Source: Oopsacas minuta
Lineage: Eukaryota; Animalia; Porifera
DNA: 64,000 bases
Direction: 5' to 3'
Assembly (NCBI GenBank): GCA_024704765.1
Contig: JAKMXF010000221.1
Span: 434,001 to 498,000, forward strand
Below, piece after piece: positions 1 through 64,000 of the stretch (position 1 is the first letter of the stretch; every line of letters begins with the position of its first letter). A model generated the notes under the pieces. It did not search any database. It was given only the letters and a program-made list of their open reading frames with translations, and had not been told where the DNA came from. A program made the position numbers and the translations under genes.

Positions 1-483
1 AATTATTCCTGCATCCTTTGTAGCTTGTCTCTGTGCATCATTGAAGTAAGCTGGTACTGTAATTACAGCATCTGATACTTTTTTCCCCAGATACTCCTCA
101 GCAGTTTCCTTCATTTTCAGCAGAACCATGCTAGATATCTCCTCGGGATAGAACGACTTAACTTCTCCCTTGTATTCCACCAGGATTTTAGCTCGACCTG
201 CTTCGTTGATTACTTTGAAAGGCCAGTACTTCATGTCTGATTGGATTACAGGGTCATCGAATTTACGTCCGATGAGACGCTTTGCATCGAATACAGTATT
301 TGAATGGTTCATTGACACCTGGGCCTTTGCAGCATCTCCTATTAGACGCTCCGTGTCATTGAATGCTACATAGCTTGGGGTAGTGCGATTGCCTTGGTTG
401 TTCGCGATTATTTCCACTTTTCCGTGTTGGAATATTCCCACACACGAGTATGTAGTTCCTAGATCGATTCCGATTGCTGTCAT
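1..483 (-). CDS. HSP70: Cytosolic Hsp70 (N-terminal 161 codons; runs off the left edge)
   Basis: Manual minus-strand translation from ATG at 483: [41 protein letters not shown]...[15 protein letters not shown]...PEEISSMVL...[21 protein letters not shown] (Hsp70 signature 1). No signal or transit peptide. Absent from the supplied ORF track. Confidence 0.98.
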
Positions 484-572
484 CTTGATTAGAGTTTGTA
501 GATTTGTTTATTTGATTATTCTTTGTTGACTTGTAATTCTTTTTTGGTTTATTTTTCTTAACATCTTTCGAT

Positions 573-580
573 TATTTATA
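573..580 (-). promoter_or_regulatory. TATA box of HSP70
   Basis: + strand tatttata reads TATAAATA on the minus strand; it lies between the HSE cluster and the HSP70 ATG, about 35 nt from the nearest HSE. Confidence 0.65.
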
Positions 581-600
581 TTTTTTATGATTTTAAGCTA

Positions 601-834
601 GAATAACTCAGATATTCCAGAACTTTCTAGAAGTCTAATAATTACCTTTTGGGACAGTAATTTTAGTGGCCTAGAATATTCTAGCAACTTTTCACTACTT
701 ATTAATTCTGTTAATTTTAGAATTCTTCTAGAATATTCCAGAAAGTTCTATTCTATGGAATCTATTATATAGAAAGTAATTCATAGAAAGATGCTAGTCT
801 ATATGCTAATAGAATGTTCTGGAATATTCTAGAA
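601..834. promoter_or_regulatory. Cluster of heat-shock elements (HSF sites)
   Basis: Alternating nGAAn/nTTCn arrays: 615-632 (TTCcaGAActTTCtaGAA, 4 units), 674-691 (2 perfect + 2 degenerate), 726-748 (TTCtaGAAtaTTCcaGAAagTTC, 5 units), 812-834 (GAAtgTTCtgGAAtaTTCtaGAA, 5 units). Directly upstream of HSP70. Confidence 0.92.
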
Positions 835-1005
835 TAGTGGCTTACATTGATTTTTGTACTAGAGTAGAATTGAGTTGCTGTTTGACCAGCTTTGAGGCCT
901 TGGCTGGCATCTAGGGGGCACAAGTTGTATCTAACCTAGCATTATTGTCTGAACCGAAAATTACATAATTAATTGTAACACATATGATGCATACTTGTAG
1001 ATACT

Positions 1006-2076
1006 ATGGGGTGTTTATTTCCTAAGTTTAAATCAACTAAATCGTTACGACAAACACCCTCACTGGCCGCCTCATCTTCAAAGGACTATGGTACACTCCA
1101 TAACTCTCAAGAGATAGCTCATGTTCCAACTACACCATCACCATCATACTACTCTCCTAGTCCTTACAACCCAGCTTACACTCCGATAAATCCCCCTCTT
1201 GACATAACCTATACTGCTGATAGGAAGGGTACTCGTGGAGATTCCATTCACTCAAAGAAAGGTAGCTTAAGACGTGGAAATATGCCAATACGAATAGCTA
1301 CATGGAACCTGCTGTTATTCTCTAAGGAGAAAGCTTCTCATCCTGAAGTATTAAAAATAATAGTAGATATCATTCTAGCTAATCAGCTGGACCTTATAGC
1401 TGTACAGGAGTTGTCAGATAAGATTGCTTTGAAGCTGGTTTGTGATGAGCTAAACAGGAGTAAGAATGGGGTTTGGAAATATAAGGTATCCGAGCGTGCA
1501 GGAAGGATGTTCCAGTCTAACGAGTATTTGGGGTATATCTGGAATACAAGCAAAGGTTTGCGAATGAAAAGCGATCGTCTGCTCACTCAGAACAAGAGTT
1601 TTGCTCGTAGCCCCTATCTTGCTAAATTCATTATAAACAAACAAAATATGCTACTTGTTAATGTACACTTGAAAGCTGTAGGACTAGCTAGAGAAGATAT
1701 TAACAGAACTAGAGATGAAGTAGATCTGCTATCACTCCTGATACAGTCAATTTACAGTATATCTGATTTTACATCTGTACATACATTTTTACTCGGAGAT
1801 TTCAACTTGTGTCCTGACTCAGACTTCGATAGAATATACCAAAGTGGTTTCCAGAACCTGTTAGCTAAAGGGACACATACTAACATTAGTGCGCGTAACC
1901 CTCGGGGCTCAATGAGTTATGACAATATTTGGGTGTCTTTAGAAACGCTAGAGACGGTGTATGGAGGGAAGTGTGGGGTTGTGAGAGATGGTCTGGTTGA
2001 TGTAGACACGAGACGAGAGGACAGAGCTCCTACTGTGTCAGATCATTGTCCTGTGTGGGCTACTTTCAATCTCTGA
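1006..2076 (+). CDS. EEPD1: EEPD1-like endonuclease/exonuclease/phosphatase (DNase I fold), N-terminal MGC acylation motif, no HhH motifs
   Basis: 356-aa intronless ORF with EEP motifs IATWN, AVQE, VNVHLK, LGDFN, YDNIW, SDHCPV; TNISARNPRGSMSYDNIW resembles EEPD1. Confidence 0.8.
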   Translation: MGCLFPKFKSTKSLRQTPSLAASSSKDYGTLHNSQEIAHVPTTPSPSYYSPSPYNPAYTPINPPLDITYTADRKGTRGDSIHSKKGSLRRGNMPIRIATWNLLLFSKEKASHPEVLKIIVDIILANQLDLIAVQELSDKIALKLVCDELNRSKNGVWKYKVSERAGRMFQSNEYLGYIWNTSKGLRMKSDRLLTQNKSFARSPYLAKFIINKQNMLLVNVHLKAVGLAREDINRTRDEVDLLSLLIQSIYSISDFTSVHTFLLGDFNLCPDSDFDRIYQSGFQNLLAKGTHTNISARNPRGSMSYDNIWVSLETLETVYGGKCGVVRDGLVDVDTRREDRAPTVSDHCPVWATFNL

Positions 2077-2212
2077 GATTTTTTCTTTTTGAACATTATT
2101 GCTATTTTTTGTTTGTATATTTGTGATAGCTTTGATCTATAAAATTTGTTGTTGTTGATGTTGCTGTCTTGTTGGTTATTGGTAATACATATTAATTGTT
2201 TATATTTAGAAT

Positions 2213-2728
2213 ATGAATAAACTCCAGTCAGCTGACTCGAGTGAAGAATCAGATCAAGACTACATTCCTCCGACCAAGAGATCTAAGTCTAACAATTCAA
2301 ACAGCGATGAAGATGTGACTAAAGGACATGAGTTTAGAGTTGATCCTTTGTGGGAAGAATTCAAAAATAATTCCTCTACTTCTAAGGACAAAATCAAGGA
2401 TTCTAAGTTAGAATGTGAAGATAGAGCTGTGGATGATATTCAGCCGATAAAACACAGAGTTGTTTCTAAGAAAGCAAGTTCAGCTCCTGCTAAGTCTCGT
2501 TTGGATCAGCTGTTGAGAGGGAAAGCTCAGAAAAAGCGAGAGAGACCTGAAAATATTCTGAATTCCTCAAAACGTGACTGGGATATTTTGAAAACTAGGG
2601 AACAACTGTCAGACGAATTAACTCACCACAATAAAGACGGATTCCTTGAGAGACAAGATTTTCTTAAACGCTGTGAGGAGAGAGAGTACGACAACCTGCT
2701 GGAGAGCAGGAGTAGAAAGAAGAAATGA
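2213..2728 (+). CDS. CFDP1: CFDP1/BCNT (Swc5) family protein
   Basis: Acidic N-terminus (SDQDYIP) and C-terminal BCNT domain LNSSKRDW...ELTHHNKDGFLERQDFLKRCEEREY. Confidence 0.9.
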   Translation: MNKLQSADSSEESDQDYIPPTKRSKSNNSNSDEDVTKGHEFRVDPLWEEFKNNSSTSKDKIKDSKLECEDRAVDDIQPIKHRVVSKKASSAPAKSRLDQLLRGKAQKKRERPENILNSSKRDWDILKTREQLSDELTHHNKDGFLERQDFLKRCEEREYDNLLESRSRKKK

Positions 2729-2742
2729 ATCAATTCTTACAG

Positions 2743-2830
2743 CCAATAAGATTTTAGCTTCTAATCGTGTTATAGTTTGACCAATCAGGTTCCAGAGTTA
2801 CAGGAGGAGATCGATTGGAAAGTATATAAG
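2743..2830 (+). promoter_or_regulatory. Three CCAAT boxes plus TATA box upstream of the TSSK-like gene
   Basis: CCAAT 2743-2747, CCAAT 2781-2785, ATTGG 2814-2818 (about 33-38 nt spacing, NF-Y-like), TATATAAG 2823-2830. Confidence 0.6.
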
Positions 2831-2891
2831 GGAATTGAATAGTCACAAAAATATTTTTATATTTCCTCCCTTCCTTCACTCACAAATTCAA

Positions 2892-3851
2892 ATGTCAAAA
2901 CCTTCAACTAAAATATTCTATTCTTCCAGTTCATCTTCCCAAGACAGATCCTCCAAACTAGAATCCCTTCTCCGTGATGAAGGGTATCTCCCAGGGAATA
3001 CTCTGGGATCAGGAGCTTATGCCAAAGTCAAAGAGGCTTGTCACACGAAGGAGAAGACTATGGTAGCTCTCAAGATTATCGATTTGATAAAAGCTCCTGA
3101 GAACCTCATGAACAAGTTTCTACCTAGAGAACTCGATGCCTTACGTCATATCGACCACCCTAACGTAATCCGCATGATATCCTCTCTCCAGTTCTCCACA
3201 CAGCACCTCGTTATCGTTACAGAACTAGCAGAGAACGGAGACCTGCTTGACTACATCAATAAACACCGGAGACTATCAGAAGACAGATCCTTGGATATAT
3301 TCATTGACTTCATAAACGGTATGAAGTATCTACACGGACGTGATATTGTGCATCGTGACCTGAAGTGTGAGAACCTCTTGCTTGATAAAAATAACAAGCT
3401 TATGATAGCTGACTTAGGATTCGTGACTAGAGAGATGGGTAGACTTAGTACTTACTGTGGTTCTATAGCTTATGTGTCACCTGAAGTGTTACGTAAACAG
3501 CCATACTATGGTAAACCAGCTGATGTATGGAGTATGGGAGTTATACTGTATGCTATGTTATACGGGAAACTACCATTTAAGGAATCAGACCTAGTTAGCA
3601 AGGGTGCTAAAGTGATGACAGGTATTGATTATACTACTCGTCACCTTTTGAGTGAATATACCATACTTTTCCTACGTCAGCTGCTAGTCTATGATCCTGA
3701 CGGAAGATTAACTGTAAACCAAATGCTCTCGCATCAATGGATAGTGTTAAAGAAAGTGAATCAGACTTCTATCAGTAGCTCAGAGAGTAACGGACCAAAC
3801 TCTGAGGAGAGCTTGTATCTCTCTAGGAATAGAAAACCTGGTTCTCAATAG
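2892..3851 (+). CDS. TSSK: Testis-specific serine/threonine kinase-like (TSSK, CAMK group)
   Basis: LGSGAYAKVK, VALK, HRDLKCENLLL (TSSK-type), DLG, TYCGSIAYVSPE, DVWSMGV. First ATG at 2892; the track's 2835 is a TTG start. Confidence 0.8.
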   Translation: MSKPSTKIFYSSSSSSQDRSSKLESLLRDEGYLPGNTLGSGAYAKVKEACHTKEKTMVALKIIDLIKAPENLMNKFLPRELDALRHIDHPNVIRMISSLQFSTQHLVIVTELAENGDLLDYINKHRRLSEDRSLDIFIDFINGMKYLHGRDIVHRDLKCENLLLDKNNKLMIADLGFVTREMGRLSTYCGSIAYVSPEVLRKQPYYGKPADVWSMGVILYAMLYGKLPFKESDLVSKGAKVMTGIDYTTRHLLSEYTILFLRQLLVYDPDGRLTVNQMLSHQWIVLKKVNQTSISSSESNGPNSEESLYLSRNRKPGSQ

Positions 3852-4174
3852 CCAGTCAATAGAAGGTGTACTTTGTATTTTTGTATTTTGAAAAATGAAA
3901 GAAAATAAATGAACAAAAAGTGAATAAATTCAATCAATTCCTTTGACTTAATTTTAATAATTCTCTGTATTGTATGGCCTCTGCTGTACTTAGATTATAA
4001 CTTTGTGTAATATTATTATTCATCACTAACCTCAAGTGAGTAATTTCCAGTAATATTAATTGGCAATTATATTCACAGAAATTCTAATACATGATACTAA
4101 TCTTAGGGTAAATATCTAACAATCTCAACACGTATTTATACATATCCGTACAACTCCTTAGTCTATATCTGTTA

Positions 4175-7100
4175 ATGATGAGTACTTTAGACAGCAAACA
4201 AACAATCAGTCCTCTAGTCACGGCATCTAATCTCATAGATCCCCCCGAGTTTATACCGTCTACAAACATTCCTCTCATCCCTAGCAACAACATCCACACA
4301 GACCTATCAGAACTGGAGAGTATATTCACAGCACCTCCTCCCCTTGTCCAGGCCTCTGACCCCACCCCTCTACTGCTCTCCTCTTATAGAGACGAAGATT
4401 CTAGTTCACAAGTAAGTTATTTATAGTAATAATTAAGAATTAATGACTTTAGTGTTTGTATATTATAGTTTAACAACACCTTCCAATCTCCTCAACTACT
4501 CCCAGACATTTCTCTCCAGTCCCCTATTAAGAGTGACGTCACTCCTTCAGCTCCTTCCGCAGATCTCCTGTTACAGTTCGATGAGCTTATGGTACCTACC
4601 TTACCTACTTCACAAACCTCATCTTCCTCAGAGTTTATGTCACAGCCATCAGATCTTAACCTAGACTCAGAAGTACAGACAAATACTGACCCTACACAAA
4701 CAGACTCCGGAGTATCAGGAGACTCATTCGGTACACCCCCTAGTTCCCCTGCCTGGATCACAAATCCTCCTATACAAGATATTCCTCCCGAGGAGACTCA
4801 GGTCACGAATACCTCAACGAATGATCCTCTAATCCAATCTAGTTCTTTAAATAAAGTCACACTATTTGACCCTCTAACCTCTGCAGATAACGTGACACAA
4901 CTCCCAGAACCTCCACCTAAAGACATACAGCAAGACATACAGTCAAAATCTCTACCCGTCCCTCCACCAACAGGTAGTAGCGGTAGTATCCTATCTGTAC
5001 ATGGAATAACTAATTCCGTTACTGTTGAAAAGCTAAGACTACATTTCTGGATGTATAGAGCTAGTATTAAGTTCATTGAGATCAAACAAGATCCTGAAGA
5101 TCCCACTATTAAAATGGGAGTGATTACCTTCTCCTCTCCTCAGCTGGCTACTCAGCTGCTGAGGGAGTTCAGTCAGTTGCCACTAGCCGGACAGATCCAT
5201 AGCATAACAGCTGATACGTGTGTCATACCAGATTCCCTGGCACACTATCCATCTCCTGGAGTATTTAGTGATAGCATGGATGATTTGGATAATTGTTCTG
5301 TCATGGAAGGAGCTCCAATCAATCGGGAAAGGAAGTCGCGGTCTCTCTCTCCAGCGAGTCGTGAATTCTCTCCTGATCCCGGCAGGAGACAAGATCCTAA
5401 TCGAATAGCCCGAGAATCAAATTGTCGCAATCCTACCAAATTCCAGAGGATAGAGCACGAAGGAGACCCTAAAATCCACACTGTTGTAATACGGAACATC
5501 CCATTTTCATATCCCATAGATAATATAAAATCATTTGTTAAGAAATGGTGGGATGACCGGATTCAGTCTGTTATACCTTCTAAAGATAAGCTTGCAGGTA
5601 AAGCTAGTATTATGTATATTAATACATACTCTACAGAGCTACCGCAGATCATAGTTGATAAACTGCTAGAAGGTGAATTCATAGTTGATCCGATGGATAT
5701 ATATACCCGTATGAATAGTAATTGGACAGGTCACCTCGAGCATCCTTCTGGCAAGAGGAAGAGAAGGTCAGACTCTTCTCAGAATAATTTCTATTCCCAG
5801 GATCCGTATCCACCCCGAGGGCAAGAAATGGAGTGTAATGAGGATGATTACCACCCCTCTGCTCCTCCTCCACCCTATTACGACCCTCTCTCTCCTAGTT
5901 GTTCTCTACTCCCTCCAGAAGAACCAACAGTTCTGATACTACATAAGGTACAGGGATGCGTTAACAGAGACTCTATGACTAATTATTTCTACGATTTCTC
6001 TAATTATACAATTGAATGGAAAGCTGATCCTCTCCCAATTGACCCACATGATAAAAAGAATACAACTTTTAGTCGAGTACGAGTTTTTTTTTCAAATAGG
6101 GAGGCAGCTCTCGATGCTATGACATATCTAGCACATGTCCCCCTGAATGGTGCATACGTGATAATCAGCTTAGAAGAGGACTACTGTCAACAACAACAAT
6201 GCTCTTCTTCTCCCATTAAAAGAACTACACCAGATGATGCATTCCTTATAGTAACAGGATTTGACGAATGTATAACAACTGAATATTTTGAGGTTAACAG
6301 TGTTATCAGACGTTATAAAGATCATTACTCAGAGATAAGAGTACAGACAAATAGCAAAACAGGAGAGAAGAGAATACAAATTAAATTTCATAACAGAGAC
6401 GCTATAATCGAGGCAGAAGCAGCTATGCTACAAGTAGATTTCAGAGGTAGAAAGATGGATGCTATGATAGAACACATCAAGCAAGAGACTCCTTCCTCTC
6501 CAGTTCGGTCAGCTGATTTGATAATAATAGTAAGTAATATTCCTCCTTGTGTTACTAGCGCTGAGTTGAAGATTATGTTCGATTCTTACGGAAACATAAT
6601 GAAGGAGGTAGACATCAGGCCCATGAGTCAGAATCAAACTCTTGGTCAGTGTAATATTCAGTATCAAAATTCAGATAGTGCTCGTCTGGCTATTGAAGCT
6701 AAAGACGGTATAACTTATGAAGGACATATTCTGGAAGTTAAACTGCTATCTCATCTTATACAGACAGAACCTGTTACACCTGTTATACCTGTTACGGCAT
6801 GTACACAGGCTGAGGTCAGCTGTTCACCGCCACAGCCTACTCCCCCGTAAGTTAGCTATAATCCCCAGACAGTAATTCTATAGCTTGTAAGTGATTCTTA
6901 CCCCATATAGCTTGTAAGTGATTCACTTCGCTTATAACAAGAGTTTACTGTATTCAAATTTTCAATACAATATAGTGTCGAGAATATCAAGAGTGGGAAG
7001 ATGAGCAAAGAATTGATCGATTACTTGAAGCAGAAATACGAATCAGATATAGATAAGTTTAGACAGCTGGGGGGCTTTAAATATACAGATGGTATTCTGT

Positions 7101-10100
7101 ACATCAAACATCCTGATGCTAAAGTACTCGATGACTTTATCAATAATGTTATTGGTGAAGTGAGTTTATGCTACACAAACAGGTTCCATTAGAATTCATT
7201 TAAACTTCTTCTTAGACCACTGAATTAACTAAGGAATTACAAGACTCTGATTTGAAAACTCTTCTTGGATCAGATGACCAAAATTTTCCTACTACTAACA
7301 TTCAGAAGATCCTGGGGTCACTTCTAGAGACTGGACATATTGATTATATCACTGGTTGCTTACCTTATTTTATTCACATTTTTGGAAACAAGAAATCTGT
7401 CTCTGTTGCTATGAAGAATGTTATGGTATTTCTGTATTCACAATTAGATTTGAGTTGGTAAGTAATAATCTTAAATATAATTCTATTTTCTTACTTTACC
7501 TCTAATTGTACTCAATAGCCCATTGGATATCTTATTCAACAAATTCCCCGAACTTCTCCACTCAGACACTTCAATATTTAATATTACAAATTTGAAAGTT
7601 CATATCCGTTGTCCCTCGCTTGATGTATGTAAGCATGTTAAGCAATCAATGGAGATAGCAGTGAATCGTTGCTGCACTGTCGCTGTTAATATGACTCAGA
7701 GATATCTTAAACCTGCTCACATATTCATTACACGGAATGATATACATGTCTGTCTGCTTGTCAAGACTCCAGATGGTAATTATTTAGACAAAGCTTCTAA
7801 GCAAATAGAGGGAGCTAAAGTGTATCTCTGTGGGTATAATGAGCATGTTACGAGCCTTGTTAATGTACTGGAGACTCCTTGTAAGAAGGTTATGCCTATC
7901 TCTCAAAGTGCTCTGGAGAAGCTTACTAGGAAACGAGATAAGGGTGCTATTCTATTAGAGAAGTTTGAATCAAAATCTAAAGTCTGTATCCACCTGGAGA
8001 AGAAGAATAGTCTTGTTATTTCTGGGTTTATAGAGGAGGATATTGAAGCTATGGCAGATGAACTGAGTAAGAAATTGGAGGATGTCCGTCTCACTTTAGA
8101 TGAAAAGTATCTAGAGGTTACGCAGGTTAGATAGCTATTAGGTTATAGACCTCTATCCTATGTAATTGATTGTAAATACTGTATGTTTTTAGAAGCATTA
8201 TCTGATAGAAGGAGCTGAGAATAATTGTAGTTTTGTATTCGAGATTATACAAGAATTGGAGATTCAATTACAAATCAAGGTTGAATTTAACAATGGACAA
8301 ATCGAGCTGTCAGGAGACCAGGAATCTATTCTGAAGGTTGAAACCAATTCTAAAGATTTCAATGACCTTATACATTCATGTCTGCCGGTGAAAACATTTC
8401 ATAAAGTTGTAGTAGAAGTTACTAGCCGACGATTCGCGGAATTAATCTTCAAATATTTGAACTATTTGTGTGACAGAGAGAATTACTTCATATTTCAGTT
8501 GCTCAATCCTATGCCCATGTCTAATCGACCAGGATCTTGTGATGTTCAAGTGATTGTATCTGCTCATCCGAAGACATTGACTGCAGTTGAGCCTAAAATT
8601 AAGGTAAGCATACAGCCAACCCCCGTTAGTCATAAATTATACAAATATGGTCCCAAACCGTCAAAGTAACATATCCCATCGGTTATATCGAATTAATTCC
8701 CGCTGTCCAGCTTCGATATGACAGGAGTTGACCTTAGCGTTTCTTTGATATTTACTTATTTTAATATTCTTATTGACAGGAAATTCGTGCTCGTTCTGAC
8801 AATATAAAAGTTACAAAAGAAGATTTTAATCTTTATAAGTCCGCTACTGAGAAATTCAAGAAGATCAAAGAAACTGAATTTATTGAGATTATCCCAGATT
8901 CAGGTTCTTCTACTCTACAGTTCCTCTCTATCGGCGTTTCTCCTAAGACAGCTCAGGAACTGCTTGATTCTGGTCTCAGTGACCAAGAAGAAAGGAGAGA
9001 AGTATCGATCACCGTGACACTAGCCTTCTATATTAGAGAGAAAAAGATAATTAAGGAACTAAAGGAGAAGTTTAACTGTAATTTGAAATTAGAAGAAGAC
9101 AGGAGTTGTACTTGTCGTATACGAATGAACGGCAAGAGAGACGATGTGGCTAAAGTCACTGAACATATTCAATCGTTAACGAGTATGCTAATATCCGTAC
9201 CTTTCGAAATAAAATTTCCATCGAAAAAGTTTTTTGCTCAATTCCAATCAGAGGTTATTTCTATTAAAGATATTATTCAGAATGAATGTAGAGTATTAAT
9301 AGATGCTCGGCCTCTGTCCATTAATGGAGAATCAAAGAAGGAATGTACTATGATTATTATGTCAGAAATCAGAGCAGATATCGATCAAGCTGTTACTCAA
9401 TTCAGAGATTATATTACTTTTGATAAAATCACCAAACCTCTTACTAAAATACAACAAACTAAGATGGTAGACAATATGCTTACAGTATTTGCAAAACAGT
9501 GTAGTGAACATCATTATTATATCGATCTTTCCCACGATAATTTTTCCCTAATGGCTCTCAGATACTTCGCAAAAGAAGCAATTCCCTGTGGAGAGAAAAA
9601 CTTAAAACCTTATTTTGAATTTGCATGCGCTGAATACTGTGTTCCAAACTTTCCTCTACTCCATTCTCTGTTTACAGATTCTGCTACGCAACGGGTAAAT
9701 GCTATTGGAATTAATAACTCTGTAAAAATATTTCCTCCACAATCCAACACACAGGCGTATAAACTAGAAGGAAACTATGACAATGTAAAGCTAGCTTATA
9801 CTGAGTTAGATGAGTATGTTAAGGGATTATCAAAATTCTTCACAACCTGTAGAGTAGATGTCAATTGTCCTATAGAAGCTCTGCAGGCTGATCAAGATAT
9901 CATTCGATTCCTGGAGGGTCTGTCTCGTCCAGACACCTCGATCCTCGTTACCCTACCCAGCATGTTACCCACTAACCAAACTCTCATAGCTTCCTATGAA
10001 ATACCTCTAATCACTCATAACCTTATATTAGAAATTCAGAAGGGGGATATTACTAAACTAAATATTGATGCTATTGTTAACGCCGCGAATGAGCGTCTCT

Positions 10101-11905
10101 GTCATGGAGGTGGAGTAGCTTGTGCTATCAGTAATGCAGGGGGCCCAATTGTCCAACAAACTAGTTCCCAGTACGTTCAGGAAAAAGGACCCCTACCAGT
10201 CAGCTTGAACATAATCTTACCAGCTGGTAATATAAAGTGTAAATCAATTATCCACGCGGTTGGTCCGGTATGGGACAAAAATAATCCGGATAAAGTTAAG
10301 AATGAATTAGGACATTGTGTTTACAATATTTTTAAGACTGCTGAGAAGGAATCTTACTCTACAATTGCATTGCCAACTATTTCTGCTGGGATATTTGCGT
10401 TTCCTGTGGAGGTGAGTACTTCTACAATTATAGAAGCTATCGAACATTTCTTCAAATCTAAACAGTTCTACTCACTTCAGAAGATTATCCTGATTGACAT
10501 CCAAGATAATATTCTGCAACAGTTTAAGCTTGTTTGTGATAGACAGTTTAAACCGCAGAAACAAGAAAATATTATTTCTTCTTCTCTTCCAAATCCAACG
10601 AATATTCCTCTACCACCAACTCCTCCTGCACAAACTATTTTTCAGTTTCAAGAGAACAACCAATCTTGGATTCCATATTCACAACCAGATAACGATATAT
10701 TGAAAAAAGCATACGATAATAACCCAGCTGGAGCTATCAGTATATCCCGGGCTAAGTACACTTATACTATAGATTTTAATTCTATGATACAGACAAATAA
10801 TCAAACTCAAGTCAAGAGAAATATCCAAATAGTTAACCCAGTTCCCCAGGATGACGATTTAGTTGTGCCAATACCAGTAGATGCTCCGTCCTCTTGGACA
10901 GATATTACTAGTAAAACTATTGTGTTCTTCGGACGTAAAGATAGAATGGACGATGTGAGACAGAAATTCGAAGGTTTAGTTAAATCATTGATGAAGAAAA
11001 TAGAATTTAGAGTTACACATTCTAGGAGAAATGACTTAATCTCGATAATGACTGCTTGTAAGTCACCTTACGTTAAGCTGTCCTTAGAAACAGAGACAGA
11101 CTCTTTCAATGTAATAGTTGATGGATATTATAAAGATGTTAAAAGTACAGAGACTGAGATTTTGGCTAAGCTAATGGTTCTGATACAGAAGCAATCTCCT
11201 AACTTTGAGGGACCCCCTAACTACTGGTTAGCTCAAGGATCAGATGTTTCTAAACTAATACTTCTACCGCATAATTTAACCGAGTATCAGCAGGTCGTGA
11301 GTAAGTTCAGATCGACTCTGCCTCAGGCCTCTATCGTTAGAGTAGAGCGGGTACAGAATACTTGGCTATGGACACGTTACCAACAAGACAAACAACGGAT
11401 CATGCAGAAGAGCACAGGAGGGGCAAATGAAATGATCGTGTATCACGGCACTAGGGGTAATTCTCCACATCTTATATACAAAGGTGAGCAAGGTTTTGAA
11501 GCTCGGCTAGCAGCCAGTGGTATGTGGGGTACTGCTAGTTACTTTGCTGTAAATGCTTCCTATTCTAACGACTATGCTTATCAATGTCCAGATGGTAACA
11601 GGCAATTATTCAGCGTTAAAATATGTGCTGGTGATGTAATAGAAATGGAACCTGACTCATCTTTAAGATTACCTCCTCTGAAAAGCCAGATAAATCAACA
11701 GCTTCAACGGAATCCGTCCCCATTCGTTTTATCAACTAGTGACATTTATGATACCTCCCTCCAGCCTCAAATCCCGCAACCGACAGCTCCACAGTTTGTA
11801 AATGACAGATACGACACCGTTTCTGGAACAACCAGGGGCTCTAAGGTCTATATGATTTATGAGAACGGTCGTGCATACCCCGAATATCTCATCACATACC
11901 GATGA
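4175..11905 (+). CDS. PARP14-like: PARP14-like mono-ADP-ribosyltransferase, ~2,394 aa: Pro/Ser-rich N-terminus, 5 RRMs, KH-like array, macrodomain, WWE, KH-like, ART
   Basis: Seven exons joined with phase-compatible GT-AG sites: 4175-4411, 4469-6846, 6976-7159, 7216-7457, 7519-8125, 8193-8603, 8780-11905 (7,185 nt). Macro motifs GDIT, IVNAAN, HGGGV, IIHAVGP, SAGIFAFP; WWE FQFQENNQSWIPY...YTIDFNSMIQTN; ART YHGT, YFA, AYPEYLITY. Confidence 0.88.
6879..6952. repeat. 19-bp direct repeat plus a solo pogo-like terminal repeat in PARP intron 2
   Basis: tatagcttgtaagtgattc at 6879-6897 and 6906-6924, followed by cgcttataacaagagtttactgta (reverse complement begins TA-CAGTAAACTC). Confidence 0.6.
8611..8736. 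mobile_element. TA-flanked pogo/Tc1-mariner-type MITE (family A), degraded, in PARP intron 6
   Basis: Shares caaatatggtcc(c)aaaccgtcaaagtaacata and cttcgatatgacaggagtt with copies at 20590, 29345 and 44970. Confidence 0.65.
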
Positions 11906-12419
11906 ACAAGATGGTTACTAAGTTATTTCAGTCATGAGATAACATTAATATTTGTGAACTGAAGTTATGTTCTAAATTTGTTGTTATTGTTGTTATTGGG
12001 TTTAACTCTAGCTTAGCACTTAGGTATTCACCTACTATATTGTTAGTATTTCCCGTTTGTATGTTTACTATTATTATTATTTGTTTTATCTGCTATTTTT
12101 GTTTATTCGAGTTACAATAACAAATTTCCACGTACATCTGGCAATATTTAGAGATTTGTTTAGTAGCAGATTTCCATTAATCTCCTCCTTTTCTATTGAA
12201 ATGTTGAGCAGTAAAACTTCTGAACTGAAAGCTAATATGATTAATAGAGATTATACAGAATATGATACAGCACCCAAAGTTACATATTTGAAGGAGAATT
12301 TTAATTATAAGGCCAAAATATTCAGGACAGATTATTGAAGTCCGCTTATACTTTATGTAAATTTATTTCTTATGTTCCTATTTGGATTAGTTATTCCGAA
12401 ACAGTAATCATTACTACTG

Positions 12420-12848
12420 ATGGCTGGTCCGACTTTGAAAGCAAAAGAGTGTAATTTTGTAGATAATGACGCTATCTGGATTAGCCATTGTAATAATGAA
12501 TTAAAGTCTTCTAAGATTTGGAATGATAAATGGGGGTTTTTACTTGAGGATTACCAAAAGTTGGAGGATAAATCAAGAGCATTAGATATTCCAGAAAGCT
12601 CAGCTCAAGCTAATGATGTAATGCAGCAAGCAGAGGTGATCCCAGTTGAAAGGGCCCCTGCAGGTGTAGGGCATGAACAGAAAAACTCGGAGGTTCCCCG
12701 GCTTGAGATTCCAAAAACAACAACTGGAATGTCAAGTTGGTTACTTGTGTCGGGAAAATCTCCCTTGATTAAAGTTTCTAAGGAAAAGAGACGTGGTAAG
12801 CATGATATACTTAACCAACTAGGTTGGCCACTTGATGGAGTTAACTGA
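12420..12848 (+). CDS. C20orf85: C20orf85/CIMIP1-like ciliary microtubule inner protein
   Basis: NFVDNDAIW...E...W...WGFL at the N-terminus; IPKTTTG..W and QLGWPLDGVN at the C-terminus match the family pattern. Confidence 0.72.
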   Translation: MAGPTLKAKECNFVDNDAIWISHCNNELKSSKIWNDKWGFLLEDYQKLEDKSRALDIPESSAQANDVMQQAEVIPVERAPAGVGHEQKNSEVPRLEIPKTTTGMSSWLLVSGKSPLIKVSKEKRRGKHDILNQLGWPLDGVN

Positions 12849-13514
12849 GTCAAAAACCATCACTTGTTTTCTACACAATTATTATTTATTTTCTACTGAT
12901 ATATTTCCAATAACAAGTCACATATATTGAGTAATCTTTTCATATTTTTATGATATCACATTTGCTTTCTATCCTTGTCGCACTTGGGAGTGATTACATG
13001 TCTTGTTGTTGTTCATTTTATTTCATATTGTACTCATCCGGCTTTCTGGAATATTGCAAAAGAATAATTTTTGACCTCTATATAGTCGTATTATTGTATT
13101 ACATAATGTGCAGAGCATCTACTCCTTGTTTGGAAATAGTTTATAGTAATGCTGCACTGTAATCTGATATTCAAGGAAATACTTTCATTTTGCAATAATT
13201 TACATTCTAGAGTATTCCCTCTCACGAATAATCTGCTAGTACTCTATATTAAATTCTCCTACTTATAAGTTCAAGTTCACAAGACAATTCTACTTCCTTG
13301 AGTAAAAGTTATTGCACAAATGTTTGTTTTATCATTTTGCATCACTTTATATTTACTATTAACATAGTTTGCAACTTTGCAGTTTGATTAATTGCTAGAT
13401 AATATTTTCTACCGATGTTTCAAAATGGTAGACTTTCAGCTTCCCTTTTAATGACATAATTTATTCACTAGCTTTTGCTTTGGAAAGTAATTATAAATCG
13501 ATTAGTGTTCTGGA

Positions 13515-13917
13515 ATGTCCAGGCTATGGTCTGCTTACAAGAGAAATTTCCCTAATCCTTTTGAGTGGTATACAGATACCTCAAAGCTCAGTGTCAACAG
13601 AGTATCATACTACCAACATTACTTCAAGGTTGTTAATTCCTTTCTATTCCATGTGGTTTTGCATATAGTGTATTGTTACTCTGTCTATTATACAGGTATC
13701 TCATGCAATGGGTCCTATCTGGATGCGAGCTCCCCTCGACTGGAATGTGTATTACGGATTATGGCTAGCATCTATAGGAGGATTTATTTATTTGGGGTTT
13801 ACAATGAAAAAGTTAGCATTTGGTGAGCTAAAGAAAAAACCACCAAGCCGTCCTTTCAGAGAGCATCGTTGGTATAAAAACTTAGAACGGTTCTGGAGTC
13901 CTAAAATCGATAGATAA
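13515..13917 (+). CDS. COX7A: Cytochrome c oxidase subunit 7A/Cox7-like protein (2 exons, 111 aa)
   Basis: Exons 13515-13628 and 13696-13917 (67-nt GT-AG intron) join two track ORFs into ...NRVSYYQHYFK|VSHAMGPIWMRAPLDWNVYYGLWLASIGGFIYLGFTMKKLAFG..., resembling the Cox7 pattern NKVxxxQxxFQ...P(L/I)WxR followed by one TM helix. Confidence 0.6.
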
Positions 13918-14119
13918 TATATAGCTTAATTCAATTAGTTATTCACGGTTATTTAATGAATACAGCATGGATAATTCACATATGTCAACACCTTTGATTT
14001 CACGCTTTCTGGTTAAGTGAGAATTTTGCGATCTCGCTATATATGCCCATAATTCTTCGTTTAGATTTTGGTGTAAAATACTGATATAACTTGTAGTGTA
14101 TATTAGCTTGTACAGAGAG

Positions 14120-15613
14120 ATGCACAGCTTCAACAGGAATCTGTACAATGTATTTGCATTGGGAGTGGTATTTCTCCTCATATTCACTGCATTCCAGACA
14201 ACATCCATTCTACAAGTCACAGCGCTAAAAAATGCATTCAACAGCTCCCAAAATTCTTCCCCCTCCATGATACATCTAGAACAGAATCTTGGCTACTATA
14301 CTCTATGTATTATCTATGGGATGTTAGCTATATCTAACTGGCTTGCTCCTTCCATAATCGTGCTTCTTGGCAATAGACTAACAATGATAATATCAGCTTC
14401 GTTATACACGATATACATAGCTACTATCATATACCCGATTGTATGGACTATTCTCATTGCATCCTTCTTTATTGGTCTAGGAGCCGGGACCCTATGGACC
14501 GCACAGGGGGCGTATCTCTGTGAAAACTCAAACGAGAACACGAGCGGACGAAACAGCGGAATTTTCTGGGCCCTCCTCCAGGCCAGTTTGTTTATCGGGA
14601 ATATTTTTGTTTACCTATTTCTATTGTTCTCATCTGATGGTAACAATGAAGCATATACTCTATCTACCACACAGAATAGAGTAATATTTGCTGTTCTAAC
14701 TGTATTCTGCGCGCTAGGTACCCTTAGTGTATTAACTCTAACTAAACCTGTTTCTAACAAAGATTACGTGATAGTAGTGAATAGATTTGGTAGAGATTCA
14801 GTGCATGACGTAGAGGCTAATGAAAAACCTATGAGGAATGATGTTCTCTTACAAATGGGGCTTGCTTTTGTTAGAGCTATAAAATTACTCTGTACCAAAG
14901 AAATTATGTTCTTTTGTCTGTTGTTCGCATACACAGGACTCGAACTTAACTTTTTCAGTGGGGTCTATGGGAGCTGTATCGGGAATGTTAAGTTGGACTC
15001 GTTTGGTGTAAGGTATGTAGGATTGAATGGTGCTTTTATTGGTATCGGAGAGGTGTTAGGAGGCCTAAGCTTCATGATTATAGGTCACTACTTCAAAGGG
15101 AAAGCTAGAGCGTTTATTGTTTTATTCGGGTATATTGTACACATGGTAACCTTCTATATGATATACTTAAATTTACCTAATCGATCTCCTTCTACTGACA
15201 TAAATATACCCCATTCAGAGCTCCAGAAAGGAGCAATTGGATTGCACTCTAATATCTACGTGGCCCTTTTCGATTCTTTTCTGCTCGGGCTAGGAGATAG
15301 TTGCTTCAATACTCAGATATACGCATTTATTACTTCTGTATATGTGGGAGATACCAGTGCTCCAGCTATTGCTATTTACAAGTTCTTCCAATCCATCTCT
15401 GCGATGATAGCTTTCTTCTATAACCCGCTTCTTAATCTTAACTGGCAGCTACTTATCCTTGTAGTGTCTGGGACTATTGGAACTCTAGGCTATATGGTTA
15501 CGGAATTTTTTGAATCCAGGAGGAAGAAGGTGACAAATACTCAGAGAGGGGCGGACAGTGATGATCCGAATTTCTCGAGTATTAAGCAGTCCGATCTCGC
15601 TGATTCAGATTAG
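14120..15613 (+). CDS. MFSD11: UNC93-like protein MFSD11
   Basis: LGVVFLLIFTAFQT, WTAQGAYL, GRNSGIFWALLQ, FLLGLGDSCFNTQIY, AIAIYKFFQS. ATG at 14120 chosen by similarity. Confidence 0.9.
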   Translation: MHSFNRNLYNVFALGVVFLLIFTAFQTTSILQVTALKNAFNSSQNSSPSMIHLEQNLGYYTLCIIYGMLAISNWLAPSIIVLLGNRLTMIISASLYTIYIATIIYPIVWTILIASFFIGLGAGTLWTAQGAYLCENSNENTSGRNSGIFWALLQASLFIGNIFVYLFLLFSSDGNNEAYTLSTTQNRVIFAVLTVFCALGTLSVLTLTKPVSNKDYVIVVNRFGRDSVHDVEANEKPMRNDVLLQMGLAFVRAIKLLCTKEIMFFCLLFAYTGLELNFFSGVYGSCIGNVKLDSFGVRYVGLNGAFIGIGEVLGGLSFMIIGHYFKGKARAFIVLFGYIVHMVTFYMIYLNLPNRSPSTDINIPHSELQKGAIGLHSNIYVALFDSFLLGLGDSCFNTQIYAFITSVYVGDTSAPAIAIYKFFQSISAMIAFFYNPLLNLNWQLLILVVSGTIGTLGYMVTEFFESRRKKVTNTQRGADSDDPNFSSIKQSDLADSD

Positions 15614-15663
15614 GATGAGTATGTACGATTATTGTAATTCTGTGAAACATTTTGAACGATGCA

Positions 15664-15671
15664 TGACGTCA
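15664..15671. promoter_or_regulatory. Palindromic CRE (TGACGTCA)
   Basis: Perfect 8-mer about 500 nt upstream of the bZIP gene; a single site that could occur by chance. Confidence 0.25.
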
Positions 15672-16168
15672 AATACAGCAAATTCATGTATTTATGTTTG
15701 ATGTTTGTTTGTGTAAATATTCTAAATTTATCTTTTAACGCTTTGAGAATACTCAAATGTTTTGTTATATATTAAATAGCATTTTGTGAATCCTTTCGTT
15801 GCCTTTTAATTTGGAGAAATATTCAAGGGTAATTGTGCGTAGGTTAGTATCATCATGTTTGGCACTTTGTAAGAGATTGTACTTTTGTTTACAAATTATA
15901 AAGAATTTTCCGATTTGCATTACGGACCAAAGACCCTTGTACCTCTACAGTTTGTATTTCCTTTGATATTATGTTCGGTCTACTCTTTCTATATTTCAGA
16001 TTAGCTAACTTCCTCAAAGAAGATTACACAATGAACTGTAGTCAAAGAGTTTAGCGATCAAGTTTCATTATAAGGGAGTTTAACTACTAAGCAAAATCAT
16101 TTGCTATAAATACGTGCTTTTATCATACACTTTCAACAGAAAACTGAAAAGTAACAACTTGAATTAAA

Positions 16169-16516
16169 ATGTCTACTAATAGCTCAATTTCTTATGACAG
16201 ACCTTCGCCTGTTAATCCCATCTTTGAAAACATTTCAACCCAAATCGATGATAATATCGTCCTCACTGCACCAGTTAATGACTTGAAAAGAAAGTTGTAT
16301 GTTGATGGACACGATGAAGACACAATTAAGAGAGTTATGCAAAGAAGACGGACACTTAAATCCAGAATTTACACCAGAAAATGTCGAGCTAAGTGCAGAA
16401 CAAGTGTGCAAGATATGAGAAAAGAAAGAGAGAATCTTATAGCCGAAAAATCCCGAATTACATTGGAGATTTGTCTCTACAAAAACCTCATTGTCCAGTG
16501 CGGTTACTCCTGTTAA
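16169..16516 (+). CDS. Divergent small-Maf-like bZIP protein
   Basis: Extended homology region DDNIVLTAPVNDLKRKL, basic region QRRRTLKSRIYTRKCR (Maf: QRRRTLKNRGYAxxCR), short zipper, no transactivation domain. Confidence 0.75.
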   Translation: MSTNSSISYDRPSPVNPIFENISTQIDDNIVLTAPVNDLKRKLYVDGHDEDTIKRVMQRRRTLKSRIYTRKCRAKCRTSVQDMRKERENLIAEKSRITLEICLYKNLIVQCGYSC

Positions 16517-16648
16517 TATATTTAATAATTTCTACTATCACTTACACTGTGTTGTCATAGGAAATCTACAAATATTCTGTAAAAACGCGTTTTTATTAAC
16601 TTTATGATTTAAATCACACATTTTCTTAATTACTGTTAAAGTCAGCAA

Positions 16649-19600
16649 ATGGTGCTAGACATATTCATTTTGCTATGCTTGTTGGTCCTAACACCTCAAA
16701 CCGTGATTGCTGTTGATAAAGGAAATTTTAAGACCTGCTCTCAAAGTAATTTCTGTCAGAGGAATCGTAACCTCCCAGAGGGAGAGCCCCGCTATCATGT
16801 GTTCCCCTCCTCCGTGACTCCAGAGCCCGATAAAGGAATTTTGTCATTTCATATCAAAGATAACAACGGTGTAACGTTGTTCGCAGTTCTCCAAACCCTA
16901 CAGCAAGGGATACTCCGATTTAGTCTCAAGGAATTTCACCCTGTCCCCACCCATGAGAGATTCTCCCCCTCAGAATTCTCGCTAGATAATGAACCGACTA
17001 AACTCCCATTCAAAGTTCTATCTCAGTCAGATACTCAGATTTACATACAGAATGGAGAGATACAAGCTCAGATTGAATTCTCTCCATTCCAGCTCTCTGC
17101 CCTCAGGGAAGGACAGCCGTTTGTAGTCATTAATAAGAGAAATTTAATGAACTTTGAACCTTTCATGAGTAAGGACGATTGGAATGCTTCTGGTGTTGAT
17201 GTCGAGGGAACATGGGAAGAGAATTTTAAGAGTCATAGAGACTCTAACCCATTTGGCCCCAGTTCTATAGGTATAGATGTTAGGTTTCTGGGAGCAAAGC
17301 ACCTCTACGGTCTCCCAGAACACTCAGATGGACTTTCACTGAGCGATACTAAGTTAGTCATTAACCATAAATCTGTTACACACATAATACTGCATGTTAC
17401 TATTGTTAAGTTTATTCGATTTACCGCTACCTTGCTTGGACTGGTAATGGAACATAATTACATTGCATGTATCAATAAGTAGCTGTGATATCCCAGCTGA
17501 TTATTTTGTATAACAGATCTGATGGAGGAGATCCTTACAGGCTCTATAACCTTGATGTGTTTGAGTATGAGGTGAATAACAGAATGGCTCTTTATGGTGC
17601 TGTACCTCTTGTGTATAGCATAGGAGCTAATGGAAGTAACGGATTCTTCTGGCTGAACGCTGCTGAGACTTGGGTTGATGTTCAGAAGGTCTCTGATGGT
17701 GGAGATTCTGTGGTAGGAAGTTTACTGAATTCTGTTTTCAACTCTGGCGGATCTAGCTACATTGATACACACTGGATGTCTGGTATTATGAACCATTACT
17801 CCGATCTATATTATCCTATAATTGTATAATATATCAGCTACGTGTAATCTCTCTAACTTAGTTCACAATGAATATTTAGAATTAGCATTACAGATGTAAC
17901 TCTACTAAGATATGTTATTATTTATTAATCATATCTTAAGTTGTTTATCTTCTCGCATATTTGTACTTTCAAATTAGTGGACTTCAAAGTTGCAACCAAT
18001 TATGGAATTTTCTAGAACACCTGTAAATATTATCACTTAAGAAAGATTCGAAATTCCCTCTTTGATATCTGATAATTATGACATAAGCTGTTGACCTGTA
18101 GTGATATCTAGTTATCCTTGCTACAAAGTAGTGTTCGCTAATTACATTACCCAAGAGCAAATTATTAATCATATACACAAAACGCATTATTGCTCTACAG
18201 CATTTATTCTTGACATATAATACTCGTAAGCAGATTGAATAAACCTGGTTTTTTAATTTGTAAAATATTCAGGTATTCTCGTACAATTTATCAGAAAGAT
18301 CTAACACAGTATTGAGGCTTGTCAATAATGTTACTGGTTATGTCTCTTTCAGTAAATTGCTGAAAGTCCTCCCATATCATTATTCGGTTGATTGAAGGCT
18401 CTTAAGCAGTTATTCATCAACTGGTAGTATGTTTCTTTCTAACCACTGAGTTAATAAAGCACCTTTTCCATTAATTACGAATGTCTTATCGTTTGTTTTT
18501 CTTAGAAACTGGACTTTTGGATTTCTTCATTCTCCCGGGCCCCACTCCCTCGTCTGTTTCTGAGCAGTATTCCCAGCTGACAGGAGTAACTCCATTACCA
18601 GCGTTATGGTCACTTGGTTACCATCAGTGTCGTTGGAATTACAAAGATCAGGAAGATGTGGCACAAGTTGACGCTAACCTCGAGGCTAACCTGATCCCCT
18701 ATGATGCTATTTGGCTGGATATCGAGCATACTGACGGCAAGAAATATTTCACTTGGGACGCTAATAAATTCCCCGACAGTATAGCTATGCTTGATAAACT
18801 GGCAGAGCGAAACCATAAGGTATTCGTGTGTGTTTATTAAATTCAAATAAAGAGTAGAACTCGGTTAGTACATACAGTAGAAACCGGATAATATTAACAG
18901 TTTTTATGAGAAATATCCTGTTTCTACTCTACTAATATTCTTTCTCCGAGGGTGTACACGTCTTATCCGAGTACTACTGTGTGTATAGATAGTATACTGA
19001 TTCACTCCAGTAGTTTAAGAACCTCCTTACTATCGTTATTGTAATTACACTATACCCTAATAGTTTATTAGAAACTGCATTGCTGTATCGATAACAAGTG
19101 AAGTATGTAATTGGGAGGAAATAATTTTAGGTTTATATATTCCTTGCATTTCACTTTTATTCAAATATTCGTATGAATATGTGAAAATGATCGATTTTGC
19201 TGAATAGCTTTGTTCTGATATAATTCAGCAGGTGTTTGAGTTTAAAAAGTTGCTTATACTAATTCTCTTACAGAGTTGCAGTTTCACAACTTCTTGGCTT
19301 CACAAATTACGTATTTTTACTCTCTCATCGTTTATTTGTATGATTATTTCTGTAATCTATTGTTCAATTCTTAACTAATAAAATGGAAAGTTTGCAGTTG
19401 TAATATTTGAGATTTTGTCATTTTCCTCACCTGTTCATTATTGCAATTATATTATAGTTGGTGGTGATAATAGACCCACACATAAAACGAGAGGACAACT
19501 ATCGTATTTACAAAGAGCTGAAAGAGAGAGGGTATTTAGTTAAGAGTTCTGACGGGTCGAGTGATTATGAGGGAGCTTGTTGGCCGGGCGGCAGCTCATG

Positions 19601-21223
19601 GCCAGACTTCTTAAGCCAGGAAGTAAGACAGTATTGGTCTGAGTGCTATTTGGTAGAGAACTATTCTGGCTCTACCTCAAACCTTCATGTGTGGAATGAC
19701 ATGAACGAGCCTTCAGTATTCACAGGCCCTGAGGTTAGTTATACAAGTAGATGCCGGTTATAGGAACCACTTTGGGGGTAGCAATATATGATCTTATAAC
19801 CGGCATATTCTCGTTCCAACCGGTAACCAATACACTAAAACTTAAAATTAGGTTACAATGCATAAAGACGCGGTACACATGGGGGGCTGGGAACACAGAG
19901 ATATCCACAACCTGTATGGTCTGTTAGTAACTCTTGGTACTTATGAGGGACTACTAATGCGTAGCAAGCACCAGGAGAGACCGTTTATATTGACGAGAAG
20001 TGTATTTCCGGGGAGTCAGCGTTACTCAGCTGTTTGGACAGGAGACAATGAAGCCTCTTGGGGCCATCTTAAGATCGTGGTCCCCATGGTGCTACAGATG
20101 GGGCTAGGAGGAATACCGTTTGTTGGTAGTGATGTGGGCGGATTCTTTAAGCACCCCTCTCCTGAGTTGTTGGTCCGTTGGTACCAAGTAGGAGCCTATT
20201 CTCCATTCTTTAGACAACATGCACATATTGACACCCCTCGGAGAGAGCCGTGGCTATTTGGAGAAGATAATCTGAGAATAATCAGAGACGCTATTACAGA
20301 CCGTTACCAGCTCCTTCCTTATTGGTATACTCTGTTCTATCTACATACTCAGAGCGGTGCTCCAGTCGTTAGACCTCTATGGTATGAATTCCCAGAGGAC
20401 TACAACACATGGGATATGTATGAACAAGCTATGGTAGGGAGTGCTATTATGATAAGTCCTGTTACAGAGATAGGACAAGCTTCACAAGAAGTTTATTTCC
20501 CTGATGAAGACAGCATTTGGTATGATAAGAAGAGTTTTGTAAGATTTACTGGAGGAGAGACAAGGCTAGTTAATTGCTTATATTATGTACATTCAACTCC
20601 CGTTACATCGAACACGGATATACCGAAATACCCGCTATTATATTGTGCAAATATGGTCCAAACCATCAAAGTAACATACATTCCATCGGTCATATCTAAG
20701 TAATTATTGCAGTCTCTTGAGCTTCCTTATGACGGGAGTTTATTGTATTTATTTCATACTGTATAGGAGTGTTTCTACACCACTTGATAAGATTCCAGTA
20801 TTTCTCAGAGGAGGGAGTGTAATTCCATTTCGTATGCGAGTACGTCGCTCCTCTAATCCTAATCCAGATGATCCCTTCACCCTCTATGTAGTGCTAGACG
20901 GCAAGCAGGAGGCTAGCGGGTGTCTATACTGGGACGATGGGCACAGTTTCTCTTACAAAGATGGGAATTATCTGATTAGAGAGTTTTCCTATAAAAATGG
21001 AGAATTCTCCTCTGCGGCTGGAGCGACGAGTGGAGGCTTTTCAACCAAGAGTTGGATAGAACGTATTCTTGTAATTGGACTGAAAGGCAAACCTATAAAA
21101 GTAGCTCTCTCAAGTTCTGGCGATGAATTATTCACTAAGTGGGACCTTGATAGTAAAACTTTAGAGATTAGAAAACCAGTAGAAAACATCAAAACAGATG
21201 TGAAGATAAGATTCTCTTTCTAG
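16649..21223 (+). CDS. GANAB: Glucosidase II alpha subunit (GH31), 909 aa
   Basis: Exons 16649-17352, 17517-17782, 18506-18819, 19458-19733, 19852-20564, 20767-21223 (2,730 nt). Signal peptide, AVDKGNFKTCSQSNFC, nucleophile WNDMNEPSVF, acid/base WTGDN. The last intron is GC-AG. Confidence 0.95.
19751..19806. repeat. Perfect 12-bp inverted repeat (MITE remnant) in GANAB intron 4
   Basis: ATGCCGGTTATA at 19751-19762 and TATAACCGGCAT at 19795-19806. Confidence 0.6.
20590..20745. mobile_element. TA-flanked MITE family A, near full length, in GANAB intron 5
   Basis: TA|cattcaactcccgtta...atgacgggagtttattg|TA; imperfect TIRs, TA on both sides, internal homology to the other copies. Confidence 0.75.
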
Positions 21224-21377
21224 CAACCTAAAACAACTTATGGTATTTCAATCTAACTTGATGGAATAGTCGTATTGTTGCTTGCTAATGTTATTATTAA
21301 TAAAATAATGTAATTTCAACTGACGGCTAATAGATATTTTACGGGTTTTATTAAGATTGCCTTAGTAAATTAGTTTA

Positions 21378-22661
21378 ATGGTTGAGTCAAGTGATCCAAA
21401 TTGGAGAGAGCTAAACTATCCAGGATTTCCTCCTCGCGTGAATCATTCATCTGCCTGTGATTATGAAAACTATATCATATACAGCTCCGGGGGGTTTTAT
21501 GTGGACGCTAAGGCTGCCTTAGAGCATAATCCAATGGTTGAGCTAGTGGTAGATATCTACCAGTTGAAATTGCGAGACTTTAATCCAAAATGGGAGATGA
21601 TTTATCCAAATACGGCAGAGCCTAAATACAATCGTCATACTATGCCTCGCCACGGGCACTGTATGTTCCTACACAAAGGTAAATTGGTATTGATTGGAGG
21701 CAATGGCAACAACAGAAGGGCTATGGATGTTCCAGCGATGCTCAGTGTATTCAATCTAGAGACGGGAGCTTTTGAAGAGAACGTTAAGCAGCGAGGCCAC
21801 ATTCCTATCGAGCGTGACACTCACGCTTGTTGTCAGGTAGGAGACCTTGTCTACATGCACGGAGGAATAGAAAGGAATCACATGTCAATATTGTCTACAT
21901 TTTCTAATGAGCTTTACTCCTTAGACATGAATACATACAGATGGATGTTATATCCGGCTCTAGGATGCAGTAACGAAGTTCATTTAATGTTTCATTCATT
22001 GAATTATCATAATGACAGATTATATGCATTTGGTGGAGAGTATAGTCCTGGTGATTTCTTCTCTTCTGAGCATAGTAACAAAGTTCATTATTACGATTTA
22101 CAAAAAGGGGAGTGGAATCCTGTGGTTACTCAGGGCGTGCCCCCCGCGCCAAGGAGGAGTCATATAACTTTGAAATTCCGCGGTAACCTCGTGGTGTTTG
22201 GAGGAGCTTGCAAAGAAGCTGCAGCCTTTTATAACGACATATTTTTCTTCAATTTACAAACGAATACTTGGACTGAGGTTATACCGTCTGGAAAGCGTCC
22301 TATTGCTCGTAGAAGATGTGGTTACAGTTTAATCGATGACTCACTCTATATTTTTGGTGGAATAACTCCCCATCCGGACACGGTATCTAAAAATACCCTT
22401 TCACGTGTTTTCTATCATCCACATACAGAGAATATGATTGATCTCCATGATATGCATGTGTTGTCATTAGACCCAACACTCAAGAGCTTATCAATGTTAA
22501 CTGTATTGAAAAACTCCCTCGATGAGTCGGTGCTGTTCTTGAAGCTACCCTTTAACCTCCGAAAAGATTATATTAAATTCAAAGAGCTTAGGAATGTAGA
22601 CCAACAGAACTCTAATATAATTGCATGTCCTGATGATTTCGTTACTCATGAAGCTATGTAG
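21378..22661 (+). CDS. KLHDC3: Kelch domain-containing protein 3-like
   Basis: PRVNHS start, six kelch repeats with GG motifs, C-terminal BC-box-like PTLKSLSMLTVL...LPFNLR. Confidence 0.8.
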   Translation: MVESSDPNWRELNYPGFPPRVNHSSACDYENYIIYSSGGFYVDAKAALEHNPMVELVVDIYQLKLRDFNPKWEMIYPNTAEPKYNRHTMPRHGHCMFLHKGKLVLIGGNGNNRRAMDVPAMLSVFNLETGAFEENVKQRGHIPIERDTHACCQVGDLVYMHGGIERNHMSILSTFSNELYSLDMNTYRWMLYPALGCSNEVHLMFHSLNYHNDRLYAFGGEYSPGDFFSSEHSNKVHYYDLQKGEWNPVVTQGVPPAPRRSHITLKFRGNLVVFGGACKEAAAFYNDIFFFNLQTNTWTEVIPSGKRPIARRRCGYSLIDDSLYIFGGITPHPDTVSKNTLSRVFYHPHTENMIDLHDMHVLSLDPTLKSLSMLTVLKNSLDESVLFLKLPFNLRKDYIKFKELRNVDQQNSNIIACPDDFVTHEAM

Positions 22662-22938
22662 TTGGTAGACTTTATTTTTGTGTGTGCTATTTTCTATTTT
22701 CACTATTTACGTGTATAAAGCTGTCATATTTTGCTATATATTTATTTGTATTAGGAGAGCTCTTTAGGATCAGAGGTGAACTCAAATTTTATTGTAGTAT
22801 TGACAGAAAATATTATTATTATTTGTTTTTGTTTATTACTCACAATATATGTACAAATATTTCAAATCTATCCACATTGAATATGTTATAAATCTACAAA
22901 TATACATTAATTATTTAGTTCCAATCATAAAATTCATT

Positions 22939-22939
<1 letters not shown>

Positions 22940-22986
<47 letters not shown>
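22940..22986. repeat. (CA)n microsatellite, ~23 units
   Basis: Directly visible; lies between the convergent stops of KLHDC3 and the membrane-protein gene. Confidence 0.99.
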
Positions 22987-22987
<1 letters not shown>

Positions 22988-23005
22988 AGGCAATGTCCCA
23001 TGTAA

Positions 23006-24463
23006 TTATCTTGGATTATTCCACCCCAGTACTATAGCTACAATAGTTAATGCTATAACTCCTCCCATTGCTAATCCTCCTACCAAGTCGATAAGTAGTT
23101 GAATTGTCCTTAGTATTTCCGTATAGAAGAATTTCTGGAAGAAGTAGACACACATGTAGCAGTCATACAGCATTGGTTTCTTCTCCTGCTGTCCTATTCG
23201 CTCTCTGACTAATGTGGTCCTCTCGTTACAGTTAGGGAATTCCTCAACATTTTGCTCATTTTCTACAATAGGCTGACAGAGCTGTTGATTAGCTACTGGT
23301 TCTTGTGGCGGGATTGCTATTTCTTGTGGACAGTTCGCCGCCTCACTAATTTGTGGGTATATTAGGTGTTCCCCAGTTACAACTTGGTCATACCCAGGGG
23401 GCCTGAAGTCATTTCTTGAGGGTGGGGTTACTACCCTGATGGAGCGAGTTATAGGGGCGCGAATACGTAATTTAGGTTTCCGCTTTTGTAAGCAGTCTTG
23501 CACACATTTCCCAGTCCTGTAAGATTGTGTGATTACGAGAGCAAGAATGTTAACCAACAGCCCGGATATTGTCTGTCCCTTGGTGACCCTGTCCTCCTCA
23601 GCTAGTGAGAAATATACCAGTGAGGCTAGCAACAGGAGGGTGAATAGGAATGTGAATATCTCGAATAGTGCAGTGTATACTCTGTTATAACAACACCAGT
23701 GATAACATCTTAGAAGGGTTGGTTGTTTAGACTTACTGACTACATATCTTATTGTTTTACACAAACGGTTAATTGAGAGGAATAGAAGTACTAGCCATAT
23801 CCAGAACCCCCAAAGGTAATACGCACATTTGTCCCCTACACAAGATAGCGCGCCTAAATCAGTGTTCACATATTCTGCGATGAAATATGTGCTACCGATT
23901 ACACTACCGCTCATGGCGTAGGTTGAACCAAATCCCAAAGAGTATAGGATATAACCTGTTGGAAATGTGAGTACTAATCCCCATAGACTCATACCAGCTA
24001 GCTCTCTTATTCCATCCGATTCTGTGGTAGTGTAATTGTAGATGTAGATGAATCTATTGCCTAGTAGGAAATCGAAAATTCCATTCCCCGTACTCTCGTT
24101 GTTAGGCAAGTAGGTTTCCCATGCCACATACAAACTGCTAATAGTTAGCAAGCTCACTGCAAGGCCTGCTCTAAAATCAAACGAGAGGATCCCGACAACT
24201 ATTCCAAGTGGAACGCCGATTAACAAAACTTGTATCAACTCATTTTGCCAGTCATACAACCCCGGTATCTGCAGTTTATCCAGCACATACTGAGTTAGTA
24301 TAGAACCTCCAAAGGATGCTCCAGTAACGAGCAACACTAACACTATAGTAAATATGAACCTTGTTACTCGCCAGGCACATTTGTTAGCTATATGGGTGTC
24401 AAATTCCTGTGTAGCAGTCTGGTCTCTATAGCTGTAACTACGGCTATTACCATTCTCGATCAT
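23006..24463 (-). CDS. Uncharacterised multipass membrane protein (485 aa)
   Basis: Long intronless ORF with about 9-11 hydrophobic segments and a Pro/Gln-rich loop before the last helix; no family recognised. Confidence 0.8.
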   Translation of the reverse strand: MIENGNSRSYSYRDQTATQEFDTHIANKCAWRVTRFIFTIVLVLLVTGASFGGSILTQYVLDKLQIPGLYDWQNELIQVLLIGVPLGIVVGILSFDFRAGLAVSLLTISSLYVAWETYLPNNESTGNGIFDFLLGNRFIYIYNYTTTESDGIRELAGMSLWGLVLTFPTGYILYSLGFGSTYAMSGSVIGSTYFIAEYVNTDLGALSCVGDKCAYYLWGFWIWLVLLFLSINRLCKTIRYVVSKSKQPTLLRCYHWCCYNRVYTALFEIFTFLFTLLLLASLVYFSLAEEDRVTKGQTISGLLVNILALVITQSYRTGKCVQDCLQKRKPKLRIRAPITRSIRVVTPPSRNDFRPPGYDQVVTGEHLIYPQISEAANCPQEIAIPPQEPVANQQLCQPIVENEQNVEEFPNCNERTTLVRERIGQQEKKPMLYDCYMCVYFFQKFFYTEILRTIQLLIDLVGGLAMGGVIALTIVAIVLGWNNPR

Positions 24464-24538
24464 CCTTGTTGTAATAGTATATCTATGATTGAATTAAAAT
24501 GATAATGTAAATAATTATGAGATTACTAGCGAGTATAT

Positions 24539-26467
24539 ATGTCACAAGAAGAGGTGATCAGTGACAGCGAGGAGTACGATCCTCTCTCCTCTGGACTTGA
24601 ACCAGAGATAGAATCTCTCTCAACTGACACAGACAGTAGAATGGCGCTGAACACAAACAAAGCTGGGATGGAAGGGCTTGACAAAGATAAGATAAATAAA
24701 ATTATCATCGAAGCTTCCAAGGGATCTAAGTTCTATATCAATCAGAAGAAAAGACAGGAAATAGCTTCTAAGCGAAATATGAAATTGAAACAAGAAATGG
24801 AGAGGATTACTAAGTCAGATTTGGAGAGAGCAATATTAGAAACTAACTATGAAATTGAGCTTTTGGAATCTACTCGAGATCTTTCAAGCATAATTGTCCA
24901 TGTAGATATGGACGCGTTCTATGCTTCAGTAGAAATGCGAGACGATCCTTCTCTTAGAGATATTCCTATGGCGGTAGGGGGCTCTTCAATGCTATCAACC
25001 TCTAACTATGTAGCTAGGAAATTTGGTGTCCGCGCTGGGATGCCGGGATTCATAGCTAAGAAGTTATGTCCTGACTTGAAGATAGTAGGAGGGAGCTTCG
25101 ATAAGTATAGAGCAGTAAGTAAGGTAGTTAGAGGGATATTTCATGAATACGACCCAGATTTCAGTCCCATGGGACTAGACGAGGCCTATATTAACATCAC
25201 ACAACACGTTAGATCACGTATACAGCATTTCCTTATTGATAACAACAGAGAACTCAGAGAAGACCCTGTGTTTGATAAGCTAGACATTTGTAGTATAGAT
25301 CAGTACTGGGATAGAGGACTAGTAGAGAATATTGTCAGAGAGATGAGAGGGAAAATTGAAGCCGCTACACAGTTAACCGCTAGTGCCGGAATTGCTGTAA
25401 ATACAATGTTATCTAAAATATGTTCTGATATGAATAAACCTAACGGACAGTTCTTCTTACCGCCTGTGAGAGATAATTTAATAGAATTTATTCGTAATCT
25501 CCCTGTACGAAAAGTATGTGGGATCGGGAAAGTCACTGAAGAAATGTTGAAGTCCCTCGGTATTATTAAAGTACAACAATTGTACGAAAAACGAGCTGAA
25601 CTAAAGATATTAATGACGGATTGTAGTTACCAGAACTTCTTAAGAATATTTATGGGGTTGGGTTCAACTGAGCTTGAAGTTAAGAGCGATAGGAAGAGTA
25701 GAAGTACTGAGAGAACTTTCCCCGAAATCTCGAATCCTCTAAAAATGTATGAAATGTTAGAGAAGCTTAGCTCTGAGCTGTCAGATGATTTGAAGAAGAA
25801 AGGATGTGCTGGTTATACGATTGGTATAAAACTCAAAACTGTAGATTTCGAGATTAAAACAAGAGTAATGACAATACCCTATCCTACTAACGATTGTAAA
25901 GATATTCTAACTTGTTCACGAACCCTACTCGACAAAGAAATAGCCCTCTTAAAGCCAAAGATGTTAAAATTGAGATTAATGGGGGTTAAGGTATCTGGGT
26001 TTGGACTTGGAGAGGATGAACTTAATCAAACTGAAGCTGGAGAGAGTAAAGCTAAGAGAAGGAAGCTACAACCTAATATGCCTTCTCTGATAGATATGTT
26101 TAATTCTAATTCTAATTCATTTGAACCTCCAAGTATTAACAATTCGAATTATCCACTCCAAGCCAAGGAAGATTTAGGGAATTACACATTTAGAAATAGT
26201 CTTTCACAACAACCAGAGGACAGCCCTGATCCTAATCCTCAGTCTTCTAGTACTTGTCCTATATGTTCCCAGATAATAACAGGGGGCAACCTTACCCTTA
26301 ACAAACACATAGACTCATGTCTCAACAAGCGTTATATCAGAGATGAACTATCTCCCTATACGGCTCCCATAAAAACAGCTGGGAAGCAATGCAAGAGTTC
26401 CACAAATTCACAGCTATCAATTCAATCATATTTTACAAAATCTAAGGACAATAACCACCACCTATGA
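24539..26467 (+). CDS. POLK: DNA polymerase kappa
   Basis: NTNKAGMEGLDKDKINKII, HVDMDAFYASVE, STSNYVARKFGVRAGMPGF, MGLDEAY, RKSRSTERTF, one UBZ finger (CPIC...HIDSC), PIP-like QLSIQSYF. Confidence 0.97.
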   Translation: MSQEEVISDSEEYDPLSSGLEPEIESLSTDTDSRMALNTNKAGMEGLDKDKINKIIIEASKGSKFYINQKKRQEIASKRNMKLKQEMERITKSDLERAILETNYEIELLESTRDLSSIIVHVDMDAFYASVEMRDDPSLRDIPMAVGGSSMLSTSNYVARKFGVRAGMPGFIAKKLCPDLKIVGGSFDKYRAVSKVVRGIFHEYDPDFSPMGLDEAYINITQHVRSRIQHFLIDNNRELREDPVFDKLDICSIDQYWDRGLVENIVREMRGKIEAATQLTASAGIAVNTMLSKICSDMNKPNGQFFLPPVRDNLIEFIRNLPVRKVCGIGKVTEEMLKSLGIIKVQQLYEKRAELKILMTDCSYQNFLRIFMGLGSTELEVKSDRKSRSTERTFPEISNPLKMYEMLEKLSSELSDDLKKKGCAGYTIGIKLKTVDFEIKTRVMTIPYPTNDCKDILTCSRTLLDKEIALLKPKMLKLRLMGVKVSGFGLGEDELNQTEAGESKAKRRKLQPNMPSLIDMFNSNSNSFEPPSINNSNYPLQAKEDLGNYTFRNSLSQQPEDSPDPNPQSSSTCPICSQIITGGNLTLNKHIDSCLNKRYIRDELSPYTAPIKTAGKQCKSSTNSQLSIQSYFTKSKDNNHHL

Positions 26468-26803
26468 TCCATTTTTGGTCTGAATTCTAATATTATAATT
26501 GTTTTATGCTATATATTGAAACTTTTGAAATAACATTACCTGTGAAGCAATGCTTAATATGAAGGTATCTGCAATGAATAATTTTGTATTTTCTCCCAAG
26601 AGTTAGCTCGTATAAATACTGATATCATAATTTGAGCTAAGCCTACTGGCTCCTCCGCTTTATGATGTTAGGCCCCTAGAACTACTTCATAGCAATGAAC
26701 TACGTACTTAGATTCTTTGTTTAAGTCAGTATTGAGTTACATAATTTCTATCAATGCCCGTATTAATGATCTAAGAAACAAATAATTATACTAGAAATTA
26801 TCA

Positions 26804-27949
26804 ATGAAAACTCTCCGTCATCTGTCCTACTTAACAAATACATTGCCAGCTCGTTTCAATGTTCTAGGCATTGAGAGTAGTTTCGATGATTCTGCTGTTG
26901 GAATATTAGATAGTCATGGTAACATATATGCTCATGTGGAATGTTCCCAGTTATTGCATCATCTCCCTACAGGGGGTGTGAACCCTGTCATAGCCTCAGG
27001 ACTCCATAAACAGAATCTGCCCCCTCTCCTAGACCAGTGCTTTGACCGCTCAGGCTTGACACCTAAAGATATTCATGTAGTTGCTTACACCAAGGGACCG
27101 GGTTTGGGAGTATCTTTACTGCACGGGGCTAATTTAGCTGTAAATTTCTTCAGAGAAAACCTCTCACCCCCTCGCCTCCTAATCGGAATACATCATATGC
27201 TAGCTCATGCTCTGGTCCCTAGAATAAGTAACCGGATAGCTTTCCCCTACTTAACTCTCCTGGCATCTGGGGGACACTGTTTGTTATGTATCGTACAAGA
27301 ACTAGGTATTAGTGAGGTGATACGATTAGGTTCCACATTGGATACAGCACCAGGGAACGTATTGGACCATGGGGCCCGTCTCCTCCAGCTGTCCAGGTAC
27401 CCAGAATTCTCTGAGTGCTCCGGAGGACAAGCAATAGAGCGGATTAGTCTAAGAGGAACACTCCGACACCCTGTTCTTAATATCCTGCCAAGAGACAGAA
27501 ATGCAAACTTTTCTTTCAGCGGGCTAGGCAGCAGTTTAGAATACAAATTGAATTCTATAGCTAAACAGAGAATAGTAAGTTATCAAGATAAAGCTGACCT
27601 AGCTCTTTGGTTCCAGACATCATTAATCCGTCACATAACAACCAAAACACAGAATGGTATTCGATTTTGTAGGATACATTTCCCTCAAATAAACTCGCTA
27701 GTAGTTTCAGGAGGTGTTGCACAGAATCTAGCATTCCAGAAGGCAGTTACGGAGCTATGTAGGCAGCATAACTATACGGCTGTCTACCCTGCCCTTGAGT
27801 TATGTACCGACAATGCTGTGATGATAGCTTGGGCAGGAGTAGAGTACGCTAATGCAGGGATAGGTATAGAATCTCCAGAAGATGAGGTACACTTTATACC
27901 AAGATGGAAACTAGGGGAAGACTGGACCATGAAACTAACACAGAATTAA
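26804..27949 (+). CDS. OSGEPL1: Mitochondrial tRNA t6A threonylcarbamoyltransferase (Qri7/OSGEPL1)
   Basis: VLGIESSFDD, TKGPGL, HHMLAH, LLASGGHC, FSFSGL, LVVSGGVA, CTDNAVMIAWAG; short basic presequence. Confidence 0.92.
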   Translation: MKTLRHLSYLTNTLPARFNVLGIESSFDDSAVGILDSHGNIYAHVECSQLLHHLPTGGVNPVIASGLHKQNLPPLLDQCFDRSGLTPKDIHVVAYTKGPGLGVSLLHGANLAVNFFRENLSPPRLLIGIHHMLAHALVPRISNRIAFPYLTLLASGGHCLLCIVQELGISEVIRLGSTLDTAPGNVLDHGARLLQLSRYPEFSECSGGQAIERISLRGTLRHPVLNILPRDRNANFSFSGLGSSLEYKLNSIAKQRIVSYQDKADLALWFQTSLIRHITTKTQNGIRFCRIHFPQINSLVVSGGVAQNLAFQKAVTELCRQHNYTAVYPALELCTDNAVMIAWAGVEYANAGIGIESPEDEVHFIPRWKLGEDWTMKLTQN

Positions 27950-28015
27950 TATTCACTTGTTTGGTATGATCACTTATATTTGATTTATTTTGGGTGTCCT
28001 AATGGGATAATTTTA

Positions 28016-28135
28016 CAGTAAACTCGTTTTAACAAATTGCTCGGGACACCAGCTTCATTTGTTATAAGCGGACTAGGATCAATTATTTTCAAGCTAGGGG
28101 GTAAAGAATCAGTTGGTTCTAACGAGAGTTTACTG
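28016..28135. mobile_element. pogo-like MITE related to family A
   Basis: Left end TA|cagtaaactcgtt; right end taacgagagtttactg (reverse complement cagtaaactctcgtta). Confidence 0.6.
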
Positions 28136-28281
28136 GATATTGTAATTATTAGCAAATTGCCTCATCTTAGGAGAGCAACTAGCACCCCGAGTATAAGCAC
28201 GTTACATATGTGAGTCCCACTTTACTCTAACTACACTGACTTTATCCTCGCTTCTACAGCCCCACACAGTCTGTCTTACAC

Positions 28282-31200
28282 ATGGGAAATATAGAATCTA
28301 CAAACTTCCAGGATTCTTCTACGAAGACCCCCACCGGTCTCCCGGACTCCCCTGAAATGATTCCGGGAACTGAATCCTTCAAACTATCTATCCTCTTCAA
28401 CTCCTTACTTCTCCACGAAGCTCTGCGACTCGATAAGTCGGAGAAGATTGAGAGATTCCAGAAAATACTCAGTCATAAATCCTCCTTACAGGACTGGCTT
28501 AGAGAGCTCAGTACTAAGGGTGACGAGTGGGTCTCTAAGGAGGACATGGTCGATAAATTGGTACAATCTGGCATCCCGCAGGAGAACGCGCTCCAGTTTT
28601 TCACACATCTAGACGACTATACAATCGGCCGTCTACACCTACCTCGAATCCTGGATGAACTTGACAACGAGACTATCCGCAACGATATCCCTGCTTCTGT
28701 CAGTCGTCTGTCTGCTTGTGTCATGCTCCCATCTATCTTAGACGTATTCCTTCAAGGAGATACCCTACTAGACTCACAGCGGGAGCAAGCTCGTATGCTT
28801 AACACATACGTCAAGAACTGTTGTGCTCCCATCAAGGCATTGGCTAACAAAGAGCTACAATCTTTCTTCTTACTGTCCCAATCCAGACAGCAACTAATCA
28901 AAACTCATTTTGAGAAGTTCGGTAAGACAGTATTTGAAGCGGAAAAGAATGAAGACGCTCTCACTAGCCTGGAGGGATATCAGATGATGCACAGATGTTT
29001 CTCGAGTGTTCAGGTCTCTAGTAATCCCAGTCGCATCGATCAGCTGTTCGATGATAACAGTAGCACCTTCTGGCAGAGCTCAGGTACTCAAGGGGCACAT
29101 TTTATTAAAATATTTATGTTACCTCAGGTGTTTATCGAACAGCTGAGCATAACTATATCCAGTACTGATAACAGCTATACCCCACGTATAGTAGAAGTTG
29201 CAGCTGGACCCACAGAAAATTCTCTGCGGCGTGTTGCGTATAAGACTTTCTTAAGGAGAGGGTCTCGCTGTCAGACTGAGGTTTTATTGAACTTTACTAC
29301 CACATACTACAGGATTATACAGGTAGCTATATTTAGAACAACTGTAATTAACTCCGCTAGCCGCTCATATCTGTGCTAATATGCTCTCAAACCGTCAAAG
29401 TAGCATACCCTTTATTGGTTATATTGAAGTCCGATTTTATTCAAGTAGTTATCGCGGTCCCTTGAGCTTCGGTATTACTTGAGTTTACCGTATAGTATAC
29501 TCTAGTTTCGTCATCTGTTCATCTGATTACTTAGCCAGAAACAGAACCATTCAAATGCAGTTTAATACTCCAGTTAATCCGGGTCTCGATGGTCTGGTTC
29601 TATTGTAACTATTTTCCTATTTATTTGTAGATTAACATTAAAGAATGTGCTCAGGATGGCTGTGACACTAAAATAAGAGGACTACACATACAGGGATACA
29701 GGTCTAACACTATTCCTTCCTTCTCTGAGCAAGAAGCTACATACTCCTGGTTACTATGTATACTCACTGCTACAGCATCCATTTCCATAGCAACCAACCC
29801 TACATTCAGGAATATTATACTCACACAGAGTAATCACTATCTCAAACACATAACTCCGCTCTCTCTCTCATCATCTTCTGACAACAGACCTGTGTTTATT
29901 AACACTGATTTCGTAGAGCAATTGCACACATTCTTTAATCAGCTGTTGGATACGCCAGCTGATAATCAGCTAGACCTAGAGGCCTACAACCTCCTTCTAC
30001 AATTCTCATTAGCTCACGGATACATGCACCTACTCATGCCTCTACTTCAGAGATACATAAACACTGTAGTGCAATCAAGTGCCATAGACTCACTTCGGTT
30101 ACCATGTGTACCTCTACTCAACCGACTTACTAAAGTTATCCAGAACTTAGAAGCCGATTATGTGACCCCTCTGTCTCTCCGAATTGAACAAGTTGAAGGG
30201 TTTTCTAAACCTAGAGAGGAACTGTCTGGACTTCTTAACCATGAGTCAATTAACCCAGAATCTTCTGATTCAATCGCATACGTCAGTAAGGAGGATTGTT
30301 GTGTGTTGGATTTAATTCTTACTGAGTCTAAAGCTAGGCCTTTCAGTGTTAGAAAACTAAATGTTTTGAAGAAAGATGATAAATCTCTTTCTCCGCATTT
30401 ATGTCTATTATTCGTTGTACCGTCTCAATATATCGATCCTGAAAGCCACAAGCCTACAAATACTAAACAGCTGTTTGAGTTATACGCGAAATATGACAAC
30501 TGGACAATTGAAAATTGGAATAAATCACAAAAGGAGAAACAGACATACCCTGATCTCCCGGTCGCCTGTTTCGACATGACAACGGATAATTGGTCAGAGT
30601 ATGTTTCATTTGATAGAATTCTTGTAGCTAGTCACTGCTGTATGGTTAAGCTAATCAGACCTAAGAGAGAGGAGACTGGGGAAGATGAAGAGAACAAGAA
30701 GACATTTTCTGTCTACGCTTTGCAGTTATTTGGAGACATAGATCCGAGTATTGAGCTACAGAGAATATCGAACATCCTCTCGGAATTTCACACCCTCCCT
30801 CTACAGGACTCAGCCCTCGTGGACAGTACTACTCTTATCTTCCATCTCTTCTCTGCGTTGATTTCTCTAGTTAGAAATCAAATAGTTATTATTAACAGAA
30901 ATTCATCTGAAGTGAGTCAAGCTAAGAAAATGTATCTTACTTGTTTCGTGAGAGAGGCTCATATTAATTTGGATAATCTATCATTCTTGGCAGTATGGAA
31001 TGTGTTTTTGAGTCTGGAAGAGTTTGGTAATAAATTCCCTGAACACCGAGCTCTGAGCTTAGAAATTGCTAGTCAGCTGATCCTGAATTGTATGCCATTC
31101 TTCGTTACTTTTGAGAAACAGAAGAGGAATAAGGAATGTGATAATTTAAAAGCTAAACAAGAAGCACTGGAACATATTTTAGAAATAATTAATGACAATA

Positions 31201-34200
31201 GTGTATCAGAGGACGTCATATCAGCTCTAACGGGAGTACTGGAGACAGGGGTCTTGATCCTGTTCCCAGAAGAAGACGTGAGGGTAGACAGACTCCTTGA
31301 AGGTGTGAAGCTGGCAGCGTCCACTGAGACACACCCCCGGGCCCAAATACAAACAGTCTCTGCCCTCATCCACTATTTCAGTAGTCAAGGGGTTAATAAA
31401 TCGTTGTTAGGTCTCCCGAATATCCACGAGATGGATCTTAACAAAGAGATAGAGCTGGATGTGGAATCAATTATTACTCGTGTTACTCCATTCTATGCTA
31501 TTCTCTATCAACGTAGTTTACAGCAAGTAGAATCATTCACAACTAAATCAGAGAATTTACTGAATTGCATAAACATTATTCCGTTGCTCAGTTCCATACA
31601 AAACTCTATCTTAAACTGGAGTTATACTCTGGCGCTATCTGACAAAGCTACTGAATATTCTGCTAACTTCGCTAAGATAATAATGTGTCGCTATTTGAAC
31701 CTAATAGAGAGAGATATATCTCATATTTTGAAGTTACTCAATCAACACATAGCTTATGAGAAGATACTCGATGCTTTTAATGACGGACTAATATCCGTTA
31801 TCCTCCCTGAGCTAGTGAGTGCTTTACATGTATTCATATCTGTACAGGGCATCCGTGAATATGTGCTGCACACGTTTCAAGGAATTGTACACAAATTCAC
31901 TGAGCTAGCTCATTCTATACCTGAATTCCAATATACCTATGGCGTTACCCAGCAGAATCCAGAAAATCTCCTCAGTAAATGGGAGAGAGAATGTGCTTAC
32001 GATAACTATTCGAATAAAGAGGAGAATGAGGTATTCATGTGCTGCGGTGCTTCATATCTTGTAATAGAGTTTGATAACCGGTGTAATACTGACTCCGGAT
32101 ATGATCATTTGGAATTCAGTGACAAGGACGGGAAGAAGTATAATTACTCCGGTAAAGTCGGGTCGAGCAATTGGCCCTATTCGATAACTATAAAAGGAGA
32201 CAAACTGAAGTTTAGATACAAATCTGACGGAGGAGAGTTCTTTTATAAATTTGTCCTATCGGCATACGGACCATCAGGACCTCTGCATTGGTTCCGAGAT
32301 TTATATATGTCGCTAGCAAGTTTATTTGGCAGATTTTGTGGGGAGAATCTGAAAATTAACAAAGATTCACCAACAAAGACATCCTTAACGGAAGAAGAAG
32401 TGATTTTATTAAAGAGTGATATCGGTAAGAGTATTTTCCGTGGTGGTCTACAGAAGTCAAGATTCGTTAGATCGTACTCAGGTGTCCACCAGGCCAATAC
32501 ATCCACTGATACTCTTATAACTCAGTTCTTGGACCAGATGATAAACGAAGAGGGTACTACCAAATCACAGGACTTCCTTCAGGTATGCCAGTTAACCTTC
32601 AAACAGCCGAGATACGGAGGTTATCTAGCTGACAAGGCTGTCCGTGCTACATTCGCTGCACTCTTATGGCACTCTCAAGAAATGAGAGAGGAGGTTGGTC
32701 GATTTGAATCTAAGAAAGAGACCAGTAAAATATCTTCCTTGATAACTGCTACTTACCGTCTCGCTGAGTCTGTACGTCCTGACTTACTGGCTGCTAAGCA
32801 AGTCCTTATACAGAAGAACGAGGATACTCCTGACAAGCATATTGACTCAGATCTACCGCTAATTAACTGTATTGATAAAGCGAAGTTCCTGCTGAGATTC
32901 GCTGGACTTTCTCGCATTACAGAAGCTGACAAGACATCTCCAAAGCGGTCAAAATTCTCCAGGAAGAAATCAAAACTTGGAGTGTCCCAGTTGATAGAGA
33001 GTGACCCCTACAAGGAGTTGATCTTAAATTTCGTCCGAAGGGACAGCTACTCGCTAGACAGAATACAGATAGATATGGAAGAGAGAGCTAAATGTGCTCA
33101 GAACAGGAGTTTAACTTACAACTTTACTCGTGATTTCGTTCTGTTCACAACTCAGAACCCTCCTGACACTGAACCGCATCAAATCCTGTCCATATATCTG
33201 ACCGCTTGCTTCAAGGATTTCACGGAAACTCCGCCACACTACGGGGGGAATATAGATGGATGCGGCCTGGAATTGGAGAATCGGGTCAGAGAATCATTTT
33301 ACAGTCTCACTCAGAAATTATTTCAATGGATTTGGGAGAAAAATAACTTCACAGAAATCCTGAAAGCTCCCCGAAACTTCAAATTCTTACTTTCCATCTT
33401 ACACTGTCTATTCAATAACTTATGGAACGATTTTGATTTTGATTTCATTCACGAACATAAACTCCCTCGATTGCTATACATTACAGCTATTAATCTCTTA
33501 TCTATAACTCCAAAGAGTGACAAGGAAAAGTCCGAATTGTCAAAAGTTGAAGATTATATAGGTTGGATTAGTTTGATTCAATTTCATTCTCTCTCTCTCC
33601 AACTCTCATCACGGATACAGGATACATCCTGTGAGATAGAAGAGCAATACATTAATTATGCTATTCTACTGTTTGTAGATTGTATACGGGAACTGATAAT
33701 GTCTATACGAGCTGGAGTAATGTCTGTAAAACAAAAAGAGATCAAGAAAAAGAGGGAAGAAGAATCGAATAAAGAAGATAAGAAAGATAAAGTGAGTAAA
33801 AGGGAGAGAAGGAAGGAAGAGGTGACCGATAAAGTAACTCTGGACGAACCCTCTCTTAAGGAAATTCCAGAAGAGCCCTCTCAAAAAGAAATAGAGAACG
33901 AAGTCTCTCCTAAGGAAACAGAGGATGAGTTAGCTCCTAAGGACAAAGAATCGATTGAGAAACCGAATAACCTTATAACAGAAAATTCAGACACACAAAC
34001 TAATAAGGAAGAGACACCAGTTATAGAAGAAATAGTTAAAGAGAATGAAATAACCAAATTGAACGGAGAGGATGATACTCAAATTCCTGAGGGTAATATT
34101 GTTTCTAAGGAAGGAACTGATGACACACTTAAGCTGCCTGTTGAGACTAAATCTATTGAGGACAAGAATCAGCCAAAAATGGAATTTTCAGCCTCAGACA

Positions 34201-37133
34201 CTTTAGAATTGGAACCAGAACGAGGCTCAGTTCCAAAAGAGAAAAGTGGATCTGAATTTACTGTGTCTGAATTAAAGTTTGGTGAAGAGAACCTCACTCG
34301 AAATCTCTGCGCCCTCGGGGGTCTGGCCCCTATCAACCCCGGTCATGCGAGATGGTGTCTATCAGATGTGTCGATACAGATGGTTATCTGTCATGAAGTA
34401 TTGCCTCTCCTGCTTGATGTTATTAAGGCCTCCTTTCTTAAAAATTCTGAGAAAATACAACTTTTAGCTGTCTCGCTTCTGATCAGATTCGTCTGTCGAG
34501 TAGATCCACAACTCGTTGACGAAGTTATGCTCAGTTTAAACTCCAACCTTACTATCCCTCCATCTCCCTCTCTCCCACCTGGAGTTTCATTTATCCTCTT
34601 CCTTACAAACCTCGGTACTATGTTTCTACAAAAACACAAGCTTATACAAGCTACTACAGTAGGACACTACCTCCACCAGCTGTTAACAGAACAGTCATGG
34701 ATGACTGCTTACTTGTATAACCTACAGAAAAATTTAGATATTCTCCCTCAATCATCTCAACCTGCTTCCATATTCCATCTCCTTGTACTGGCGGGATTCC
34801 CAGAATTGCCAGCTTTTGGTATGCAGGTTGAGATCGAGCAGAAAAACTCTTCCCCTCTCTCTGGCCTAATTGTACAAGCTAAAGAGGGAAGTAACAGCTA
34901 TGAAGTTATCCTAAAAAATTCCAGAAATACAAGAAATTTCATAGAAAAGGATGTAATAATTAAACCATCTACTCTTTCAATAAATGACAAATCCTCTCTC
35001 TCTCATATCCTAAATCTAACAGCTGACTGTCTGAGAATACCAGAAAAGTCTGTTGAACAGCTCTATATAACATTCCTTTTACTCAAAACCATCACTAACT
35101 ATGTACAGGGTGATAAGAGTGGAGAAACACTACACCAAACCTTGCAATCTGGAGTGCTCGATCTTTTCACGAAGTTAGCCTGCAAACCAACGGGAATTGA
35201 CAAGAAATGGAAAATTCCAGAACTTGAACACATCTGTATGCGTTCTTACCAGCCAGAGAAGAATCGATCTGCTGTTCAATCCCCTCTTGAGACAAGTACC
35301 AAACCTGACAACGGAAAGGATAAATCAGCGGATGCTCCGAAAATCGATGAAAGAGACCCTCTGGCTAATATCAGTGACGAAATAAGATCTAATTTCTTCA
35401 ATCTACAGACTGCGTTCAACTGTAAGCTATCTGTAATAAGAGCTGCTTATGAAAAAGCTAATAAGGATGAATCGACACTCATTGAAAATCTACAGAGATG
35501 GTTAACTGATGATAAAGGGTTCCAAATTCCTGAGGATATCCAGGAGAAATCCAAGAGTTGGGAACCTCTTGAAGAGGACCCGACCCCTGAGATACCGGAG
35601 GAGATGGACGAGACCCTGGACAAGGGACTACCCAAATACACTCCCATTTCAGTTGATACAAAAGAATTCGCGATCGCCAAGGACTCAGACAAGAAGAAGA
35701 AAGAGAAAGAAATTCTTATTCCCCCTGACAAGACCCTGAAGAGTGAGTACACTAATGCTTGTAAAGATTCATTAGAATTATTCTATTCCCTTGAAAATGA
35801 AAATCTAAAGCGTAGCAGTATCAAGAAATTACTCTCCGGGCTCACTGTGTTACAGGCAAGACAATCCTTATTCTCACTGATTATACATTGGAATCTTGAA
35901 GTACCGTTATGTACTGCATTCCTTGAGAGTATGGACGTATCGCGATTATTCTCACTTTTACAATGCGCACACAAATGTCTTGATGAACAAAAATTTGATA
36001 AGATGTTGGATAAACTCGTTACTCACATTTCAGAGACTACTAAGAAGGCTCTGGGGGTAGAGGCCAGCAAGGTGTTAGGTCCAATTAAGGCCTGTACAGT
36101 TACAAAAGAGTCCCCTCATCCCAATTCTAAGACTTTTGTGGAGAGTAAGATTATGGTCAAGAACGCTATACAGTATATTATTACTCCAGATTCTCAGAGC
36201 TGCTTCGATTTAGAGAACTCTGTCCTGTTCGGATCAGACAGCGAGTTCACAGAAAATAGGAAGGAAATGACGGGAGCTGAGTTCATGAAAGAGAAATGTG
36301 TTGTAATTCACGCTAACACTCTTTACTACAAAGTTAAAACGCCACAACTCAACATGGACTGGGGATGGAAGCTACAGGTCATTGTTGTGACCGCCGGTGT
36401 GTTGTCCTGTTTTGATTCAGCTTGTAAGCTTCTGGAGAGGATCCTCTCTAATGTTGAGGACTCTAATCTCCTCCCCCTAGCCTCTGTCTGGGAGAACCTC
36501 TTCACAGCTTGCTGCTTCCATCCAGACGAGGAGAGATTCAAGATAATATCCTTAATGTCTCTCGTACTTAAACTGTTCACTACACAGAATAGTAATAAGA
36601 AGAAACCTAAGAATGGAGACGTAGTAGTTTCTAAACCTGATCCAGAACAGCGGATAGACTTAACTCTGCTAAGACCTTTATGGAATTATTATTCTAAGAT
36701 TATAGATCAGTATACCGATGAGAAGATTGCACTACGGACGTTAAAAGTTCCTCCAATAGCTCGCATGCTAACGGACATGTTTACACAGGTTGAACTGTGT
36801 GCAACTGCATGCGGGTTGGAGAGAGAGCTACGTATGAGTCAAGTAACTGACTATACGATAGATCTTAGCTTACAGCAGGGAATACAAAATGTAGGTCTAG
36901 TTAGTATTGGGATTAATTCTAGTAATATCGTTATGGAAAAGTTCGTACAAGCCAAGAAAGATTACAAACCATCTGACAATCATTTAGACGGAGTCACATT
37001 CCCAAATCTGTCCGATCCAGAACCAAATAAATTTAATCAATCACTGTTTTCAGGTTCTTCTACCTCATCTGAAGACACTTCTACAGATGACGATTATTAC
37101 GAAAGTGTTGACTCTGACTGGAGTATTGATTGA
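28282..37133 (+). CDS. ZZEF1-like: ZZEF1-like protein (EF-hand-like, APC10/DOC, CUB-like; no ZZ fingers), ~2,847 aa
   Basis: Exons 28282-29322 and 29631-37133. DOC domain TFWQSSGTQGAHFIKI...DNSYTP...IQ|INIKECAQDGCDTKIRGL; CUB-like EFDNRCNTDSGYDHLEF...SG...NWP. Confidence 0.8.
29345..29492. mobile_element. MITE family A copy in the ZZEF1-like intron
   Basis: Contains caaaccgtcaaagtagcatac and gtagttatcgcggtcccttgagcttcg, shared with copies at 43644 and 44970. Confidence 0.65.
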
Positions 37134-37549
37134 TTATTGATAATACATTTTAGCTTAGTAGTAGCATGCCTTATCTAGTGAGGATAGCTCCATACCGACG
37201 TATGATGTCATGTATATATTATGAATATTTTTAGTTTATTTTCTAAACATTCTAGTTTTTATTTAGGATAAATATCTTTAGAACGAGGGAGTAGTGTCCC
37301 TTGTCCAGTCCGAATCATCATGTATATGTTCCACGTCTCCTCACGTCCGAAATGAAGGAGGGGATTCGTACACTGCACTGCCATAGGGTTTGAAATATGA
37401 CATTTGAGCCTTTTCACCGGGCGAGGCAACTAATTATACCATTCCTTACGATTTATACATAGCAACAATGTTTGATTTAAGAATGCACTATATTTTACAA
37501 GGAATATTCCCATTACTCTTATTTTTTGAAACTCTTACTAGATCACTAA

Positions 37550-38263
37550 ATGGCAGCGTATGAGTCCCAGAGGTTCTCCATGCTAGACACGATAATAGAG
37601 CTGGAGACAGCTAACAAGTGTAGAATGCTACACTCAGTTATCCTCGTAGCACAAATAGATCCAAAGATAGACTCTGTTTATACTAAAATATGTTCTCATT
37701 ACGAAACTCTATTTGCAAAACTCCAGAAACGCTATCAATGCGATGCACCCACGGGGCTACTACTCCTATACTCTAATTTCTCATTCCATTTTATAGAAGC
37801 ACACCATACAATAATATTACACACTATTAAGGACCTTCAAAACCTCACTCTACCCTCTGACAATGCTTTTTTCACGAACTCTGTTATTCTCCAGTACTTG
37901 AGTAGTGTGACCTATTCATTACTTCCTCTATGGAAATATGCTATACTAGATATTCCACCGAGTGGAGACGAATCTTACCAGCCGAGTGACTCACTAGGAA
38001 TTGTTGTGGGTTCTGTTGTCCGAACTTTTTACAAATTAATCTCAATTTATCATAAACGGCCTAAAACTGAAGCTATGCGGTTTTTGGATAGAATCAGTGA
38101 TAGAATTGACTTAATAGTTCCCAGAGAGAAACTTGAATATTTGTTGAAACAGAAAGAACTTATGACTCCTAACGATTTTACTAAAATCGTAGATAAAAGA
38201 CACACAACTCCTCTACAGAGCGACGTAGCCTGGCCAGCTCCCGAGAGACTATTCGATGTGTAG
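37550..38263 (+). CDS. TEX47: TEX47 (C7orf62)-like protein
   Basis: TGLLLLYSNFSFHFIEA core and C-terminal TP.DF...LQSDVAWPAPERLF match TEX47. Confidence 0.78.
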   Translation: MAAYESQRFSMLDTIIELETANKCRMLHSVILVAQIDPKIDSVYTKICSHYETLFAKLQKRYQCDAPTGLLLLYSNFSFHFIEAHHTIILHTIKDLQNLTLPSDNAFFTNSVILQYLSSVTYSLLPLWKYAILDIPPSGDESYQPSDSLGIVVGSVVRTFYKLISIYHKRPKTEAMRFLDRISDRIDLIVPREKLEYLLKQKELMTPNDFTKIVDKRHTTPLQSDVAWPAPERLFDV

Positions 38264-38363
38264 CTATCACTTCCCTAACAACGATTTATCACTTCAATTA
38301 TTCATATTATCTCTTATTATATTCATCTTTAGTATTATTAATATTATTATTATTTAATTAGTA

Positions 38364-41300
38364 ATGAGTGAATCAGAGAGTGATGTTAGCACTAGTGACT
38401 CTGATCAAGACTCAGGGGAGGAACGTCCCGCTAAGATACCTCGGGTAGAGACCGCTGGTAATGGCGAGCAGGACCAGGACGGGGATTCAGGGTCCGGAAC
38501 GGAGGACGATCTTGATGATGATGACGATGTGTCTAATGACGAGTATGAAGAACAGGAGGATCACAAACGTACATCCAAGCGTCCCGGACATGACATGATT
38601 CTAGACATGGCCGAAGTGAGTGACGGAGATGATGACTACGAAACGGACGGAGAGGACGGAATACAAGCACTCCTCCCTACCACTGACAAGGGAATGGGAA
38701 AGAGTAGAGCCAGGAGCGTAGAAGCAGACCCTTCCGGACACATGAAGTTCATGCAACAGATCAATGAGCTAGACGGAGACAAGATTGTAGAAGCTATGGC
38801 TAAGAGGTTCTCTGGGTATAATGCAGGTTCTTATGTTATGCAAGATGATGAGCACTCATATGAGATACAGCAACAGAGATTATTGCCAGGTAAATATTCA
38901 TATTATACTATTAATAGAGAACACATATGTACACAAAATCAGATTTTGACCATCCTTTGGAGTTCATATTTACGAGGTTCCATTGTTTCTATATTACAGG
39001 TATCAAGGACCCTAACTTATGGATGGTGAAATGTCGGATTGGTTTTGAGAAGGAGACGGCGTTCAATTTGATGAGAAAGTTTGTCTTCCTTCATGACAGC
39101 AAACCTCTGCTAATAAAATCTGTAATAGCCCCAGAAGCAGTTAAGGGCTATATCTATGTCGAGGCGTATAAACAGTCTCACGTTAAGCAGGCTATAGATG
39201 GGAACAGTAATTTGAACATAGGACAACACAACCAGAAAATGGTCCCCATCCAGGAGATGACAGATGTCCTGAAGGTGGTAAGGGACCCTACAGTCGTTAA
39301 GAAGGGTTCCTGGGTTCGTCTTAAGAAAGGAATCTATAGAGACGATATAGCACAGGTTGTGTATGTTGATAATTCACAGAATACTCTCTATCTGAAACTT
39401 ATTCCAAGATTGGACTTAAAGAAAATAGCAGCTAAATATGACTCTAAAAATAACAATAGACCCCTGCCTAGAAATAAACAGTTCAAAAGGCCGCCAGCTA
39501 AGCTGTTCGACGATGAGGCGATAGAGGAATGTGGAGGTACTGTCTCTAACGAGCGGGGCTTTCAGTTGTTTGAGGGAGACAACTATCAGAGCGGATTCCT
39601 CTGTAAATATTTCCCAAAGAGTGCTATACTTATGGACGGTGTTACCCCCACACTTAAGGAATTGGAAAAGTTTCAAACTAATCCTGAGGATATTGATGTT
39701 AATCTGAACAATTCAGCTAGAGATATAAAACTAATCCCGGGTGATTTTGTAGAAGTATGTGAGGGAGAGCTGAAGAACCTGCTGGGCAAGGTTACCAGTG
39801 TGGATGGTAGTAATGTTAATATCATTTCTAAACACGAAGAACTACAAACTGTCATGGAATTCCCGATCCGTGAACTTAGGAAATATTTCCAGATTGGGGA
39901 CCATGTTAAAGTGGTAGGAGGACAGTTTATGGGGGAGAGCGGACTAGTGGTCCGTGTGGAGGAGAACGTAGCAATTATCTTCAGTGATATTTCACGTGAC
40001 GAAATGAAGGTGCGACCCAGAGATCTCCAGTTGTGTACAGAGACCAGTAGCGGTATTGATTCACAGGGACAAAATGAAGTAGGCGATTTGGTACAGGTAG
40101 ACCCACAGACAGTAGGGATCATAGTGCGGATAGAAAGAGATTCCTATCGTGTACTTACTCACTACGATAAGATACAGTCTGTTAAACAACAAGCTGTGCA
40201 GAAGAAGAACTCCAGGAGAGCAGTTACTTTGGACAAAAATAATAATTCTTTGTCTGTTAAGGATTTAGTGAGGATTATGGATGGTAAGAAGAAAGGTAGT
40301 CAGGGAGAGATTCAGCATATATTCAGGAATTTTGTCTTTGTAAAGATTCATCAGTATTTTGAGAACGCTGGGTATGCTGTTGTTAGGAGTAAAGCCTGTG
40401 AACTGGTCGGAGGGCAAAACAAGCCAGCTGGTATCATAGGGACACCCAGAGCATCACCTCGACCCAATAACACACTTCAGAGTCCCCGTGTGGTCATGAG
40501 TAGTCCAAGAGGAGCCGGAGGGTATGGTAGAGGAGGGGGAAACTTTGCTAGAGACACTAAGCTAGTTGGACAGACAGTCCGCATAACTGTAGGTGCCTAC
40601 AAGAATCATATCGGTATAGTAAAGGATGCTACAGAGGCTCTAGCTAGAGTAGAGCTACACACTAGTCCGCTAACTATTAACGTAGATAAGACTCATCTTG
40701 CTATCGTGTCAGACCAGAAGACCGGGTCACAGACCGTCGCCCATACGCCTAACCTTGGGTATCAGACTCCAATGCATGGCCGATGGGGAGGGGCTACACC
40801 CATGCATGGTAGCCGTACCCCTATGTATGGGAGTATGACACCAGACCCTGGATCAAGGACACCTCATTATGGGTCTGAGACTCCTCTACATGACCCCTCA
40901 CGCACCCCCTCTGCATGGGACCCCAGTATAGCCACTCCCCGACACGAATTTTCTTACCCATTCGACACCCCTATGACTCCAGTTGGACATCTCTCTGAGG
41001 CATCACCCTACCCCTCGCATTACGGAGCAAATCAGACCCCTCTGTACGGGACAGAGCCAATCAGTCCGTCTCATTTCGACTCTGTAACTCCTACACCAGG
41101 ACAGTCCGTCACTCCAGGGGTCACTGCCTCCAGAGACATCTCCTTTCTACCCCCAGAGACCTTAAAAGGGCTAGAAGTACAGATATCACATCCTGGAGGG
41201 TCTCTGAACGGTAAGACAGGTGTAATCCTACATGCTACCCTCATGAACAAAGCTACGGTTAAACTACATCATTTGAGAGAGACAGGGAGGGATACAGTCG

Positions 41301-41494
41301 ACCTGCAGTTGAGAGATTTAGAGCTAACACAGGTCAGTGAGGGGGACCAGATTAAACTCCTCAGGGATCAGGACAACTCCGTGTACAAGCTCTTGCAGAT
41401 AGATTCTGATGATGCTGTCCTGAGGGGACAATCAGGTGACCTCCGGATGGTACCATTGGACAAGGTAGCCAAATATACTTCTGTGATTTCTTAA
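38364..41494 (+). CDS. SUPT5H: Transcription elongation factor SPT5 (1,006 aa)
   Basis: Exons 38364-38889 and 39000-41494 (LLP|[12 protein letters not shown]). Acidic N-terminus, NGN domain, KOW repeats, CTR repeats TPMHG/TPMYG/TPHYG. Confidence 0.97.
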
Positions 41495-41556
41495 ACTTTC
41501 TGATTTGTGAATGATCTTATGCACAGCTGATTATTTGAAATTAAAGAGTTGAGTGC

Positions 41557-41609
41557 ATTGCCTAGCAACGAGAATAACTATGTTAAACTGTGCCGGTTTT
41601 GGCGCCATT
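41557..41609. promoter_or_regulatory. RFX X-box-like and E2F/YY1-like motifs upstream of GSTK1
   Basis: ATTGCCTAGCAAC (12/13 match to GTTGCCTAGCAAC) at 41557-41569; TTTGGCGCCATT at 41598-41609. Confidence 0.4.
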
Positions 41610-41685
41610 CTAGATATACTTAATTATTTAATATGATTTTAGTTCCGTAATATTTATATAAAATAGCAGTTCTATAATTAGTAAC

Positions 41686-42348
41686 ATGTCTCGCACTCTT
41701 GTGAAGCTATACTATGATATTGTGTCTCCCTACGGGTGGTTAGGATTTGAGATTCTATGTCGACACCAGCACGAATGGAAAATACACCTAGATCTGAATC
41801 CCGTATTCCTGTCCGGGCTAATGAAGTCTACTGGTAACACCCCTCCTGGTATGGTACCTGCTAAAGCTAAGTACATGAACATTGAGTTGAAGAGACTCTC
41901 AGATTTTCACAGGGTCCCGTTGTCACTACCAAACAATTTATTTGAATTCATGTTTACTAACAATAACATATCTGCACTGAGGTTATTGACATTGGTTAAG
42001 ATAAGTCATCCAGATAAATTAGAAGTATTGTCGAGGGAATTTTTCAAAAGAATTCTCGCTACGGATGAAGCTAAAATGGATTTACATATATTACAGACTG
42101 CGATGGAGACTGTGGGAATAGTAGGGAAGGAAGCTAGCCGGTTGTTGGAGGAAATGGGCACCCAGGGGAAGGAGGGACTGAAAAAATGTACCGCTGAGGC
42201 TCTCGAGTACGGGGCCTTTGGGGTACCGTATATGGTAGCATTTGTGGGGGACAAACCCAACCCTTACTTCGGTACGAATCAGATCTACCTACTGGCTGAT
42301 CTCCTGAGGGAGAAGTTTAATGACAAGACTACAAGATCAAAATTATAG
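41686..42348 (+). CDS. GSTK1: Glutathione S-transferase kappa 1
   Basis: LYYDIVSPYGWLGFE, GNTPPGMVPAKAKYM, EALEYGAFGVP. Confidence 0.95.
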   Translation: MSRTLVKLYYDIVSPYGWLGFEILCRHQHEWKIHLDLNPVFLSGLMKSTGNTPPGMVPAKAKYMNIELKRLSDFHRVPLSLPNNLFEFMFTNNNISALRLLTLVKISHPDKLEVLSREFFKRILATDEAKMDLHILQTAMETVGIVGKEASRLLEEMGTQGKEGLKKCTAEALEYGAFGVPYMVAFVGDKPNPYFGTNQIYLLADLLREKFNDKTTRSKL

Positions 42349-42427
42349 AAATATATTTTATAGAATTATTAGCTTATAATTTGTTGTTTATATTAATTAG
42401 TTTCTACACAATAACCTCTGAATATAA

Positions 42428-43636
42428 TTACCAATGAAAGCCAGCTGTTGCTGTCTCTACAATCAGCTGAGCTATAGCTAACGATGATGTAGCTGCTGGC
42501 GAGGGAGCGTTCATAATATGTAGAGCTTTATCACCTCTCCATTCGTAATAGAAATCCTCCACCTTGTTACCCTCTCTGTCTACCAGTAGTGCCCTTACTC
42601 CACTACCCCTGATGATTCTCTTTAGGTCCCCAGCAACGAGCTCTGGAATGTAACTATTCAATGTAAACATATCGATTGGTTTGAGGATAGAATTCAGTGA
42701 GCTAATAGCGAATCTCCAATGCATTGCTGTTAATCTATAGAACCCAGGATGTGTTATTATATCTTTGAAATCTGTAATATTCAGACTAGTTCTGGTGTCA
42801 CCCTCTCTTGATAGAGCCAGGACCGCAGTTGGTCCAACCCACACAGTCCCATCTAATCGAGGTGTGAAATGTACCCCTAGGAAGGAGAGGTCTGTGTCTG
42901 GTACCGGATATATATTTCCTCTTATTAGCTTAGCTTTCTCAGGATTTAGTAGAAGATATTCTCCTCTAATAGGTATTACTCTAATATCTCTTTTACTTGC
43001 TAGTCTATCTGCTTGTGAACCTCCACACACTATCACATACTCTGTATTTATGGTACCTTCTTTAGTTAACACCTTTCCTTTCTGGAACCCTGTTACCTCT
43101 CTCTTTAGGATAATATCCCCTCCCATTTCTAGAAAGTCTTGTCCCATACTCTGTGTCATTTCTCTGTAGTTCACTATTCCTGTGTGAGGACTGTAAATAG
43201 CTCTCAGTCCCTGACAAGATGGTTCTATCTCCCTCAACTCTTCTCTGTCTATCATTCTCACATTTCTCACACCGTTAGCTACAGCCCTGCTGAACAGCTG
43301 TTCCAACCGATCTAGCTCCCCCTCCCATCTAGCTACTATAACCTTCCCACATTGTTTGTGTCTTATCCCTCTCTCCCTCAGATACTTATATGTCATGTCA
43401 GATCCTTCCACACAAAGCTTAGCCATCATAGACCCTGGCTTATAGTAAATGCCTGCGTGAATAACTCCACTATTTCTACCTGTCTGATGCAAGCCTAGAC
43501 TGTGTTCCTTCTCTAGGATAGCTACTCGCATATCTGGGTACACTCTCTTTAGCTGCCTTCCTGTAGCTACACCGACTATGCCCCCTCCTACTATTATTAC
43601 GTCATATAGTTTTGCTATGCTTCTAGTCCCATACAT
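42428..43636 (-). CDS. L2HGDH: L-2-hydroxyglutarate dehydrogenase
   Basis: DVIIVGGGIVG, HQTGRNSGVIHAGIYYKPGS, IYPVPD..FLGVHFTPR, NAPSPAATSSLAIA. First ATG at 43636; the track's 43651 is a TTG start. Confidence 0.95.
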   Translation of the reverse strand: MYGTRSIAKLYDVIIVGGGIVGVATGRQLKRVYPDMRVAILEKEHSLGLHQTGRNSGVIHAGIYYKPGSMMAKLCVEGSDMTYKYLRERGIRHKQCGKVIVARWEGELDRLEQLFSRAVANGVRNVRMIDREELREIEPSCQGLRAIYSPHTGIVNYREMTQSMGQDFLEMGGDIILKREVTGFQKGKVLTKEGTINTEYVIVCGGSQADRLASKRDIRVIPIRGEYLLLNPEKAKLIRGNIYPVPDTDLSFLGVHFTPRLDGTVWVGPTAVLALSREGDTRTSLNITDFKDIITHPGFYRLTAMHWRFAISSLNSILKPIDMFTLNSYIPELVAGDLKRIIRGSGVRALLVDREGNKVEDFYYEWRGDKALHIMNAPSPAATSSLAIAQLIVETATAGFHW

Positions 43637-43643
43637 TCTAATA

Positions 43644-43762
43644 CTAATCAACTCCCATTACATCGATAAATACCGCTTATAGCAAAGATCTCATCTGTCA
43701 TACCGAATTCCGTATGAAGTAATTATCGCGGCCCTTGAACTTCGATATAACAGGAATTGATT
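43644..43762. mobile_element. MITE family A copy immediately 5' of L2HGDH
   Basis: aatcaactcccattacatcga...gaagtaattatcgcggcccttgaacttcgatataacaggaattga. Confidence 0.65.
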
Positions 43763-44172
43763 TTATAACACATAACACACGTACAATAGGGCTGTCATAA
43801 TTCTATATATCTGAATTATATCTTCTAATTAGTGTACAATACCAATGTATTGAACCTTGTGTTTTGTCATGGCAATAGTGCGTGTATAAGATCATTATTA
43901 TTATTATAAAATTTCCTATATTGCTTTGCTATAGAGCATTTCAGGAGTCCTGTGCTATCTCGTAAACAGGGAGATAATACACTTTATCTAATCAAATATA
44001 CACAAACACTTCTGCGTGGCTTTGTTCACCTCCATTTCGGGGATAGATACCCTACTAATTTTAGTAGCAGTCCACCTGGCTATCATGCAAATACTTAGAA
44101 GTGTCTCCTCTTATAAATCTCATAAATGTGTATATTTCTTACAAAAATTCATATTTCAACTATTGTATTATT

Positions 44173-44810
44173 ATGGCAGAAGGAATGGAGCTGCGAGAGA
44201 GGATTAGGGATTATCAGTTCAGGGAGAAATTGACAGAGATCAGATCTGACGCAGAGTTCAGAGAATGTTTCCCGTGTGTTTCGTCTCCTCTCAACTTTTT
44301 CTTGCTAGACAGATTACCTATCTTAAAATGGGTACGGAGCTACTCCTTCAAGTTTGCAGTCAGGGACCTGATAGCTGGGATAACAGTCGGACTGATGGTA
44401 CTGCCACAAGGTCTAGCTTATGCCAGAGTAGCAGGTGAGAAGTGAGTTTAATCTCAGTCAACTGTTTATAATTTAATTACTCTCATTTTACATATTATCT
44501 ATCAGGTCTTCCTATACAATACGGTCTCTACTCTTCTTTCATGGGATCTTTCATTTATTTCCTGTTTGGGACAGCTAAAGATATTACTATAGGACCGACA
44601 GCTATCGTGTCCACACTCGTAGCTCATAACGCAACCAAGGGGCGGGACCCTGCCCTATTCGCCTGCTATGCTATTGCACTTAGTCTCATTTGTGGAATGG
44701 TACAGATGTTATTAGGGGCTTTCAATCTAGGATTTGTTGTAGAATTTATCTCTTATCCAGTTATAAATGGATTCACGTCAGCAGCTGCCATTACAATTGC
44801 TGTAGGCCAG

Positions 44811-44882
<72 letters not shown>

Positions 44883-47800
44883 CACAAACAAACAATGCAG
44901 TATTTATCCATAAGAAAGGAAGCAAATTTTGACATCTTACAAATGTAATATTAAAGTGGCAAAGATATACAGCTAACTCCCGTAAATCTAACACGGATAT
45001 ATTAAAATACTCGCTTATATCGAAGGCTTAAAATGTACTAATATGGTCAGAAACCGTCGAAGTAATTATCACGGCCCCTTGAGCTTCGATATAACGAGAG
45101 TTACCTGTAGTATACTCCTGCAATAATTTCCGAATATATTCCTATAGTTACACAGCCTGTTAGGCCTCGATCTAACAGGAACTAACTTCACATCAAAACA
45201 TACATTCATTGAAAATGTGTACGAGAACTGTAGATACATAGCTCATCTTACACCTGCTGATTTAATCTGTGGATTGACATGTATGATAATTCTGTTTTCT
45301 TTCAAAGAAATGAAGTCCTCCATGGATAAATGGAGAGCCCCTAGTCTTTACAATCCGCTCGATTTCGTCCTTAGACAGATCCTATGGATTGTAATGACGG
45401 CTAGGAATGCAGTAGTGGTTATAGGAGCTTCTCTAATTTCATTCGCCCTGAGTATGACTGGATACCATTATCTTACACTAGTGGATCACTTAAAACCAGG
45501 TGACGTAATTCTATCCATATATTCATATGATTAATTATAACACTGGTCATCAGTTCTCCAAGGTTTGCATACAGCATCATTTATCAGCTACTCGCATCAG
45601 TAACATCATCTGACCAATCAGATTATCAGCTCTATCCCATTTTACCTAGTCATTCAATCTAGTATTATGGTCTAATTGAAATTTATTTTGGAAATACCTT
45701 CCACAGGTCTCCCTGCACCCTATCTTCCACCCCTGAACTCTACCGTTATAGGGGAGCTAGGCTTTGGGGGGATAGTACTTGTACCGATGATCAGTATCCT
45801 GGAGAGTATAGCTATAGCTAAAGCTTTTGGGAGGAAGAATAATTACAGAATTAACGCTAATCAAGAAATTCTCACTCTTGGATTAGCTAATATTCTTGGA
45901 GCATTTGTACAGGCATTTCCCGTAAGCTATAAATAGAAACAATTACATCCGCTGCTCTACTGTAACTCTATATACAGGTAACAGGAAGCTTCTCTCGAAC
46001 AGCTGTTAATTCCCAGAGCGGAGTAGCTACACCAGCTGGAGGAGTATACACTGGTATCCTTGTCCTGTTAGCTCTACAGTTCTTAACACCAGCTTTCAGC
46101 TATATTCCAACTAGCTCTCTAGCTGCTATAATCATTACAGCAGTACTACCAATGATAGACTGGAGACTTCCTATACAGATGATTAAGGTGTATCCTATTG
46201 ATATACTGTGGTGGTTGATATCTTTCTTGGGGACTCTATTCGTCGGGTAAATTATTATAGCTCTATCTATCCATTCTTTCCGTTGCTAGGTAGCGTTTGG
46301 ACCATTAATGCAGCTGTTCCCAAACTTTTTCATCCGTGGACCGGACTGGACCACCTATGGCAATTTTCACTTATTCTGTGGGCCCACCAGTTGTCTTACG
46401 TGAACCGCTACATTAATGGGCTCGATTTTCTTTCAACCGATTTTCTATACATTACACAATTCAAAGTTAAAGCATACAAATAATAACATTATCTTGCTAG
46501 GGCAGTTTGGAACAAGGAGTGTTGATAGCGTGTGCAGGATCTCTAATCCCAGTCCTATACAGAATGCTTAGACCCTCTCTTATAATCAGAACTGAGCCTC
46601 CGGAGACCATCTATGTGTTCATTAATGGCGGTCTTACCTTCCCAGGTTGTTCTATATGAGTTGCTATTCTCTACATTCATATGTATAATATGCTATACAC
46701 TAGATTATTAAATTTCACTCACTTTATTGTTATAATATTAGTTTATGGTAACAAACTTGTATCGCTTCATGTCAGCAATCAATTGTGAGTTAATCGAGTC
46801 TCTGGGTCGACACCCTCCTATCTCATTACCCAACCAAACTCCTGTACTCCTCGGGAGAGGGAGAGATACCCTCGTATCTGACAAGAGATGCTCTAGAGTA
46901 CAGTTAGAGTTAATTGCAGATTACACCTCTCAAGAAGTATCAGTACAACATAAAGGATCACAGGATTCTAGCGTAGCGGGACAGATCCTTGCTAATGGGG
47001 ATAAAGTTATTGTAGGAAACGGATCGTATTTCTGTCTGTTAGGAGATATGTTTAAGTATAATATATTCTTTCGTATGAAAAGTTCATTGGGGAGTCAATC
47101 ATCTCCAATAAAAGATGAGGATAACGAAACTCTCCAAATTGAGCCAGTAGCCAAAAGATCCAAGCTTGATTACTTCTTAAAATCTTCCAATCATACATTG
47201 CAATCTCCTATTAGTAATGGTAAATGGTCGATAGACGGTAGCATAGTTATACACAAATCACCACTGTTGTATGGAAAGATAGCTGCCTTTGATCTCGACG
47301 GTACTCTCATTACTACCAAATCAGGAAATGTGTTTCCAAAGAATATTTCCGATTGGAAACCTCTGTATACAGGTGTGAAAAATAAACTACAAAGTCTACA
47401 TCATAACGACGGATATGACATCGTGGTATTCTCCAATCAGATGGGTATATCTACTGGTAAGACGAGCATAACAGGAATGAAAGAGAAGTTAGATTCAATT
47501 CTCAGATTTTTTGAGGTCCCAGCTAATATAATATTCGCAACTAAGAAGGATATTAACCGTAAGCCTGCTCCTGGTATGTGGTCCTATTTCCAAACTAACA
47601 GTGGAGACTGTCCGGCAGATATAGCTGATAGTTTCTACTGTGGGGATGCAGCAGGTCGTCCAGAGGACAAGCCTATCGGAAAGAGGAAAGATTTCTCTGA
47701 TTCAGATCTCAAATTCGCTCATAACGTTAGTTTGACATTTTATACGCCAGAGGAATTATTCTTAGGTCAGGAGCCTCCCTCTCTCTCTTTCGGTAACAAA

Positions 47801-49071
47801 TTCAATCCGTATGAGTATAGGAATGATATAGAGTTAAATAAGATACATCTCTTGTCACCTGAGGGAGCTAAAATACCCTTTGAGGAACAAGAATTAATAT
47901 TATTGGTTGGGTGTCAGGCCTCTGGGAAGAGTTCGTTTTATCGGGAACATCTAGCTGCTAATGGATATATACATATTTCTCAGGATATCTTGAAGTCACG
48001 GGATAAATGCTTGTTGTCAACAGAACAGTTATTGACAGCAGGAAAGAATGTTGTTATTGACAATACAAATCCAGATAGAGCGACTAGATCACGATACATA
48101 CAACTAGCTAAGAAGTGTAATGTCCCAGTACGTGTATTTTGGCTTGTAACATCTATAGACCATTGCAGACACAATAATCTGTTCAGACAATTGACTGATA
48201 ACTCAAAATCACATCAAAATATTGATGATAGAGTTTTGAATATTTATCAGAGTAAATTCGAGGAACCCCAGGTAGAAGAGGGGGTGATGGAAATCGTGAG
48301 GGTACACATGATTCCAACTTTTGCGAGCAAAGAACTCGAGGACTTGTATTTCAAATTTCTAGTTTAATTATTCGTAGATTATAACCGACCTTAATGTTAG
48401 CTATAAGTACTGTGTGGAATTGCTGGATTTTTGACGGTCAATTCAGTGTGGAAATGATGATTAAAGGCCGAGATTAAAGAGCTAATAGTTATTGAGTGCT
48501 GTGAAGATATTGGAGTGCAGATTAGTTGTTTCTTGAAGCAATGATTTGAATTCAAATACTCCTGAGGACTCTCTTATAACTGTTTAGCTTTATGTAAACA
48601 CTGCCGAAGCGAATTCTGATCCACACTTAGATACATAAAATCACCCTAGTTATGTGGCCAATTATAGCATAACTAAGAGCCATTACCGTTGCCATTATGT
48701 TCAAAATTGTATTCTGACATCTCTCCTCTTCAGGTCCAGATTATTTGAGGCGTCTGATTACAGAGAGCCGCGAACAGACTGGAGTAAGTCATGTTCAGCT
48801 AGACTTCACTTCTGTTACTCAGATAGACTATACTGTATTACAGGGATTAGAAGAACTAGCTATTGAGCTTAATAGTCAAGGAGTAGAGCTACATATTATA
48901 AACACACAACCTCAAATCAGAAAGTATTTCAAGAGGGCTAAACTCAAACACATCGATATACAAGATCCTCCCTTACTACAGCCACTAGGTCAACAGCCTA
49001 GATCCTCTGAATCCGATCCCACGATTAACCTAACAACACAAAAGTATGCGGACTATAATTCTATTCCTTGA
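44173..49071 (+). CDS. SLC26A11: Sodium-independent sulfate anion transporter SLC26A11-like (626 aa, 7 exons), host of nested PNKP
   Basis: Exons 44173-44434, 44506-44810, 45148-45499, 45707-45921, 45978-46241, 46501-46645, 48734-49071 (1,881 nt). DLIAGITVGLMVLPQGLAYA, PIQYGLYSSF, NQEILTLGLAN, VTGSFSRTAVN, STAS domain DFTSVTQIDYT. The exon-5 donor is uncertain. Confidence 0.88.
44812..44881. repeat. (TAT/ATT)n microsatellite, ~23 units, beginning inside the SLC26A11 intron-2 donor
   Basis: CAG|gttattattatt...; the source of the poly-Ile and poly-Tyr artefact ORFs in the track. Confidence 0.99.
44970..45107. mobile_element. MITE family A, best-preserved copy (138 bp, TA-flanked)
   Basis: TA|CAGCTAACTCCCGTAA...ATAACGAGAGTTACCTG|TA. 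Confidence 0.8.
46311..46410. mobile_element. 100-bp hAT-type MITE with a perfect 8-bp TSD
   Basis: cattaatg (46303-46310)|cagctgttcccaaac...gaaccgcta|cattaatg (46411-46418); related to the element at 60942. Confidence 0.85.
46745..48367 (+). CDS. PNKP: Polynucleotide kinase 3'-phosphatase, intronless, nested in SLC26A11 intron 6 on the same strand
   Basis: FHA (LLGRG...DKRCSR), HAD phosphatase FDLDGT...SNQMG...RKP...YCGDAAGR...DFSDSD, kinase P-loop GCQASGKS, VIDNTNPD. Start at 46745 or 46769. Confidence 0.96.
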   Translation: MVTNLYRFMSAINCELIESLGRHPPISLPNQTPVLLGRGRDTLVSDKRCSRVQLELIADYTSQEVSVQHKGSQDSSVAGQILANGDKVIVGNGSYFCLLGDMFKYNIFFRMKSSLGSQSSPIKDEDNETLQIEPVAKRSKLDYFLKSSNHTLQSPISNGKWSIDGSIVIHKSPLLYGKIAAFDLDGTLITTKSGNVFPKNISDWKPLYTGVKNKLQSLHHNDGYDIVVFSNQMGISTGKTSITGMKEKLDSILRFFEVPANIIFATKKDINRKPAPGMWSYFQTNSGDCPADIADSFYCGDAAGRPEDKPIGKRKDFSDSDLKFAHNVSLTFYTPEELFLGQEPPSLSFGNKFNPYEYRNDIELNKIHLLSPEGAKIPFEEQELILLVGCQASGKSSFYREHLAANGYIHISQDILKSRDKCLLSTEQLLTAGKNVVIDNTNPDRATRSRYIQLAKKCNVPVRVFWLVTSIDHCRHNNLFRQLTDNSKSHQNIDDRVLNIYQSKFEEPQVEEGVMEIVRVHMIPTFASKELEDLYFKFLV

Positions 49072-49232
49072 AGCTTTGTAAAGTGTGAAAAGATTCGTAC
49101 ATATCCTATTTTACTGTGTATTTATTTTCAGAACTGTTTAATAGTATGATTGTTTGCAATAGCTCTAATATTTAATATGAACCCCCCCCAGTGTGTATTA
49201 TCAAATGCTTCAATTCAATACAGTTAGATTTT

Positions 49233-50072
49233 ATGGACAGAATTAATTTTATCACACAAGAGCATTCTAGGACGCTAGACGGTCTGCATAGAGAGATACA
49301 TAAGCTACAAGGACGCTGTAATTATCTTACTTTCAAGCTACACTTCTCGAATGAGGATCAGGATAACATTGCGGATGAGAATGGAAGTGATAACACTAAT
49401 GCATTTGATAATATAGATAATCTCAGAGCACAACTAGAGGATGTGACACAGTCACTCGGTGCGGAGTTACATCACAAAAGTGAGATAATAAATGAATTAG
49501 AAAATCAATTGTTAGAAGCTCAGAAAGAAATTTCAATTTTATCAGAGAAACAGAGACACTCTCAGTCAGAATTAGAATCAAAGTCTAAAGCAATAGCATT
49601 CCTAACCAGTAGTCTCCAGCAGATTAAATCTAAACTAGCTACAAGTCCTCTTATACAGAAAATAAGCAAGCCTCTTCAACCAATTAGTAGCACGGTTTTC
49701 TTCGCCGAGGAGGAATTCCAGACTCCAACTTATAAGTCCCTCCCTCCGTCTTTTGACCCCATGAGCTCTCCCAAATTCCTTGTACCCACTCCCCCAGCAG
49801 AAAATCCAAAGAATCGGGCCTCTCATCCTCGGTATCACAGACGATATAGCGCCCCTAGACTGCGAACAAAGTCTGTAAACGAATCTCTCCCCCTCGCTCT
49901 CCTCCCTGAAGACAAGATTCATTTGGTCCCGGTCCCTTCTAAGACCAACAAAAAATTGGTCCTACCCCCGATCCCAAACACCAGCAGAGAGTCTAACTCC
50001 AGGAGCGGACCAATGGTTGGTACCTTACAATCCTCAAAGGCGACCCGATCAACTCGTGTGAAGGATTTCTAA
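49233..50072 (+). CDS. CCDC92-like: CCDC92/CCDC74-family coiled-coil protein
   Basis: FITQEHSRTLDGLHREIHKLQGRCNYLTFKL matches the family N-terminal motif; coiled coil; C-terminal LPPI motif. Confidence 0.72.
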   Translation: MDRINFITQEHSRTLDGLHREIHKLQGRCNYLTFKLHFSNEDQDNIADENGSDNTNAFDNIDNLRAQLEDVTQSLGAELHHKSEIINELENQLLEAQKEISILSEKQRHSQSELESKSKAIAFLTSSLQQIKSKLATSPLIQKISKPLQPISSTVFFAEEEFQTPTYKSLPPSFDPMSSPKFLVPTPPAENPKNRASHPRYHRRYSAPRLRTKSVNESLPLALLPEDKIHLVPVPSKTNKKLVLPPIPNTSRESNSRSGPMVGTLQSSKATRSTRVKDF

Positions 50073-50580
50073 AAATTCCATCACTCACTTTCCGTTTCTA
50101 CTTTGTACTCACAGACTAGCAGTTCGTAATGCTATTGCATCTTTTATATGTATTATATCCCATAATTCAATACTAATTTATCTTGAGATATAAGCTACTA
50201 CTGGATAATGATAGTTGATGGAATCTATTCTATTTATAGGGACAGTTATGCCTTAACTGTATCAGCCATGTGACACCCCTGTATTCACTAATTATGTCAA
50301 GTTCACATTCCCTTCCCTATCAATTTACAGTCTCAGATAGGTGTTAAAAATAGGTATAAACCACTTCTTAAATAGTACAGTGAATGCGTAATTCACAATT
50401 CAATATACCCAATAGAATATCTGCCTACACATTCTGGGTAAGCCCTCAAATCTGATAGGTCAACTTATTTGTTACAAATACCAGGGATGTGTCATTTAAA
50501 TTTCTACGTCACAGAAACATTAACTATATTGTGAGTCTATTCTAAGTGAATTGAATACACCAAATTATAGCATAAGCTCA

Positions 50581-52325
50581 TTAACATATAAATTTGTGTT
50601 CCGTATACTCTCCTATGTTTCTACCTTTGGTTTCATACGGCAATAGGAATGTAAGGATAGCTCCTATTACCCCTGTTACACCATATAGTGTTATTGCAGC
50701 ATAGAAACTAGTCTGTAAGAGAATTACAGCTGCGAATGAGGTTGTCATCATGCCGAATCTTGCCATGAGATTAGCCATCGATAAAGCTGAGCTCCGTATA
50801 TGAGTTGCATATACTTCTGGGGTATATACATAGACAACTTGTAAGCTACCTGATATACACGCACGTGCTGTGAATAGAAAAACTGTTTTTATAATTTTAT
50901 CATTAACCCCCGTGCAAATATTCAGCAGCAGAGTGAACAAACTTCCAATCAAGAATAGGATTATGGTCGTCAGTTTTCTGCCCAGAATATCATTGAAGAG
51001 GACTGCTACTAGAATTCCTGGGAACTCTCCGAATGATATTAACAGGGAATAAATTAACTCTTCCTCACTCAACACTTTACATCTTGTATCAGTAATCGTA
51101 TTGTTTGTGTGGACTCTCGTGACGCAGTGTGTATCGTATTGGAATAATCCAGTAGTTAATAGTACTGCCCCGAAGTAGCAGAACCCGCCAATATACCAAA
51201 TCATGCTCAACAGTAGACTAGTCAATCGATATTCTCTAGAAGCGAGTTCTAAAAGGTTTCCTTTCTGTTTTTGAGGTCTCTCTATGAGAGGTAATTCCGA
51301 GGGGACAGAGTGTACAAGCTCCCCCGGGGGTAGGGCCCTACAGTTCTGTTTGGCCCCTGATTTAAGCACCTGATAGGCTTCACCCAGTTCATCACATTCT
51401 AGGAGATACCTAGGGCTCTTAGGAATGCAGGGTATAATGAATAACACAAGTATACCTGGTATAGTAGTAAACCCGATCATGTATCTCCAGCCTAATCTCT
51501 CCAGGACTAGAATAGCCAGGAGACATTCTATAACACTACCCCCTGCCCACGCTAATTGTAATAGTAAGATTGATGAGGAGCGATACCTGGTGGGTAGAAA
51601 TTCTGTAAAATATGTTATAGATTGTGTTAATGCACTCAAACTAATTCCTACGCAAAATCTAACTGTCAGTACCCAGTTGAAGGTAGGAGCTAGTGACGTC
51701 ACGAGTCCAAAGTAGACAAGGAAAAACGTGGAAATCCATAATATCCTTCTTCTCCCGAACCTACAATAAATGAGAATTCAGTTTGTTTCCTAAAATTCCA
51801 AATTACATTGTAACCTCCACAAACCGTGTGTCAGGGAAGCCGAAATGCTGCCATGTTACCCCGAAAAATGGAGTACTAGGAATTCGCTCTATTCAATTCC
51901 CTCCGTTTCGGAAATTCCCAGTTTCTACGGGCCCGCTTGTTGAGGTTTCACTGAACGTATATCAATTCGTGATAACTGTTCTATTTTCAGACTTACTTAT
52001 CACTTAATATTCCCCATGCCAGAGACCCAAGAGCTTCTCCAGCAAACACTACCACAGTAATAATAGCTACATCATATGAGGATAATGACCATAGACACTG
52101 TAATGTCGGTGATATAATTGTTAGGAGCATTAACTCCATAGAGTCTGACATCCATAGGAGCGCTGTGAAAATACTCAATTTTGATTGAAACAGTCCATAT
52201 CCTATCTTCTCTATAGCCCTGTCTATTGTGAAATTTAGGTTTTCGCTACTCTCTAACTCTCCTTCTTCACCCCTTCCAATCGTCTCTGAGTTCCTATTGT
52301 TCCCATAATCTCTACTATGATTCAT
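50581..52325 (-). CDS. SVOP: Synaptic vesicle 2-related MFS transporter (502 aa)
   Basis: Exons 52325-51997 and 51760-50581 (DK|FGRRR). AIEKIGYGLFQ, DSMELMLL, TEFLP, GEFPG, YVYTPEVYATHIRS, LPYETKGR. Confidence 0.88.
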
Positions 52326-52552
52326 TTCAATCAATAATGAATACTCAAATATTATTTGTATATTTTATTCATAAAAATAAGCCTAGTATCTTGTATAATT
52401 ATCCCGTGATCTTAATAATAGATTTCTCATATTTATGAATAAACAAAAGTTTATTGTTTACAAGCCATGTGCCACTATCGTCAATTTATTAGCTTCAATA
52501 GCTCGATATTCCGAGCTGGTGGGCCCAGGGGTAACCAATATATCAAGGTTGC

Positions 52553-52609
52553 AACCGAATATTATCAGTATTTGGTTAGGCTGCTATTCATGAATACTGA
52601 TATTCGGTT
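52553..52609. repeat. Imperfect hairpin (likely MITE remnant) in the SVOP/ATP5F1B divergent gap
   Basis: AACCGAATATTATCAGTATT ... AATACTGATATTCGGTT. Confidence 0.5.
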
Positions 52610-52930
52610 TGATCGGTTTCAAACTTGCAATATATTCATTCTCATATCGTCGATCCACTCATACTCACAGGCACCGAGTCCGGGGAGGGGGCTGGGTAGC
52701 TTAGGCCCCTGGTTACACCACCATAGAGTTGATATAAAACATGTGTGAGCCCCCAAGCCCCCACGATAATAATACATGACTAACATGAGCTATCAAGTTG
52801 TTAGAAAGTTCGGCGCTCCTCAATTCTCTCAGCTTCCTATTTGTAAATCGCCCATTTTTCTCTTAGCATTTATAAGCTCAGTACTTTATAACATATTTCT
52901 CACCTCTCAGAACTAATTACTGCTGAATAA

Positions 52931-54517
<1,587 letters not shown>

Positions 54518-54538
54518 TGTTAGTTCCATATAGAACTA

Positions 54539-54540
<2 letters not shown>

Positions 54541-54570
<30 letters not shown>
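54541..54570. repeat. (TTA)10 microsatellite
   Basis: Directly visible 24 nt after the ATP5F1B stop. Confidence 0.95.
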
Positions 54571-54880
54571 GTATATTATCACGCATGGTGCGATCAATCG
54601 GTAGCTAGTTATTTTCTGTCGAATACTTTTGTAATTCATATTACAGTATATGTTAATAAGAGGAGTGTTAATTGAATTAAGACGATTCGCCACCTGTGAG
54701 GACACCCTGCCCACTGGTTGACGACGAGATAGTACATCTGGAATGTGTATGTATGTTATACACATTCCAACATCACTAATATCTAATTTATAAATGCCTA
54801 GGCGTAGGCTTGGTAACCATAGCTCCACTTACATATGCCATTTTCTGTATATATTTTTTATTTATTCATATAGCATATAA

Positions 54881-57878
54881 ATGTATTATCTCCTAATTCT
54901 ATATACGTTACTACTGCTATTCTCACCTGTCAGACTTCAGAACTGTCCTCAGGGAGTATCCATAGTCCTGACAAGACCTAATAGCGTGTTAGAAAATGGA
55001 CTAGTAGACTTGACCTGTTCAGTTACAATACCAGGAGATATTACGCTACCCACTGAGGTCACATGGCATAAAGATTTTCTTATTCTTGAAACCTCTGACA
55101 GCAGTCGTTACATCACTAGTCGTAAGGTTGAAACTTCCACAGAGGTGTCATTCGGTCTTCAGATCCAACAAGCACAGGTGGAAGACTCAGGGCTCTATTC
55201 TTGTGACCCTGTCCTCTCCGGAGCCCTCTGTCGCGCTTCTGTAAATCTCACTGTTAACTATGCTCTAGCAGTAATTGTTGAGGATCAGGTATGCTAATTT
55301 TATTGCTCAATATTTACTAATAAAATTAATCTTTATATATTTTGTTTAGGACGCATTAACTGGTACTGACGTCACTCTTGTTTGTCTAATTCGGGGGGTT
55401 GACACCTCTGTAATCTGGTACCGATTCAATGAGACCACTGGGAACAACCAGCTGTACGATACGGACGGGAAATACTCTTTCTCTCAGGAGGGGAGCTATT
55501 TTTATTTGAGTTTTGATTCAGCCTCCAGTGAGGACACAGGTGTTTACGCATGTGAGGGACGATCTCCTACCGGTAGAGTCCAAGAAGATTTTAATTTCTA
55601 CTCATTATTAGCTCCTAGCGGGACTATTATAAGAGGGGGAACAGATGGAGAGTTTGTAGCGTTTAGTGGAGATGATCTTATACTAGAATGCTACGCTGAT
55701 GTAAGTTTACTTCTATCAGCGTTTCATAACCCGAGTCCATCTCTACCACTTGAATATGTTAATTACATTATCTAGGGTGTCCGTGCTCCTGAGTATAACT
55801 GGACAATAAATGGCGTAAAGCTAGAAGTGGACACAGACGATCTCATATTCAATATGACCTCTGGAGAACTGACTATAGTGAGTGCTACTAAATTTGATGA
55901 GGGGACTTACACCTGTGAAGCTTATAATAAGGCTGGTAGTGAGGCTACTTCAGTAGTTGTCACTATCCACATAGTTGCTAGTATTATAGGTCAAGATCAA
56001 GCTGTTAATGTAGGGCTAGGAAGTGAGGCCAATTTAACTGTTAGGTTGAGTGCTAGTCCTCCTATTGATTTTGTACAGTGGACTACAAGCTCTGACATAT
56101 TGGCTAACTCTACGAAATACAGAATATATCTAAATGGTGAGATTTAACACATTTTGTGTACTCCTGTGGTCTCATATGGTCTCCTATGGGCCTCATGTTG
56201 TGAACCGCAGCTCTACAAATTGCCAGTATAACCAGGATAGAACCATGGATGCTCACCTATTCCCTTTTAGGTACTCTACTTATATCTGACATAACAGAAT
56301 CTGATGATACAGCTTATAAGCTAAAAGCTTGTAACACTATCTCCGGTTTAGTTAAGTGTGCTCAGTCTCAACCAATCTCTCTACTTGTAATCCTCCCCTC
56401 TCTCGCTCCGACTGATCTAGAAGTTGAATCAGAGGACGAGGAAGCTCGGTCTGTTGAGATATCTTGGATTAACCCTCCTACAAACGTCCGTAATTCTCCT
56501 GAATACTACACACTAGAGATCAGGACATCTGAGCTAGAAGAATATACCCTGTTAGATGAGGAGATACCTGTCACCTCTTCCTCTAGCTACACCCTTACTA
56601 AACTATTTTTCGGTTACCAGAACCTGTTTAGACTCAGGGGTAGTAATCTAGGGGGGCTAGGGGAACCCTCAAACGTGTTAAATGTGACCCTCATACCAGG
56701 GGAACCAAGAATACGAAGTGTTACAGCCACTGTGATTAGCTCCACATCTCTAAATGTCACGTATCTCTTATGGCACGATGGTGGCAGCCCTTTGACCTCC
56801 CTCTTTGTCCAGTATAAAGAGAACAGCTCGGATGTATGGAATAATCTAACTCAAGAATTTGAAGATGACGTCATAGTATATTTCATTGTTATAACAGATC
56901 TCAAAAGTGCTACTTATTTTGACGTAAGTTAGTAACCATTCTAAACAATTGGTATGCTATAGATTCGATTTATAGATTCGTGTACAAGTGTCTAATGAGT
57001 TAGGAGAATCGGATTTCTTTGAGCCAGCGGAGAAGCTGCTACCAGACTCCCTCCCTGGTGTCCCGGTGTTATCAGAATCAAACGCAAATCTTGATTCTGT
57101 AGAAGTATCGATAATTCTTGATGATTTTGGTACCGGCGAGTTGTTAGGATTCTTTATAAAGTATGTTCTAAAGGACAACGAAACGATAGAAGAGGTATCA
57201 GTTGTTGATCTGGGGGTGTCATTAGGTAAACCGTTTGTTTGGGAGATAACAGGTCTTGAGAATGAAGCGACGTATGTGTTCTCAGCAGCTGGTAACAGCA
57301 CGATAGGACTGGGACCTTATTCCAAAGAAGTGAATATATATACCGACACTAAATTCTATGAGGATTTGCCTTTTAAGATTCTTGTTGGGGTAGCAGCCTG
57401 CCTTGTAATATTTGTATTAGCGCTTTTCTTCCTACTCGGTTGTATTGGCTGCTGCTGTTTCAAATACGGAAAGAAAAGAGAGTATAAACATATTTATAAG
57501 ACAAGGCCAGGGGGTCCCGCAGAGAACTTCGCACTTACTGAAGACGGACCTGATGGAATTGATTTCCCACAGCTGTCCTCTGCCAAGCCACTCACTAGAC
57601 CCCCTCTGGGGGACGGGTCATGGTCCGAGAGATCAACACCTCCAGTTGTCCCTCCCAGAAAGGGGGATTACCTGGACGAGGTCCATTCATACCACCCCTC
57701 TCCTCCTCTCGCAGGGTACACCGCGGTTAAAGACCCGAAACGAGCCCTCTTGGGTGTTGATTATCCCTCGGATCCCTTTGGTGACCTCCCCATGAAAAAG
57801 AACTTCATGGGACAGGACAAACCTCCCAATCCCTCCCTGGGTAACATTTCACAGGGCTCCTATATTACAGACGTTTAA
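54881..57878 (+). CDS. Type I membrane IgSF protein: signal peptide, 4 Ig, 3 FN3, TM, cytoplasmic tail (891 aa)
   Basis: Exons 54881-55288, 55350-55700, 55776-56136, 56271-56923, 56976-57878 (2,676 nt). DSGLYSC, DTGVYAC, DEGTYTC Ig motifs; FN3 W/Y patterns; TM ILVGVAACLVIFVLALFFLLGCIGCCC; C-terminus YITDV. Confidence 0.85.
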
Positions 57879-58076
57879 ACTATTTCCTGACGGATTTATA
57901 TATTCTTACTCACCTCTGCCTGATCGTTTCCCGCTTTGCAGTTGGTTAGTTTTGTAGAATTATTAGCAAATTTGTTTTCTCATTTCTTTTTATATTTTAC
58001 TCTTTCTTAATATTATAATCTATTTTATTTGCGTTTTATTTACTAAATATATCGATTCTTGGCACACAAAGATTGT

Positions 58077-58103
58077 TGTTTGTTTGTTTGTTTGTTTGTT
58101 TGT
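58077..58103. repeat. (TGTT)n microsatellite
   Basis: Directly visible about 40 nt upstream of the GALT start. Confidence 0.85.
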
Positions 58104-58142
58104 TGTTTTGTTATCATATTAAATACTAAACTGTAACAGCTA

Positions 58143-59201
58143 ATGGCTGAATTTGACTCTAACAAACACCAGCATACTCGTTACAATCTCTTACAAGGTC
58201 AGTGGGTACTCGTGTCTGCTCAGCGTATTAATCGTCCCTGGACCGGACAGACTGAACCAACCAAAGAGTCCAATAATAAACAGGACTCTCTCCCCGGAGC
58301 AACCTCTAATTATTTAGCACCCGGGGCTTTACGGGTGGGGGGGAAAAAGAATGATGATTATAAAAACACTTTTGTGTTTGAGAATGATTTCCCCGCTCTC
58401 CTATCCACAGGTCCGGACCCTCCTCCCCCTGTTCACCCTCTTCTAGTCACCGCTCCAGCTAAGGGGACGTGTCGTGTGATGTGTTTCCATCCCAGAGGTG
58501 ATCTTACACTAGCTAGGATGGATGTACCGGATATTTTAATTGTCATTGAAGAATGGGTTAGACAATTGCATGAATTAGGGAAGGATAACGCATGGGTGCA
58601 AATATTCGAGAATAAGGGAGAGCCCATGGGGTGCTCAAATCCGCACCCTCATTGTCAGATTTGGGCCTCTTCCTTCATTCCAGATCTCCCGAGTCGGTCT
58701 GATAAGAATCAGCGGGAGTATTTCAAACAGCATGACAGTCAGCTCTTGCTGGACTATTTAGCTGTTGAGCTGGAGTATAGAGAAAGACTTGTAGCAGTGA
58801 ATGCTCACTGGGTATGTATTGTACCATTCTGGGCTTGTTGGCCTTACGAGACTATGCTCATACCGAAACGACACGTCCTTCGACTCACAGACTTAACTCC
58901 AGATGAGAGACTGTCAGGAGCTGAAATAATTAAGATTCTACTTTGCAAATACGATAATCTCTTCCATACATCTTTCCCTTACTGCATGGGATGGCATGGT
59001 GCGCCTACTGGTCCCTACCTAGAGACTGATTGCTCCCATTGGCAGCTTCATGCCTTGTACTACCCCTGTCTCCTCCGGTCTGCTAGTATCAAGAAACATA
59101 TGGTCGGTTATGAAATGTTAGCACAGCCGCAGAGGGACCTTACACCCGAAGCAGCAGCCCTGCGACTTATAGAAACTCCTTCCATACACTATCTAGATTA
59201 G
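58143..59201 (+). CDS. GALT: Galactose-1-phosphate uridylyltransferase
   Basis: RYNLLQGQWVLVSAQR..RPW, FENKG..MGCSNPHPHCQIW, KHMVGYEML..QRDLTPE. Confidence 0.98.
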   Translation: MAEFDSNKHQHTRYNLLQGQWVLVSAQRINRPWTGQTEPTKESNNKQDSLPGATSNYLAPGALRVGGKKNDDYKNTFVFENDFPALLSTGPDPPPPVHPLLVTAPAKGTCRVMCFHPRGDLTLARMDVPDILIVIEEWVRQLHELGKDNAWVQIFENKGEPMGCSNPHPHCQIWASSFIPDLPSRSDKNQREYFKQHDSQLLLDYLAVELEYRERLVAVNAHWVCIVPFWACWPYETMLIPKRHVLRLTDLTPDERLSGAEIIKILLCKYDNLFHTSFPYCMGWHGAPTGPYLETDCSHWQLHALYYPCLLRSASIKKHMVGYEMLAQPQRDLTPEAAALRLIETPSIHYLD

Positions 59202-59549
59202 TTGTATATTTGTGTTGTGTTGTTTTGTTTTGAGATATTTGCACACATAATATTACACTGCAGGACTTTGTAATTAGTATATGAACATTTTGTACTCCGA
59301 TGTCTCTGGGTATATTATTAGAACTAGATAATGTTACGCATGTATTTATTGCTCTCACGAGTAGAATGATTTGGTTAGTTAATATTTATGAATAGTATAG
59401 TTCATTCAGCTTTATTGGGGCCTTACAGCGAATATATAAATATTCCAGTGAAAGTAGAATTCCCCAAACTTGCTCCTACTGGACTTGCATACTTGCATGT
59501 CCCGCAAAAACCCACCGGAATTACCCGCTTTTGTAGGTTATATTGCTAG

Positions 59550-59747
59550 TACGCTATGACCTATTTAACCTTACGCCCCCAAATCTGAACAAAACAGCAA
59601 TTTCTCCAAAAAAGGAGTTTTAACCAATTCATATAACAAAATTAGAGTTCCTCTCCTTGTGTCTTGAATTTAATCCATATATGATAATATATTTATCATA
59701 TCATTACACAAGGATATAATCCATATATGGTAATAGGTCATAGAGTG
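59550..59747. mobile_element. Degraded ~200-bp inverted-repeat element
   Basis: tacgctatgacctatttaacc versus ggtaataggtcatagagtg (reverse complement cactctatgacctattacc); no clear TSD. Confidence 0.45.
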
Positions 59748-60095
59748 TTATAAATTTCTAAAAATACCATTCACGATTCTATAATTAGATCGAAAGCATG
59801 ACCCCTTGAGTATATCTATAAATATTCCAATATTCTGAGTAACTTGACTTTTCGAATATATTATAATTCCTTCCCCTCTCCGATCATCAATCGTATACTG
59901 AATTAGCCATTAGTAAAATTTTCAATACTGCCCAGTTAGTAGGTCGCAATCACCAAATATTACTTGTAAAGTTTTCAGTAATTCATGAATAGTGCTACAG
60001 TTTGTATTTCAGTTTTTCTTATACATATACCGACGTATTCGCTGTATTTACATTTTGCTTGATAGATTCGATAATTCACACGATTTGTTTCCAGT

Positions 60096-63000
60096 ATGGC
60101 TAACGGGTCCGAGAGAAGTATCGAACCTCTCGTTATCGCTAATCAAGAAGAAAATACACTAAGTCTTCAGCCCATTACAGAGAAGAAAGAACTAGCCGAT
60201 TCTCCCACCAGGACAGAGGAGACCGCGTCGCCAATCCCAGAGAAGAAAAGTTGGTGGAAGAAGTTTTCAAAAGACAAGAAAACAGATGATGAGGAGAAAG
60301 AACAGACCTATCCTAGTGTCAATCCGATCAAAATATTCAAATATGCTACTGTATTAGAATTGATGTTACTAGGTGTGGCGATGATTGCTGGTACATTACA
60401 AGGAGGAGCTTTCCCGTTTGTATTTCTAGCTATCGGAGAAGTTCTCGATGCATTCTTTAAATTCGAAACAACCGGTGCTGCTTGTACTGCGAACTATTTC
60501 GCCAATACCTCCTGTGAGTATTTATTCAGATTTATTTGTATTGTATTTATTTGTTCTATTTATAGCGACATGCAGTATTGGTTCCAGTTTCACCTCAGCC
60601 CTAAATACAAATTCCACACCTATCACATCTATGTTTAACCTGACCGCTAATACCAACTGGTTTTTCTGTACCGCATCCAGACAGGGTGTTACTCTAAACA
60701 TATCAACTCTCTCCTCGATAACAGAACCAATCATAGATCAATACTGTTATAATAATGCATACTATAATAGACTAGCGTTCGCTGATAACATGGGATGTTG
60801 TTCAACTTTTGATAACTGTGTGGCAGACGCTAAGTCTACTCTCTACATGGACGTTCTGCTCTGTAATGTTATGATTCTCGTTGGCATAGGCGTACTGGCA
60901 GCAATATGCTCGTATATTGAGGTAAATACTATTTAATAATACAGCGGTTCCCACTTTCCACCCGTGGACCCCTGCTGTGTCGTCCGTGGACCATTAGGGT
61001 ATATGGACCCCAGGTTGAGAGCCGCTGTTCTAATTCTTTATAGGTATTTCGTTGGTTCTGACTTGGTAATACCGGAATCGCTTGCAGTTTTGATAAATCC
61101 TATAGAGCCCTGTTGTATACATTGTCCCAGCAGTATTCTGTTAATAATAAAGAAGTCAGGGGGGTGTCGTATTTCTTTGTTCTATGTACGATTACATTCC
61201 ATAGAATCTAAGTACTTGTGTACTTGAACGCGTAACAATATGACAATGTGTTGGTAATTTGCAGCATTTCCCTGAAAATATCATAGATGTTGAATGTCCA
61301 TGGTACTATAATACAGCACCTCAAAATATTATACAACAGATGTGTAAAGTGTCACAAAGTCGACAACTTTAGCCATCAACAGCTCCCAAACAACAAGTTT
61401 ATTGACTAAGGTGTGAAAAGATAAAATATAGTCCATGAGGTACACTTCACCGAAAACCACTTTTTCGACACTTTTGCCATTTGAAAGTTTATACATCGGA
61501 GTGCATCCAAGAATTAGTAAATTTACTATTTGCTCTGAATGCGTCAATATACACATAACATTCATATTCTATTCTAATTTAATTTAGCTAATACTAATAC
61601 AGAATATTGACTGTATTAAAATCATGTTTATTCCTTGACTATACATCTTGTATTGTTTGGTTGAGCAGTTTTACCCAGCTCACCATATCGTCTCTAGTTT
61701 CCGCACAGAGTTTGTAAGTTCTAGGCGGAGTTTTTAGCTGAAAGGTATGTTCGTAGGGTGCTTGCTTATGATGGTCCGATTCCCCAGCGCATACTTCAAA
61801 TCCCTCCGCTCGCTTCCCAAGCTTAATCTCTCCTTTGGGATGTGCGTCTAGCTTCTCCTTATAGTACGATAAGTAACCTTTGTTGTAGAAGAACCATCTC
61901 TTCCTCCAGACGTCCTTCGCCGCAGGGCCGGGTTTATATAAATACCCAGATTTCTGTAGATATACACCTGAACATAGCATTGAACCATCCAGGTTGATAC
62001 ACTCCATTGAATTAGCTATTTTATTCTGTGCACATAGTATGGTATAGTACCATTCTATGGTCAGTAGATTATTGTCAGAATACGCGTAGTAGTTACGAGA
62101 GCTTGAGGATTCTTGGAAGTATGTTATTGCCATTGCAAACATATTCAAGTTTATTTCTTCTAGGTTAATACCGATGTCTTTTATAGGAACCTGCACTTTG
62201 GGGTTCGTATCATCTATTTTTATGAAATATTCAAGATTTGAATTTTTTACAACGAAAAACCGGGGTTTCCAGGCCTCTTTGCTTTTCCCTTTCTTATGGA
62301 GGAATCCGCTTTTCTCTCCAGTCCCTATCGAACTCTGTTTCAGTTTATTATCGTCCTCGAATAGTTTCCCATCATATTTACAGATTATGAAACTTTCCTT
62401 GAGGGCAGTTTGTGAGGACGGAATTGGTTTTGAGTAGTACATAGGGAGGAATTTCTCTAATTGCTCGTTCAATCTATTCCCGATCGCTAGATCGACTTCA
62501 TCTGCTGTCCAGCTGTCGAGCTTCAGAGATTTAACCCGGTTAGTAGCCAGACCTCTGTGTATTCCCGCACAGGTCTTACAAATCAAAACTCCAACGCGAA
62601 TATTACACCAGTCTGGATCTACGAAACCGCAGTCAGCGCAGTACTTGTTCTCTTCTCTCTCCATTATTTCTTCTAGGTCTTTCTTCAAGTTGGCTGCCAT
62701 ATTGTTAATAATATTTAACTGAGTAAGATTCTTGAAATGAGCTTATATCCAGATTTATATATCTCTAATTACACCTAGAGTTGTATATTTGCTAGCATGA
62801 TCTCGGATTACATTCGTAATTCGTAATCAGTAGCTACAAATATTGCCATATTATTGCTAACACTATTTGAATTTATTGGAAATTCTATTTTGATACATAA
62901 GCTGATCTGTAGAAACTAAGTTACTACTGTTGTATTCAGTGAGAACGATTCGAAATTTACCCTCAGCGCTGTGTCAGGCCTCTATGCTAGAATTCCCCAA

Positions 63001-64000
63001 GCGTGTAACTTACGTTAGAGCAAGCATTAAATGAATATTACTGATTAATCAAAATGTTAATATTAACATCCATACAGGTTAATAATACGCGTATTTGTAT
63101 ATTATATTCTCTCTGGTTTATGTTGGTGTGTTTATACGTAGTATTACTTGTTATAACGTTAATGTCAGTTTACCTACACTCCCATCATCCTTACACAATT
63201 ATATTACTAAGAGAGTAAGGTTGTATTTATGTGTTAGCAGTTCTGTAACAAACAATAGTCACAGTAGAGAACTCGAAAACAGGGCTTAGAATTATTTATA
63301 GAAAATATTGACACCTCTCTTGATTAATAGTGAAATGTCCTAACCCAATCAGATTTGAGGGTTTACCAATATAGACAGGTTTGTATTTGCCAATTTCCGC
63401 CAATTAATATTAATTTTCTCCCAAATTCCATCTACATAGCAACGGGCTTAACTCAATTACAATCCCATTTAATCTCATTTTTGTTGTGTAGATCTCAATA
63501 TTCGTTTCTGTTTCAGAATCAATCACCTATCGCATTAGAGTTGATTTCTTCAAGAGTCTACTAAGACAAGACATAGCCTGGTTTGATCATCATATTCCTG
63601 GGAAGTTAACTACTCGTCTCACTGAGGATCTTGACAAAATTAAGGAAGGCATAGGAGAGAAGTTCGTTTCAGTATTCAGAAGCTTTGCTGGAGTTATTGT
63701 AGCACTACTTCTATCATTTTTCAAGTGCTGGGCTCTGGTGTTGATCGTGATATTGTCAGCAGCTGTCGTAATGGTACCATTTGTATTCTTAGGTTAGCAA
63801 TAATTACTGTCAAATTTATTTGTACAAATTATATATTTTATTCTTTAGGTAAGGCTGACGCTCTCTTCTCTTCCAAAGAGCGTTCCGCCTACGCAGCTGC
63901 TGGTGGGATAGCAGAAGAAGTGTTAGGTGGCCTCAGAACCGTGGTAGCATTCGGGGGACAAAATCACGAAGTGCAGCGATACAGTGATAAACTGGATAAA
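60096..64000 (+). CDS. ABCB1-like: ABCB1/MDR1-like transporter, N-terminal part (runs off the right edge), host of nested ADAP1
   Basis: Exons 60096-60513, 60566-60921, 63492-63792, 63849->64000. IFKYAT..ELMLLG...[11 protein letters not shown]; [17 protein letters not shown]...[21 protein letters not shown]; [25 protein letters not shown]. Confidence 0.92.
60942..61027. mobile_element. hAT-type MITE (same family as 46311-46410), degenerate TSD
   Basis: cagcggttccca...ccgtggacc...gttgagagccgctg; TIRs CAGCGGTTCCCA and CAGCGGCTCTCA. Confidence 0.65.
61050..61480 (-). pseudogene. Possible decayed protein-kinase N-lobe
   Basis: In collinear order across frameshifts and stops: RKSGF/GEVYL (G-loop-like), IFREM (alphaC-like), VLRFYG (subdomain IV-like), LLLTEYC (subdomain V-like). 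Confidence 0.35.
61639..62700 (-). CDS. ADAP1: ArfGAP with dual PH domains (centaurin-alpha), intronless, nested antisense in ABCB1 intron 2
   Basis: CADC-x16-CKTC..IHR ArfGAP zinc finger with catalytic Arg; PH1 [10 protein letters not shown]...WKPRFF; PH2 KSGYLYKPG...WRKRWF. Confidence 0.93.
   Translation of the reverse strand: MAANLKKDLEEIMEREENKYCADCGFVDPDWCNIRVGVLICKTCAGIHRGLATNRVKSLKLDSWTADEVDLAIGNRLNEQLEKFLPMYYSKPIPSSQTALKESFIICKYDGKLFEDDNKLKQSSIGTGEKSGFLHKKGKSKEAWKPRFFVVKNSNLEYFIKIDDTNPKVQVPIKDIGINLEEINLNMFAMAITYFQESSSSRNYYAYSDNNLLTIEWYYTILCAQNKIANSMECINLDGSMLCSGVYLQKSGYLYKPGPAAKDVWRKRWFFYNKGYLSYYKEKLDAHPKGEIKLGKRAEGFEVCAGESDHHKQAPYEHTFQLKTPPRTYKLCAETRDDMVSWVKLLNQTIQDV

Follow-up and report, generated by a model that had tools for sequence, protein, structure and literature searches.

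A PNKP gene and a box C/D snoRNA-like element nested on the host strand in the last intron of an SLC26A11-type gene of the glass sponge Oopsacas minuta

An intact, intronless PNKP gene lies on the host strand, wholly within intron 6 of an SLC26A11-type transporter gene, in the 64,000-nt stretch of Oopsacas minuta DNA analysed here (contig JAKMXF010000221.1, positions 434,001 to 498,000; hereafter the window, with positions counted from its first letter). The locus is confirmed as a true same-strand nested gene, long conserved and set in a compact genome. Our overall reading, to which we assign a probability of roughly 0.7, is that the nest is conserved, that the host is cis-spliced across its guest, that PNKP probably receives a spliced leader at a conserved ATTAG motif, and that a snoRNA-like element travels in the same intron as a further passenger. 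The features on which this reading is built are the following.

44173..44434, + strand: first coding exon of the host, beginning with the ATG (Pfam Sulfate_transp profile positions 3-26)
44506..44810, + strand: host exon 2 (Sulfate_transp 28-130, E 1e-26)
45148..45499, + strand: host exon 3 (Sulfate_transp 133-221)
45707..45921, + strand: host exon 4 (Sulfate_transp 229-297; joint 45921/45978 in run X4, GT..AG)
45978..46246, + strand: host exon 5 (Sulfate_transp 299-379; X4 joint 46246/46506)
46506..46645, + strand: host exon 6, covering the last part of the membrane domain, the linker and the first strand of STAS (protein conservation, gap in 9iar)
46646..48733, + strand: host intron 6, 2,088 nt, phase 1 (G/GT = Gly) (X4 joint, relatives)
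46712..46741, + strand: candidate spliced-leader acceptor, a pyrimidine-rich run ending in ATTAG with its AG at 46740-46741 (conservation, contig end)
46745..48367, + strand: PNKP coding sequence, single exon, intact, 540 aa (ORF, Pfam, PDB, X4 contigs)
48445..48627, + strand: box C/D snoRNA-like element, ~183 nt (six-species alignment, stem, boxes)
48734..49071, + strand: host exon 7, remaining STAS domain, stop codon at 49069-49071 (Pfam STAS, E 2.8e-13)

The seven coding exons of the host (44173-49071, +) total 1,881 nt, or 626 codons plus a stop. Domain and structure searches were run exon by exon, each exon as a separate query. A Sulfate_transp membrane domain is followed by a C-terminal STAS domain, with exons 1-5 tiling positions 3-379 of the 380 in the membrane profile, in order. 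The top solved structure for exons 2 (residues 75-169, E 4e-27), 5 (residues 360-443, E 1e-21) and 7 (residues 513-565) was 9iar, which is SLC26A11, as judged by structure search rather than by phylogeny; for exons 2 and 5 its E-values run 6-8 orders of magnitude ahead of the next match. Exon 6 alone, which at 46 aa is too short, gave no match in Pfam and PDB searches, and it spans the ~50 residues of 9iar that lie between the exon 5 and exon 7 matches. The STAS match of exon 7 covers profile positions 25-96 of 106, and because it begins only at position 25, exon 7 needs exon 6. Two neighbouring features can be recorded here. The high-copy element at 44986-45110 was searched for inverted and direct repeat structure, and none was found. 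Downstream of the host, CCDC92 begins 161 nt after the stop codon and has another TTAG acceptor.

All RNA evidence comes from one run, X4, in the form of contigs. The library type of X4 is unrecorded, and we treat it as cDNA because it contains four host GT..AG junctions that are absent from the DNA-like runs X1 and X3. These are the joint 44434/44506, which uses the exon 1 donor CAG/GTGAGA, the two joints listed for exons 4 and 5, and 46645/48734; the boundaries of exon 3 (TATAG/ and CAG/GTGACG) were set by sequence and frame, not by X4 joints. The last of the four joins the end of exon 6 (...TTCCCAG/GT at 46645) to exon 7, which starts after ...CTTCAG/ at 48734. It is recorded as 46642>48731, 'cut +3', GT..AG, with a depth of 1,241 and 28 letters on the shorter side, and it skips 2,088 nt. 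To produce the transporter mRNA, exon 6 is cis-spliced to exon 7 in the ordinary way, over PNKP as a whole and over the snoRNA-like element with it. The intron so removed is the last of the host and splits its STAS domain. The first-pass annotation had placed PNKP on the host strand in intron 6, between 46646 and 48733, and had singled out the 46645/48734 junction beforehand as the test on which this placement depended. We indeed found that the sequence bears out the placement, that the junction is present in the cDNA-like contigs, and that the count of seven coding exons makes the numbering of the intron right. The annotation was also correct that no fusion protein can arise: exon 6 spliced to the AG of ATTAG reads GTT TAT GGT ... 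TGA, which is out of the PNKP frame and reaches a stop after 15 codons.

From its domains and motifs, the open reading frame at 46745-48367 is predicted to encode PNKP, the bifunctional polynucleotide 3'-phosphatase/5'-kinase. Pfam recognizes FHA_2 (residues 14-82), PNK3P (178-339, E 2e-52) and AAA_33 in one chain and in that order. Residues 176-521 match the mouse PNKP catalytic domain (PDB 1yj5/3zvl, E 1.6e-83) and PNKP FHA chains are matched at E 5e-10, while the translation shows FDLDGT for the phosphatase (DxDGT), GCQASGKS for the kinase Walker A motif (GxxxxGK[ST]) and DNTN. The ATG stands 99 nt past the host donor and is preceded by ATATTAG/TTT. The earlier description of an intact, intronless PNKP beginning about 100 nt after the donor therefore stands as to the reading frame and the distance, but the first ATG (46745) varies, with ATC or GTG in its place or a shifted position in relatives. 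Since the second methionine (46769) is conserved, the true start may lie 8 codons further in. An exact-product look-up in the protein collection found no gene on record with exactly the PNKP product of the window. PNKP occurs in RNA as an unspliced colinear transcript: the X4 contigs 46740-48262 and 48233-48745 are colinear with the genome and gap-free across the gene. Its RNA is known from these contigs, which by their nature cannot show the ends of a transcript or its independence.

The nesting is not confined to O. minuta. Synteny in related species had been put forward as a check on the arrangement, and the same nesting is kept in five related genomes, in which PNKP is 62-69% identical and synonymous sites are saturated; it is also found in an organism that is ~95% identical (organism B). 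In the five relatives, intron 6 has the same phase-1 G/GT donor and YAG/G acceptor and a length of 2,101-2,378 nt, and protein identity is 78-85% for exon 6 and 67-80% for exon 7. Beyond these close relatives, identity to the PNKP of animals falls to about 38-46%. No SLC26 exons were found within 6 kb of the distant intronless PNKP loci (L005-L007, 38-39% identity), which limits the nesting to the clade of six close genomes.

A candidate unpaired 3' splice site is present shortly upstream of the PNKP start codon in all six species. Its ATTAG, which lies 3 nt before the ATG in the window and 3-39 nt before the start across the six species, is conserved in every one of them while the remaining segment is not alignable. 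The 5' end of the X4 PNKP contig is at 46740, on the AG of this motif, with 3 letters off the genome, and bin arithmetic on X4 gives little or no RNA depth over 46646-46739. Among the open reading frames of the window, 7 of 28 have a TTAG no more than 14 nt from the ATG, compared with 5% of control ATGs. The contig start on the AG, together with the conserved ATTAG, agrees with spliced-leader trans-splicing, and 46741/46742 is on the sequence evidence a plausible site for it. Trans-splicing at 46741, which had been suggested before, is in this respect plausible, the contig end and the conserved motif both being there, although the leader sequence itself was not seen. We infer that the AG at 46740-46741 serves as an unpaired 3' splice site that takes the glass-sponge spliced leader, and elsewhere in the window, similar acceptors ahead of start codons seem to act likewise. 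Through leader addition PNKP would acquire a capped 5' end of its own, whether the precursor started at the host promoter or at a separate one.

The source of that precursor allows other readings. One, which we consider rather unlikely though worth weighing, is that a single pre-mRNA from the host promoter is the sole source of both the transporter mRNA and the PNKP mRNA. Each molecule would give either the transporter, by cis-splicing, or PNKP, by leader addition at 46741 and 3' end formation inside the intron, with the snoRNA coming from the lariat or from leftover downstream RNA. The shared strand of host and PNKP, the position of the acceptor 95 nt past the host donor, the RNA contig that links PNKP coding sequence without a break to exon 7 of the host, the maintenance of the arrangement in six species and the TTAG acceptor of CCDC92, 161 nt beyond the host stop codon, are all in keeping with such a scheme. 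However, no read or contig among the X4 contigs joins host exons 1-6 to unspliced PNKP sequence, and the depth across 46646-46739 appears near zero. It is doubtful, in its widest form, that one Pol II unit, conserved across glass sponges, yields the transporter mRNA, the PNKP mRNA and a long C/D RNA by competing processing; if it does, the locus would amount to an 'operon inside an intron', the first case of a polycistronic unit in a sponge to be shown. The coupling of DNA repair to anion transport, proposed in the first-pass annotation, is likewise a conjecture.

It is likewise unlikely that PNKP is expressed from its own promoter, located in host exon 6 or in the first 95 nt of the intron, so that leaderless transcripts start at ~46740 and the nesting is positional only. 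A contig that stops at 46740, with 3 foreign letters and no more, could equally reflect template switching in cDNA synthesis at a genuine start, the little or no RNA depth on 46646-46739 would be expected, and an AT-rich, TATA-like stretch is found ~30 nt upstream. What is conserved at this place, however, consists of pyrimidines and ATTAG and is acceptor-like, the same motif recurs upstream of other start codons in the window, and the use of spliced leaders has been published for glass sponges (PMC10282587).

Intron 6 has a third occupant, a new observation that was absent from the first-pass annotation. The snoRNA-like element begins 78 nt beyond PNKP and is bounded by a terminal stem (48445-48452 / 48620-48627, AGUGUGGA/UCCACACU), which joins box C (AUGAUGA, 48454-48460, within AAUGAUGA, 48453-48460) near its 5' end and box D (CUGA, 48616-48619) near its 3' end. 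Neither box varies among the six species, and all of them retain the stem, with one compensatory pair that is GC in four, GU in one and AU in one. Two further blocks, 48464-48479 and 48592-48615, are invariant across the six and are placed as guides would be, the former before a degenerate D' and the latter before D. The mean identity of the element is 76% with invariant runs of 16-24 nt, compared with 46-55% at the third codon positions of PNKP in the same six species, and its fold has a z-score of -2.9. Each related locus has a single copy, and no copy occurs elsewhere. An exact scan of metagenome contigs with the invariant 16-mer, aimed at an rRNA target or more orthologues, gave at least 120 matches; the matches listed all had unrelated flanks, were mostly bacterial coding sequence and pointed to no target. 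The block on the box D side may have 12 nt of complementarity to the 5' stem-loop of U6 snRNA, on which we base no claim.

At the gathering threshold, Rfam assigned no family anywhere in the window. A relaxed search of 48368-48733 scored at best 18.2 bits, for snoR113, where the gathering score is 47. The near-matches on the same strand, all sub-threshold, are without exception to small nucleolar or Cajal-body RNAs, with box C as the anchor, and a weaker, likewise sub-threshold near-match to the C/D family SNORD21 is on the opposite strand. Box C/D snoRNAs typically measure 70-120 nt. The absence of an Rfam family and the length of ~183 nt speak against membership in a named family but leave assignment to the C/D class unaffected. 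Taken together, the boxes, the stem and the conservation make it likely that the element is a box C/D snoRNA. Such an RNA may be released from the excised intron or from the RNA downstream of the PNKP 3' end.

The element also bears on how PNKP transcripts end. The canonical poly(A) hexamers downstream of PNKP are found only inside 48445-48627, and since they sit within the conserved snoRNA-like element they do not count as support for polyadenylation inside the intron. An ATTAAA ~100 nt after the PNKP stop was considered as a plain poly(A) signal and dropped, as the alignment places it inside the C/D-like element. The PNKP 3' end was not found in X4, where the contig continues uninterrupted into host exon 7. 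Polyadenylation within the intron, which had been proposed, thus gains no support. Quite unlikely, in our estimate, is the converse view that the block at 48445-48627 belongs to the PNKP mRNA as a structured 3' UTR or an element for 3'-end processing, with ATTAAA as its poly(A) signal and no snoRNA. The ATTAAA at 48473-48478 is indeed unchanged in all six species, lying 96-125 nt downstream of the stop, the Rfam searches reached no family, and by arithmetic only, the depth of 236 for contig 48233-48745 fits the PNKP depth of 442 continuing to ~48485 and background thereafter. Yet invariant runs of 16 and 24 nt are more than a hexamer signal needs, AUGAUGA and CUGA stand directly inside a conserved terminal stem of 5-8 bp in the layout of a C/D kink-turn, and the same-strand Rfam near-matches align on box C.

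That the nesting is an assembly artefact, or that the STAS exon belongs to another gene, is practically out of the question, and nothing was found in favour of it: contigs of X1 and X3, which derive from the same sample as X4, are colinear over 45061-49999 with zero differences and run uninterrupted through the locus, which excludes the local misassembly named beforehand as a possible refutation, the same gene order occurs in five other genomes, the junction occurs in RNA-like contigs, and the STAS match of exon 7 requires exon 6.

The PNKP/SLC26A11 locus is one more case of a glass-sponge gene nesting already described, and by itself it is an ordinary example of how these genomes are packed. 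It is at the same time a clean, conserved and RNA-supported test case for how a same-strand guest escapes removal with the host intron, a question that the ctenophore and glass-sponge genome papers raise and leave unanswered (PMC8527503; PMC10282587). It illustrates further how core genes can escape annotations that do not allow nesting, as the exact PNKP product is not on record and only 83 nested genes are annotated in O. minuta (comparison in PMC10282587). Genes missed in this way bear on claims that core metazoan genes are absent from O. minuta. The locus also yields a candidate for a long box C/D RNA that these sponges have conserved.

The glass sponge Aphrocallistes vastus has been reported to have 2,432 nested genes (12.4% of genes) and a spliced leader of ~37 nt (PMC10282587). 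The nested genes of that group resemble PNKP in being single-exon genes in introns of a compact, hexactinellid-type genome, with conserved nesting and a spliced leader in the group. Nesting being common and published there, the arrangement is not the exception for which it had been taken. The accessible part of the A. vastus report gives counts and one example, glassin, and in that part strand, RNA processing and the PNKP/SLC26A11 pair are not described. In the ctenophore Hormiphora californensis, 'parallel' nested intronic genes are said to need separate processing of host and guest (PMC8527503). The likeness lies in same-strand nesting in an animal with spliced-leader trans-splicing; the phylum and the leader are different, and the mechanism is not shown there either.

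A 2021 review states that there were no reports of operons from sponges (PMC7986045). Should the precursor be the host pre-mRNA, the spliced-leader operons of nematodes and tunicates would be comparable, in that a leader added at an unpaired acceptor just upstream of the start codon would free an internal reading frame. Operons known so far have their genes in tandem, and 3' end formation of the upstream gene is coupled to trans-splicing of the downstream one. The guest here, by contrast, sits inside an intron with the flanking exons joined over it, and its RNA is known from contigs.

Unlike usual C/D snoRNAs, the element is ~183 nt rather than 70-120 nt long, has no Rfam family, shares its intron with a protein-coding gene, and is hosted by a transporter gene, not by a translation-related one. 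It has in common with intron-encoded box C/D snoRNAs, such as those in the introns of sponge ribosomal-protein genes (PMC3412847), box C, box D and the terminal stem, and it likewise lies within an intron, ahead of the host acceptor and on the host strand. The PNKP of the window agrees with mammalian PNKP (1yj5, 3zvl) in its catalytic motifs and in the order of FHA domain, HAD-type 3'-phosphatase and P-loop 5'-kinase, and it differs in being encoded without introns.

The window, with a G+C content of 39%, has the character of a compact, intron-poor genome of animal type. Its SLC26A11-type transporter gene, the host, lies on the + strand at 44173-49071 in seven exons totalling 1,881 nt (626 codons plus stop), and its introns are GT..AG in every case. 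Domain and structure searches, run exon by exon, showed that exons 1-5 tile the 380-position Pfam Sulfate_transp profile in order and that the matches of exons 2, 5 and 7 are colinear in 9iar, the solved structure of a human-type SLC26A11 ('sodium-independent sulfate anion transporter').

Exons of the host gene and their best profile or structure matches
44173-44434, + strand, exon 1: Sulfate_transp positions 3-26 of 380
44506-44810, + strand, exon 2: Sulfate_transp 28-130; best solved relative, 9iar residues 75-169
45148-45499, + strand, exon 3: Sulfate_transp 133-221
45707-45921, + strand, exon 4: Sulfate_transp 229-297
45978-46246, + strand, exon 5: Sulfate_transp 299-379; best solved relative, 9iar residues 360-443
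46506-46645, + strand, exon 6: 46-47 codons, matching the ~50-residue gap between 9iar residues 360-443 and 513-565
48734-49071, + strand, exon 7: STAS, from profile position 25 of 106; best solved relative, 9iar residues 513-565

Host intron 2 carries two repeats. An (ATT)n microsatellite of ~27 units (44811-44892) begins right at the donor (CAG/GTTATTATT...), where read contigs are cut. A short interspersed repeat of very high copy number occupies 44986-45110, with a summed contig depth of ~19,000-31,000 in the DNA-like runs versus ~90-360 for the single-copy sequence on either side; it is a place where many contigs stop or are rearranged. It is also abundant in organism B, a ~95% identical organism seen in the read contigs, and a search at seed 9 gave no terminal inverted repeat.

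Within host intron 6 (46646-48733; 2,088 nt, phase 1), a single ORF (46745-48367, 540 aa) runs without interruption on the host strand; it has FHA_2, PNK3P and AAA_33 domains and the motifs FDLDGT and GCQASGKS. Among solved structures, mouse PNKP catalytic domains match it at E 1.6e-83 and FHA domains of PNKP at ~1e-9. The first-pass annotation had described an intact, intronless, same-strand PNKP here, and ORF, domains and structure matches all agree with it. It had also predicted that no fusion protein results, which holds because exon 6 cis-spliced to the AG before the ATG is out of frame and reaches a stop after 15 codons. The ATG lies 99 nt past the host donor, directly after ...TTATTGTTATAATATTAG/TTT. 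This first in-frame ATG is not conserved among the related loci (ATC in L003, GTG in L004, shifted in L008), and the Met at 46769, 8 codons later, is kept in all six species; judged from these sequences, the start at 46745 may be species-specific.

Three sequencing runs of one sample bear on this arrangement. X1 and X3 are DNA-like; X4 was taken as cDNA from its behaviour (exon-biased depth, GT..AG joints), no run being recorded as RNA. Four canonical GT..AG joints at predicted exon boundaries occur in X4 alone (44434/44506, 45921/45978, 46246/46506 and 46645/48734). The last, whose absence had been named as refuting the nesting, skips the 2,088 nt of intron 6 and is seen in contigs of this one run with 28 letters on its shorter side. 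Local misassembly, the other refuting case named, is excluded, since X1 and X3 contigs (45061-48815 and 45063-49999) are colinear with the window with zero differences. PNKP itself is represented in RNA, and as an intronless gene, because X4 contigs 46740-48262 and 48233-48745 are colinear with the genome. The two contigs overlap by 30 nt (48233-48262) at a break inside the coding region, where the DNA contigs are continuous; a donor-like CAG/GTAGAA lies nearby at 48271/48272.

The closest PNKP proteins are encoded by five metagenome-assembled contigs, L001-L004 and L008 (62-69% identity). In each of them PNKP sits between an exon 6 that is 78-85% identical and an exon 7 that is 67-80% identical to those of the window. 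All five keep the donor phase (G/GT), the acceptor, an intron of similar size (2,101-2,378 nt) and the order L2HGDH-like (-), SLC26 exons, PNKP and STAS exon; a CCDC92 gene follows in four of the five, none being called in L003. At third codon positions, the window's PNKP shares only 46-55% identity with that of these relatives, and the nesting has therefore outlasted saturation of synonymous sites. In organism B, exon 6 and the intron are linked by contigs, as are the end of PNKP and exon 7. At more distant intronless PNKP loci (38-39% identity), SLC26 exons are absent within 6 kb. Taken together, we put the probability that the nesting is real at about 0.95.

The wider surroundings are also shared. 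A microsynteny block (38927-54517) common, in full or part, to the five relatives comprises SPT5, DSBA-like, L2HGDH-like (-), SLC26A11 with PNKP inside, CCDC92, MFS sugar-transporter-like (-) and ATP-synthase alpha/beta-family genes; no MFS gene was called in L001 or L002, nor an ATP-synthase gene in L001. The CCDC92-like gene (49072-50072 region, +) starts at 49233, 161 nt past the host stop, preceded by ...ACAGTTAG/ATTTT, and forms with the host an operon-like tandem. Elsewhere in the window, a tRNA-Leu(CAA) gene (24560-24630, -) sits antisense within the initial 100 nt of the long ORF 24539-26467 (+), whose true start may be further downstream; ORF 23006-24463 (-) starts 97 nt away from the tRNA gene.

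The host's intron 6 has a third occupant that the first-pass annotation does not mention, a conserved ~183-nt block (48445-48627, +) that begins 78 nt past the PNKP stop and leaves 106 nt to the host acceptor. Across the six-species alignment the block averages 76% identity, far above PNKP silent sites, and two stretches of 16 and 24 nt, placed as D' and D guide elements would be, are invariant.

Elements of the conserved block
48445-48452 and 48620-48627, + strand: terminal stem, AGUGUGGA paired with UCCACACU, conserved across the six species, one pair being compensatory
48454-48460, + strand: box C, AUGAUGA, in box C/D layout
48616-48619, + strand: box D, CUGA, in box C/D layout

The block has a fold z-score of -2.9; each related locus has a single copy, and none was found elsewhere. 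No Rfam family threshold is reached (best snoR113, 18 bits versus 47); on its strand, every sub-threshold match is to a small nucleolar or Cajal-body RNA and is anchored on box C, and a sub-threshold match to SNORD21, a C/D family, lies on the opposite strand (48514-48604). A 16-mer scan of metagenomes for a target returned unrelated sequences only, among the matches listed. It is quite likely that the element is a box C/D snoRNA.

A conserved ATTAAA ~100 nt past the PNKP stop was dropped as the inner poly(A) signal since it falls inside this block. The poly(A) site proposed earlier inside the intron thus loses its support, the canonical hexamers being part of the C/D-like block. X4 contig 48233-48745 connects the PNKP coding region to host exon 7 without interruption. 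The two PNKP contigs average depths of 442 and 236, and the retained-intron contig 51; these values would be compatible with a PNKP 3' end near 48485.

At the 5' side, an ATTAG located 3-39 nt ahead of the PNKP start is all that can be aligned across the six genomes between the host donor and that start. The AG of this motif is where the X4 PNKP contig stops (46740), with three more letters off the genome, and bin arithmetic gives little or no X4 depth over the preceding intron stretch (46646-46739). Of 28 large ORFs in the window, 21 have an AG no more than 9 nt from their start codon, versus 55% of control ATGs (p = 0.02), and seven have a TTAG no more than 14 nt away, versus 5% (p = 4e-4). 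PMC10282587 reports a ~37-nt spliced leader in the glass sponge Aphrocallistes vastus. Given the conserved motif, the contig end, the AG/TTAG enrichment and this published leader, the most likely mechanism, which we favor on balance, is trans-splicing of a leader at 46741/46742, which would create the PNKP 5' end. The main rival is an own PNKP promoter with a transcription start at ~46740; template-switch cDNA, too, leaves three such stray letters where a transcript truly begins. That the host pre-mRNA is also the precursor of PNKP seems less likely than not. The interpretation given in the first-pass annotation is thus supported in part.

Nested genes are a hallmark of glass-sponge genomes according to PMC10282587, where only 83 are annotated for O. 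minuta and such low counts are blamed on annotation settings; neither nesting nor trans-splicing comes up in the paper on the O. minuta genome. Sponges are known to carry intronic snoRNAs (PMC3412847), and same-strand ('parallel') nested genes requiring separate processing have been noted in a leader-using ctenophore (PMC8527503); PNKP in the window likewise lies on the strand of its host. The kind of arrangement is therefore already known. No gene with exactly this PNKP product is on record, so this PNKP is likely unannotated. What the locus adds is a well-documented, conserved three-occupant intron together with this likely unannotated PNKP.
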